Translations under genes and position numbers: made by a program
DNA from: a virus
DNA length: 43,713 nt
Reading direction: 5' to 3' (one strand)
Virus record (IMG/VR): IMGVR_UViG_3300029882_000049
Shown here: positions 1 to 43,713 of the stretch, piece by piece
Layout of the letters: each line of letters starts with the position of its first letter
Numbering within the stretch: the first letter of the stretch is position 1
The notes under the pieces: generated by a model
What the model was told of the DNA's origin: nothing
What the model saw: only the letters and a program-made list of their open reading frames with translations
Databases searched by the model: none

Positions 1-127
1 GGCCAGCAGTTGCCCGTCTACGCTCTGCCCTACGCTGGGGTATCTTTCTTTTCCTGCACGGCGGGCAATTGCTCGACTCCGGCGAACACCTACAACTCAG
101 TTTCTTCCACCTCTCCGTGTCCCACAG
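1..127. repeat. Terminal direct repeat, identical to 43587..43713. Most likely the overlap of a circular assembly.
   Basis: Direct comparison shows bases 1-127 equal 43587-43713. The repeat lies inside an ORF that stays in frame across the junction. Confidence 0.9.
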
Positions 128-1026
128 GTTCTAATGTGGTTTTGCAGGGTTCGGCGTCATGCACGAATCAGGCCGACGCACAGGGAAATGCAGGAGCATG
201 GTTTCTGCCGGGGCAATATGCCTACACACTGCGAACACAGAGCGGTGCAACCTATGGGCCGTTCAATTTCTCAGTTGGTGGGGGCGGTAGTGGCAGTTCT
301 GGCGTTTCATCGCTCAACACGCTCACTGGTGCGTTGTCGATTCTCTGCGGTACTGGCTTGACATGCACGACTGCCGGAAGTTCTATCACCATCAGCACGA
401 CCGCCGCGTTTGCCATCAACTCGTTTACGGGTTGCAATGGTTCACTGGAGTTGGGCGCTTCGGTTACGAATCCAACGTGCTCGGCGCTCTATACCGCAAC
501 CCCGGCGAGCGCCACAATCACCAACACAGACAACGTAGATTCTCCGTTGGCACTGACAACGCCCTTCACTTCGGGAACGATTGTTGGGACTTTCACGCAT
601 TCCGCGATTCACACCACGACAGTTACATTGACGGCGGTCGGTTCCAGCACTCAGACGGCAAATCAAACATACACATGGAACCCTCGCATCTTCGGCGGCG
701 TAGGCGCGGCGGGTGCTACTTCGACCGTGACCGCTACGGGAACATCCGCGCTGCTCAGTACCAGCAATGTCATTGCAAGCGCAGGGCTTGGCGTGGAGCA
801 GGTTGGGCAGATTATCGGCTCATACACTACATCGTCTCAGGTGATTTATCTACTACTAACTGGCAGCACGCACACGATGGTTGATAACAATACTGGCTTC
901 CCGATGGCCTTCAACGCGCCGACGACTGTGACCTTCGTCAATGTAAACGGTGTGACTGTCACGATGTACCTGTACCAGACCACTAACTTATTGTTTGGGA
1001 TGTATTCCCCAAGGATTGCGAGCTAA
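1..1026 (+). CDS. Tail-fibre-like protein, 3' part. The gene starts at 43485 and wraps the circular junction; total 375 aa.
   Basis: Frame is continuous with 43485..43586. The protein is T/S/G/A-rich with a GGGGSGSSG linker. It sits directly upstream of the tailspike gene and downstream of the internal virion genes. Stop TAA at 1024-1026. Confidence 0.6.
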   Translation, partial: GQQLPVYALPYAGVSFFSCTAGNCSTPANTYNSVSSTSPCPTGSNVVLQGSASCTNQADAQGNAGAWFLPGQYAYTLRTQSGATYGPFNFSVGGGGSGSSGVSSLNTLTGALSILCGTGLTCTTAGSSITISTTAAFAINSFTGCNGSLELGASVTNPTCSALYTATPASATITNTDNVDSPLALTTPFTSGTIVGTFTHSAIHTTTVTLTAVGSSTQTANQTYTWNPRIFGGVGAAGATSTVTATGTSALLSTSNVIASAGLGVEQVGQIIGSYTTSSQVIYLLLTGSTHTMVDNNTGFPMAFNAPTTVTFVNVNGVTVTMYLYQTTNLLFGMYSPRIAS

Positions 1027-1027
1027 T

Positions 1028-4000
1028 ATGCGAATTATTAAGTTGCTCATCGCGCTATGCCTCTGCTCTTGCGCTTATGCACAGTCAGTTCCGTACCCTC
1101 AGATTCCGCTCACCGGAACCATTGGCTCAGGCGGAATTTTCCCGTTGCTCAATAGCGGCAATCTCGTGTTTTCTTCGGACGCCAATCACACGATGGTCTA
1201 TCCCGAAACTACAGCGCAGGGCTTTCTCAAGGTGACGAGCAGTGTTTCCCTGACAGCCACGCGGAATCTCATCGCGCCTCTAAATCTTGGTTTTAGCTTT
1301 GTGGTGGAAAATGCCACAACGGGCGGTCAAGCGATTCAGGTCATAGGCCCGTCTGGTACAGGCATAACCATCCCAAACGGGGCGCTTGTGCAGGTTTACA
1401 GCGATGGAACGAATTACCTGCAATCGGCCTTCAACCTGCAAGCGGCGCTGGCAGCAAGCCCGTACAACATTAGCCACACTACAGAACCGAATGCCATTTG
1501 TACGGCGAGCCCTACCACTGACGGTGTTTTTGGATGCAACAATCCTTCTCTTACCCCTTCAACCATCTGCGCATGGAACAACGGCATCTGCCAGAGTGTT
1601 TCGGCTCTCTCTTTCGGGGCGGTGGGCGACTGGAACGGAACCACCGGCACGGATAATACAGCGGCCATCAACGCTGCTCTTGCTTACGAAATAGCTCACC
1701 CGGGGACATGTGTTTACTTCCCGAGCGGTGGCTATGCTCATCTCTCCCAAATCACATGGAATAGCACCTCGCCGGTTTATTTATGTTTGCGCGGGGAGGA
1801 TGCTAGAGCAACCTACCTCATCTACACAGGGTCGGGCACCGTCACTGCCGGATTTTATGCAGGCATACCAACGGGCACCGTTTTTATAAGGATGGACGTT
1901 AGAGACATCGCCTTCTCGTCAAACGCAAATGCTGGCTATGCCTTTTACACTATTCGAGTAGGCACGTCCTCCATCATGGACAACGTGTATTTTAGTGGGG
2001 GCAGTATCTCCGCTTTTGAAGCGGATTTTTGGAACGGCCAGAGTGACTTGAGGGATCTCTTGGCTGGCCCTTATGGGGTTCCGGGGTCTAGCACCTGCGT
2101 AAATGGATTGACATTCAGCAATGGATTGGATGGCGGCTCCACTTTCCCTTCCAGCCAGTTCACGCTGACGATGCCTGTGGTGAAAGGATGCTCTGGCATC
2201 GGTTTGAATATGCCTCAGGCCGCAGCCATTACAGTGAATGGCGGTCAGTTTTCCAACAACTATCAAAATATGGTGGTGGGCTGCAACACAAACGGTTGCA
2301 ACGGCGTAGGAAACGTGTTCAACAATGTATTGGATGAAGCTCCTACCGTAACAAGCACTGTGGCAGGCGCTCGCAACCACTTCGAGGGACTCAACGGCAA
2401 CCTGAATATCTCTGGGATAAGCAATGAAATCACTTTGAGCGAAGGGCTTTTTGCGATTCAAGCGGGAGCCGTTGGCACCATTATGACCAACGACGAAATC
2501 TCCGATGGATCGACAGACGCCGGGACGGGGACAATTGGGTGGAACAATGTCGATGTAGCCCAAACCCCTTGGACGACGACATTCAACGCCCAGCCCCCCA
2601 CAAACATACAGACGCTAGTCAACTCTCACTCAGGAGCGTCTGCCACACTCACGATACCTTCTGGTCAGGCGGATGCAACGTATATCACATGGCCCGATGC
2701 TTCAGGCACGCCCTGCTTGCTTACAACTTGCGTTGCCCTGAATCCTACGGGAAGTCAAACCATCACTAACCCAACCGGCGATGCGCTGAATATCGTGACT
2801 TCCGGGAGCGCCTCCAGCGCTTTGAATGTAACTAATAACTTTGCAGAGACGGGCAACATAGGCGTGACTATGGCGCAATTCCTTGCGCCGAACATTGCTG
2901 CTGGGCAATCCACCGGGACCGGCATTGTTGTCGGTACAGCGCCGACCGCCCTCAACTACACTTACATCGCCTTTCAATATGCCGGTACGGGTAGCACATC
3001 GAACGCCGCCTACTTTGGAGTTGGCGCTCCAGCTTCCCCCGGCGACCCACTGGGTATTTGTACGACTGGCGGTGGAATTATCGGGCTGGGGTACAGTTTC
3101 TCGAACACAGTTATTCCGCCAGCGTGCCCGACCACCGGCGCAACCGTGCAGTTTGGCGGAAATGCAACTTCGGCCTACGATATTCAGGCAGCGACGATGC
3201 ACTCGGGAGGAAGCGGAAGCACGAACCTGGTTTGCACACCGGGCAATGGGTTGTGTCCGACCGGAATCACCAACCCCATGACGACGCTGGGTGACACTAT
3301 CTACGGAGGTGCATCTGGAGCCGCGACGCGCTTGGCGGGGCCGACGACTACGGCGCACGTCTTCGCCTATTCCGATACTCCTGTTGGTTCTGCCTCTGTC
3401 GCGCCTGCGTGGTATGACCTTACCCTCAATGTTCCTACCTTTGTTGGGAACAACGCCTATACCGGAACCAGCACGTACATCGGCGCAGCAGCCACCACTC
3501 CTGTGCTGGTGGAAAACGTGACCGCAGCGACGAGTGGGGCTAATCGGAACAGCCCGTGCTTTGGGCTATCCGGCCAGTATTGGACTGGGTCGGCTACAGC
3601 AGGAGACACCTTCACTCAGTGCGTCCAGTATGGCACTGGAGCGAACCCCACTAAGATATTAGTCTTCTCCGACGCAACTGGTTCTAGCGGAGCCGCAGCA
3701 GTACAGTTTCCGCAGGTGCAATCCAACGGCTTCGTAGGGGAGACAGCGCAGAGCACCGGCAACATTACATTCGGCGCTGGTGCGGGGGGTACGCCGACCG
3801 GAGTAACCATAGTTGGCACGGACGTGAATTTTCAGATTAGCTTCACCACTACGGGCGTACCGACCCCTGGTGCTCTCGTTTTCACCGTCGCTTACACCCA
3901 AAATAGAGGCCACGTTCCTTATTGCACCTATGCCGCAGCCAGCATTCCCGCTACTGGGGTGTTGGTCGATGTCGATGCCGGAAGCGCACTGGCTACAAGC

Positions 4001-4072
4001 ACGAGCGTTTTTGCTTCAGCGGCGGGGTTGGCGACCAGCTCCGCATACACTTTCAATATGTTTTGCCCTTAA
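1028..4072 (+). CDS. Tailspike / depolymerase-like protein with a right-handed beta-helix (pectate-lyase-like) domain, 1014 aa.
   Basis: ATG at 1028 lies 1 nt after the upstream stop. The motif LSFGAVGDWNGTTGTDNTAAINAALAY..CVYFPSGGY is typical of the N-terminus of pectate-lyase-3/tailspike beta-helix domains. The N-terminus MRIIKLLIALCLCSCAYAQ is signal-peptide-like. Confidence 0.7.
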   Translation: MRIIKLLIALCLCSCAYAQSVPYPQIPLTGTIGSGGIFPLLNSGNLVFSSDANHTMVYPETTAQGFLKVTSSVSLTATRNLIAPLNLGFSFVVENATTGGQAIQVIGPSGTGITIPNGALVQVYSDGTNYLQSAFNLQAALAASPYNISHTTEPNAICTASPTTDGVFGCNNPSLTPSTICAWNNGICQSVSALSFGAVGDWNGTTGTDNTAAINAALAYEIAHPGTCVYFPSGGYAHLSQITWNSTSPVYLCLRGEDARATYLIYTGSGTVTAGFYAGIPTGTVFIRMDVRDIAFSSNANAGYAFYTIRVGTSSIMDNVYFSGGSISAFEADFWNGQSDLRDLLAGPYGVPGSSTCVNGLTFSNGLDGGSTFPSSQFTLTMPVVKGCSGIGLNMPQAAAITVNGGQFSNNYQNMVVGCNTNGCNGVGNVFNNVLDEAPTVTSTVAGARNHFEGLNGNLNISGISNEITLSEGLFAIQAGAVGTIMTNDEISDGSTDAGTGTIGWNNVDVAQTPWTTTFNAQPPTNIQTLVNSHSGASATLTIPSGQADATYITWPDASGTPCLLTTCVALNPTGSQTITNPTGDALNIVTSGSASSALNVTNNFAETGNIGVTMAQFLAPNIAAGQSTGTGIVVGTAPTALNYTYIAFQYAGTGSTSNAAYFGVGAPASPGDPLGICTTGGGIIGLGYSFSNTVIPPACPTTGATVQFGGNATSAYDIQAATMHSGGSGSTNLVCTPGNGLCPTGITNPMTTLGDTIYGGASGAATRLAGPTTTAHVFAYSDTPVGSASVAPAWYDLTLNVPTFVGNNAYTGTSTYIGAAATTPVLVENVTAATSGANRNSPCFGLSGQYWTGSATAGDTFTQCVQYGTGANPTKILVFSDATGSSGAAAVQFPQVQSNGFVGETAQSTGNITFGAGAGGTPTGVTIVGTDVNFQISFTTTGVPTPGALVFTVAYTQNRGHVPYCTYAAASIPATGVLVDVDAGSALATSTSVFASAAGLATSSAYTFNMFCP

Positions 4073-4173
4073 AAAGTTGGGGGCTAACTGAGGACACTAC
4101 CCGCACCAAAGCCCCTGCGTAGTAATAGCGCAAACCTGAGAGGGTGGGGCTGAAGCTAAACAGGAGGAGCGAT

Positions 4174-4410
4174 GTGTCGAACGGGCAGCAGAATATATGG
4201 GAGCGTCACGAGCAGACCTTATACCGGGGCAACGGGAAGCCGGGGTTATGCACTCGTATGCAACAGGCAGAAGATCGCCTGGACTCTGGAGATGACCGTA
4301 TGAGCGCACAAGATGCAAGAATTGACAACTTTGTGAAGATGGGATGGGCTATCATTCTCTTGCTAGTCAGTTGCTTGGCTGGAATTATCACGGAGATCAT
4401 TAAGAAATGA
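4174..4410 (+). CDS. Small tail-anchored membrane protein (78 aa); candidate holin or lysis-associated protein.
   Basis: AGGAGGAG at 4162-4169 is followed by an in-frame GTG at 4174. One C-terminal TM segment (WAIILLLVSCLAGIIT). It is the first gene of the lysis cluster. Confidence 0.5.
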   Translation: MSNGQQNIWERHEQTLYRGNGKPGLCTRMQQAEDRLDSGDDRMSAQDARIDNFVKMGWAIILLLVSCLAGIITEIIKK

Positions 4411-4496
4411 GATTCCTAGCCGCCTCCGTAGTCGCGCTCAATGCAATAGGTGGCGTGTACGTGATTAGGCTTTGCTGGATGGGTTTGTTTCGATGA
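4407..4496 (+). CDS. Hydrophobic micro-ORF of 29 aa (MRFLAASVVALNAIGGVYVIRLCWMGLFR).
   Basis: ATGA overlap with the stop of the upstream gene. One hydrophobic segment. Below the ORF-track size cutoff, so found by hand. Confidence 0.3.
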   Translation: MRFLAASVVALNAIGGVYVIRLCWMGLFR

Positions 4497-4611
4497 ATCA
4501 GCCAGAGCGTCCCCCAGATTGGCCGCAGCAACCGTTTGGCGGGAGCGTCCTGTTGCTCTGTTTGGTTCTGGGCATCATTTTCTGCTTTTATCTCATTCAG
4601 AGGTTTTCAAA

Positions 4612-5133
4612 TTGAGCCAGTTCCCGCCAGCTTTCGACTACATCATGCAGTTTGAAGATCCCGAGAAGTATTGCGCAGAAGTTCCAGATGCTCCCGCTGG
4701 CGCTCGCGCTATCTCCGGCATCAACTCTGCCGCTTGGCCCCTTGACTTTGACAAGATTGCCGCGCTGCCTCAGTCCGACCGTCTGCCGGCAGTCCAGGCG
4801 TTCTACGAGGCTAACTTCTGGACTCCCCTACTTCTTGGCGGTTTGGAATCGCAGGACGTAGCCAACCGCGTGCTGGATGAGGCGGTCAATGCTGGCCCGC
4901 ACGTCGGCGCGATTCTGTTGCAGGACGCCATCAACTGCTGCGGTCAAACGCCTCCCCTTGCGCCTGATGGAGAGATTGGGCCTCTTACCCTCGATGCGGC
5001 CAACGCGCTCGACTCTGACCGTCTGGTTGCGGCATACAGGGTACAACGTGTGGCAAGATACAATCAGATAGTCGCACGCAACCCGCAGGATGCGATTTAC
5101 CTGAAAACATGGCTGAAAAGAGCGAACGCGTAA
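4612..5133 (+). CDS. Endolysin, GH108-like muramidase with a PG_binding_3-like C-terminal domain.
   Basis: N-terminal FDYIMQFEDPE...DAPAGARAISGI resembles the GH108 EGG..D.GG.T..GI region. C-terminal DGEIGPLTLDAANAL...RVARYNQIV...LKTWLKRA resembles PG_binding_3. The start is uncertain: TTG at 4612 has a GAGG 8 nt upstream, and alternatives are 4519 or 4645. Confidence 0.6.
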   Translation: MSQFPPAFDYIMQFEDPEKYCAEVPDAPAGARAISGINSAAWPLDFDKIAALPQSDRLPAVQAFYEANFWTPLLLGGLESQDVANRVLDEAVNAGPHVGAILLQDAINCCGQTPPLAPDGEIGPLTLDAANALDSDRLVAAYRVQRVARYNQIVARNPQDAIYLKTWLKRANA

Positions 5134-5243
5134 AACAACCGACCCTCGCAGACTACATTCAACTGCTGCGGGATAACGGATATTGGGAGCGGGCCGCGCA
5201 ACTGGAAAAAGATGATGCGGAGCGGAAAGGCAAGAAGACGTGA
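5109..5243 (+). CDS. Hypothetical micro-protein of 44 aa (MAEKSERVKQPTLADYIQLLRDNGYWERAAQLEKDDAERKGKKT).
   Basis: Hand-translated ORF. Its stop forms a GTGA overlap with the GTG start of the next gene. It overlaps the 3' end of the endolysin gene by 25 nt. Confidence 0.3.
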   Translation: MAEKSERVKQPTLADYIQLLRDNGYWERAAQLEKDDAERKGKKT

Positions 5244-5455
5244 GCGACATCGTAGCCGTAGCCCTGATTGCCGCTGTACCGGGAACAATAGCAGCCATTG
5301 GCACGCTGCTGAATCGGCGCAAGCTCGGTATTGTGTCGGACGAAGTTCAAGCCGTAGATGCTAAAGTGGATGGACATCAGAAAGAGCTAACGAAGCTCAT
5401 TAGCACGGCCATCACTGGAATTGACAAAGGCTCCACGAGGAAGAAAAAAGTATGA
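5240..5455 (+). CDS. Small membrane protein with an N-terminal TM segment (71 aa); holin or antiholin candidate.
   Basis: GTG start. TM segment IVAVALIAAVPGTIAAIGTLL followed by a charged helical tail. Lies in the lysis cluster. ATGA overlap with the next gene. Confidence 0.5.
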   Translation: MSDIVAVALIAAVPGTIAAIGTLLNRRKLGIVSDEVQAVDAKVDGHQKELTKLISTAITGIDKGSTRKKKV

Positions 5456-5799
5456 AGACCATCATTTCTTACTGGCAGAAGGTTCCCGCCCCAGTCCGAA
5501 CTTGGCTCAAGGGTTTGGAAGTGTTCGTTCTGATGGGTGTGGTCACATCGCTCATGGCGGCTCCATTCGCTGACTTCACCACCAAAGGCGGCATCGCCAA
5601 GTTCGCGGGCATCGTGGCGGCTACGGCTGGCGGTTGCGTGCGGCTGTACCTCATTCAGTCACCCGTCCAGAACGTCATTCAGGAGACGGTATTGGCGAGC
5701 AAGAGTCCGAGTGGTCAGGAAACTGTCATCGCTCAGAAAACTACCGGCCCTGACCCCACAATCCCACCAAGCACCCCCGGAGCGCCCAATGTCCCGTAA
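5452..5799 (+). CDS. Membrane protein with two predicted TM segments (115 aa); holin candidate.
   Basis: ATGA-coupled start. Hydrophobic segments VFVLMGVVTSLMAAPF and FAGIVAATAGGCVRLYLI. Proline-rich tail. Confidence 0.55.
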   Translation: MKTIISYWQKVPAPVRTWLKGLEVFVLMGVVTSLMAAPFADFTTKGGIAKFAGIVAATAGGCVRLYLIQSPVQNVIQETVLASKSPSGQETVIAQKTTGPDPTIPPSTPGAPNVP

Positions 5800-6157
5800 G
5801 CTCGCCCTACTTGCTGTCCTGATTCTTGCAGGTTGTCACGTCACTGCCGCGCCGCCCCCTGCTCCTCCCGTTGGCGCAGTGGATTCCATCGACGCAGCAG
5901 CGAATACCGCGCTTCAGCCCGCGCACGCATTCGCATTGTCTATCTCAACCTCAATCCAGTCGGGCAAGCTGCAACTGACGCAGGCCCAGCTTGACGCCAT
6001 GAACGCGCTCAACGGACTCCTAAACGCCGCCGATCTTGCAGAGCAGGCGTACCACAAGGCAGGCGGTGGGGATGCGTCGGCGCTCAACGCGGCTGTAGCG
6101 GCGGCTGTGGCGTCTTGGAAAAACGCAGTTTCTGTTTTCAACTCCATCACAAAGTAG
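5789..6157 (+). CDS. Lipoprotein (122 aa); outer-membrane spanin-like candidate.
   Basis: ATG at 5789. The N-terminus MSRKLALLAVLILAGC carries a lipobox (LAGC). The mature part is Ala-rich and helical. Lies in the lysis cluster. Confidence 0.6.
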   Translation: MSRKLALLAVLILAGCHVTAAPPPAPPVGAVDSIDAAANTALQPAHAFALSISTSIQSGKLQLTQAQLDAMNALNGLLNAADLAEQAYHKAGGGDASALNAAVAAAVASWKNAVSVFNSITK

Positions 6158-6165
6158 GAGAAACC

Positions 6166-6537
6166 ATGCTCGCTACCATCCTGACCCTGCTCGGCGCTTT
6201 CTTACCCACCATCCTCCAGCAGTTCGGCGTCATCTCACCCAGCCTCGCCACGCTCATCGGCAACTTGGAGACGGCCATCCCTAGCCTCATTGCCAAACTG
6301 AAGGCTGGCGGCACACCTACCAATGACGAATTGGCGCTCCTGACAGCCTTCCAGTCCGAAATTCAGGTGTTACAGCAGGACTCCACACTCGACCCCGGCG
6401 ATCTAGCGATTGCGGCGGCGCTGGACTCAGCCCTGACGGACGCCCTTGCCGCCTACCAGACCTCGACCACGGTAGACGACCCCAGCACGCTAACCCCGCT
6501 GCCGACCGACTTACAGGACGCGCCGCCCATATCCTAA
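6166..6537 (+). CDS. Membrane-anchored protein with an N-terminal TM segment (123 aa); inner-membrane spanin-like candidate.
   Basis: AGGAG at 6155-6159 precedes ATG at 6166. TM segment ILTLLGAFLPTIL followed by a helical region. It is the last gene of the plus-strand arm. Confidence 0.55.
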   Translation: MLATILTLLGAFLPTILQQFGVISPSLATLIGNLETAIPSLIAKLKAGGTPTNDELALLTAFQSEIQVLQQDSTLDPGDLAIAAALDSALTDALAAYQTSTTVDDPSTLTPLPTDLQDAPPIS

Positions 6538-6609
6538 GTTTGCATCTCTGGCTCATTCCTCAGGAACATCCCAGAAGGTGCAAGTAAGTCGGGCCTGATA
6601 TCGCAGAGC

Positions 6610-6628
6610 GGTCACCTCATGGGTGGCC
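6610..6628. terminator. Hairpin in the convergent intergenic region; candidate terminator.
   Basis: GGTCACC-tcatg-GGTGGCC forms a 7-bp stem with one G-U pair. It lies between the ends of the plus arm (6537) and the minus arm (6637). The plus-strand T-tract (GTTACTGTTT) is weak. Confidence 0.35.
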
Positions 6629-6636
6629 GTTACTGT

Positions 6637-6825
6637 TTAAACCGTTGATGCCCAAGCGTGCGCCCATGCAGATAGTGGATTCTTGCACGCCATGTCGCCA
6701 AGGTAGCCATGTGCGGGGCAGAACACTTGATACCTGTCTTCAGCGGCTTTAGTCCCAAAGCTTACCGCGCAATAAGCGTTTGGGTAGCGCTCCAAAACTG
6801 CCCACCGATAGCTAAAGTTGCCCAT
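6637..6825 (-). CDS. Hypothetical protein (62 aa).
   Basis: ORF at the end of the minus-strand operon. It overlaps the upstream HNH gene by 14 nt. Confidence 0.45.
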   Translation of the reverse strand: MGNFSYRWAVLERYPNAYCAVSFGTKAAEDRYQVFCPAHGYLGDMACKNPLSAWAHAWASTV

Positions 6826-7165
6826 TGTTTCCTCCGTTAACTGGTAGATACTTTCCGTCCTGCCAAGAGTAGCGCCGCGAGCCTTTGCGTCCGTTACACG
6901 CCCCGCAGACCGCTGCGTTGACCCATTCGCCGTCTATCTCAATGCGGTCGTCCCTGTGACCCCCGCCAGAGCCTCTACCTGCCTCGTGGTCAAACTGGAC
7001 ATCCCTCAGGTCTAGCATTTCCCCACCGATTGCACAGCGATAGTCTTGGCGTGCTGCCATCGCTTCGGTGCGGAGAGCATACTTACGTTTTCCCTTGGCT
7101 GTTTTATCGCACACCTCGCGCCCGTCAAGGTAGGTTCTCACGCCGTTGTGGGTTTGGTAGCTCAC
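6812..7165 (-). CDS. HNH endonuclease (about 117 aa).
   Basis: Motif DHEAGRGSGGGHRDD...NAAVCGACNGRKG matches the H-N-H signature plus a CxxC. GTG at 7165 forms a GTGA overlap with the upstream stop. An alternative GTG lies at 7210. Confidence 0.7.
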   Translation of the reverse strand: MSYQTHNGVRTYLDGREVCDKTAKGKRKYALRTEAMAARQDYRCAIGGEMLDLRDVQFDHEAGRGSGGGHRDDRIEIDGEWVNAAVCGACNGRKGSRRYSWQDGKYLPVNGGNNGQL

Positions 7166-7335
7166 GCTATCTTCCTCGCCTTCAAGGTATTCAGCAGTTG
7201 CCGCAGCCACAGCTTGCGGATATCGGGAGGCATTACCTTGAGCTTCGGCCTACCGCCCAGCCCCATGATGGCCCTATCGCTTACGCCGAGAAGTTGTGCG
7301 TAGCGGGTTGATGAGCCTATCCTCTTAAGCTTCAC
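7162..7335 (-). CDS. Small HTH DNA-binding protein (57 aa).
   Basis: GGAGG lies 5 nt upstream of GTG at 7335. GTGA overlap with the VRR-NUC stop. HTH-like segment STRYAQLLGVSDRAI. Confidence 0.5.
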   Translation of the reverse strand: MKLKRIGSSTRYAQLLGVSDRAIMGLGGRPKLKVMPPDIRKLWLRQLLNTLKARKIA

Positions 7336-7670
7336 GAAATCCTCCCCGATACCACGCGCCCCAGAAAGGACGCTACCTCGTCCACAGACTTGCAAATGGC
7401 ATAGTGATGGCCTAACTCGGTCATGTCCGCGCCGAACGCCGCCTGCTTCTCTTGCCGCGCCTTCTCTGTGGCCTGTCCTTCAACCTTGACCTCGATAAAC
7501 GCCGCTGGCCTGTCCTTCAGGAACACAACAAGGTCTGCTGTGCCTTCCTCATTGCTGTGCATGAAACCACCTTTAACGCGCACGATGCCGCTATGGAGGC
7601 GCAGCCATTTATGGCCTGCCATCTGAAGGTACTTCTGAATCTCACCTTTGGCCTTCGTCTCAGGAGTCAT
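7332..7670 (-). CDS. VRR-NUC domain nuclease (PD-(D/E)xK fold), 112 aa.
   Basis: GTADLVVFL...AFIEVKVEGQ...Q fits the D...E-x-K core of VRR-NUC. It follows an SF2 helicase, a common phage pairing. Confidence 0.65.
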   Translation of the reverse strand: MTPETKAKGEIQKYLQMAGHKWLRLHSGIVRVKGGFMHSNEEGTADLVVFLKDRPAAFIEVKVEGQATEKARQEKQAAFGADMTELGHHYAICKSVDEVASFLGRVVSGRIS

Positions 7671-7770
7671 TGCGCCCTCGATTCTGCCAGCAGTAGTTAT
7701 CGAACATCCACATCAAATCCACAAAGCCTCCGGGCCTACCGTGAAGACGTACCCACTTGCGCCAAAACAT
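7660..7770 (-). CDS. Hypothetical micro-protein (36 aa).
   Basis: Hand-translated ORF MFWRKWVRLHGRPGGFVDLMWMFDNYYCWQNRGRNDS fills the gap between two genes. RBS is weak. It overlaps the VRR-NUC start by 11 nt. Confidence 0.25.
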   Translation of the reverse strand: MFWRKWVRLHGRPGGFVDLMWMFDNYCWQNRGRNDS

Positions 7771-7778
7771 TTACCAAC

Positions 7779-7961
7779 TCATAGCTGCCTCTCAGAGGGA
7801 GTAAATTGCGGCCTTACTGCCTGTTCTTCTATTGCCCAGCGCTTTTCTCTATCCACGAACGATTCGCCACAATGGGGGCATGGGTCGCGCATCGTGCAGC
7901 ATCCGGTGTCGCGCATACAGAACTGACAGTTTCCTACTTCAGCTTTTGGAAAATCGCTCAT
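7779..7961 (-). CDS. Cys-rich small protein (60 aa); zinc-ribbon-like.
   Basis: GGAG lies 8 nt upstream of the ATG. Cysteine pairs CQFC...CC...CPHC. Confidence 0.6.
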   Translation of the reverse strand: MSDFPKAEVGNCQFCMRDTGCCTMRDPCPHCGESFVDREKRWAIEEQAVRPQFTPSERQL

Positions 7962-7991
7962 GCTTGAATCTCCTTCTTCCTTGCTGCTGCT

Positions 7992-8153
7992 TCAGACTTC
8001 AACAAAAAGTGATTGCTGCTTGTTGACGCATTCAAAGTTGTGTATTCCCTCATGCCCGTAAGGTAAACGGCACTGATTGAACCAAGGGTCTGTCCATGTG
8101 CATTGGTCGTCTAACTCTGAGAAGTATTCTTCGCTCTCCGCATCATCCTTCAT
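7992..8153 (-). CDS. Cys/His-containing micro-protein (53 aa).
   Basis: ATGA overlap with the upstream stop. Hand translation: MKDDAESEEYFSELDDQCTWTDPWFNQCRLPYGHEGIHNFECVNKQQSLFVEV. Confidence 0.45.
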   Translation of the reverse strand: MKDDAESEEYFSELDDQCTWTDPWFNQCRLPYGHEGIHNFECVNKQQSLFVEV

Positions 8154-8410
8154 TTCGCCTCCAGTGCTGATTTTCTACTTGTCGCTTCTTCCTTCAACTT
8201 ATTCACCAGCCACGTATCGCCTGCGGCTTTAGCGGCCTTCGCTGCTGGCTGGAATAGTGCATTGAGGGATTGCAGCGTCTTTGCCTCGCGGATGTCTCTT
8301 AGGGTTTTTGCGTCGGTGATGATGCTGGTTAGTGTGACGTACTTGCTCGGGAAGCACTCAGGCAGAGCGCGAACGTCGCGGATGTAGGAGATTGGGTCGA
8401 AGGCGCTCAT
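8150..8410 (-). CDS. Hypothetical protein (86 aa).
   Basis: ATGA-coupled at both ends. Helical, Lys/Ala-rich C-terminus. Confidence 0.6.
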   Translation of the reverse strand: MSAFDPISYIRDVRALPECFPSKYVTLTSIITDAKTLRDIREAKTLQSLNALFQPAAKAAKAAGDTWLVNKLKEEATSRKSALEAK

Positions 8411-8661
8411 AATGCTCCGGGCCTCTTAGCTCTGAATCTTGGCTTACGCTTCATGCGGCGGTCTAGTTCGTAGCGGACGGCAGCTTCGATATGCTCAAGT
8501 GGAGCGCGAAAGTCGTCTGCCATTTCCTGCATCTCTCGTCCATAGGCAAACTGTCCAGCGACATGCGCCGTGGATATGCGTCTGCCCTCAATACATGGAG
8601 CGCCAGAGTGGACATCCCATTGCGCGGTCACATGCTTGGCGAGTTTATACAACTTACTCAT
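8407..8661 (-). CDS. DUF433-like (antitoxin-like HTH) protein (84 aa).
   Basis: GGAGGGG lies upstream of ATG at 8661. The segment GAPCIEGRRISTAHVAGQFAYGREMQEMADDFRAPLEHIEAAVRYE matches the DUF433 pattern G.P.I.G.RI....V.....G.s..eia..y.l....i.aAl.Y. Confidence 0.5.
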   Translation of the reverse strand: MSKLYKLAKHVTAQWDVHSGAPCIEGRRISTAHVAGQFAYGREMQEMADDFRAPLEHIEAAVRYELDRRMKRKPRFRAKRPGAL

Positions 8662-8695
8662 ATCCCCTCCTCGGCAGTGAATACTAGCCAGCCCA

Positions 8696-8947
8696 TCAGT
8701 TTTGCTCGAATTCTGCCAACGGGTGTTCTTGCTCTTCAAAGTTCTCCGCCATATTGCGCACGACTCTTGAAAAAGCCAGAAGGGTTTTCTTGTTCCACTT
8801 AGCGCCCGAAATTGCGATATCAGCCTTCACGCCCGGACGCAGGGGAACCGAGAATTTCAGCGTCTCCCCGATGTAAAGGTCTGCAATCACCTTCACTGCT
8901 TTATCGAAACGCTTCTTCTCTTCCTGCAATTCATTTTCCTCGCTCAT
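8696..8947 (-). CDS. Hypothetical protein (83 aa).
   Basis: Internal ATG chosen because the longer ORF would overlap the helicase 3' end. Acidic N-terminus. Confidence 0.5.
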   Translation of the reverse strand: MSEENELQEEKKRFDKAVKVIADLYIGETLKFSVPLRPGVKADIAISGAKWNKKTLLAFSRVVRNMAENFEEQEHPLAEFEQN

Positions 8948-8981
8948 TTTTGCCCTTTCCGGCGTTCTTGCCTGTAAGTGC

Positions 8982-10523
8982 TTATGCTGTTGCTTCAACT
9001 TGTGGCGCTGACTTCTTCGACTCACGATACAGCCGAGTTTGCTCTGCATCAAACTCTTTTACTGCCTTGATAGGAGCCTTCGGAACACGCTCTAAACCAA
9101 CAGGCCAAACGCCAAACTTTGTACGATATTTGTGGGCGACCCAACCATCTTTGAATCCACGAGTTTGGGCGATGTAGAGTAAGCCGCTGTAAAAATCCTG
9201 CTTCTCGTCGCGCTTTGGTTTCGGCTCTTTCTTCGGCTTTGTGCCGCCGATAAACTCAGTCAGTTCGCCGTCTTGAATCTGTACCGCGCTCGTAGAAAAC
9301 CACACCTTCCCACAGTTCGGGCAAGTCTTAGCGGACGGCGGCATAATAGCGCGGCACTCTTTACATTTGCGAGGCTTCGGTGGCTCCGGCTCATCGGCAT
9401 ATGCTTCGCCCTTCTCTCCGGGCTTGCGAGTGTCTAGCGTGTCGTGGTGAATATCTGTAATGAGTCCCAGGCGTAAGCAGTTCGCCGCAGGGTCAAGGAT
9501 GATGAGGCTGTCTTTTCCGTCCGCCAAACGAATCCCTCTGCCTAATTTCTGCACAAGCCTAATCTGCGACTTCGTAGGCTGCGCGTCAACGATGCAACGC
9601 ACATCCTCATCTATGCCTGTGATGAGCGTTCCTACCGATGCGATGATGGGAGTCTCGCCGGAGCGGTACGCCTTGAATGTTTCTCTGCGCTCATCTGGCG
9701 TTGATTCGCCGTCCATGTATCCGCATCCGATTCCGGCTTGTTGAAACTCATCTCTGGCGATCTTGGCGTGCGCTCGGTCAACGCAAAAGAGAAACGTGGG
9801 CAAACCATGCGCTTTCTCTTGCCACTCTTTCACGATGTCGCCGATGATGGTTTTCTTGCTCATTTCCGCAGAGGTGGATTTATCCTCAAACTCTCCTGCC
9901 TTGATTTTCATGGCGCGAAAATCTGGCATCACGGACGGCGCGAAGATGCGGAACGGAGTGAGCCAACCCTCTTCGATTAGCTGCTGCGTGGTCGCTGCGA
10001 CAATTAGCTCATCCCAAACCAGCCCCAGCCCCTTGCTCCACGGCGTAGCTGAGAGTCCAATTACGACCTTATCTCGCCAAGCGTCAGACAGGATGATGGC
10101 TTCTAACTTTTCATGCCGCTCGTGCGCCTCGTCGATAATGACCAAATCAACCTCTGGCAGTGGTCGCCGCACCAACGTCTGTACGGATGCAATCTGCGTC
10201 TGCGCTTGCCAGTCCGTCCGCTCGTGCTGCGCTTGAATCACGCCTATGTCTCGGATGCCCTCAGCCTCAAACGCCCGTAGGGTCTGATTTACGAGGTTGA
10301 TGGCTGGGCAGGTAAACATCGACTTCTTGCCCTTCTCGATAGCCCCAGCGATGATATGCGCGGCTATGAGCGTCTTCCCGCCACCCGTAGGCAGCATGAG
10401 TATGATTTTCCGCTTGCCGCTCCGTATAGCCAAACGTATGGCCGCGATAGCCGCCTCCTGACGAGGGCGCAACGGGCGCAAAGCTATCTCATTGGTCGGG
10501 CGGATTAGACCGTACTGGCTCAT
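8982..10523 (-). CDS. SF2 DEAD/DEAH-box DNA helicase with a C-terminal zinc ribbon (513 aa).
   Basis: Walker A MLPTGGGKTLIA, motif II IIDEAHE, motif III LSATP, and later motifs around GRGIR. CKECRAIMPPSAKTCPNCGKVW forms a zinc ribbon. Confidence 0.85.
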   Translation of the reverse strand: MSQYGLIRPTNEIALRPLRPRQEAAIAAIRLAIRSGKRKIILMLPTGGGKTLIAAHIIAGAIEKGKKSMFTCPAINLVNQTLRAFEAEGIRDIGVIQAQHERTDWQAQTQIASVQTLVRRPLPEVDLVIIDEAHERHEKLEAIILSDAWRDKVVIGLSATPWSKGLGLVWDELIVAATTQQLIEEGWLTPFRIFAPSVMPDFRAMKIKAGEFEDKSTSAEMSKKTIIGDIVKEWQEKAHGLPTFLFCVDRAHAKIARDEFQQAGIGCGYMDGESTPDERRETFKAYRSGETPIIASVGTLITGIDEDVRCIVDAQPTKSQIRLVQKLGRGIRLADGKDSLIILDPAANCLRLGLITDIHHDTLDTRKPGEKGEAYADEPEPPKPRKCKECRAIMPPSAKTCPNCGKVWFSTSAVQIQDGELTEFIGGTKPKKEPKPKRDEKQDFYSGLLYIAQTRGFKDGWVAHKYRTKFGVWPVGLERVPKAPIKAVKEFDAEQTRLYRESKKSAPQVEATA

Positions 10524-10741
10524 GCCTCCCCCATGCGAGCAAACTCTAGCGCAAAAATTCGCTTTTCGAGATGGCGGATTGTCTCACTGTTAGCCTCAAA
10601 CTTGCTGCTAATCTGCTGGCGCTCGCCTTCCCGCCAAATGGCTTGCCCAGACATACATTCGTAAAAACGCTTTGTAAGGGTCTTGTCCTCTTCCTGTACC
10701 CGGTTCAATTCTTCCCGTAGCTGCTGCTCTTCGTATGTCAC
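10520..10741 (-). CDS. Hypothetical coiled-coil protein (73 aa).
   Basis: GTG start. Its stop forms an ATGA overlap with the helicase start. Heptad-like, charged sequence. Confidence 0.55.
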   Translation of the reverse strand: MTYEEQQLREELNRVQEEDKTLTKRFYECMSGQAIWREGERQQISSKFEANSETIRHLEKRIFALEFARMGEA

Positions 10742-10757
10742 TGATTTACCCTTTCAG

Positions 10758-10778
10758 GAGTCCTTTGCGGACTCTTTT
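10758..10778 (+). terminator. Terminator-like hairpin with its T-tract on the plus strand.
   Basis: GAGTCC-tttgc-GGACTC followed by TTTT, read on the plus strand. It lies just upstream (minus sense) of the 10741 start. Confidence 0.3.
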
Positions 10779-11066
10779 GCACCCGAGGCTCAATGGGGAC
10801 ACCTTCGGCTTTGGTAAAAATGGAATCCGCTTCGCTATGCGTGGATTAGCCGGGAGCCGCTACGCCCCCGAACGGTCGGACTGCCCTATGCCGGGCGTTG
10901 TCGATTTATCCGTTGGCTGCGTCGTCCCGTCACACCAGTCCCAAAGGCTCCCGTTTTCGGTGAGAGGTCAGTATTCTGACCCAGACATGCTCCCAAAGCC
11001 GCCCCCACAAAAGACGAACCCGGTACAGGCGCGGCAAATGTGAGCTTAGAAAAAGGAATTTGCGTA

Positions 11067-11150
11067 GAGGATGCCGAGGCGCAGAGATGCAATGATTTTC
11101 TTGCCCGAATTGTGGGGGAAAATTGCATTGCTGCCTCACTCGACATCCTC
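11067..11150. other. Imperfect inverted repeat of 84 nt forming a long composite hairpin, inside the non-coding gap.
   Basis: Hand-paired arms: GAGGATG/CATCCTC, GAGGC/GCCTC, and GCAATG..ATTTTC/GAAAATCATTGC (about 24 bp in total) around a 17-nt loop. Confidence 0.6.
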
Positions 11151-11183
11151 ATTGTGCATCAAATCGTGTATGATTGCAACTGC

Positions 11184-11208
11184 GGGGTGAGCCGCGCACC
11201 CCTTCTTT
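11184..11208 (+). terminator. Terminator-like GC-rich hairpin with its T-tract on the plus strand.
   Basis: GGGGTG-agccgcg-CACCCC followed by TTCTTT. Confidence 0.3.
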
Positions 11209-11248
11209 GCCTCCTCGACAGTCGCAGAGACTCCCCCGCAACCATCTT

Positions 11249-11280
11249 GCCGCCTCAGCCTAACCGCTGGGGCGGCTTTG
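11249..11280 (+). terminator. Terminator-like hairpin overlapping the KTSC gene stop.
   Basis: GCCGCC-t-CAGC-ctaacc-GCTG-g-GGCGGC followed by TTTG on the plus strand. Confidence 0.3.
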
Positions 11281-11673
11281 CGTTGGACACCTTGCGGACG
11301 GAAACTTGTTGCGGACATTGGTGGCGAAGAGCTTATCGGGGAACGGGCTGCGAGTGAGTTTGAAGAATTCCTCTTGCGGCACTCCGAGATAGCTGTACGT
11401 GTCGCCGGACGAAAACTCCGCGTAGAGAATGTCTTTCGACCACCCAACCTTGAGGAGATTCCGGCCCTTGGTGGTAACCATCTTGACAGGCTCGACGTAG
11501 ATGCCGAGCGTCTTGTCTGCACGGTAGCCACGGCGCTTCGCTTCCTCCGCGGCCATGCGCTTGAAAGTCTCATCACTTCGCATGGCCGGAACGACGAACT
11601 TATTGAAGTCCTCAAGCGTCACATTCGCCGCAATCTGCCGCTGCCAAACCTCGATTTGTTCTTGCTCATTCAT
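11260..11673 (-). CDS. KTSC domain-containing protein (137 aa).
   Basis: Internal ATG (MNEQEQIEVW). C-terminal LKVGWSKDILYAEFSSGDTYSYLGVPQEEFFKLTRSPFPDKLFATNVRNKF fits the KTSC pattern (L.V.F..G..Y.Y..VP...........S.G..F...I). Confidence 0.55.
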   Translation of the reverse strand: MNEQEQIEVWQRQIAANVTLEDFNKFVVPAMRSDETFKRMAAEEAKRRGYRADKTLGIYVEPVKMVTTKGRNLLKVGWSKDILYAEFSSGDTYSYLGVPQEEFFKLTRSPFPDKLFATNVRNKFPSARCPTQSRPSG

Positions 11674-11726
11674 GGTCACATCCTTGGAATCCAGAGCGGC
11701 TTGCTGAGTTCGGGGAGCATCACTTG

Positions 11727-11927
11727 CTACCGTCCCTGAGGTGGAGCGTCGGGTGACCCACAAGCAACCCACGTCCAACCTTCCATGCAGTCTCTTCCGT
11801 TCCATCTGTAACGCTCAACCCACGGTGTTCGACGATGGCCAGTGGTGCGGACTAAGTGAGCCTGGTCTGCCATAATGAAACCCACAGAGCACATCAACAA
11901 CCCGAGCAGAGCAAAGTATCTGGTCAC
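11727..11927 (-). CDS. Small membrane-anchored protein (66 aa).
   Basis: GTG at 11927 forms a GTGA overlap with the upstream micro-ORF stop. N-terminal TM segment YFALLGLLMCSVGFIM. Confidence 0.4.
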   Translation of the reverse strand: MTRYFALLGLLMCSVGFIMADQAHLVRTTGHRRTPWVERYRWNGRDCMEGWTWVACGSPDAPPQGR

Positions 11928-12058
11928 TGGGGTTCCTCCGAATCGCAAATGTGGTTTCCCATGCAGTCTTCGCATAGACCATCCTCGCCACATTCGTCGC
12001 AGCGTTGAACTTCACCATCATCAATTTCCTTGCAGCACATCGAGCAATTGGTTTTCAT
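11924..12058 (-). CDS. Cys-rich zinc-finger micro-protein (44 aa).
   Basis: Hand translation: MKTNCSMCCKEIDDGEVQRCDECGEDGLCEDCMGNHICDSEEPQ, with 8 Cys in CxxC-type pairs. The ATG lies 2 nt after the upstream stop. Confidence 0.5.
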   Translation of the reverse strand: MKTNCSMCCKEIDDGEVQRCDECGEDGLCEDCMGNHICDSEEPQ

Positions 12059-12060
12059 TT

Positions 12061-12315
12061 CTATTCCTCGCTTTCACTTTTGGGTTGGGGCGTAACGTCC
12101 TGCTGGGCGAACTTTGGCCTGCGCTTTCCCTTGATTGCGTTTGCAGCCTCTTGGAGCACGTTCTCATAGGCGTATTCGAGCGCTTCCTCGAAGGACAACC
12201 CATAATCCTTGCCGCTTCTCCTGCGCAGTTGCTCGACGCTCTGATACTTTGTAATGCGCTTGAGCCTGTCGAAATACAGCATTTCGTTTGCGGATTCCTT
12301 ACCCTTTGTCGGCAT
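12061..12315 (-). CDS. Hypothetical protein (84 aa).
   Basis: GGAGG lies 6 nt upstream of ATG at 12315. Basic and helical. Confidence 0.55.
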   Translation of the reverse strand: MPTKGKESANEMLYFDRLKRITKYQSVEQLRRRSGKDYGLSFEEALEYAYENVLQEAANAIKGKRRPKFAQQDVTPQPKSESEE

Positions 12316-12787
12316 CGCTGACCTCCGTATCGCCATCCTGCGGCCCGCTTGCTGCTACTGGGGCCAAGTCTTTAGGCGAACCCTTCGAGTGTGAGAATAC
12401 AAACTTGAGGCAGTTGTTGCACGCTCCGCACCGACCTAACGTGTAATCTTCCTGCGCTTGGTCTTCGCGGTTATGTCCACACCTGCAAATATCAGTCATG
12501 GGGTCTTTGTTGATAGGCTTGACGCCAGAATTTTCATTCAGCGGGGCAACTGGGGTGCTCGGCTCTGGCTTGGAGGCTGGCATCGGGTTGATTGTGTCGT
12601 ACAAACTCTGCGCGACGTTACGATAGGCGGTGCTCGGCATCGCACCCTCATCGCAATATCGCTGTGCAAGTTCGTCAACCGGGTGCTCGATATTGTTGAT
12701 GTGCGCCCTAATCTTGCCGAAACTCGTATTGCTGTTGTCGGAACTGCTATCCGATTCATTCTGGGGCGCTTGTGACTTATCTGGCAT
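12299..12787 (-). CDS. Hypothetical protein with a Cys cluster (162 aa).
   Basis: Long ORF with a Ser/Asp-rich N-terminus and a CRCGH...CGACNNC cluster. Confidence 0.6.
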   Translation of the reverse strand: MPDKSQAPQNESDSSSDNSNTSFGKIRAHINNIEHPVDELAQRYCDEGAMPSTAYRNVAQSLYDTINPMPASKPEPSTPVAPLNENSGVKPINKDPMTDICRCGHNREDQAQEDYTLGRCGACNNCLKFVFSHSKGSPKDLAPVAASGPQDGDTEVSDADKG

Positions 12788-12795
12788 GGTGTCCT

Positions 12796-12915
12796 CTATT
12801 CGTAATCGGGATTGCTGCGGCTGAGTTCTTGGTCTTCGCGCTCTTGAATCTCGCGCTCGGCGTCTTCGTACATTGGGGATTCGGGGTCGTTTGCGGGATT
12901 ATCGGGAAGGTTCAT
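12796..12915 (-). CDS. Acidic micro-protein (39 aa).
   Basis: Hand translation: MNLPDNPANDPESPMYEDAEREIQEREDQELSRSNPDYE. GAAGAGG upstream. Overlaps the upstream gene by 17 nt. Confidence 0.3.
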   Translation of the reverse strand: MNLPDNPANDPESPMYEDAEREIQEREDQELSRSNPDYE

Positions 12916-13069
12916 TGCTGGCCTCTTCAATCTTGGCAAAACTCAAATGGAAGCGCTCGCGGATATCAGCGATGCGGGCGGCTTCGGCGTAGCCCTTAGA
13001 GCGCAACTCGCGCGCATCTTGGCGGGCCTTCTCTGCTTCAGCGATATGCTTGGCAACTGCTTCGTACAT
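12899..13069 (-). CDS. Hypothetical helical micro-protein (56 aa).
   Basis: Strong AGGAGG lies 5 nt upstream of ATG at 13069. Hand translation begins MYEAVAKHIAEAEKARQDARELRSKGY... Confidence 0.5.
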   Translation of the reverse strand: MYEAVAKHIAEAEKARQDARELRSKGYAEAARIADIRERFHLSFAKIEEASNEPSR

Positions 13070-13179
13070 CACATCCTCCTAATCTTCGTCGCGCTTACTA
13101 TCGCGGTCATACACCCAACCGCAAACGATGATGATGAGCGAGACTCCTATGTATCGCCAAGGAATTTACAGTAGAGCGT

Positions 13180-13881
13180 TCATTCGATAATTCTCCAAAC
13201 CGTAGGCGGTAGACCACGCTTCGCGATCTCTGCCTCAATCTGCTCATTCATCTCCAGCGCATTGAATTCGATCTTGGCGATGGTTTCTTTCCAGTCGGAG
13301 CGGTGGAAGCGGGGAGCTTTGAGCAGCTTGATTGCATCCGGGGCGTAGGGCTGGAAACTCGCCAAGTCCCACCAGTCGCGCTCGGGGAAGCAAATCAGGT
13401 TGCCGAGAACTTGGCCCTTGTACTCATCCACTAGCAGGTTGATGTCCTGGGCGTAGGTGTCATGCGTAGTCTCAGCCGGGCACTTTAGCTCTACGCCGCC
13501 CTTATCGCCTACCAGACCATCCGCAGACGCTCCAAACCAATCCCAGAGAGGGTGCAGGGCGAATCCTACCAGCTCAACCACTTGCTGCGTGTCAACCTCG
13601 TAGAGCATCCGGGCGAACTCTTCCCGGTCGGAGCCGTCCCTCATGTACTGCGTGGTCACGTTGCCCACAGCACGCCCGTAGATACGCTCCACGATGAGCT
13701 TCTGGCGGTACTCAGCCTTCTCTAGAGCCTCTGTGCCAGCTGGGTAGGTGATTCCCTTGCGCGTGGACTGGCGGCTCGTTGGCGGGGCAAGGAGAGCGTC
13801 TACGTTGGAGCCAGTGATGCGGCCAACGCGTGCTGCTATCCAGAGGTCGTCGCCTTGAGTGCATCGAATGATTCTGCTCAT
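13180..13881 (-). CDS. YqaJ-like recombination exonuclease (PD-(D/E)xK), about 233 aa.
   Basis: W..AR.GRITGSNVDALL matches the YqaJ N-terminal motif. ...SADGLV...GGVELKCP supplies the D...ExK core. ATG at 13881 has GGAGG upstream and an ATGA overlap; an alternative ATG lies at 13893. Confidence 0.75.
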   Translation of the reverse strand: MSRIIRCTQGDDLWIAARVGRITGSNVDALLAPPTSRQSTRKGITYPAGTEALEKAEYRQKLIVERIYGRAVGNVTTQYMRDGSDREEFARMLYEVDTQQVVELVGFALHPLWDWFGASADGLVGDKGGVELKCPAETTHDTYAQDINLLVDEYKGQVLGNLICFPERDWWDLASFQPYAPDAIKLLKAPRFHRSDWKETIAKIEFNALEMNEQIEAEIAKRGLPPTVWRIIE

Positions 13882-14117
13882 TGCTGCCTCCATTGGTAAT
13901 CGTTGTAGCCTTGTGCGCCAGAGGCGTGAAGGGGATGGCTGTCGATTAGTCGGTCAAGACATTTCTTGCAGCAATCAATACTCTCAAGGGATAGGTATGG
14001 GGTAGTGCTTCTACCCTCCGTTTGCTCCGTGGTGAACACCATCTGCACGGCAACCTTCTTGGATTGGGCGGGTAGTTCCTCTTTGCATAGGTCACACCTA
14101 ACAATGGTCGTGGTCAT
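13878..14117 (-). CDS. Zinc-ribbon small protein (79 aa).
   Basis: CDLC...CCKKC cysteine pairs. ATGA-coupled to the Erf stop. Confidence 0.55.
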   Translation of the reverse strand: MTTTIVRCDLCKEELPAQSKKVAVQMVFTTEQTEGRSTTPYLSLESIDCCKKCLDRLIDSHPLHASGAQGYNDYQWRQQ

Positions 14118-14917
14118 TTGGATTTCCTCAATTCCTTCAGGCGTTCGTCTCGCGCTTCGGTGTAGATAGTCATAGCCCGGTAATCTGGCGGGGTGAACTT
14201 CTTGGCCGATTCGATGGCCTTAGTCCATGCCGCCATCACCTTCACAGCGTCTTCCTCTGCTCGGATAGCCGCAATGTGGATATCAGCCTCACCCTGAGTC
14301 ATTCCCGGCAAGTTGCCGTCATTGTCCGTGTTGGAAGCGACGATGCCGCAGGTAGCCAAGAACGTGTAGCGCTCAAGGTAGGACGTAGAGGAACCAACGC
14401 CCTGAATGGGGTTCTTGCCGCCGCTCTGGTCAGCAGGGCCAGCCAGTGAAGCGCCCTCCTCCTCATAGCCCAGCCTGTGCCGCAGGAAGCAGGTAACGCG
14501 GGTCATGCCACCGGGAAGGTCTGTGCATTTCCAGCGGTGCGTTATGCCGACCTTGAGAAGCGCGGGAATCAGCAGCTCGCAAGCCTTGTCCAGTTCGACG
14601 TGGTAGTAGCTCGTCGCCGGGGAATCAGCCTTCTTGCTCTCGAAGTAGACGTGCTTGGTCTTGAGAATCCGGGGAGCATCGTCCTTGAACTTCTTGAACG
14701 CCTCCGCAAACTCAACCTTCGCCTGGCGCTCCAACTTCTCCCAATCGAATCTGTCCCGGCTCTGGCGCATCTCTTCCCACTTGGTTTCAAGGTCAACAAT
14801 CTGCTTGGCAATCTCAATTGCAGCCTGCGGGTCTGTCACCTTGCGGGATAGCTCCGCGAGAAGCTGCATCCCTGACGGCGTGGTTGCTACGCGCTCAATT
14901 TGCGTGTTTTCTGGCAC
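14114..14917 (-). CDS. erf: ERF-family single-strand annealing protein (267 aa).
   Basis: LIPALLKVGITHRW...LRHRLGYEE...NPIQGVGSSTSYLERYTFLATCGIVASNTDNDGN matches ERF hallmarks (P.L.k.Gi, H.sG, Q..GS..tY.rRY.l...Gi..D.D). GTG start with AAGGAG upstream. Confidence 0.7.
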   Translation of the reverse strand: MPENTQIERVATTPSGMQLLAELSRKVTDPQAAIEIAKQIVDLETKWEEMRQSRDRFDWEKLERQAKVEFAEAFKKFKDDAPRILKTKHVYFESKKADSPATSYYHVELDKACELLIPALLKVGITHRWKCTDLPGGMTRVTCFLRHRLGYEEEGASLAGPADQSGGKNPIQGVGSSTSYLERYTFLATCGIVASNTDNDGNLPGMTQGEADIHIAAIRAEEDAVKVMAAWTKAIESAKKFTPPDYRAMTIYTEARDERLKELRKSK

Positions 14918-14945
14918 TGTATTGCTCCTTAGAGTTCTGATTCGG

Positions 14946-15506
14946 TTACTTGGCTTTCGGGTGGATGCAGCTTGAATCGTTCTGCTGGTTTATTTTCTGG
15001 TCTTCCAAGCTGCGAACGCGAAAAACGTCTGACAGCATACAGTTGACGGTTTCGTGTAGCTTGGCGCGCAACCCATCTTTCAGGGAAGCCGCTACATTGA
15101 CCATGTGCTGTTTCATTTCTCCGTGGAAGTCGGAAGCGACCATGTTGAGCATCACCCATTCGGCGCGGGTGGTTTTGTTGTAGCTATTATCGGCGGGATT
15201 TCCCTGCTTATCCACCATCTGATTCCAGTAACCAGCAACCTGCTTCTCAAGCTCCGCAGCGATTGTTGTCGGATCGCCTGTAGGTTGACCGAAAGAATTG
15301 GCCTTGCGGTAGGGCCGCTCGAATCCTGCCTTGATAGCGCCCATCACGGCATCGCTAATCTGCTTGTCGGCAGTCTCTTTGAAGATGTTGTCAATGCGGC
15401 GCTCAACGGTTTTAGCTACGAGGTCACGCAAACCATCAGCTTCGATAAGCTCGCCCGCAACTTGCTCAACAATCGCTAACTCGACTTTATTCTGGTCAAT
15501 CTGCAT
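14946..15506 (-). CDS. Hypothetical protein (186 aa).
   Basis: AAGGAG lies upstream of the internal ATG at 15506. The longer ORF would overlap the upstream gene. Confidence 0.6.
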   Translation of the reverse strand: MQIDQNKVELAIVEQVAGELIEADGLRDLVAKTVERRIDNIFKETADKQISDAVMGAIKAGFERPYRKANSFGQPTGDPTTIAAELEKQVAGYWNQMVDKQGNPADNSYNKTTRAEWVMLNMVASDFHGEMKQHMVNVAASLKDGLRAKLHETVNCMLSDVFRVRSLEDQKINQQNDSSCIHPKAK

Positions 15507-15531
15507 TTTCTTGCTCCTTGGTAGAGGGTTA

Positions 15532-15762
15532 CTAAAACTTGATGTCTTGGTTGTCTGGTTCAGGTGGGGCTTGAATCTGCAACCAGACGTTAGCGAAGTT
15601 TTCAGGCAAACCCCTATTGCCGCCTGCCGTCCCGTTGTAGAGATATCTGCGCTCCCACATCGTTCCGTCCTCGCATACAACTGCGAAGATGCCTTCCTGA
15701 TGCTCGGTATCGCTCACCACAACCAACTGGCGAACCTTGCGGCCTTCAATTGCTTCGCTCAT
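15532..15762 (-). CDS. Hypothetical protein (76 aa).
   Basis: ATGA-coupled to the upstream micro-ORF. Protein-like composition. Confidence 0.6.
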   Translation of the reverse strand: MSEAIEGRKVRQLVVVSDTEHQEGIFAVVCEDGTMWERRYLYNGTAGGNRGLPENFANVWLQIQAPPEPDNQDIKF

Positions 15763-15893
15763 CGTGTCCTCCAGAGGTGTGCTGCAAACATTACAAACTC
15801 AACCAGCCACTGCGTAATACCTATTGCAGCAAGGAACGCAGGTATGGCGAGAAAAACGTAGATAGCGAGGAGCGCGGTTGCGTCGTAGGTCAT
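15759..15893 (-). CDS. Hydrophobic micro-protein (44 aa) coupled to the pentapeptide-repeat gene.
   Basis: Hand translation: MTYDATALLAIYVFLAIPAFLAAIGITQWLVEFVMFAAHLWRTR. ATGA overlaps at both ends (15890-15893 and 15759-15762). Confidence 0.5.
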   Translation of the reverse strand: MTYDATALLAIYVFLAIPAFLAAIGITQWLVEFVMFAAHLWRTR

Positions 15894-16672
15894 TTGGTTG
15901 CCTTCGCTTTCGGTGGCAGATTCATGCGCGTAACCGCAGCCTTAGCCAGATTGAACAGACCGACGCGATCTTCACATTTTTCGGATTTGTCGTCAGGAAA
16001 CTCGGACAAGTTGCTCTTACGGATACCTACTTTCTTCCACTGGGCCAGTGTCTTCTCTAGGCACCCCATCTTGACCATGCGCTCCCCATCTTCAAACAGC
16101 ACAGCAAGCACTACGAAGGGATACAGGGAAGATGAAAAGATACGGATAGAGTGGGCCTTCTTTTTCTCTCCGTCGGCACCGCGCAGGTAGGCACCGCGCA
16201 GGTCGGCACTGCGCAGGTCGGCACCGTACAGGTCGGCACTGCGCAGGTTGGCACCGCGCAGGTCGGCACCGTACAGGTTGGCACCGCGCAGGTCGGCACC
16301 GCGCAGGTTGGCACCGTACAGGTTGGCACCGCGCAGGTAGGCACCGCGCAGGTCGGCACCGCGCAGGTAGGCACCGCGCAGGTCGGCACCGTACAGGTTG
16401 GCACCGCGCAGGTCGGCACCGCGCAGGTCGGCACCGTACAGGTTGGCACCGCGCAGGTAGGCACCGTACAGGTTGGCACCGTACAGGTAGGCACCGCGCA
16501 GGTCGGCACCGTACAGGTTGGCACCGCGCAGGTAGGCACCGTACAGGTTGGCACCGTACAGGTCGGCACTGCGCAGGTCGGCCTTCTTCTCTACCGCTTC
16601 AACCAACGCGTCTTTCAGTACGGTCGCCGCTGCGCTAAAAATCACTCCACCGACCATATTTACAATGTCCAT
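15890..16672 (-). CDS. Pentapeptide-repeat protein (260 aa): 30-aa N-terminus, 27 consecutive A(D/N/Y)L(R/Y)(G/S) units, and a C-terminal domain of about 90 aa.
   Basis: AAGGAG lies 7 nt upstream of ATG at 16672. The repeat matches the A(D/N)LXX pentapeptide-repeat consensus (Qnr/MfpA-type right-handed quadrilateral beta-helix). Confidence 0.85.
   Translation of the reverse strand: MDIVNMVGGVIFSAAATVLKDALVEAVEKKADLRSADLYGANLYGAYLRGANLYGADLRGAYLYGANLYGAYLRGANLYGADLRGADLRGANLYGADLRGAYLRGADLRGAYLRGANLYGANLRGADLRGANLYGADLRGANLRSADLYGADLRSADLRGAYLRGADGEKKKAHSIRIFSSSLYPFVVLAVLFEDGERMVKMGCLEKTLAQWKKVGIRKSNLSEFPDDKSEKCEDRVGLFNLAKAAVTRMNLPPKAKATK
16178..16582. repeat. Tandem array of 27 x 15 bp, forming the coding core of the pentapeptide-repeat gene.
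   Basis: Plus-strand unit is AC[C/T]G[CG/TA]CAGGT[A/C/T]GGC. Only 4 of 15 positions vary. Eight unit types were counted by hand. Confidence 0.95.
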
Positions 16673-16695
16673 ATATTTCTCCTTGAGTGGTGGGG

Positions 16696-17187
16696 CTAGA
16701 GTACGGTTACGGGGCCGACTTCACGCCCGATCTTCGAGCATAGGTTGGTTAGAACCTCGTTGGCGCAAGTGGTGGGATTCATCATCACAGCGTCACACTT
16801 GTACTTTCCCGCGCTCATTTGAGTTTTCAAGCCCATAAAGTTAGCGACGGTGAAGGTGACATCCTCTGTGCCAGCGAACAGGCGGTAGTACCGCTTCTCC
16901 GCAACTACGGTGAACGGGTGGGAGCCAATCAGTTCAGCCATGCGCTCCGTGGGGCTTTTGTAGGGCGGCGGCGGGGGTACCAAGTCCGCTTTCCAGCAGC
17001 ACTCATCGTCTAATTCGACATCGCCCGAGCCTTCGTAGTACCAGCTAAGGTCAGACGCCGCATTGCGGCTGTTCTCGATGGCGTAATCTCTTGCCTTCTC
17101 CAGAGCGTCTTGCTCATCCTGCGCCTCAACTTCGAGGGTCGTGTTGATAGTGCTTGTTGCGGACATCCAGACTTTGTAGGTGTTCAT
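16696..17187 (-). CDS. Hypothetical protein (163 aa).
   Basis: Second gene of the leftward operon. Protein-like composition with a PPPPPY linker. Confidence 0.65.
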   Translation of the reverse strand: MNTYKVWMSATSTINTTLEVEAQDEQDALEKARDYAIENSRNAASDLSWYYEGSGDVELDDECCWKADLVPPPPPYKSPTERMAELIGSHPFTVVAEKRYYRLFAGTEDVTFTVANFMGLKTQMSAGKYKCDAVMMNPTTCANEVLTNLCSKIGREVGPVTVL

Positions 17188-17259
17188 GGTTATTACCCTT
17201 GCTTTCTAGCAACTCCGCTAGACGGTTGAGTGGTGGGGGTGAATCAGCTTAGGCCGAAA

Positions 17260-18063
17260 CTACTTAGCGCCCTTCATTGCTTCGCGTACATCGCGGACGA
17301 GATCGGAATGAATCTCAAACACGACAGGCTTGCCTTGTTGGGCGGCATCCGCCAGAAGTACACGCACAGCCTTTACGAGAGCTTTCACGTCAAACTCCTG
17401 CTTCCGCTCGCGTACTACTTTGCCCTTGGCGTTTTTCGGAGCCGCCGCAATGTGCTCTGCGGCCTTCGAACCAAACTTCTTGACGGCTGATACAGCCTTG
17501 CCCTCAGAAACCTCACCCATTACCAACATATGCTTTACAGTGTCGTCGGCATCGTTGAGAGCGAGACAGGAAGCGATGTACTGCGGAGTCTTGCCGAACG
17601 CCGTGGCGATATCTTCCTCTGTCTGTCCGAGGTTGATGAGACGAGCGTAGTTCTTACCAATCTCCCACTTCTCAAGCGGAGCGCCGCCGTTAGCTGTCAT
17701 CGCATACTTGATGCGCGTGACTTCATCCGCGGAACCTTCCATACACAGAACAGGAACACCAAAGGGCTTGTCGTCCTTCCCCTCTGTTGCCGGCAGAAGT
17801 CCTTCCTTGATGAGTTCCTTGACGGCAGTCAGGCGGGATTCACCATCAATCAGGATGCAATCCTCACCATCGCGGCGCACCCAGAGAGGCTGAAGTACGC
17901 CACCAGCCGAAGCAATCATGGGCTTCAAGCGGTCGATATTGGCGCGTAGAGTTTCCTTCACGCGGGGGTTGAAGTTTTTCTCGACCTTGATTTTGAATGG
18001 GTCGAACCGCACCATGTCTCGAACGCCTACGCGCCCCTCAAGTTCCTTTACGCCGCTTGCCAT
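17260..18063 (-). CDS. ParB N-terminal-domain (ParB/Srx-like) protein with an HTH (267 aa).
   Basis: LQPLWVRRDGEDCILIDGESRLTAVKEL resembles the ParB box (..v...dg.y.lidGerRl.A). HTH-like QTEEDIATAFGKTPQYIASCL. First gene downstream of the leftward promoter, with an AGGAG RBS. Confidence 0.65.
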   Translation of the reverse strand: MASGVKELEGRVGVRDMVRFDPFKIKVEKNFNPRVKETLRANIDRLKPMIASAGGVLQPLWVRRDGEDCILIDGESRLTAVKELIKEGLLPATEGKDDKPFGVPVLCMEGSADEVTRIKYAMTANGGAPLEKWEIGKNYARLINLGQTEEDIATAFGKTPQYIASCLALNDADDTVKHMLVMGEVSEGKAVSAVKKFGSKAAEHIAAAPKNAKGKVVRERKQEFDVKALVKAVRVLLADAAQQGKPVVFEIHSDLVRDVREAMKGAK

Positions 18064-18103
18064 GTGTCATCTCCTGTGCTCTTTCGTTCTTGAGCGTGTA
18101 TCC

Positions 18104-18132
18104 AATTTAGCCGATGCGTAGAAACGTGTCAA
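18104..18132 (-). promoter_or_regulatory. Leftward sigma70-type promoter: TTGACA-N17-TAAATT.
   Basis: Read on the minus strand, -35 is at 18132..18127, the spacer is 17 nt and -10 is at 18109..18104. A leader of about 34 nt carrying AGGAG precedes ATG 18063. Confidence 0.6.
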
Positions 18133-18161
18133 GCGGAATTGGCTAACATTGCTAAAATAAG

Positions 18162-18190
18162 TTGACACCCACCCTGAGAGGGTATAAATT
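18162..18190 (+). promoter_or_regulatory. Rightward sigma70-type promoter: TTGACA-N17-TAAATT.
   Basis: -35 at 18162-18167, 17-nt spacer, -10 at 18185-18190. The hexamers are identical to those of the leftward promoter. Confidence 0.6.
18171..18183. promoter_or_regulatory. Palindrome ACCCT-GAG-AGGGT in the spacer of the rightward promoter; candidate operator.
   Basis: Perfect 5-bp inverted repeat around a 3-nt centre, located between the -35 and -10 elements. Confidence 0.4.
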
Positions 18191-18197
18191 CGGTTTC

Positions 18198-18413
18198 ATG
18201 GAAGTGACAAAAGATCATATTCTGCGCCTGATAAAAGAGCGTCAAAAGTCGCAATCACTGCGCCAGTTCGCTATATCGCTGGGCGTTTCTGCGGCATATC
18301 TATCAGATGTTTACCTTGGCAAGCGCGACATCGGCCCGAAGATTCTAAATCGGTTTGGGTTCCGCAAACAAAAGACTTCGGTCATCACCTACTACAAGAT
18401 TGGAGCGAAATAA
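18198..18413 (+). CDS. XRE-family HTH transcriptional regulator (Cro/CI-like), 71 aa.
   Basis: QSLRQFAISLGVSAAYLSDVYLGKR is a classic XRE HTH. The ATG lies 8 nt after the -10 element with no SD sequence, suggesting a leaderless mRNA. Confidence 0.7.
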   Translation: MEVTKDHILRLIKERQKSQSLRQFAISLGVSAAYLSDVYLGKRDIGPKILNRFGFRKQKTSVITYYKIGAK

Positions 18414-19013
18414 ATGGCGAAGATTGACATTATCGAAGAGACAAAGTTGAAGTGGCCGGATGGTTTAGAGCGCACCCGCATCAAGGAGCGTGTGGGTCAA
18501 GGCCGATGGAAGGAGGGCTGGGCTGTCACGCGCCAAAAACTAACGCAAGAGTTGGAGCGTTTGGGTGCGACCTCTGTGCTTGTATCCCGCAGCGACAATG
18601 AACATCTTGACCCCGGCGTGGCTGTCTGGTTCTCACGCAAGAAGGAAGATTTTTCGTGGCAGCAGGGTTTGGGTTTTGACAATCCCGCGCCTACTGTTGC
18701 CGAGATTGACGCTGCCTTCCGTGCGAAGGCCATGAAATACCATCCCGACAATCCGCAGACTGGCGACCCAGCACTATTCATGCAATTCAGCCATTGGCGT
18801 AAGGCGGCGGTCGCGTGGGTGACAGGCACACACTCTCACGCCCACGAATACGTCATGGCGATTGACCAATACGACGAAGCGCGGCTGAACCTCAAGGCGT
18901 TGCAGATGTCGTTCTTTTACATCCGTCGCCTCGAAGACGTAGGCGCTCCAGCAATTCTCACGCAGACGCTCGGAGCGTTCCGGGCAAAGCTGATGCAAGG
19001 AAGCGGTGAGTGA
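18414..19013 (+). CDS. J-domain (DnaJ-like) protein (199 aa).
   Basis: AEIDAAFRAKAMKYHPDNPQTGDPALFMQF contains the HPD tripeptide in a J-domain helix II/III context. Confidence 0.65.
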   Translation: MAKIDIIEETKLKWPDGLERTRIKERVGQGRWKEGWAVTRQKLTQELERLGATSVLVSRSDNEHLDPGVAVWFSRKKEDFSWQQGLGFDNPAPTVAEIDAAFRAKAMKYHPDNPQTGDPALFMQFSHWRKAAVAWVTGTHSHAHEYVMAIDQYDEARLNLKALQMSFFYIRRLEDVGAPAILTQTLGAFRAKLMQGSGE

Positions 19014-19477
19014 TGGGACTGATACTTACAGGAACACCCAGCCCGCAGGGCGTGGTTGAATCTCTCCAGCGCGAACTCTATCAGCGCAATCAGCAACTAG
19101 CTGAGGCGCAGGAAGAGTTGCGATTGGAGCGCCAGAAGACGGCGGCTATCGAGCAAGGCGTGAGCCAACTACGAGACATTCTCTTTCCGCTTCACAACGG
19201 CCTCAAGAAGATGTTTGGCGAGCTTGATGCGATGGGCGGATCCGCTACGGCTGCGACTCCACGCGTGAGCGCGGCATGGGAGCAGTGGAAGCAGAAGCTC
19301 AGCGGTCACCCCGCAAAGGCTATTGACGCGCTGATGGTTCACGGCGCTATGACGCAGACCCAGCTACGCATCCTCATTGGCTGCGCGAATGGCAGTATCG
19401 CTGGAGTCGTATGCACGCTCAACAAGGCGGGTCTAATCAACAAGAGCGGCGGAAAGATTTCACTGAAAGAACTGTGA
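19010..19477 (+). CDS. Coiled-coil protein with a C-terminal winged-HTH-like domain (155 aa).
   Basis: AIDALMVHGAMTQTQLRILIGCANGSIAGVVCTLNKAGLINKSGGKISL resembles a MarR-type wHTH. The start is GTG 19010 or ATG 19013. Confidence 0.55.
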   Translation: MMGLILTGTPSPQGVVESLQRELYQRNQQLAEAQEELRLERQKTAAIEQGVSQLRDILFPLHNGLKKMFGELDAMGGSATAATPRVSAAWEQWKQKLSGHPAKAIDALMVHGAMTQTQLRILIGCANGSIAGVVCTLNKAGLINKSGGKISLKEL

Positions 19478-19508
19478 GCAAGGGCGAGAGCCAGAAAGCA
19501 GGAGACGA

Positions 19509-19604
19509 ATGAGCGATGCGGTTCTGACTGTATTGTCCAGTAAATATGCGCTGTCGAGTGGAATCAAAGAATTTCTGGCCGAGAGGAAACCCAATGACCA
19601 ATGA
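19509..19604 (+). CDS. Micro-ORF (31 aa) resembling the N-terminus of the 20214 gene product.
   Basis: GGAG lies upstream of the ATG. VLSSKYALSSGIKE aligns with [14 protein letters not shown] of the 20214..20525 product. Confidence 0.3.
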   Translation: MSDAVLTVLSSKYALSSGIKEFLAERKPNDQ

Positions 19605-19866
19605 TGAGCTGAGAGCGCTGGCAAGCAAGGCCCCTGAAGGTTTATGGGAAGTGTCTGTAGTCGGTGCAGGATTCGAGATAGAGGCTAAGATTGGCGATGA
19701 ATGGCGCTGCATAATACAAGCGCAGCAGTTCATTCCGCGCGACCAAGACCCGCTTCAAGTGAAACGCAAAGCACTCGCGGCCTACACCGCAGCGGCATCC
19801 CCAGAAACTGTAATCAAACTGCTTGACAGGATTGCGGAGTTAGAGAAGCAGTTGGAGGCGAAATGA
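19594..19866 (+). CDS. Ead/Ea22-like protein (90 aa).
   Basis: ELRALASKAPEGLWEV... and ...ALAAYTAAASPETVIKLLDRIAELEKQLE fit the Ea22-like pattern (LRalA..atpGpW; naaFIAAa.P.tvl.Lld.i..LE). Confidence 0.45.
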   Translation: MTNDELRALASKAPEGLWEVSVVGAGFEIEAKIGDEWRCIIQAQQFIPRDQDPLQVKRKALAAYTAAASPETVIKLLDRIAELEKQLEAK

Positions 19867-20192
19867 AACTCACTAAGCGACAGAAAGCAGCACGTAAGGG
19901 TGTCCGCACGAGACAGGCTAACGCGGCCTCATGGAAGCGATATCTCGAAGTAGAGAAGCCTGCGCGGGAAGCTGAGGTATTCCTTGTAAACGCGCAAATC
20001 AAGCGCGTCAACGGAGTTAGGGTTCGACTTTCACAACACGCGCACGAATCTAACATCACCCTACGGAAGAAAAGCGGAGATATGGGTACACTCTGCAAGG
20101 TGTTAGGAACTGGCATGTTGTGGTGCGTGCTTCCTGATGGATACGCCCACGCCCGCAATTACTATGCGGGATTTTGGGAATTAGCCGCCTGA
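19863..20192 (+). CDS. Hypothetical basic protein (109 aa).
   Basis: ATGA-coupled start. Lys/Arg-rich N-terminus. Confidence 0.55.
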   Translation: MKLTKRQKAARKGVRTRQANAASWKRYLEVEKPAREAEVFLVNAQIKRVNGVRVRLSQHAHESNITLRKKSGDMGTLCKVLGTGMLWCVLPDGYAHARNYYAGFWELAA

Positions 20193-20213
20193 CTAGCGAG
20201 GATGGAGTAGAAA

Positions 20214-20525
20214 ATGAGTGAGACACCTGAGATATTTATGATTTGGTCTAGCAAGTACGCTCTAACCAATGGCATCATGGAGAGCCGCGCTACCCTGTGG
20301 ACTTCGTATGATGGCGTGGAATATTACAACCCTGAAAGGGATGAGCCTCTTGACGGCCTTCAATCGAAGTCGTCCACATTCCGTAACCGCGCGGACGCCG
20401 TTACTGATGCAATCAAGCGTCGAGACAAGAAAATTGCCTCGTTGAAAAAACAGGTTGCGGTGCTGGAAAAACTGACTTTTGCACCTCCACCCCCGAATCA
20501 GTTTTGTCGGAGGCCTAAATGCTGA
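20214..20525 (+). CDS. Hypothetical protein (103 aa).
   Basis: GGAG RBS. Protein-like composition. Confidence 0.55.
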
Positions 20526-20908
20526 TGGGACGCGATGGAAGTTAGGTCTCGATGCAGCAATCGCCGGAATCGAGAGTGGCAAAGGCTCTTGCTGGCGACT
20601 TCGACGGCCTTCTCTGCACACTCACACACTTCGATCAAGAGCGTAACGTCGAACCCATGTACTTTTTCTAGCGTCATACCCAAGTTCGGGACCGATGCGG
20701 ATGCCTGAAAAACAAGGGGTTTATCGAGTTTTTCCTTGAGTTCGGGACCGATGTATTTAGCGATGGCCTTGCCGTTGATGAATCGCGGGAATCGTCCTCC
20801 GCTCTGTGTGCTCATCCCCAGCGCCTCTCCCATGCCACGCTGACTGATAACCGCTGTCTTGCGCTCATCATTCCAAAACCAGTATGGTAAGTTCAGGACA
20901 GATGGCAA
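20498..20908 (-). CDS. Opposite-strand gene (136 aa); possibly a P63C-domain-like phage protein and possibly truncated.
   Basis: It is the only ORF covering 20526-20883. [14 protein letters not shown]...[24 protein letters not shown]...[12 protein letters not shown] recalls P63C-type proteins, but this rests on memory and is unverified. Confidence 0.45.
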
Positions 20909-21168
20909 CGTATTTATTGATTTCGCTAAATGGCAGCACGGAAGCGGTTGACGCTGCGGTTGCGCAAAAATTCCCTACACAATCACTCAAGATCGAAGCG
21001 GGAAAGTGGCTCATTAGATCCACTAGTATCACCAGCAAAGAGATGTCGGATAGCCTCGGAATCTCCAGCCCGCAAACCTTTTTCGTCGTGCCGGTGAAGG
21101 GATATTTCGGTGTGGCGAAGCCCGAAGTGTGGGAGTGGTTAGCCGCGCAGCCTCCAGTGAATGCCTGA
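20902..21168 (+). CDS. Hypothetical protein (88 aa).
   Basis: AGGACAG lies upstream of the ATG at 20902. An alternative start lies at 20884. Confidence 0.5.
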   Translation: MATYLLISLNGSTEAVDAAVAQKFPTQSLKIEAGKWLIRSTSITSKEMSDSLGISSPQTFFVVPVKGYFGVAKPEVWEWLAAQPPVNA

Positions 21169-21457
21169 ACATCGCCAGCCCTATCGAGAGTTTGTCACCC
21201 CTGAAGATTTTCCAGTCAGGTCTCCATCTCCGCCTATCGAACACAATCTAGATACTGCGCACAAGATTGGTGGTCTGATGGAGGCCGTTGCTCACCTTAA
21301 AGGTGAGGCCAAAGACCTACGAGATAAGGTGACGAAACTTAGCGAAGAAGTGCATGGATACAAGGTTGCCTTTCGCTGGGTAATAGGCGTGTGCATAACT
21401 GCGGGCACGATCATTGGCTGGGCCGTTAATACATACGTTCTCGCCAAAAAGCCCTAA
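21161..21457 (+). CDS. Coiled-coil protein with a C-terminal TM anchor (98 aa).
   Basis: TM segment WVIGVCITAGTIIGWAVNTYVL at the C-terminus. Confidence 0.55.
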   Translation: MPEHRQPYREFVTPEDFPVRSPSPPIEHNLDTAHKIGGLMEAVAHLKGEAKDLRDKVTKLSEEVHGYKVAFRWVIGVCITAGTIIGWAVNTYVLAKKP

Positions 21458-21551
21458 AACCACTGAAGTCACAGCTCTCCTGTTCCGCTGGGTTAGCCAA
21501 GTCAATTATTGCCCTTTATTTTCTCGTGGCTGTCTGATATCCTTACCCCCT

Positions 21552-22019
21552 ATGGCTGGCAGACCCTCAATCCCTTTCGACCAACAGATAGCAGACGAAA
21601 TCTGTGAGCGTTTGGTGGAATCAAGAATGGGTTTGGAGCATGTTCTGGACACGATGAGGGCCGAACCGGAATGGGAAGGAACTCCTGGCCTCACAACTGT
21701 TTACCGTTGGATGAAAAGTAACGAGGCATTTGCGGAGAGTTCCGCGCGCGCACGAGTGCTTTCTGCTGACACCTACGCGGATGCTGCTGTAAATGAGGCA
21801 CATACGGGCCGCGTCGGGCTTGTGACCACTACACAAGAGTGGGGCACGCAGGAGAAGACCGGGGACAACGTGGAGCGCTCCAAGCTCATCGTCCAGACGC
21901 TTATGAAGCGGGCTGGGCAGCTAAACCCCAAGAAATACGGGGAGCGTCTCGACCTGAACCACGCCGGCAAGGATGGCGGGCCGATACAGTTTGTTACGAA
22001 GTCAATTTTAGAGTCGTGA
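21552..22019 (+). CDS. terS: Terminase small subunit (155 aa).
   Basis: GRPSIPFDQQIADEICERLVESRMGLEHVL.....TTVYRWMKSNEAFAESSARARVLSADTYADAAV...VERSKLIVQTLMKRAGQLNPKKYGER follows the common TerS pattern (GRP..yt.e.a..IC..i..G.sl..ic......st.y.Wl....eF...ya.Are.qad...dei....D). Confidence 0.6.
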   Translation: MAGRPSIPFDQQIADEICERLVESRMGLEHVLDTMRAEPEWEGTPGLTTVYRWMKSNEAFAESSARARVLSADTYADAAVNEAHTGRVGLVTTTQEWGTQEKTGDNVERSKLIVQTLMKRAGQLNPKKYGERLDLNHAGKDGGPIQFVTKSILES

Positions 22020-22042
22020 TAGCATCGCTTTGAGGTGATTCC

Positions 22043-22399
22043 ATGCCACTCTTCAACCCTTACGGGCCGCTTACGATTCAAGTCTCTTCGGGCACGACAA
22101 CGCCTTTGTTTTCAGCGACGGACACGATTGCAATGGGGTCGATTTCGCGTGTGATTGCGCCGCTTGATTCGGGTGCTGTTGCGCGTAGGAGCATCACGTT
22201 TCAGTGCGTGGGCATTGGGGCAACGATCTACGGCTCGAATACGCCGCCTACGGGTGGAAGCTCTGGAGCGCCGCAGAACGGCGTATCTCTGGGCACGCCT
22301 ACTGCTGGCACAAGCTATCAGGACACGCTGGGCTATGCGTACTACTGGGCTGTGGCGGCAGGCGCAGGGCCGGGTTCTGTTATTGCTCATGTGAGTTAG
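22043..22399 (+). CDS. Hypothetical protein (118 aa).
   Basis: GAGGTGA RBS. Gly/Thr/Ala-rich. Confidence 0.55.
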   Translation: MPLFNPYGPLTIQVSSGTTTPLFSATDTIAMGSISRVIAPLDSGAVARRSITFQCVGIGATIYGSNTPPTGGSSGAPQNGVSLGTPTAGTSYQDTLGYAYYWAVAAGAGPGSVIAHVS

Positions 22400-22436
22400 T
22401 GTTCCAACGTCTCGCATTTATGAGACAATAGAACAC

Positions 22437-22910
22437 ATGAGATTGCAGGTTTGGGCTTGGCGTTGTGAGGTTGTAACGTGCGGTCATACTTGGCTCGCAG
22501 TTGGTATCGACCCTCCAGCGCAATGCTCGAAGTGTAAGAGCCGTTCTTGGCACACCAAAATCAGCTTTACGGGCAAGGTTGCAGCGACTGACGAAACGAG
22601 AACCTTCACCACTATTTCTGTTCCCGCTGAGGGCGTGATAACTATCCGTCCAGAAGCTCACCCGCCCGTCGCTGGCTCAGAGATGAGGATTGGCAAGCCT
22701 GACCTTGAGGCGCTTGTCTCTGGCATCATGGCGAAACCTAATGACCACGGCTTCAACTTGCCCGAAGGGGCGACTGTTACGGGTGCAGAAACAACTGCGG
22801 TCTGCGGCTTTCTGAGCGAGCATGATGAGCAGACTGGCGAACACTACACCTGCGGAAAAGCTCCACATAGCGGTAAGATTCAGCATGGAAACTGGAGGCT
22901 GGCAAGATGA
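22437..22910 (+). CDS. Zinc-ribbon-containing protein (157 aa).
   Basis: WRCEVVTCGHTW......PAQCSKCKSRSW forms an N-terminal zinc ribbon. Confidence 0.55.
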   Translation: MRLQVWAWRCEVVTCGHTWLAVGIDPPAQCSKCKSRSWHTKISFTGKVAATDETRTFTTISVPAEGVITIRPEAHPPVAGSEMRIGKPDLEALVSGIMAKPNDHGFNLPEGATVTGAETTAVCGFLSEHDEQTGEHYTCGKAPHSGKIQHGNWRLAR

Positions 22911-23347
22911 GCGCACCCCTTGAGTTCGACCCTGAAGCAGTAGAGCGGTATGTCAGCATCTATGGCAAGGACGTGACCAACGATGAGTGCGCCTTTGTGG
23001 TAGCAGATGACGGCGGTTGGGTGCGCGCCTCTGACTACGACAAACTCCTGGAGATGTACCGCGCATCAGCGTTGCTGACACAGCTTCCGGCTGAGGGCGG
23101 TCTATACCTTGAACACAACCCGCACAAGGGCGATTTCTCCACAGTAGAGAAGTGGTTTGAGAACCATGACCACGGCGACCCTCAAACGCAGTTCGCTGAC
23201 ATCTCAGAGGAAGAGAAGGCAGAGTGCATCCGGCTTGATTCTCTCTGGGTTCTGCAATACTATCCGCGCACACCCACTAGCTTCTACTGCTACGCCGCTT
23301 CTACGCTTGAGAAGCTGTTACAAGCGGCCTCACCTGAACCGAAATGA
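22907..23347 (+). CDS. Hypothetical acidic protein (146 aa).
   Basis: ATGA-coupled start. Protein-like composition. Confidence 0.6.
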   Translation: MSAPLEFDPEAVERYVSIYGKDVTNDECAFVVADDGGWVRASDYDKLLEMYRASALLTQLPAEGGLYLEHNPHKGDFSTVEKWFENHDHGDPQTQFADISEEEKAECIRLDSLWVLQYYPRTPTSFYCYAASTLEKLLQAASPEPK

Positions 23348-23363
23348 CTCCCTCCCCGCAGCT

Positions 23364-25013
23364 ATGAAGCCTATCGAGCTACGTCTCCAACCCAAGCAAC
23401 TCGAACTTGGCAAGCTCATCTACAAAACCGGGCCTGATGCAGCAACTTGGATTGGTGGTGGCGGAAGTCGCGCAGGTGGCAAGAGCGCTGCTATCCGACG
23501 TATCATGCTCGACCGCAGGCAGAACCGCCCCGGCACGGATGGCTGCATTGTTCGAAGAGTCTGGGATGAGGTCAAGCGAAACCATGTGGACGAATTCATG
23601 CGCGAGTGGCCTGAACTGCGTGATTACTGGAGAGCTGGCGACCATGAGTTTCGATTGCCCAATGGTTCTCGCATTGTGTTTGCTTATGCAGAGAATCAGC
23701 AGGAAGTTGATCGCAAGTTCTGGGGCGTGCAGTATTACGACCTATTTGTAGACCAAGCCGAGCAGTTCAGCGAGTACGAGTTGCAGATTATGCACACCTG
23801 CAACCGCTGGCCTGATACAGCTTTGGGTGAGTGCAAAACGGCGCTGTTCTTCAATCCTGGCGGTGTGGGTACTGAGTTCCTGAGACGGGTGTTTGCGCAG
23901 AGACGCTTTCATGGCGGAGAACGACCAACCGACTATGAGTTTGTGCATATGTTTGGGTGGGACAATTTCGTATGGTTCAGTGGGTTGGGATTGACCGCAA
24001 AGCAGTTCTACGCGATGAGCAGCGAAGAACGATTCGAGCTATTCGTAGATAGAACGGCGGAGGGACGAAAACTCAATGCGCTACCGCAGAGCCTACGCGC
24101 CGGCCATCTTCTCGGTTCGTTCGATAGCTTCGCAGGGCAGTATTTCGCGGGTGTGTGGGATGAATCGAAGCTGATACTGACGGCCCAGCAAGAGGCCAAG
24201 TTGGTGCAACCGTGGTGGCCTAGATGGGCAGGTCACGATGATGGATTTGTGCATCACGCGGCGTGTGGATGGGGTACAGGGGGAAAGGTCGCTCCCAAGC
24301 AATTCCACGAAGTCTTCGGCGTTGTCATAGATGAGCCTGTGGAGGTCTGGGTGCTGTGCCGTGACCATGTAGTGCAGGAGACTGAGCAGGGTGAACTAAT
24401 CCGTCAGTTGGTCGGCATGATGGACGAGAACGAGCGCAAGCAGATGAAGCGGTATTTTCTCTCTGTGGACGCGTGGGAAAAGGACTCCAAAGGGCACAGT
24501 ACGGCAGACACCATCAATCAAGAGTTGCGGTTGGCTGGGTTGCCGTGGGCAGAACAAGCGGCGAATGGGCGTATAGGTGGGTGGCGGTTTCTGTACGCCA
24601 TGATGAAGAAGACGGCAGATGTGCTTGCGGGAAAGATGGCTCCGACGCGCACTGATGATGATTTTGACAAAGAGGCAGGGGGTTACTCTTTGAAGACCCC
24701 TTTGCTATTTATTTCTTCACGATGCACCGACACTATCGAAGCCGTTCCGATGCTCATTCGAGATACTAAGCATCCGGGCCGGGCTGAGGACGTTTGGAAG
24801 CAGCCGACCAAGGCTGACGATGTGGGTGATTTCCTGCGCTATTGGGCATACTCAATGCACACGGCAAATATGCAAGCGCCTTTGTCGGTGAGGGCGCAGG
24901 AGTTTTATGATAGCCTTGGCGACAAGCCGATGCACACGAAGGGCATGGCTGTATTGCGATGGGAAGCAGAGAATAAGCGACGGAGGGGAAGCGCATGGTC
25001 TGGGCGGCAGTAA
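23364..25013 (+). CDS. terL: Terminase large subunit (549 aa).
   Basis: Walker A GGGGSRAGGKS near the N-terminus and a Walker B-like LFVDQAEQF. Size and position fit TerL. ATG at 23364 was chosen because the 23157 extension overlaps the upstream gene. Confidence 0.8.
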   Translation: MKPIELRLQPKQLELGKLIYKTGPDAATWIGGGGSRAGGKSAAIRRIMLDRRQNRPGTDGCIVRRVWDEVKRNHVDEFMREWPELRDYWRAGDHEFRLPNGSRIVFAYAENQQEVDRKFWGVQYYDLFVDQAEQFSEYELQIMHTCNRWPDTALGECKTALFFNPGGVGTEFLRRVFAQRRFHGGERPTDYEFVHMFGWDNFVWFSGLGLTAKQFYAMSSEERFELFVDRTAEGRKLNALPQSLRAGHLLGSFDSFAGQYFAGVWDESKLILTAQQEAKLVQPWWPRWAGHDDGFVHHAACGWGTGGKVAPKQFHEVFGVVIDEPVEVWVLCRDHVVQETEQGELIRQLVGMMDENERKQMKRYFLSVDAWEKDSKGHSTADTINQELRLAGLPWAEQAANGRIGGWRFLYAMMKKTADVLAGKMAPTRTDDDFDKEAGGYSLKTPLLFISSRCTDTIEAVPMLIRDTKHPGRAEDVWKQPTKADDVGDFLRYWAYSMHTANMQAPLSVRAQEFYDSLGDKPMHTKGMAVLRWEAENKRRRGSAWSGRQ

Positions 25014-25327
25014 TAGCGGCGATTATCGGCTGGGTTTGCTGTGGATATTGCGCCTTTCGGTGGGTGAGTGTGCGCGATGAAAACAGCACTATTCTGCGTG
25101 AAGCTACCGGTGCAATGGCTACTCAGGACGAAAAGTGCGAGCAATGGAAGGAACGTTCCGAAAAGATTCAGGCTCGATACGATGCCCTTGTTGAAAAACT
25201 CCGCGTGCAAGCTGCTAAGCCGGATGATGGTATTATTCACGCAAAGAACTCTGGCGACGTGCGGAGACTCTTTGAGCAGCAAGTGAACGCAGAGCAGATG
25301 AAGCGCGAGAAGTCACAGGAGAACTAA
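24995..25327 (+). CDS. Membrane-anchored coiled-coil protein (110 aa).
   Basis: GGAGGGG RBS. N-terminal TM segment WAAVIAAIIGWVCCGYCAF. Confidence 0.55.
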   Translation: MVWAAVIAAIIGWVCCGYCAFRWVSVRDENSTILREATGAMATQDEKCEQWKERSEKIQARYDALVEKLRVQAAKPDDGIIHAKNSGDVRRLFEQQVNAEQMKREKSQEN

Positions 25328-25755
25328 TGGCAACCTTTGAAGAGATGAATCCGGGGTCTGTGAAGACTGACGGCCACGCGGAACGCAAGTGCTTGGGATT
25401 GCCCGACACCGAAGCCACACCCGACCATCTGCGCGGCACTCCGCAGCATTGTGACGGCGGCTCGTCCTACAACGAATTCTGGGATACTGGCTTTGCTGGC
25501 GAGGGCGACCCCTACGGCATTGGCGCGGAGTATGTGAGCCAGTCAGCCAATCCCGATGCGGCTAAGTTCACGCCCATCATCCCTCCACAGGACGCGCCTG
25601 TACCTGATTCCGCTGCGCTGGTCACTGGCAACGGATTCACCATCACGCCTCGCGGAGAAAACCTGTTCTCGCTCGACAAGGACGGCGTGAACTATGGTGA
25701 CTTCCTCACGTACGAAGATGCTGAAAAGGCACTCACTATCGCGGAGGCCCACTAA
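25327..25755 (+). CDS. Hypothetical protein (142 aa).
   Basis: TAATG junction with the upstream gene. Protein-like composition. Confidence 0.6.
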   Translation: MATFEEMNPGSVKTDGHAERKCLGLPDTEATPDHLRGTPQHCDGGSSYNEFWDTGFAGEGDPYGIGAEYVSQSANPDAAKFTPIIPPQDAPVPDSAALVTGNGFTITPRGENLFSLDKDGVNYGDFLTYEDAEKALTIAEAH

Positions 25756-26204
25756 TGGCGATGGGATTGAATAAGCTGATGAGTCCGGGCGGCGGCATGA
25801 AGTCGATGCAGGACGGGATGTCGAAGATGCGCCAACCTGCTGAAGCCAAGCCTGAGGGTGAACGCGAAGAGTCTGGTGCGCCGATGGAGATTCACGACCA
25901 CGGCGACGGCACTTACCACACCATGAAGGACGGTCAGGAAGAACAGCATCCCGACCTGCTCCACATGACCACGCATATCGCCCACGAGCACGAGCCTGAG
26001 TCGAAGCATCACCATGCCAAGCATGACGGATTTACGGGCCACACGCACGGCATCCATGAAGACGGCACGCACGAAGAGACGCAGGAGCATGACTCGCCTG
26101 AAGATATGGGCGAAGGGCTAAAGTCTTTCATGGGCGGCGAAGAGGGTTCGGAAGACAAGCCGCAGCACGCAGAAGAGTCAACGCCTATGGGCGGAATGCA
26201 GTAA
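25755..26204 (+). CDS. His/Met-rich acidic protein (149 aa).
   Basis: About 18 His and 13-14 Met by hand count, including HDH, HEHE and KHHHAKH runs. TAATG junction with the upstream gene. Confidence 0.6.
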   Translation: MAMGLNKLMSPGGGMKSMQDGMSKMRQPAEAKPEGEREESGAPMEIHDHGDGTYHTMKDGQEEQHPDLLHMTTHIAHEHEPESKHHHAKHDGFTGHTHGIHEDGTHEETQEHDSPEDMGEGLKSFMGGEEGSEDKPQHAEESTPMGGMQ

Positions 26205-26216
26205 ACAGGAGAAAAC

Positions 26217-26789
26217 ATGGCACTCACAAAGTATTCCGCTGAATTCAACGCTTTCAACTATGCCTACGGCGTAAACCCAGAAACCCCTGCGTTTCAGGTC
26301 ATCTCTGGCTCTCCGAATTCGGGAACCTATGCGATCACGCTGGCGCTGGGTGTGGTGTACACGCCTGATGGTCGCGCTGTGTCGCCTGTTGCTGGCATCC
26401 CGATTACGATTGGCAGCGGGACGTCGATTGAGACGGTGACGCCTACCAGCGTATCGAATCCCACACCGACGATTTACGGAACCTGCATCATCACTGCTGC
26501 CTTCAGCTTCGGCCATGGTCAGGGTGACCTCGTTCGCTCTGGTGACTTTGGCTTGCAGGAAGCGGCGACAGCGGCAACTGCCTACGGCGGCGGTCTGGTT
26601 GTTTGTGATGCGAAGTTCTTTCAGGCAGCGGGTCTGACGACCAATGCGAATTTCACCACGTTTGTGACGGGCTACAACAGCCTCTCTGCGCGAGTGACGA
26701 TTCTCAACTGGGGCGGACTGACTGGGGCGCTGAGTTATTCGGCGGCTGCATCGTCTGCTTACGCGAGTACAACCGTCGTTCTGTATTAG
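26217..26789 (+). CDS. Hypothetical virion-module protein (190 aa).
   Basis: GGAGAAAAC lies upstream of the ATG. Thr/Ala/Gly-rich, beta-like sequence. Confidence 0.6.
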   Translation: MALTKYSAEFNAFNYAYGVNPETPAFQVISGSPNSGTYAITLALGVVYTPDGRAVSPVAGIPITIGSGTSIETVTPTSVSNPTPTIYGTCIITAAFSFGHGQGDLVRSGDFGLQEAATAATAYGGGLVVCDAKFFQAAGLTTNANFTTFVTGYNSLSARVTILNWGGLTGALSYSAAASSAYASTTVVLY

Positions 26790-26801
26790 AGCGGAGGCGG
26801 T

Positions 26802-27023
26802 ATGGCTGGCCTCTACGACAAGAAGAAAACGAAGACGGTAGACCTCGGAGCGAAGGGTTCATGGACTTCGCATCCGGGGCGTCTTCACGCTGAGTTAGGC
26901 GTTCCGCAGGACGAGAAGTTGGGAGCCAAGCGGATAGACGCTGCGCTGGATTCCAAAGACCCGCAGACGAGGCGTGATGCGGTTGCTGCAAAAGGCTATG
27001 CGGGCATGAGGAAAAAGAAATGA
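26802..27023 (+). CDS. Hypothetical basic protein (73 aa).
   Basis: GGAGG RBS. Confidence 0.5.
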   Translation: MAGLYDKKKTKTVDLGAKGSWTSHPGRLHAELGVPQDEKLGAKRIDAALDSKDPQTRRDAVAAKGYAGMRKKK

Positions 27024-27172
27024 CTCCCGTATACCAATTTGCTCTCGATGAATTCGATGATGGGAAGCGTAAAAGTGATGAGCAGGTTATCACTGAGTAC
27101 GCTAAAGAACAATGTGCGTTTGCGCTCCAAACATTTCTAGGGATTGTGAAGCGAGACTTTGGCTGTGAATGA
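27020..27172 (+). CDS. Hypothetical micro-protein (50 aa).
   Basis: ATGA overlap with the upstream stop. Hand translation begins MTPVYQFALDEFDDGKRKSDEQVITEYAKEQCAF... Confidence 0.4.
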   Translation: MTPVYQFALDEFDDGKRKSDEQVITEYAKEQCAFALQTFLGIVKRDFGCE

Positions 27173-27467
27173 CGACGCTCTCAATCAAGTTGTGAACGAT
27201 GCCAACGCCGCCGACCCTGAATATCAGGCTGGCGTGGAGAAGATTGCGTTTGTTCGTGAGCAGATGGCCTCCATGTGGGCTGACAATGTAGAGAAGGAAC
27301 TGAGTTGCCCTTACTGCTTGTCGGTTGTTCCTGTGGGCGCTAAGGTGTGCTGCGGGACGCTGGAGAGAGCGGTTGCAGCCATTCTTGAGGCGCAGGAAGT
27401 TGTTGATAGACTCGACAAAGCAAAGCGAATCCACGAACTGAGCGCCGGAGCAAGATATCGCAACTGA
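27165..27467 (+). CDS. Hypothetical protein (about 100 aa) with a CPYC...CC motif.
   Basis: The start is uncertain (GTG 27165 or TTG 27159). It lies directly upstream of the portal gene. Confidence 0.5.
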   Translation: MNDDALNQVVNDANAADPEYQAGVEKIAFVREQMASMWADNVEKELSCPYCLSVVPVGAKVCCGTLERAVAAILEAQEVVDRLDKAKRIHELSAGARYRN

Positions 27468-27489
27468 AGCCATTGTCGATGAACCGCAA

Positions 27490-29874
27490 ATGGAGGAGCA
27501 GCTTGCCGACGAAGCCGCTCCTGTTTCCGTGCCGCAAAGCGATGACCCGCCGACTTACGGCGTAAACAACCGCGACCTCCCCGACATCCTGAAAGATGCT
27601 TTTGACCGCCTCGTAAAAAAGTATCAGGCGCGGGATGTGTACGACCGCCGCATCGAAGCGCTGATGGATAGAATCTTGCGCTTCTACGACGATGGGGTGC
27701 AGCACGTCTATCCCAACTGGGGAACGGGTGTATATCAGGTTGGAACGGCGGGTGGTTACGTCAACATAGGCAACGGGCAGTCTATTGAATGCCCTGAGTT
27801 TATGGGTGCGTACAACATCTTCCGCATCCGGCGCAGGTCGCTTGACGCGGTGCTTACACAGAATGAGCCGGCAGTAGACTTCACCCCCGACCGTCCTGGA
27901 CAGAGTGAGGATATTGAAGCGGCTGAGACGGCTGAGGGTTTTCGGCATCTATTTGACCAGAACAACGACATCAAGAAAATTCAGCAAGATATTGCTCGGA
28001 TGTTCGAGCTTTCGGGCCGGTGTGTGGCTTGGACATCAACGCTCAAGTCGCGCGCTAAGTTTGGCAGTAACGCCGATGGTACGCCGCGCTCAATGGAGAC
28101 CACGCGCATCTACGGAACACTGGAGTCAAAGGTTCCGATTGTCTGCGATGAGTTTTGCGATGCGCTGTACTGCTTTCTGTATGACGACCTTGATGCTCTG
28201 ACCGCGAAGGCACAGAACGATTGGATTGAAGACAAGATCGCGCCCGGAGAGGCTGGCTTAGGCGAGTCTGATTGGGAACGATATGCGCGTATTGGTGCGC
28301 GGCAAGCGAAGAAATCGTACTACCTGACAGGCGTGGCTCTGTCGTACCTCACGACGGAGATGAACTGCTTTCTCCGCCCTGATGGGTTTACCGACAAGTC
28401 GATGGATGAGCCGTACACCGGAGAACTTCCGAATGGCGAGATGTCGGACGGCACGAAAACCATTCAGGAAATGATGGAGATGTTGTTCCCTGATGGGGCG
28501 CATGTCAAGTACATCGGCAAGACGTACTCAGAGGCTTGGAATGAGTGCCCTGACGATGCTCTTGACGTAGGTTTTCCGGTAGAGCGCGATGGGATGAGCG
28601 GCGGCGCTCTTATGGAGCCGGACAAGGTCGTGCAGGATGCGTTCAACGACTACATGAACGCCAAGCGCGAGAACTACGAGAAGGGCTGGAGTTTCACTTA
28701 CTTCCGTGGCGATGCGGAAGACTATGACGCGATTGTTGACCAGCGAAGTAAACCGGGTAACTGCGTTCTACTCAAGTCGGCAGACCCGGGCCACCCGATT
28801 GAGGAAAGTTTCTACCGCGAACCGCAGACAGAATCCCCAGCAGGGTTTGATGAGGCCATCACTGAACTTCGGATGTTATCGCAGGAGCTTGTAGGCGCTC
28901 TCCCTGCGCTCGAAGGACAATCCAAGCCCGACCAGACGGCCAGTGGTCAGGCGATGGATAGAAGTCAGGCGATGGGGATGCTCGGCCCGGCGTGGGCTTC
29001 TTTGCAGCGGATGTTCGGCGGCATCTACACAAAGGCCGCGCTACTTGCTTCGGAGAATCCTGACCACGGACAAGAAATTGTCGTGACATCGGGCGATGGA
29101 AAGAATGTCACGCTAAAGTTGGAGCGACTGAAAAAGGGCAAGTTCCACGCGCATATTTCCGAGTCGAGCTTCCCTGAGACGACCGCATCGAAGCGTGCCA
29201 ACCTGCAAACAATTATCGAGATGGCATCGAAGTCTCCACTTGGTCAAACACTGTTCGAGTCGCCCGATAACTGGCAGGAGTTCTTGCAGTTGAACGGCAA
29301 CCCTGATTTGGTGCTGACTCCTGCAATTGCATATAAAAAGCAGACGCGCGAGTTGGAGATTCTATTGCGTGAGCCGCCACAAGACAATCAGCCAGCGATT
29401 GATGCCTACAACCTTCAGCACGCGGCACAGGCATTGCAAGCAAGAAATGCGGGCCTGCCCGACCCTCCTTACACGCCGCCGCCCGCACAACTTCCTTCGC
29501 TCATGCCAGAAGCTGACGACTATCACCAATGGGAGTCTGCGAAGTGCCAAGAGTATCTGTCGTCTGAGGATTGCTGGATTCGCCAGAACATTGGTGAGGT
29601 TGCTGAAATTGAACAAGCCAAATTGGGCGTGCAAAATGTTAGACTCCACAAAGGCGTGCATGACCAATTCCTCGCGCAACAGGCGGCAGCAAAGGCAGCA
29701 GCGATGCAGCAGATGAAGCCGCCGAGTGAGAGCATCAATTTCAAAGATGAAGACCCAGCCGCTAGACAGCAGATGAATAAGCAAGCTGGAATTATCGAAG
29801 CCGCGCCAGAAGCGCAGCCCGGAGTAGCAAAGAACGCCGCAGCACCCGGTACGCCGGGAACAGCAACAGTTTGA
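27490..29874 (+). CDS. Putative portal protein (794 aa).
   Basis: Assigned by size and synteny: downstream of terL and immediately upstream of the scaffold-like and capsid genes. No motif could be verified by eye. Confidence 0.55.
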   Translation: MEEQLADEAAPVSVPQSDDPPTYGVNNRDLPDILKDAFDRLVKKYQARDVYDRRIEALMDRILRFYDDGVQHVYPNWGTGVYQVGTAGGYVNIGNGQSIECPEFMGAYNIFRIRRRSLDAVLTQNEPAVDFTPDRPGQSEDIEAAETAEGFRHLFDQNNDIKKIQQDIARMFELSGRCVAWTSTLKSRAKFGSNADGTPRSMETTRIYGTLESKVPIVCDEFCDALYCFLYDDLDALTAKAQNDWIEDKIAPGEAGLGESDWERYARIGARQAKKSYYLTGVALSYLTTEMNCFLRPDGFTDKSMDEPYTGELPNGEMSDGTKTIQEMMEMLFPDGAHVKYIGKTYSEAWNECPDDALDVGFPVERDGMSGGALMEPDKVVQDAFNDYMNAKRENYEKGWSFTYFRGDAEDYDAIVDQRSKPGNCVLLKSADPGHPIEESFYREPQTESPAGFDEAITELRMLSQELVGALPALEGQSKPDQTASGQAMDRSQAMGMLGPAWASLQRMFGGIYTKAALLASENPDHGQEIVVTSGDGKNVTLKLERLKKGKFHAHISESSFPETTASKRANLQTIIEMASKSPLGQTLFESPDNWQEFLQLNGNPDLVLTPAIAYKKQTRELEILLREPPQDNQPAIDAYNLQHAAQALQARNAGLPDPPYTPPPAQLPSLMPEADDYHQWESAKCQEYLSSEDCWIRQNIGEVAEIEQAKLGVQNVRLHKGVHDQFLAQQAAAKAAAMQQMKPPSESINFKDEDPAARQQMNKQAGIIEAAPEAQPGVAKNAAAPGTPGTATV

Positions 29875-29895
29875 ATCCTCTAAAGGGAGAATGAA

Positions 29896-31164
29896 ATGCC
29901 AGAAGAAGCAATCGTAGACGCCCCCATTGAAGAAGTAATCGAGCCGGTAGAAGGCGCGGAGCCTGTTGAGGGCGCTGAACCCATCGAAGGAACCGAAACT
30001 GACGGCGGCGAGGCTCTTTCCGGCGCTCCGCTTTGGAAAGCTATTCAGCAATCGTTGTCCACAACCGATAAGAAGACTGTCGCACAAGTCCGTAAGGCCA
30101 TCTACGACTCCACAGAGGTAAGCAAGCGTCATCCCGAAGGGCTAAAAGGCATAGACGCCGTTCTTGAGTCAGTAAAACGGCTGTCTGCGGACTCCGAGAC
30201 TCCCGACGCCGTGCCGATTGAGCAAGTCATTGAAGAAACAGTGCAAGAACGCACGTTCTGGCGCGAATTTGACAACGAATTTCAGCAAGGCGACCCCAAA
30301 ATTATCGGGCGCATGATTGAAGCCAATCCCGAAGCCTTCCAGCGTCTTGTACCAGAGGCCATCAACAAATTCGCAGAGTTGAACCCAGATGGTTACTCCT
30401 CGATTGTGGCAAAAGCTGTGGTCGGATACTTCCAAGACCAAGATTTGCCGCTGCAATTCAAACTACTTGACCGCATCATCCCGCAAAAGTCCGACGACCC
30501 CTCCGTACAGCAGTTGATTGAGGGATATTCGGCTATTAAGCGCGCGTTTGAAGGCATTACAACGATGGCAAATAAGCCTCTTGCTACGCCGGACGTGAAA
30601 AAGCCAGAAGCGACACAGACTCAGCAGCCGAATCAGGAAGATGCTGCAACCCGTCTCCGCGATATCGAGTGGAACGCCACCATCGCTCCAACTTCGCAGA
30701 GTTTGATGGTCACTGAGGCGCAGAAAGTTCTCGGCAACGCCAAGCTGACGGCGGATGAGATTGGAAAAGTACGCACCGCCTTCCGCGAAGAGATCAACGC
30801 ACGGGTTGCCATCAACACCCCCTACCAGAACGCGCTAAAGGCGTATCTGAAGGCCAATAACAAGGCCGCGTACATCCAGCGGGTTCAATCGGAGCACAAG
30901 AAGATCATTCAGGGCGCGGCCAAACGGATTGTGGGCGATGTTCTGGCGGCGCGGAAGGGCAAGCCAGCGCCCACTACTGTAACCAAACCCGCAGCGACCA
31001 AACTCCCCGCCGAAGAGGGCGCAGTGAAGTTTGAGCGCATCGCCGGAGCGCCACAGGCTCAGGGGTTGAAGGTTGACCTTGCGCGGACTCCACAGCACAT
31101 GTTGGTGAAGCGTCAGGCGTACATTGTGGGGCGTAAAAACCCTGTCACTTGGAGTCCAAAGTAG
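29896..31164 (+). CDS. Putative scaffolding protein (422 aa).
   Basis: Lies between portal and capsid. Acidic N-terminus with EPVEGA-type repeats. Long helical, Lys/Glu/Ala-rich sequence. Confidence 0.5.
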   Translation: MPEEAIVDAPIEEVIEPVEGAEPVEGAEPIEGTETDGGEALSGAPLWKAIQQSLSTTDKKTVAQVRKAIYDSTEVSKRHPEGLKGIDAVLESVKRLSADSETPDAVPIEQVIEETVQERTFWREFDNEFQQGDPKIIGRMIEANPEAFQRLVPEAINKFAELNPDGYSSIVAKAVVGYFQDQDLPLQFKLLDRIIPQKSDDPSVQQLIEGYSAIKRAFEGITTMANKPLATPDVKKPEATQTQQPNQEDAATRLRDIEWNATIAPTSQSLMVTEAQKVLGNAKLTADEIGKVRTAFREEINARVAINTPYQNALKAYLKANNKAAYIQRVQSEHKKIIQGAAKRIVGDVLAARKGKPAPTTVTKPAATKLPAEEGAVKFERIAGAPQAQGLKVDLARTPQHMLVKRQAYIVGRKNPVTWSPK

Positions 31165-31324
31165 GCTCGTGATAGTATTTCGCGTAACAGTTGCAAAGCG
31201 AACGGCTGAAGTCAGTTCCTAAAGATTGACGGAGTAAGCCACAATTCGCCGCAGTGCTTCTTGCATGACGTTCGACCCCAAAAGGGTACGCCATGAGGAT
31301 GAATCTTGAAACTGAGGTTTCCTT

Positions 31325-32599
31325 ATGGGCATCGCTAACTCCATGCAAGCTCTCGCTTCCGAGCAAGAGTACGTCCGCCCGGAACTCGAAGACCTTTCGC
31401 TTTCCGCATCCGTCCTCCGCAAGCGCATCCAGAAGAATACGTCGGTCAAGCCCGTATCAGACCGTCCGTGCCGCATCCCGACGATGCCTTCCCGTGGCGG
31501 CAAGCCGCGTGTAGGCAACATGAACGGCGCGGACATGGGCATCGGTTCTGGCCCGACTCAGGTTCCCGGCCAACTGACCACAACCTGCTTTATTCACGCC
31601 TTCAGCTACACCCGTCAGGCTGAGTATGCAACCGATTCGGACGAGAAGGCGATTGAGAACTTTGCCACACTCACCCGCTCGATTGCGCCGAAGCTGTTTG
31701 CCGACTTCCTCGACATTACGCTTCAGGGCGACGGCTCCAACACCCTCGACACCGTTGTTTCACTCGTCGCAGAGGGCGGCAACACGGTTGGCATCGTGGT
31801 CAACAACGCCAACTTCTTCCTTGACGATCAGGACGTTGACGTTTGGACGGCGGTTGGCGGCACGTTCGTTGCCACCATCACCGTGCAGGACTCGGACATC
31901 CTCTCCAATACCATCTGGCTTGCGAACGGTGTTACTACTGGCGTCATCACTGCCGGCATGAAGCTGCTTGTATCCGGCTCATCGGGTCAGGCCAATTCCG
32001 GCATGTTCGGTCTGCGCTACTATCAGGTTGGCACGAACACAGGCAACTGGATGGGCGTACAGCGTTCCGCGTGGCCGGGCAAGTACAACACTCCTTCCGT
32101 TGCCGTAAACGGCGCTCTCACTCCGCAGATCGTTCGCGCTCTCCAGACCCAGATGGAATTCTCGAAGGGCATGGACGTGGAAGATGAAGACTTGGTGGCT
32201 CACGCTACCCCGTCTGAGCTTGCCGCATGGGAGCAGAACGCGCTTCTCGTGCAGCACATCGACATGGCAATGCTCAAGGGCGATGAATCTGTGGACATGC
32301 TGAAGCGCAAAACGCCCAGCACTATCGGCGGACGGGAATTCCTTCCCAACCCTCGTGCGCTGCCGGGTTACATTGACTTCCTCGCACTCAAGAACGCTTT
32401 CCAGATTCAGACCAAAGCCGACGATTTCTACGATGTCGCAGGTCAGACTCTGTTCGGCGTGATTGGCGCAAGCGGCGGTCAGGCATCGGCAGTCGTTTTC
32501 TACATGATAAGCGAGCTTAATCTGGGAATGGTGCAGACCCGCGAAAATGCCTTTGCAAGCGGCATTGCTATCCCGTCAGGAATTCTCGGACAGGCATAG
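31325..32599 (+). CDS. Putative major capsid protein (424 aa).
   Basis: Position after the scaffold gene, appropriate size, GAGG RBS, and a preceding 160-bp intergenic region. Confidence 0.6.
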   Translation: MGIANSMQALASEQEYVRPELEDLSLSASVLRKRIQKNTSVKPVSDRPCRIPTMPSRGGKPRVGNMNGADMGIGSGPTQVPGQLTTTCFIHAFSYTRQAEYATDSDEKAIENFATLTRSIAPKLFADFLDITLQGDGSNTLDTVVSLVAEGGNTVGIVVNNANFFLDDQDVDVWTAVGGTFVATITVQDSDILSNTIWLANGVTTGVITAGMKLLVSGSSGQANSGMFGLRYYQVGTNTGNWMGVQRSAWPGKYNTPSVAVNGALTPQIVRALQTQMEFSKGMDVEDEDLVAHATPSELAAWEQNALLVQHIDMAMLKGDESVDMLKRKTPSTIGGREFLPNPRALPGYIDFLALKNAFQIQTKADDFYDVAGQTLFGVIGASGGQASAVVFYMISELNLGMVQTRENAFASGIAIPSGILGQA

Positions 32600-33285
32600 T
32601 GAGTGGACTCATCCAAGTCGATGGGGTGGTATCTGAGCCGACACACTGGCTCGGATACCCCACCCCTGAAACAATGAAACGGGTCGGAGGCTCCAATCCC
32701 TACGACGAACCTCTCTTCCGCATCGTGTTTGCGCCTTCCGTGCAAATGCTTTGCGGGGGTGAGTTTGCAGATGGATTCATTGGCTATCGAGCGCGTCCGG
32801 CTTATCGGCACATCGGCAGCAAATGGATTATGGAGAAGTGGATTTCGGCGTTTGACCATACGCTGATGACCGAGGAGGAGTACAACCTCAAATTCCGCGA
32901 CCCTTACAATGGATTGCTTTTGACTGGCCCTTATCCTTCGCGTGGTGTCTATTTTCAGTGCCACACGTTTGAGTTCTCGCAACCGGGAGACGGTGGAATC
33001 GACACCATCATCGCTCTGGTAAAGAAGGCCAAGACGAATGACCCGATTGCCAACGCGAGAGCCATCCGCGCAACACGTGAGGCTGAAGAGAAAGACCAGC
33101 AGCAGAAACGCTTCGACAAAATCAAGGATTTAATGCCCGTCGCTGGGATTCGCGCTGCGAACATTGGCGGACGGCCCAAAGCAACAAAATCAGCACCAAC
33201 CCCGAAGACGGCGAATGAACTTGGTTTGCCGATTCGTGGCGCAACACAGATTCGCCCGGAGAAACTTCACTATGCCAGTCGCTAA
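32599..33285 (+). CDS. Hypothetical virion-module protein (228 aa).
   Basis: GTG overlaps the capsid gene stop (TAGTG). Confidence 0.55.
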   Translation: MSGLIQVDGVVSEPTHWLGYPTPETMKRVGGSNPYDEPLFRIVFAPSVQMLCGGEFADGFIGYRARPAYRHIGSKWIMEKWISAFDHTLMTEEEYNLKFRDPYNGLLLTGPYPSRGVYFQCHTFEFSQPGDGGIDTIIALVKKAKTNDPIANARAIRATREAEEKDQQQKRFDKIKDLMPVAGIRAANIGGRPKATKSAPTPKTANELGLPIRGATQIRPEKLHYASR

Positions 33286-34063
33286 TCATTCAGGAATGAG
33301 AACCATCGCAGACGAACATATCGAGCGCAAGTTGGCTGTGGCGCGTGGCCGTGCTATTCCGCCTGTTCTGCCTGAGATTGAGGAGTTAAAGAAGAAGAAG
33401 GTTCACGTCTTCAACGTGGGGCCGTGGCCGATGCTGGTTAACACTGGCTCGACTGGCTCATTCCTGATTCCAGCGTGTCCAGAAGGAACCCCCTACGTAG
33501 AGCTTTTGGTGCGCGATGCCCACGGCAACGATGTTCCACCCATCAGCTACATCATGGACGAACTGTATCCTCAGTCCGAGGATGAGTACCGCCGCCTTCA
33601 GGAGCGCGGCAAAGATTTTGCCAAGTCGATGATTGGGCTTGGCCGTGGGCAGTCTCCGTCGAACGCACTGACGCATCAGGGCGTGTTTGTGGCTGAGGGC
33701 GAGAAACCAACCGCGCAAGAGTTGGAAGAAGCTCACGCGAAGCTCAAGGCTTACTGTGAGCAGGTAGTGCGGCAGATTGCGGACATCTACCAGACCGACC
33801 GCAAGGCGTTCTCGCAGATTGTTCGCCCAAAGGTGCATTTTGTGGCCGCTCGTGTTCTTGGCCGCGATAACGCCGTAGACTCGCCGTGGATGACTCAGGC
33901 GGCTCCGCAGGGGCGTACCAAGTGCAAGGGTTGTGGCGAGGTCAATGACCCCGATGTTGCTATCTGCAAGGGCTGCAAAGGCATCATCAACGCCGACCTC
34001 TACACAGCTTGGATGATTGAGCAGGACAACATTCGTTCCGCAACACAGCCGAAAGGAAAGTAG
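33272..34063 (+). CDS. Hypothetical virion-module protein with a C-terminal zinc ribbon (263 aa).
   Basis: Internal ATG at 33272. CKGCGEVNDPDVAICKGCKG near the C-terminus. Confidence 0.55.
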   Translation: MPVANHSGMRTIADEHIERKLAVARGRAIPPVLPEIEELKKKKVHVFNVGPWPMLVNTGSTGSFLIPACPEGTPYVELLVRDAHGNDVPPISYIMDELYPQSEDEYRRLQERGKDFAKSMIGLGRGQSPSNALTHQGVFVAEGEKPTAQELEEAHAKLKAYCEQVVRQIADIYQTDRKAFSQIVRPKVHFVAARVLGRDNAVDSPWMTQAAPQGRTKCKGCGEVNDPDVAICKGCKGIINADLYTAWMIEQDNIRSATQPKGK

Positions 34064-34120
34064 GAAAATCAATCGCCGCTGCCGCCGCCACTGACCGCGC
34101 CCTATGACTCGCTGGAAAGC

Positions 34121-34870
34121 GTGATGAATCTTGGGCGCGTGAGGATGGGGGACGCAATCGAATCTGTTGGGGGTGACATCCTCACGGACGAGCAGCCGTT
34201 TTCGCAGACGATGGTGATTGCGGCGTGGCGGAACTTTCAGGAATATCTCGCCAACATGGGCAGTTGCCGCTTCAAGAAGCCTTTGCTTCTAACGGCGCTT
34301 CCCGTTGTGGCGAATCTTGACCCAGCATCATGGACGGCACTGACATGGAGCAACTTCTTTGATGGGCAGAGCTACTGGACGCCGCCGCAAAGCCCGGTTC
34401 TCCCGCAGGACATGATTCTTCCGTTGAAGATCTGGGAGCGGCAAACAGGAACAGCATCGCAGTTCGATGCGGCTCCCATGACCCAAGCGGCAGAGCAGCT
34501 ACCCTTCGCTCGTAAGGGGCCGTATAACGCTTTCTGGTATTGGGAGAATGACACACTCTATATGCCGGGGTCGCTGTACTCGATGGATTTGAGGATGGAA
34601 TATGCGGCGTATCTTCCCGACTTCGCGGCCAATCAGGATGGCACAGTCATCGGCGCGCAGCCAGTTCCTGTTATGCGGGCGCTCAATCCATTGGCATGGT
34701 ATTTTTGTGCAGAGGCAGCGGAAGGCCGCGACGATGTTGATAAGGATTCGTTCATCGCTAAAGCAGAAAAGGCGTGCCGAAATCTTTTCAACCGCGAAGT
34801 AGCAATGAAGCAGCGCAGACCAGTTTCACGGCGGAGCTTTTCTGGCCGCCGAGCTTACGGAGTTTTCTAA
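34121..34870 (+). CDS. Hypothetical virion-module protein (249 aa); adaptor or tail-tubular-A-like by position.
   Basis: Assigned by synteny only. The start is GTG 34121 or ATG 34124. Confidence 0.5.
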   Translation: MMNLGRVRMGDAIESVGGDILTDEQPFSQTMVIAAWRNFQEYLANMGSCRFKKPLLLTALPVVANLDPASWTALTWSNFFDGQSYWTPPQSPVLPQDMILPLKIWERQTGTASQFDAAPMTQAAEQLPFARKGPYNAFWYWENDTLYMPGSLYSMDLRMEYAAYLPDFAANQDGTVIGAQPVPVMRALNPLAWYFCAEAAEGRDDVDKDSFIAKAEKACRNLFNREVAMKQRRPVSRRSFSGRRAYGVF

Positions 34871-34880
34871 AGGAGAAAAC

Positions 34881-35432
34881 ATGGCAACCGCACTAACATT
34901 CGACAATCTGCAAGGCGTACCCGATGTGACCGACCGCGAGGAATTCGTTTCGGGTGTCATTACTTTCTCCGGCAGCTACGTGACAGGCGGCGATACGTTG
35001 TCCTTCGCTGGCACGAACAAGATTCAATCCCGATCGGCTCCAAACCGCGTGGAACTTTATGAGGAGCCTCTGGCGGCATCGCAGACGGCTACTGGAGCGA
35101 CGTTTGTTTTTGCAAAGGGGACGACACAGGCGAATGGCAAGATTCAGATTTTTCGCCCCGGTGCCGGGACGGGAACGGTCGCATCAACATCGACCGCACC
35201 AACCATCACAACCGTCGCCAACGCTTCCACGGCAGCTCCCGTTTATGTTACGGGCGGAGCACTCACTGAGATTGCCGGCGCAACGGGTATCACTGGCGTT
35301 CAGGCTCCCACGATTACCTCGACCTTCACAGGAACGGGCGGCGCGGCGGCGCAGTTCCCCGCTGGTGCTTACGGTTCGGCGTTCGCGACCACTACGGTCA
35401 AATTCCGGGCGTGGTTCCCTCTGGGGCAGTAA
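34881..35432 (+). CDS. Hypothetical virion-module protein (183 aa).
   Basis: GGAGAAAAC RBS. Thr/Gly/Ala-rich. Confidence 0.55.
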   Translation: MATALTFDNLQGVPDVTDREEFVSGVITFSGSYVTGGDTLSFAGTNKIQSRSAPNRVELYEEPLAASQTATGATFVFAKGTTQANGKIQIFRPGAGTGTVASTSTAPTITTVANASTAAPVYVTGGALTEIAGATGITGVQAPTITSTFTGTGGAAAQFPAGAYGSAFATTTVKFRAWFPLGQ

Positions 35433-35435
35433 TTC

Positions 35436-38400
35436 ATGGCGATTAGTCCGACAGGCGCGGTTCCTGTTCCGTTAAGCGTATTCGGGGGGTGGGTTTCGGA
35501 AGTACCACCGGAATCACTCCCCGAAAATGTTTCACCGGATTGCCCCGACGTAGCGTTTGAGCCGGGTGGAGTAGGTTCACGCCCCTGTACGGACATCGTT
35601 CTTGGCGCTCCGTTCCCCGCTGGTGGCGTCGATGGGTTTGTGCCTACAGTTGTCTACGCCAAGAGTTTCAAAACGCCCACAGGGACAATTAATAATCTCT
35701 ATTGTGATTCCAACGGCGTGTTCTACGTTGAAGACCTGACAAATTCTCCGGGAACGTATACGGTTCTCTTCACTTCGACACCGGGAAGCACTTGTAAGTC
35801 AATTACACAGTTTGGGCGCGAATATATCGCCATTTCTGACGGGCTGCATGGTTCCGAAGTTCCTTTGCAGTGGGACGGGACTCTGCTTCGCAGGTACACT
35901 TGTGACGGCCCCGGAGCTCCCCCCACGGTTGCAAATCTGGCGCTTGCATCTTCGCAGATGGCCCCGGCACCCAACACGCTCACGCGCAATGCGAACCTTG
36001 TTACGGCGAACACCGCGACCCCGCACAATCTTCTCGTCGGCTATCAGGCACAGATTTCTAACATGCCGGACTCCAACTCAACAGATGTAAACCAGAGCAT
36101 GAACGGAAACCCCGGCAATGTCGGTGGCGATTGGCAGTATGTAGGAACTCAGTTCCGCACTCACTTCGAGCCAGTGACCACGGCTTTGGGCGATATGACC
36201 GTTGCGGGGCTAGGTTTCACCATTCCTTCAGCCGCGACAATTCTTGGCGTCACCATCAGCGCGGTTCTCATCTCGCAATTCGCTACAACAAGCTATCTCT
36301 CGCAGGCCGCTCTCTGGAATGGCAGTGGTCTACTCGGAACAGCTAAAACGCCGGGAACTCCATTCACCACTTCTTACAATACGGTGACTTATGGAAGCGC
36401 GGGCGACCAGTGGGGAGCGGCGCTGACTCCGGCTATCGTGAACGACCCGACCTTCGGTTTTTCTATGGCGGTCGTTACAGATACTTCGCGCGTCTTCATC
36501 GGTCAGCCTTTTGCGGTGACTGTCTACTACACACTATCTGGTACGGGTACAGTTGCCTTCGTTAGCTCTATCGTCATCAACAATGAGACGGAACCCGGTC
36601 TAGCTTTGGTGACAACGACAGAGCCACATGGGCTTGTTCCGGGCATATCGGTTTCTATTGTTGGAGTCGAGCCGGGTGTCATTACCACGATTGCTGAAGC
36701 GCAGTGGTCGGCTGGTAAAACTACAATCACCACAACAGCGAGTCACAACCTGAATCCGGGCAGTGTCGTTCAGATTGCGGGAGTCACAACCGCAACAGGA
36801 ACAACTGCATTTAGTTTCAATGGAACATTTACGGTCGATACCGTTCCCTCGCCAAACCAGATCACCTACATTCAAACTCCCATCACAGCAGTTGACCCAG
36901 ACGTTATCAACGCAACAGGAAGCACAGGAAATATCACTATTGCGTGGCCGATTCCTGACAACACACCGACACCGACCTACTTCAACGTGGAATCCGCCCC
37001 GACCCCGACGACTTTCTATGTGGCGGTTTCCTACTCCGATGGAAGGTGGACAACGGGCACTGTGGGTTTTGCGTGGGAGGGAACTTTCTATGTGACGGGG
37101 GTTATTTCTCCAACGCAGTTCATATATAGGCAGTATGGGCCGAACGGAGCGACGACTGCGATAGGAACTGTGACACCCTTTGGACAAGCAGCGCCGGGGC
37201 TTCACTTGATGGAGGTGCTTTGGTTGACGGACGAGGGAGCAATTCCCGCACCATCTCCACCCGTCACCATTATTGCGAACGGAGGACAATATCTATCGGT
37301 AACGAATATTCCTATCGGGCCTTCGTATGTTAAGGCGAGAATCCTTGCATTTACGGGAGCGCAACCGAATGTGCCGGGTGAGTTGCCGCCGTTCTTTTAT
37401 ATTCCGCAAACACCACAGACGGAAGGCCAGATTATCGGCACTTCCACGCAGGTAAACGACAACACCACGACCTCTGTTGTTCTGGATTTCTCAGACAATA
37501 CGCTCTACGCGGCGCTCGGCATATCTATTCCCGGTAACACTTTGGCAAATCAGATAAAGCTCGATGGGGCTTTGGGCTTTGGCGCTTACGAATCGCGTCT
37601 GCTAACGTGGGGCCAAAGAAACATCATCAACAACCTGCTCAATATGGGATTTGGTGGTGGCGCTTCTGCTCTAGCGCCTACTGTGCCACTGGGTTGGACT
37701 ATAACAGGTAACGGCGGCTCTCTTGTTGCAGGCAGGTTTGGTGGTCAGGCGTGGAACATGAACGCCGCGCTTGGAACGGCTGGGCTATCTCAGGGATTCT
37801 ATGAAGATGCCTATGGCGCTCCGATTGGGATTGTAGACGATGACCCAACGGGTGTGACCTATATTTTTAGGTGCTACCTTGTTGTGCAGTCGCCGGGGAG
37901 TTTTGTTGCAACCATCACAAGCCCCGTAACTGGATTTCAGACGCAAGCGATAATTAATTTCACAAAAACCGGATGGTATCAGCAAGAATTTAACTTGCCA
38001 ACACCAGACAGCATACCGCCTGACACGGTTCTCTATTATCAAATCTTCAGCGGTCAGGCCACGCTATCCGAGACAATGCTCATCGACTCAGAAACGCCCT
38101 ACACGGATGAGTTGGCATATGGCTCGTATCTCAACAACCCAGAGGGAGTCGATGGCGTGTCGGGGCAGTTTGGCCCCAACAATGACCCATCTAAGCTGAT
38201 GGACATAGGCATCCTCCGCGATACGCTCTATTTGCTCACACAAGCCCCTTCGGGACGGTTGCACGAAACCACCGGCAGCGGCGTCACCGAGCCTTCGGGC
38301 TGGCAGGTCAATGAAGTCTCTGCGGATTGCGGAATTCTCTCGGCTATCAGCCTCACTCACTCGCAAGCGGATGACGTTACTTCATCGGGTGGGGATGATT

Positions 38401-39266
38401 GGATGGCATGGCCCACCGAAGGCGGAGCGGTTATCTTCGGCGGGGGAACTGTTGAAAAAATCAGCCAAGAGATTCAGCCAAACTGGTATGACCCTACCAA
38501 GAGCAATACGGCCATCCAAATCAACATGGACGCGGCGCTGACAGTCTGGGGTTTGAATGACCCCGTACAGCGGCTGCTGATGTTCGGCGTACCCATTGGT
38601 GCTGCTACGGCTCCGAATAAAATCTACGTGCTGAACTATCGCAACCTCAACTCAGCCTCAGCGATTGCTGGTTCGCCGCCGTTCCACCCGTCATTTGCTG
38701 GAAAGCTGATTGCGACAGACAATTCGCGCAAGTGGGCGCCGTGGAACCTTCCGATGAACGGCGCGGTGCGGATGTATCGATCGAACGGAGCGGCGCTGAC
38801 GTTGGTGATGTTGGGCGGCAATGGACAGGCTTACGGCGAATCGGCGGGGTTCGGAAATATCTACACACTGAACCCGGCACTTCTCACGGATGAGGACTTT
38901 GGACTCGTGCAACCTTACTACGTCACCTACTTTTTCCTTGATCCTGAAAAGGCGCAGGCGTTGCAACTCAAGGGGCTTCGTATTTTGCTTGCCTACCTGA
39001 GAATCTACGTGCAAGGTGTCGGCAAAGTAACGTGCAGTTACTATTCTGATTCCCTACAAAGATTGTGGAAGTTATCCACAACTCGTACTCTCACCCCGAA
39101 CTATTTCAAGGACAGAGAGTTTGGCGGCGGTCAATGCACTGGCGACAGAATCGCCATCAAGATTGCCTCGTTTCCCACTGAAGGGACGGACAACAGCTTC
39201 AAAATGACACGGCTTACAGCGTTCATTGCAGATGCAAAACTTAAAATCACCGGAGCGAACAAATAA
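35436..39266 (+). CDS. Large tail protein (1276 aa); nozzle or tail-tubular-B-like by position.
   Basis: The largest ORF, located between the head genes and the internal virion genes. It contains repeated T..pH.L..G...-I.G-type modules. Confidence 0.6.
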   Translation: MAISPTGAVPVPLSVFGGWVSEVPPESLPENVSPDCPDVAFEPGGVGSRPCTDIVLGAPFPAGGVDGFVPTVVYAKSFKTPTGTINNLYCDSNGVFYVEDLTNSPGTYTVLFTSTPGSTCKSITQFGREYIAISDGLHGSEVPLQWDGTLLRRYTCDGPGAPPTVANLALASSQMAPAPNTLTRNANLVTANTATPHNLLVGYQAQISNMPDSNSTDVNQSMNGNPGNVGGDWQYVGTQFRTHFEPVTTALGDMTVAGLGFTIPSAATILGVTISAVLISQFATTSYLSQAALWNGSGLLGTAKTPGTPFTTSYNTVTYGSAGDQWGAALTPAIVNDPTFGFSMAVVTDTSRVFIGQPFAVTVYYTLSGTGTVAFVSSIVINNETEPGLALVTTTEPHGLVPGISVSIVGVEPGVITTIAEAQWSAGKTTITTTASHNLNPGSVVQIAGVTTATGTTAFSFNGTFTVDTVPSPNQITYIQTPITAVDPDVINATGSTGNITIAWPIPDNTPTPTYFNVESAPTPTTFYVAVSYSDGRWTTGTVGFAWEGTFYVTGVISPTQFIYRQYGPNGATTAIGTVTPFGQAAPGLHLMEVLWLTDEGAIPAPSPPVTIIANGGQYLSVTNIPIGPSYVKARILAFTGAQPNVPGELPPFFYIPQTPQTEGQIIGTSTQVNDNTTTSVVLDFSDNTLYAALGISIPGNTLANQIKLDGALGFGAYESRLLTWGQRNIINNLLNMGFGGGASALAPTVPLGWTITGNGGSLVAGRFGGQAWNMNAALGTAGLSQGFYEDAYGAPIGIVDDDPTGVTYIFRCYLVVQSPGSFVATITSPVTGFQTQAIINFTKTGWYQQEFNLPTPDSIPPDTVLYYQIFSGQATLSETMLIDSETPYTDELAYGSYLNNPEGVDGVSGQFGPNNDPSKLMDIGILRDTLYLLTQAPSGRLHETTGSGVTEPSGWQVNEVSADCGILSAISLTHSQADDVTSSGGDDWMAWPTEGGAVIFGGGTVEKISQEIQPNWYDPTKSNTAIQINMDAALTVWGLNDPVQRLLMFGVPIGAATAPNKIYVLNYRNLNSASAIAGSPPFHPSFAGKLIATDNSRKWAPWNLPMNGAVRMYRSNGAALTLVMLGGNGQAYGESAGFGNIYTLNPALLTDEDFGLVQPYYVTYFFLDPEKAQALQLKGLRILLAYLRIYVQGVGKVTCSYYSDSLQRLWKLSTTRTLTPNYFKDREFGGGQCTGDRIAIKIASFPTEGTDNSFKMTRLTAFIADAKLKITGANK

Positions 39267-39832
39267 TGCCGGAAACTCCGCGCAATCTCGATTGGATACG
39301 CACCCTCAAGCTGGAGGGGCACCCTGAGTTTGGGGCGCGTCTTCACGAACTAGTTTCTGACCTGCACACGAACACGAAGCAAGTAGCCCAGCAGACAAAT
39401 TCGAGTCTCGAAGGAACCCCACACCCCCCGCCGCCGCTACAGTCAGTGACAGTCACGCCTACGGGGGTCGGGCATCATGTTTCCATCGCGCACGGAGCAG
39501 ACTTCTATCAGGGCTGCACCTATCATGTGGAATCTTCCGAGAGTCCGCAGATGACCAACCCCTTCCCTGAGTACAGCGGCCCATCGCGGGAGATAAATCT
39601 TGCGACGGGAAGCCAAAAACTTTACTTTCAGGCGTTCGCTTCCTACCCGACGAGCAGCAACACGACTCCAGTTTTCCACGGTGGCACAACGCCCATGCCA
39701 GTGACGGGCGGCGTGAGTGTTCCACGTGGAACATCGCAGGGTGGTGGTACTGGACGCCCCGGTTCTGGACTCAGCGGCTTCGGGCCAATTCCATATCGCG
39801 GCAGCAAACCACCGCAGCGGGGTAAGGTATGA
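39266..39832 (+). CDS. Hypothetical virion-module protein (188 aa).
   Basis: TAATG junction with the upstream gene. Pro/Gly-rich. Confidence 0.55.
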   Translation: MPETPRNLDWIRTLKLEGHPEFGARLHELVSDLHTNTKQVAQQTNSSLEGTPHPPPPLQSVTVTPTGVGHHVSIAHGADFYQGCTYHVESSESPQMTNPFPEYSGPSREINLATGSQKLYFQAFASYPTSSNTTPVFHGGTTPMPVTGGVSVPRGTSQGGGTGRPGSGLSGFGPIPYRGSKPPQRGKV

Positions 39833-40197
39833 CCACGCGCCCGCTAGAAGCCCGCGACCTGCCTATTTTGGAAGCGATATACAATGAGTTGCAACTGAAC
39901 TTTGACGATGGCTTTCCGAAGGACTTACAGCACGCCTTTGTTGTTGTAGATGAGGAAGATACGCCGATTATGATGTGCGGAGTGAAGATGGTTCCCGAAC
40001 TCGTGATGATTTGCGACCGCAGACCGCATGTTGTGGTGCGGTTGAAGGGAATTGCTCTCTTGCACGAGGCGTTGCGGAAGGTTTTTCCATCGGGGGCGTT
40101 TTGTTTCATCTCGCCCAAGTTTGGCATAGGGTTTGCAGCAACGATGATGAAAAGGTTTGGGTGGCAGGAGACGTGGAAGGCGTTCAAGGTGACATAG
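39829..40197 (+). CDS. Small GNAT-like protein (122 aa); tentative.
   Basis: ATGA-coupled start. The N-terminus RPLEARDLPILEAIY is typical of GNAT starts, and FGIGFAATMMKRFGW is motif-A-like. The protein is short for a GNAT. Confidence 0.35.
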   Translation: MTTRPLEARDLPILEAIYNELQLNFDDGFPKDLQHAFVVVDEEDTPIMMCGVKMVPELVMICDRRPHVVVRLKGIALLHEALRKVFPSGAFCFISPKFGIGFAATMMKRFGWQETWKAFKVT

Positions 40198-40755
40198 ATG
40201 CCGAAGGGCGTAGCGGGCGATGCACTTAATAATTCGGGAACAGCCAGTTCGCTTTCGAGTGGGCTAACCTCCAATGCCAACAGTATTTACGGAGGACTTG
40301 CTCCCACGCTTGCGGCAGAAGCGGCGCACCCTTCTGGGTTTACACCAGCGCAGATTGCCTCACAAAACACGGCAGCGCAGGAGTCGGCAGGTGGTTCGCA
40401 AGCTGCCGCGTCCGGCGCTGGAGGACTCTATGCGGCTCGCACAAAGAATGCTGGCGCAGCGCAAAACGCTATCGCGGCTGGAACGCGCGCTGCCGGCAAC
40501 AACCTTTCTAAGGCGGCTGTCGGCGTGCAAACGAATGATGCTGATTTGGCGCAGAAGAAACAGCAAGAAGGCATTTCTGGACTTGGAGGCCTGTACTCAA
40601 CCGAATTGGGCGGCGGAGAGAAGGCGCTCGGACTGTCGAACGACGCGCTAAAGACCTCGGCGGAGGCTTCGGGTGATAATCCATGGCTAAAGCTATTGCA
40701 ATCTGGAATTGCGGCGGGAGGACAGATAGGCGCTGCGGCGCTGACACCGAGCTAA
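40198..40755 (+). CDS. Ala/Gly-rich internal-virion/ejection-like protein (185 aa).
   Basis: Low-complexity A/G/S/Q composition. Its position before the larger internal proteins parallels the T7 gp14-16 order. Confidence 0.5.
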   Translation: MPKGVAGDALNNSGTASSLSSGLTSNANSIYGGLAPTLAAEAAHPSGFTPAQIASQNTAAQESAGGSQAAASGAGGLYAARTKNAGAAQNAIAAGTRAAGNNLSKAAVGVQTNDADLAQKKQQEGISGLGGLYSTELGGGEKALGLSNDALKTSAEASGDNPWLKLLQSGIAAGGQIGAAALTPS

Positions 40756-40756
40756 T

Positions 40757-42319
40757 ATGACAACTCCTCTCACAAATCCTCTACTTTCACCAGAACATTT
40801 GGCGATGCTGGCACAACAAGCGCAGCCCTCGGCTCCCGCTATTATTCGTCCGCCGTCGAATGACCCTGCGCCTCCACCTATCGGAAATCTCGGCATGAGT
40901 TCGGGCGTGAAGATGGACGCACCTGCGCCTCCAAATATCGCGCTTCCTGCCGGAACAGAGCGAATTACTCCACAAATCAAGTCTCTTGCTGCAAGTGAAT
41001 CTGAACCAGCGCCAAAGATGGCAACCCCTCAGATGGGCGGCGGTATGCCTAAAATAAGCGCACCTACTGATACGACAACCGTGAATCGCTTACCAACGCA
41101 GACAGACATCTTGAAGACAGAGCAAGCGCGGAAGGAAAACACTGGCTCTGGCATTTCGCAGATTGCCAGTAAGATTGAAGGCACGAAGTTCGGCCAAGAC
41201 CATCCCTTCCTCGGAAAGCTCTCAGGAGGTCTCTTGCAGGGCTTGGCGACACTCGGAGACGTTGGCTTGCGTGCAGTCGCTCCTAGCGTCGATATTGCGC
41301 TTCCGGGGACATCTCTGCACCACTTGGCAGACCTGCACTCTGGCAATAAGCAAATTGCTGCGAATGAAGCTGCGCAGGAGAGTGAAGCACAGCAGCGTGA
41401 GCATGATGCGATGTCCGCGCATGAGGCGCAAGAAACGGCTGGCCTTCCGCAAGCACAGAAGGATACGCACGATGTATCGCAAGCGACCATCGGAAACCTT
41501 TCTTCAGAGGCGCGCGACCGCGATGCTGCGGCTAACAATCCAACGCTTGCGGTTGGTCACGCCCACGCGGTTCAAAAGGCCATCAATGAAGGCCGCGACC
41601 CGTCTGCTGACCCGATAGTGAAGTATTACGAAAGAGCGATGCAGGCCACGGTTCCGGGCTTCAATAAGCCAGAAGAAGCGCCCAAGACGATATCTGCCAT
41701 TCGTCCCGGTCAATCCAAGCCGCATGAGTACGCTTGGAATCCGAAGACAAAGGCATATGACATTGACGAGGGAGAACACTACGAGCGCCCCATGAGCGTG
41801 AATGTTGGTGTGCGTGAAGATAGAGCGGCAAAAACCGAGGCGCTGAAGACTTTTCAACCCGCGCTCGATTCAGCAGAGCGCATGAATGTAATGGCCGACA
41901 GTTATGAGAAGGCCATCAAAGACCACGACCAACAAGCAATGCTCAACTTGCTGGCGAACCATCTTGGCATGACAATGGGCCTTCAGAAAGGCGCACGCAT
42001 TACTCGTGACCTCTATCAAGAGGCAGCGCAGTCTACTCCGTGGCTGCAAAAGATTGGCGCTAAGTTCGACAAGGACGGCTATCTTTCAGGTGTAACGCTC
42101 AACCCTAACCAGATGCGTCAGATGGTCGATTTGGGCCGCGAAAGATATGCTGAGGACATTGGCAAAGCGCGTAGTTCGGCACGATATCTTGGTGTGCAGG
42201 ATGATGGCCCTGAGAGAATTCCGGGCGCTGCTACGATTAACTATTACGTCGGAAAAGCTAACGGCGATGCGGCAAAAGCTAAGCAGTTAGCGGCGCAAGA
42301 TGGGTGGACGGTGAAATGA
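40757..42319 (+). CDS. Internal-virion/ejection-like protein (520 aa).
   Basis: Assigned by synteny. Pro-rich N-terminus followed by a long helical region. Confidence 0.5.
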   Translation: MTTPLTNPLLSPEHLAMLAQQAQPSAPAIIRPPSNDPAPPPIGNLGMSSGVKMDAPAPPNIALPAGTERITPQIKSLAASESEPAPKMATPQMGGGMPKISAPTDTTTVNRLPTQTDILKTEQARKENTGSGISQIASKIEGTKFGQDHPFLGKLSGGLLQGLATLGDVGLRAVAPSVDIALPGTSLHHLADLHSGNKQIAANEAAQESEAQQREHDAMSAHEAQETAGLPQAQKDTHDVSQATIGNLSSEARDRDAAANNPTLAVGHAHAVQKAINEGRDPSADPIVKYYERAMQATVPGFNKPEEAPKTISAIRPGQSKPHEYAWNPKTKAYDIDEGEHYERPMSVNVGVREDRAAKTEALKTFQPALDSAERMNVMADSYEKAIKDHDQQAMLNLLANHLGMTMGLQKGARITRDLYQEAAQSTPWLQKIGAKFDKDGYLSGVTLNPNQMRQMVDLGRERYAEDIGKARSSARYLGVQDDGPERIPGAATINYYVGKANGDAAKAKQLAAQDGWTVK

Positions 42320-43485
42320 GCGCAGGCGCACAAGTAGACCCGTGGGCAGCAGCGGCGAAGAATTATAAGCCACAACAGGGGCAATCCGCGCCCATCACCA
42401 CTTCGGCCAACGATGATTGGAAGATATGGCAGGGGAGCAACGATTCTCCCGCCGAGAAAAGTGGAATCCAGAAGTTTGGCGAGTCGCTGCTGCCAAACGC
42501 GGTGATGCACCCCATCCAAAGCCTCAAAGATGATGATGCAGAATTCAAGGCGCATCCCATCAAGAGTGTCGTGGATACAATGACCGCTCCAGCGCGGGGA
42601 GTAATTAGCACGCTCAAAAATTCCAGTGATGAGCAGTTAGAAGCCGCAAGGTCGCTGACGGGGACTAGCGATAATACCCCAACACTAAAACTTCTCACTT
42701 CGGGACATCCTATCGCCGCTGCAAAGTCTGCCGTCCAAAATAGCAATCCTGCGGAGGCGGGAATTCATGCACTGAAGTCCATCCCTATTCTTGGGACGGG
42801 GATGGTTAAGGCTGCGGAACAAGCGGAAGAGACGCGCGACCCAAACGGAGGTTATGGAAGCGACCTAAAGAACGTAATTACGAATCCCGGAGCAATGGGG
42901 ACATTGACCAGCACGGCGGCGCAAGTTGCGCCTTTAGTTCTTGGAGCTACTGACGCTGCTGCACCGGGACGCATACCATTCGGGCAGATTCCGACACGCG
43001 CAAGAGCTGGAGCGCTATTCAATACAGTTTCTCAAGCAGCTCAAAATGAGCCTGTAAATCTCACCCGCAGCCAAGCCAACTTGCAGCGGATGGCAGAACT
43101 CGCAGAGCGGGGCGGAGGTACACTTCCTTCGCCCGTCAACCAGCTTCTTAATCGTTCGCAGCGTATTGCTCCGCTTACCTATCCAGAAGCTAGAGACTTT
43201 CAATCTGGACTTGGCAAGATGTCGCGTGCGGACGCCGATATGTCCGGGCCTATGGATGGGCAGTTCAAGCAGCTTCGCAGTTCACTTTTTAGTGATGTGG
43301 GCGACGCAGCCGAAAGTGTCGGACAACGTGAAGCCTACGAAAAGGCGATGAGGGATTACGCGCGAGCCTCAGCAATCCGCAATGGAGTCACGAAGGCTGC
43401 AAAATATGCTATTCCTGCGGCGGCTGGAACTGTTGGGGTTGGCGGTCTGTATCATGCTTATCACAGCCTATTTGGAGGCAATTAA
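42316..43485 (+). CDS. Internal-virion/ejection-like protein (389 aa).
   Basis: ATG at 42316 forms an ATGA overlap with the upstream stop; an alternative GTG lies at 42304. C-terminal hydrophobic segment IPAAAGTVGVGGLY. Confidence 0.5.
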   Translation: MSAGAQVDPWAAAAKNYKPQQGQSAPITTSANDDWKIWQGSNDSPAEKSGIQKFGESLLPNAVMHPIQSLKDDDAEFKAHPIKSVVDTMTAPARGVISTLKNSSDEQLEAARSLTGTSDNTPTLKLLTSGHPIAAAKSAVQNSNPAEAGIHALKSIPILGTGMVKAAEQAEETRDPNGGYGSDLKNVITNPGAMGTLTSTAAQVAPLVLGATDAAAPGRIPFGQIPTRARAGALFNTVSQAAQNEPVNLTRSQANLQRMAELAERGGGTLPSPVNQLLNRSQRIAPLTYPEARDFQSGLGKMSRADADMSGPMDGQFKQLRSSLFSDVGDAAESVGQREAYEKAMRDYARASAIRNGVTKAAKYAIPAAAGTVGVGGLYHAYHSLFGGN

Positions 43486-43713
43486 TGAAGAAAATCCTAA
43501 CACTATTGGCGCTTCTAATAGCCCTTCCCTTGTGCGCCCAGAACGTGCGCTACGACATCCCCTTCGCCAGCACAACCGGAGGCAGCGGCCAGCAGTTGCC
43601 CGTCTACGCTCTGCCCTACGCTGGGGTATCTTTCTTTTCCTGCACGGCGGGCAATTGCTCGACTCCGGCGAACACCTACAACTCAGTTTCTTCCACCTCT
43701 CCGTGTCCCACAG
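43485..43713 (+). CDS. Tail-fibre-like protein, 5' part. It continues across the circular junction into 1..1026.
   Basis: ATG overlaps the upstream stop (TAATG). The N-terminus MKKILTLLALLIALPLCAQ is signal-peptide-like. 43587-43713 duplicates 1-127. Confidence 0.6.
   Translation, partial: MKKILTLLALLIALPLCAQNVRYDIPFASTTGGSGQQLPVYALPYAGVSFFSCTAGNCSTPANTYNSVSSTSPCPT
43587..43713. repeat. Second copy of the 127-bp terminal repeat (equals 1..127).
   Basis: Direct comparison of the window ends. Confidence 0.9.

Follow-up and report, generated by a model that had tools for sequence, protein, structure and literature searches.

The gene at 15890..16672 on the minus strand of the window (the whole analysed stretch of 43,713 nucleotides, IMG/VR virus record IMGVR_UViG_3300029882_000049) was found to encode a pentapeptide-repeat protein of 260 amino acids, in which 27 near-identical units stand between an N-terminal cap and a strongly conserved C-terminal domain. 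The best overall explanation, to which a probability of roughly one half is given, is a modular early phage protein with a self-homogenising array, which would act early in infection, either against a defence or by binding a host factor, through a surface that evolves fast.

The coding sequence, with its stop codon at 15890-15892, was read from the ORF list and its translation and was supported by the PF00805 profile and by the presence of the exact protein on 13 contigs. The array at 16178..16582 (minus strand, amino acids 31-165) was found to contain 27 in-frame units of 15 nt, all of which (27/27) followed the formula GCC-[G/A/T]AC-CTG-[CG/TA]C-[G/A]GT on the coding strand exactly. Variation was limited to positions 4, 10, 11 and 13 of the unit, the CG<->TA change was always coupled, and no codon had a synonymous alternative across the 27 units. 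The units were ADLRG (8), ANLYG (7), AYLRG (5), ADLRS (2), ADLYG (2), AYLYG (1), ANLRG (1) and ANLRS (1). The first-pass annotation had described the 27 consecutive 15-nt units, the 4/15 variable positions, the zero synonymous change and these counts, and all of them were confirmed exactly. Its statement that all frames stay open across the array was wrong, as five of the six frames were open and one plus-strand frame contained six TAG stops, one in each AYLxx unit. Its further statement that the Arg/Tyr switch has no His or Cys intermediate was true of the window array but only locally, as both Cys and His are seen there in relatives.

Across the full window, Tandem Repeats Finder (TRF) detected a single array, at 16172-16582 (period 15, 27.4 copies, score 556). 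A two-unit probe allowing up to 3 mismatches gave 17 matches in the window, all of them within the array, and 0 in shuffled sequence, and a search of 14500-18500 for an RNA element in Rfam gave zero matches. All four combinations of D/N with R/Y were present in the window array and N-Y and D-R were still linked (Fisher p = 0.0036), which together indicates recombinant units. Like pairs at unit offsets 3, 5 and 8 were due to segmental duplications. A face-specific pattern on the helix was also considered and was dropped, as unlike residues were in non-significant excess at unit offset 4 (p = 0.06 before multiple-test correction).

The PF00805 profile matched the protein in four stretches (180 bits, cut-off 20.2 bits, E = 4.5e-54). 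The full AlphaFold2 model had a mean pLDDT of 93, with a dip to 73 at the linker (residues about 161-170), and amino acids 31-165 were predicted to form a right-handed quadrilateral beta-helix of ~6.75 coils, with a one-residue strand every 5 residues at pLDDT 90-97. Foldseek gave solved matches at E = 1e-13 to 1e-5, among which were Np275/276, a synthetic consensus solenoid, HetL, MfpA and QnrB1. The beta-helix proposed earlier for A(D/N)LXX repeats is thus supported by the Pfam match, the model and the solved relatives. Residues 2, 4 and 5 of the unit face outward in solved pentapeptide-repeat structures, and the variation in the window array was limited to these predicted surface residues, as had been proposed. 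The closest structural matches were Np275/Np276 and the synthetic consensus solenoid 'Beta1' (PDB 2j8k, 4ycq, 5di5), which are built of near-consensus A(D/N)LXX repeats and are 41-53% identical in the part that aligns (5di5: rmsd 1.0 Å over 140 columns). Np275/Np276 are cyanobacterial proteins whose function is not known and 'Beta1' is a designed protein; neither contains the C-terminal domain or comes from a phage context.

The N-terminal cap (amino acids 1-30, MDIVNMVGGVIFSAAATVLKDALVEAVEKK, 16583..16672, minus strand) was predicted to contain a beta-hairpin and a helix (strands 2-5 and 10-13, helix 19-28, pLDDT about 96) and was conserved in orthologues P0001-P0078. The C-terminal domain (amino acids 166-260, 15893..16177, minus strand) was predicted at pLDDT 91.9 to contain four strands and a short helix, followed by the conserved loop GIRKSNLSEFPDD and a long helix. 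Seven of its residues were found to be invariant (Y184, G203, C204, W212, N221, P226 and R236; alignments A1 and A4), and its motif string MGC...W...GIRKSN...EFPDDGS marks an unnamed group of phage solenoid proteins. As sole query, the domain found 78 orthologues at E = 1e-62 to 1e-8, and it formed 82 clusters at 50% identity in 1.84 billion representatives. Its position was always C-terminal, behind pentapeptide arrays or behind other period-5 repeats (P0079, P0138). The domain belonged to no Pfam family, gave zero matches at E <= 1 when searched alone against PHROG, had no match in a sequence-profile search of the PDB (best Foldseek match E = 0.18) and was not found by tblastn in 50,697 phage records. 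BFVD yielded only weak to moderate matches, which lay at the C-terminal ends of further phage solenoid proteins. Judged from its sequence, this stretch of 95 amino acids is a strongly conserved domain of undescribed type.

The right-handed quadrilateral beta-helix is shared with Qnr, MfpA, AlbG and McbG. One rival reading is a protein of the Qnr/MfpA kind, in which the helix imitates B-form DNA and binds DNA gyrase or another DNA-binding host enzyme, to inhibit or protect it. Foldseek recovered MfpA, QnrB1, AlbG and EfsQnr (E = 1e-8 to 1e-5), gyrase inhibitors are known among phage-encoded proteins (PMC10886550), and many arrays of the family are mildly acidic (median charge -0.2 per unit). 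Those known proteins differ in containing irregular, diverged repeats of fixed length, a dimerising C-terminal helix and acidic DNA-like surfaces, and Qnr in addition contains loops. The window protein scored far under every curated NCBIfam cut-off, with 56 bits against 240 for Qnr (NF033086), at most 68 bits against 425-500 for the Qnr subfamily models and 68.7 bits against 360 for MfpA (NF000349). Its array had a net charge of +5 and the pI was 9.5 for both the array and the whole protein; the surface had earlier been called roughly charge-neutral, which does not hold. Surface charge is unconserved across the family, array length varies between a few and 44 units against the fixed length of Qnr and MfpA, and the C-terminal module is a separate alpha/beta domain and not their dimerising helix. 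With a basic protein and failed Qnr and MfpA thresholds, mimicry of the gyrase substrate is considered improbable.

On 13 contigs the 260-aa protein was found unchanged, down to the order of its 27 units, and the three places shown for it are three JGI samples; samples with the 27-unit version include JGI 3300029951, 3300030520 and 3300030617. MEGAHIT k141 assemblies of the same phage were found to contain 19, 14 or 8 units, or the contig ended within the array, and one of these contigs (L007) had 1 SNP relative to the window over about 20 kb of sequence beyond the array. In the shorter versions every jump fell in or beside an ADLRG unit, and in the two complete deletion versions it fell at the two-unit motif ANLYG-ADLRG, a motif with four copies in the array. 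Either collapse during assembly or true deletion could account for these shorter versions. The longest exact repeat inside the window array was 74 nt, so that ordinary reads can resolve it, and the 27-unit array is not an artefact. Given its identity on 13 contigs the array is stable over the sampled timescale; the evidence for hypervariability at this very locus comes solely from the MEGAHIT contigs, which may be collapsed.

Another reading takes the array as an assembly artefact, or as an element that works as DNA (for example iterons, or a centromere for the ParB-like protein encoded nearby), and not as a feature of the protein. The differing copy number among MEGAHIT assemblies and the many contigs that break in such arrays speak for it, as do the invariant third codon positions of the window array and the presence of a ParB-like gene nearby in the window and in locus L079. 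Against it stand the 27-unit order repeated on all 13 contigs, the resolvable repeat length and the in-frame position of the array, which has a conserved protein domain on either side. Between lineages the unit DNA differs but the amino-acid pattern persists, and the ParB-like neighbour is not conserved among the 70 loci of the family; on these two grounds the iteron or centromere form was rejected. The window contains no second copy of the unit, and no reverse transcriptase was found by Pfam among its eight largest ORFs. Overall an artefact or DNA element is regarded as very improbable. The same two absences also excluded a target of a diversity-generating retroelement, which would have a template copy and a reverse transcriptase; the variable unit bases, moreover, included C/T and G/A changes and were not adenine-specific.

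The orthologue search that had been proposed found about 70 viral loci carrying the C-terminal domain, with differing unit number: arrays of at least 6 units were found to span 6-44 units, orthologues with only 1-4 units were also present, and about 15 contigs of the 70 loci ended within the array. Among the 44 arrays with at least 10 units, 27 contained no synonymous codon variant at all. When the six most diverged loci were excluded, 18 of 309 codon variants (about 6%) were synonymous against an expected 31% (p about 4e-28), and in all 44 arrays 307 of 354 non-synonymous variants were found at unit residues 2, 4 and 5. The consensus Ala codon differed between arrays (GCC, GCG, GCT and GCA in 31, 9, 3 and 1 arrays, respectively) whereas the major codon within an array had a mean purity of 0.97. 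Few synonymous variants within arrays together with different synonymous codons between arrays indicate, at the level of sequence comparison, concerted evolution of the arrays and diversifying selection on the outward residues. The whole family shows the concerted evolution, with a small set of unit types being shuffled, that was suggested in the first-pass annotation. A very recent expansion peculiar to this phage was not indicated, as 27 units are ordinary in a family that reaches 44 and the same array was present on 13 contigs. Two loci with a shared N-terminal cap (L026 and L027) differed by 9 units.

The surface charge of the arrays ranged from -0.93 to +0.33 per unit. This spread fits an arms race and equally fits a surface with no specific ligand. 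In a further rival reading the array is a passive spacer or a tolerated selfish repeat, with the function wholly in the C-terminal domain and the solenoid as a sequence-tolerant stalk of variable length, whose DNA would grow and shrink as tandem repeats do. Such a stalk would agree with a C-terminal domain that is far more conserved than the array, with the wide variation in array length down to orthologues of 1-4 units, with the occurrence of the domain behind other period-5 repeats (P0079, P0138), with the weak recurrence of its fold at the ends of other phage solenoid proteins and with the unconserved surface charge. The very short arrays come mostly from short-read contigs, however, and may be collapsed. 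Relaxed constraint also predicts that about 31% of the variants are synonymous where about 6% were seen, the variants cluster at residues 2, 4 and 5, and the escape mutations described below for Vibrio phage 24 map to surface residues of the array. A passive stalk is thus thought unlikely, though less so than a gyrase-directed mimic, and a selected binding surface is preferred.

A homogenised A[DNY]L[RYC][GDS] array of varying copy number, as in the window, was also found in phages with the P22/phage 24 type of C-terminal domain. The P22-like relatives were orf232 of ST64T and of L, orf19 of ST104, gp42 of epsilon34 and gp37 of g341c, and further relatives were found in Edwardsiella phages MSW-3, PEi21 and PVN06 and in the Rheinheimera Barba phages. 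The P22-like homologues lie in the early-left operon, among ral, sieB, gene 17, kil, erf and abc2. This group and the window share identical 15-mers, for example GCCAACCTGTACGGT, GCCGACCTGCGCGGT and GCCGACCTGTACGGT, and their arrays cross-match at 84-91% identity whereas the flanks have no match. The group was found to contain 17-26 units, most arrays with zero synonymous variants, and Cys (TGC) at unit residue 4. Its C-terminal domain falls in PHROG 37032/31567 whereas that of the window falls in no PHROG or Pfam family. An hhalign comparison of the two types of domain gave 24 columns (probability 72%, E = 3.3e-5), and with different C-terminal domains and a match of 24 columns only, homology beyond the repeats is unproven. 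A deeper search with the P22/phage 24-type domain gave, among the 120 matches listed, almost only near-identical Salmonella and Cronobacter sequences. Change in copy number is seen between close relatives: phages L and ST64T are >99.9% identical and one 15-bp unit apart in orf232 (PMC8022706), and Rheinheimera Barba isolates with identical sampled flanks (2.4 kb) were 4 units apart, with two more in a further isolate.

The P22-like group has no published function apart from that of its homologue in Vibrio phage 24. Deletion of gene 24_60 (SBVc24_0060) of this phage was reported to sensitise it to the RexAB-like system Sucellos; 6/6 escaper phages contained Y112R plus N110N/N115D in 24_60, and PCR and Sanger sequencing were needed to resolve the array (bioRxiv 10.1101/2024.07.02.601686). 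The 24_60 protein resembles the window protein in a short cap, a uniform-codon A[DN]L[RY][GD] array and a small C-terminal alpha/beta domain, whose core V-R/K-x-G-C ... W contains the GC...W motif common to both. The escape changes Y->R and N->D are the residue alternations that separate the unit types of the window, and 24_60, like the window gene, lies among early and replication genes. It differs in the type of cap, in a C-terminal domain with no more than marginal similarity (the 24-column hhalign match), in its codons (GCA AAC CTA CGC GGC), in its Vibrio host and in having a tested function. The earlier remark that no phage function had been described for such a protein is corrected by this proposed one. 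The anti-defence evidence comes from one preprint and concerns phage 24 rather than a carrier of the window's C-terminal domain. In principle a rod shaped like DNA might deceive a RexA-like sensor, and this would suit mimicry; nevertheless, from the Qnr and MfpA scores, the charge and the phage 24 data, a protein-binding or anti-defence role, which had been considered as plausible as DNA mimicry, is judged more plausible.

The window gene was found to be third in a leftward operon that begins at a divergent promoter-like region and contains, in order, a ParB-like gene, a 163-aa ORF, the repeat gene, a 44-aa ORF, a 76-aa ORF, phrog_14855, Erf, an exonuclease and, further on, a helicase. A candidate promoter at the head of the operon (TTGACA-17-TAAATT, 18104..18132, minus strand) was found by a consensus scan (10/12, a consensus match only). 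A Shine-Dalgarno-like AAGGAG read from the sequence (16679..16684, minus strand) lies 6 nt 5' of the ATG at 16672, and the stop codon of the repeat gene overlaps the following ATG. Early expression is thus probable from the position of the gene. No conserved partner gene was found beside the family members at the 70 loci, where recurring neighbours were limited to Erf (7 loci) and the exonuclease (3 loci). A profile search of genome contigs with a narrow alignment gave two Acidobacteria MAG matches. An 89.8-kb contig, considered for host assignment as a prophage in host DNA, was a roughly two-fold concatemer and was ruled out.

Bacterial immune proteins use repeat domains as sensors, and lambdoid phages keep their lytic early operon repressed in lysogens. 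The first of these facts would favour, and the second disfavour, a phage-borne exclusion or defence sensor, with variable repeats that detect the proteins of rival phages and a C-terminal domain that acts as effector. In favour of such a sensor, the P22-like homologues lie near sieB and gene 17, and a P4-hotspot defence system similar to Hailong has a pentapeptide-repeat protein as one component (bioRxiv 10.64898/2026.02.27.708500). The gene is also present, however, in virulent-looking phages (Rheinheimera Barba, Vibrio phage 24), PADLOC gave zero matches to known defence proteins, and a stretch of 85 amino acids in which no catalytic fold can be recognised would make an unlikely effector. 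An exclusion sensor is accordingly held to be about as improbable as a gyrase-directed mimic.

In the preferred reading of an early binder, the gene encodes a soluble protein of three parts, in which a short cap is followed by the rigid 27-unit beta-helix and by the flexibly linked C-terminal domain. Units of the array DNA are duplicated, deleted and converted through misaligned recombination or slippage, by which synonymous differences inside an array are erased. Selection holds the inward Ala and Leu fixed and maintains or diversifies the three outward residues. The sequence analysis itself shows the gene, its predicted fold, the conservation of the domain, the behaviour of the arrays and the pattern of selection; early expression, an anti-defence role and separate tasks for the domains are inferred from these. 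A division of labour between the domains is proposed: the C-terminal domain may supply what stays constant, by docking on a conserved partner or by self-association, and the surface and length of the solenoid may form a fast-evolving specificity element. Its target would be a variable protein of the host or of a competing phage, most likely a defence component, which would be bound or occluded early in infection, and adaptation would proceed via change in the order, type and number of units.

An analogy may be drawn with TAL effector repeats and the targets of diversity-generating retroelements, in which a few specificity residues also vary on a scaffold of near-identical DNA; in TAL effectors the change arises via repeat recombination. 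No homology to either is present, and no code of one unit per base is implied. As short-read assemblies routinely collapse or break at such arrays, array lengths in databases are untrustworthy unless checked.

Pentapeptide-repeat genes are annotated in 269 phage records and are present in very many Salmonella and Cronobacter sequences, presumably prophages, and almost nothing is known of their function. The design is thus common in phages, and the window example is now tied to a family pattern of homogenised arrays, variation at exposed residues, change in copy number and a conserved terminal domain, a pattern that is linked to a single experimental hint of a counter-defence role (phage 24). 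The unannotated C-terminal domain family is flagged for study. More tentatively, and as a possibility to which we would not give even odds, these arrays may represent a widespread phage device for rapid evolution, in which a constant anchor domain is joined to a solenoid whose binding specificity is set by the order, type and number of a few interchangeable 15-bp cassettes, and in which unequal recombination could re-tune an anti-defence or host-takeover binder; the window protein would then be a member with a new anchor, from phages of probable Acidobacteria hosts. If true, such a device would match diversity-generating retroelements or TAL-effector repeats in its role while being driven by recombination, and would provide a testable model of how phages re-tune a binder with no dedicated mutagenic machine.

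The minus-strand ORF 15890..16672 was found to encode a 260-aa protein in which residues 31-165 are specified by 27 exact in-frame 15-nt units (array at 16178..16582, minus strand). The variation was limited to unit positions 4 (G/A/T), 10 (C/T), 11 (G/A) and 13 (G/A), positions 10 and 11 always changing together from CGC to TAC, and no codon had a synonymous alternative. The unit table agreed with the first-pass annotation in the 27 units, the four variable positions and the absence of synonymous change, and the counts of the eight unit types were identical. The claim that all frames stay open across the array was found to be incorrect, five of the six being open and each of the six AYLxx units placing a TAG stop in one plus-strand frame. 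The CG/TA double step without His or Cys was confirmed within the window array and failed in the relatives, in which that residue can be Cys (TGC) or His (CAC). Tandem Repeats Finder reported a single array in the 43.7-kb window (period 15, 27.4 copies, score 556), and a two-unit probe with at most three mismatches gave 17 matches, all within the array, and none in shuffles. Units 3-6 were found to reappear as units 8-11, and all four combinations of D/N with R/Y were present, N-Y and D-R being still linked (Fisher p = 0.0036); these features indicate that the array holds recombinant units and segmental duplications.

The array of 27 units is genuine and was recovered repeatedly. The worry that it might reflect assembly collapse or artefact was answered by 13 contigs that encode an identical 260-aa protein, all 27 units being in unchanged order (three of the places are JGI samples 3300029951, 3300030520 and 3300030617). 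One of the contigs measures 43,713 nt, as does the window. Ordinary reads are able to resolve the array, since no exact internal repeat exceeds 74 nt, the longest being offset by five units. MEGAHIT (k141) contigs from this phage disagreed with 27 units: contig L090 contained 19 (window units 1-6, then 15-27), L092 contained 14 (units 1-5, 11-14 and 23-27) and L007, with 1 SNP from the window in ~20 kb outside the array, contained eight (units 1-5 joined to 26-27 through a unique ADLRR unit). The array of L094 contained a five-unit deletion and ran off the contig end; the partial arrays of L093 and of the JGI contig L095 also ran off the contig end. All jumps in the shorter versions were located within or adjoining an ADLRG unit, those of L090 and L092 at the two-unit motif ANLYG-ADLRG, present in four copies (units 5-6, 10-11, 13-14 and 21-22); ADLRG-centred jumps would be expected from graph collapse and from real homologous deletion alike. 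The ADLRR unit of L007 (GCCGACCTGCGCCGT; 10166-10180 in ENA ERZ27249506 k141_1484242) was located exactly at the deletion junction and contained a C at unit position 13 that is absent from every other copy, and in L094 one codon was a novel GGA; either feature may mark mis-assembly or be a real recombinant variant.

The beta-helix proposed from the sequence was borne out by prediction. Pfam PF00805 scored 180 bits, and the AlphaFold2 model (54-sequence alignment, mean pLDDT 93) contained a cap (hairpin 2-13, helix 19-28), a regular solenoid at residues 31-165, a linker at which pLDDT fell to 73, and a separate alpha/beta C-terminal domain (aa 166-260) of four strands, a short helix, a long conserved loop and a long helix. 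The whole model was grouped by Foldseek with Np275/276, a designed consensus solenoid, HetL, MfpA and QnrB1. The C-terminal domain modelled by itself reached pLDDT 91.9; nothing in the PDB resembled it significantly in fold (best E = 0.18) or matched it in sequence, and it fell into no Pfam or PHROG family. In BFVD it matched the C-termini of other phage solenoid proteins (E = 6e-4 to 0.1, TM 0.5-0.6), including pentapeptide, hexapeptide and bactofilin-like proteins.

A search with the C-terminal domain alone returned 78 proteins, all 78 with the cap-array-domain plan, and the IMG/VR scan returned 70 loci. Exhaustive phmmer found only 82 clusters in 1.84 billion representatives, the domain being always C-terminal. 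The residues Y184, G203, C204, W212, N221, P226 and R236 (window numbering) were invariant. In a few members the domain was located behind other period-5 repeats, C[TS]VS[GDYC] in protein P0079 and GxWxx in protein P0138; by these sequences it seems to partner solenoids in general and not A(D/N)LXX specifically. Family arrays of at least six units in viral contigs ranged from 6 to 44 units, so 27 units is ordinary; ~15 viral contigs of the family stop inside the array. Identical arrays were found across several samples (L014 and L018; L022-L025; L035-L038; L074 and L075), and loci L026 and L027 had the N-terminal cap in common and an array difference of nine units. No conserved neighbour gene was found in the family loci but Erf or exonuclease, in a minority of them.

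Concerted evolution, proposed earlier from the window array, was upheld in the relatives, whose arrays were largely uniform internally in synonymous codons and differed from one another in the consensus codons. Of the 44 distinct arrays with 10 or more units, 27 were free of synonymous codon variants. With the six most diverged loci excluded, 18 of 309 codon variants (5.8%) were synonymous, against 31% expected if single bases of the unit changed at random (binomial p about 4e-28; some arrays are not independent of others). Unit residues 2, 4 and 5 held 307 of the 354 non-synonymous variants in all 44 arrays. The consensus synonymous codons varied from array to array for Ala (GCC 31, GCG 9, GCT 3, GCA 1), Leu (CTG 28, CTC 8, TTG 6, CTT 2) and Gly (GGT 24, GGG 9, GGC 6, GGA 4), with a mean purity of the major codon inside an array of 0.97. 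Such a pattern marks concerted evolution, accompanied by selection that favours varied amino acids on the exposed face. A dedicated mutator was not indicated, no reverse transcriptase being found among the eight largest ORFs and no template copy of the unit elsewhere in the window.

In cultured phages, megablast of the region matched the array only, at 84-91% identity, in 27 phage records, including P22-like phages (ST104 orf19, ST64T orf-232, L, epsilon34, g341c), Edwardsiella phages and a Bordetella phage. These relatives contained 17-26 units, mostly without synonymous variants. Phages L and ST64T are >99.9% identical; two differences separate them, one being the loss of a single 15-bp unit (PMC8022706). 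Rheinheimera Barba isolates with identical sampled flanks (2.4 kb) differed by four units, another isolate having two more. Among 110 near-identical Barba isolates, some, as at L083 and L084 (Barba22A, Barba4S), contained an array frameshift or ambiguous base, which could be real inactivation or sequencing/assembly error, and several records start or stop inside the array.

Identical 15-mers were common to the window and the cultured relatives, whose genomes have 45-60% G+C against ~70% in the window array; GCCAACCTGTACGGT and GCCGACCTGCGCGGT were found both in window 16178-16582 and in the P22-like loci L001, L003, L005 and L006 (~46% G+C). The arrays sharing 15-mers belong to unrelated phages with nothing in common in their flanks, and the genomes are much lower in G+C than the arrays themselves; codon optimisation, transfer of arrays between genes or a constraint at the DNA level could each be the cause. 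The C-terminal domain of the cultured relatives (PHROG 37032/31567) was unlike that of the window, profile comparison aligning only a strand-strand-GC-helix-W core (hhalign probability 72%, E = 3.3e-5, 24 columns). A third type of ~110 aa, with no Pfam/PHROG match, was found behind an array of the same 15-mers in Bordetella phage vB_BaM-IFTN6 (L004, 2669-3418), which gives at least three apparently unrelated terminal domains on this array type.

The window genome is complete and circularly permuted, its end joining its start by gene order, and L098 (JGI 3300029951 contig Ga0311371_10000584, 89,825 nt) was a ~two-fold concatemer of it. Dozens of assemblies contained the phage, and 31 blocks of the collection list its 520-aa protein. 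The pentapeptide gene is third in a leftward operon containing a ParB-like gene (17260-18063), a 163-aa ORF, the pentapeptide gene, 44-aa and 76-aa ORFs, phrog_14855, Erf and exonuclease, on to helicase. The largely hydrophobic 44-aa ORF (15759-15893, minus strand; MTYDATALLAIYVFLAIPAFLAAIGITQWLVEFVMFAAHLWRTR) starts at the ATGA ending the pentapeptide gene, which suggests translational coupling; no family match was found for it and no recurrence beside family members in other phages. A promoter-like site, TTGACA-17-TAAATT, was located at the head of the operon (18132->18104, minus strand), and a divergent site with identical hexamers at 18162->18190 (plus strand), followed to the right by a small ORF (18199-18413) of XRE/Cro-type helix-turn-helix look, by eye only. 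Together 18104-18190 and 18199-18413 are probably a regulatory switch region; neither a repressor nor an integrase was identified. From the operon place, the divergent promoter-like sites and an AAGGAG motif 6 nt 5′ of the ATG, an early gene is a reasonable inference. The early-left operon of P22-like phages contains their pentapeptide gene, with ral, sieB, gene 17, cIII, kil, erf and abc2 around it.

Matches to the structural genes were almost absent from PHROGs, from Pfam and from 50,697 phage records. Most large, presumably structural ORFs (27490-29874, 29896-31164, 31325-32599, 35436-39266, 40757-43485 and 995-4072) had no PHROG/Pfam match, and the 794-aa ORF gave zero tblastn matches in the 50,697 records; the phage looks like a member of a poorly sampled lineage. 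The C-terminal domain was found in GTDB genomes only in two Acidobacteria MAGs (L078, L079), which weakly points to a probable acidobacterial host.

The reading of the protein as a classical DNA mimic fits poorly, the Qnr, MfpA and PipB models all scoring far under their curated cut-offs, the window array having a net charge of +5 (whole-protein pI 9.5) and the family ranging from -0.93 to +0.33 charge per unit. The only experimental lead on function found was a preprint in which deletion of the pentapeptide-repeat gene 24_60 of Vibrio phage 24 strongly raised sensitivity to Sucellos, a RexAB-like abortive-infection system, and all six of six escaper phages contained Y112R plus N110N/N115D (bioRxiv 10.1101/2024.07.02.601686). 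The GenBank sequence of 24_60 was found to contain the P22-type plan and C-terminal domain with a homogenised array, and its escape changes, Y/R and N/D, are the alternations that distinguish the window unit types. Lying close together and including a silent one, the three changes resemble a tract of conversion between units. Because of the poor DNA-mimic fit and the phage 24 lead, an early counter-defence protein or host-factor binder is favoured, tentatively and at somewhat less than even odds.

Pentapeptide-repeat genes of phages, and indels in their repeats, were already known and annotated. Three points appear to be new, none of them found in the searchable literature: the C-terminal domain family of the window protein, which neither Pfam nor PHROGs contains; the measurement across the family of homogenisation together with diversification of exposed residues; and the link to the phage 24 result. 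Confidence in the anatomy and the evolutionary mode is high, and the whole explanation, with function included, is given a probability of about 0.5. By this explanation, what stays constant in function would reside in the conserved C-terminal domain, and specificity would come from the fast-evolving surface of the solenoid.
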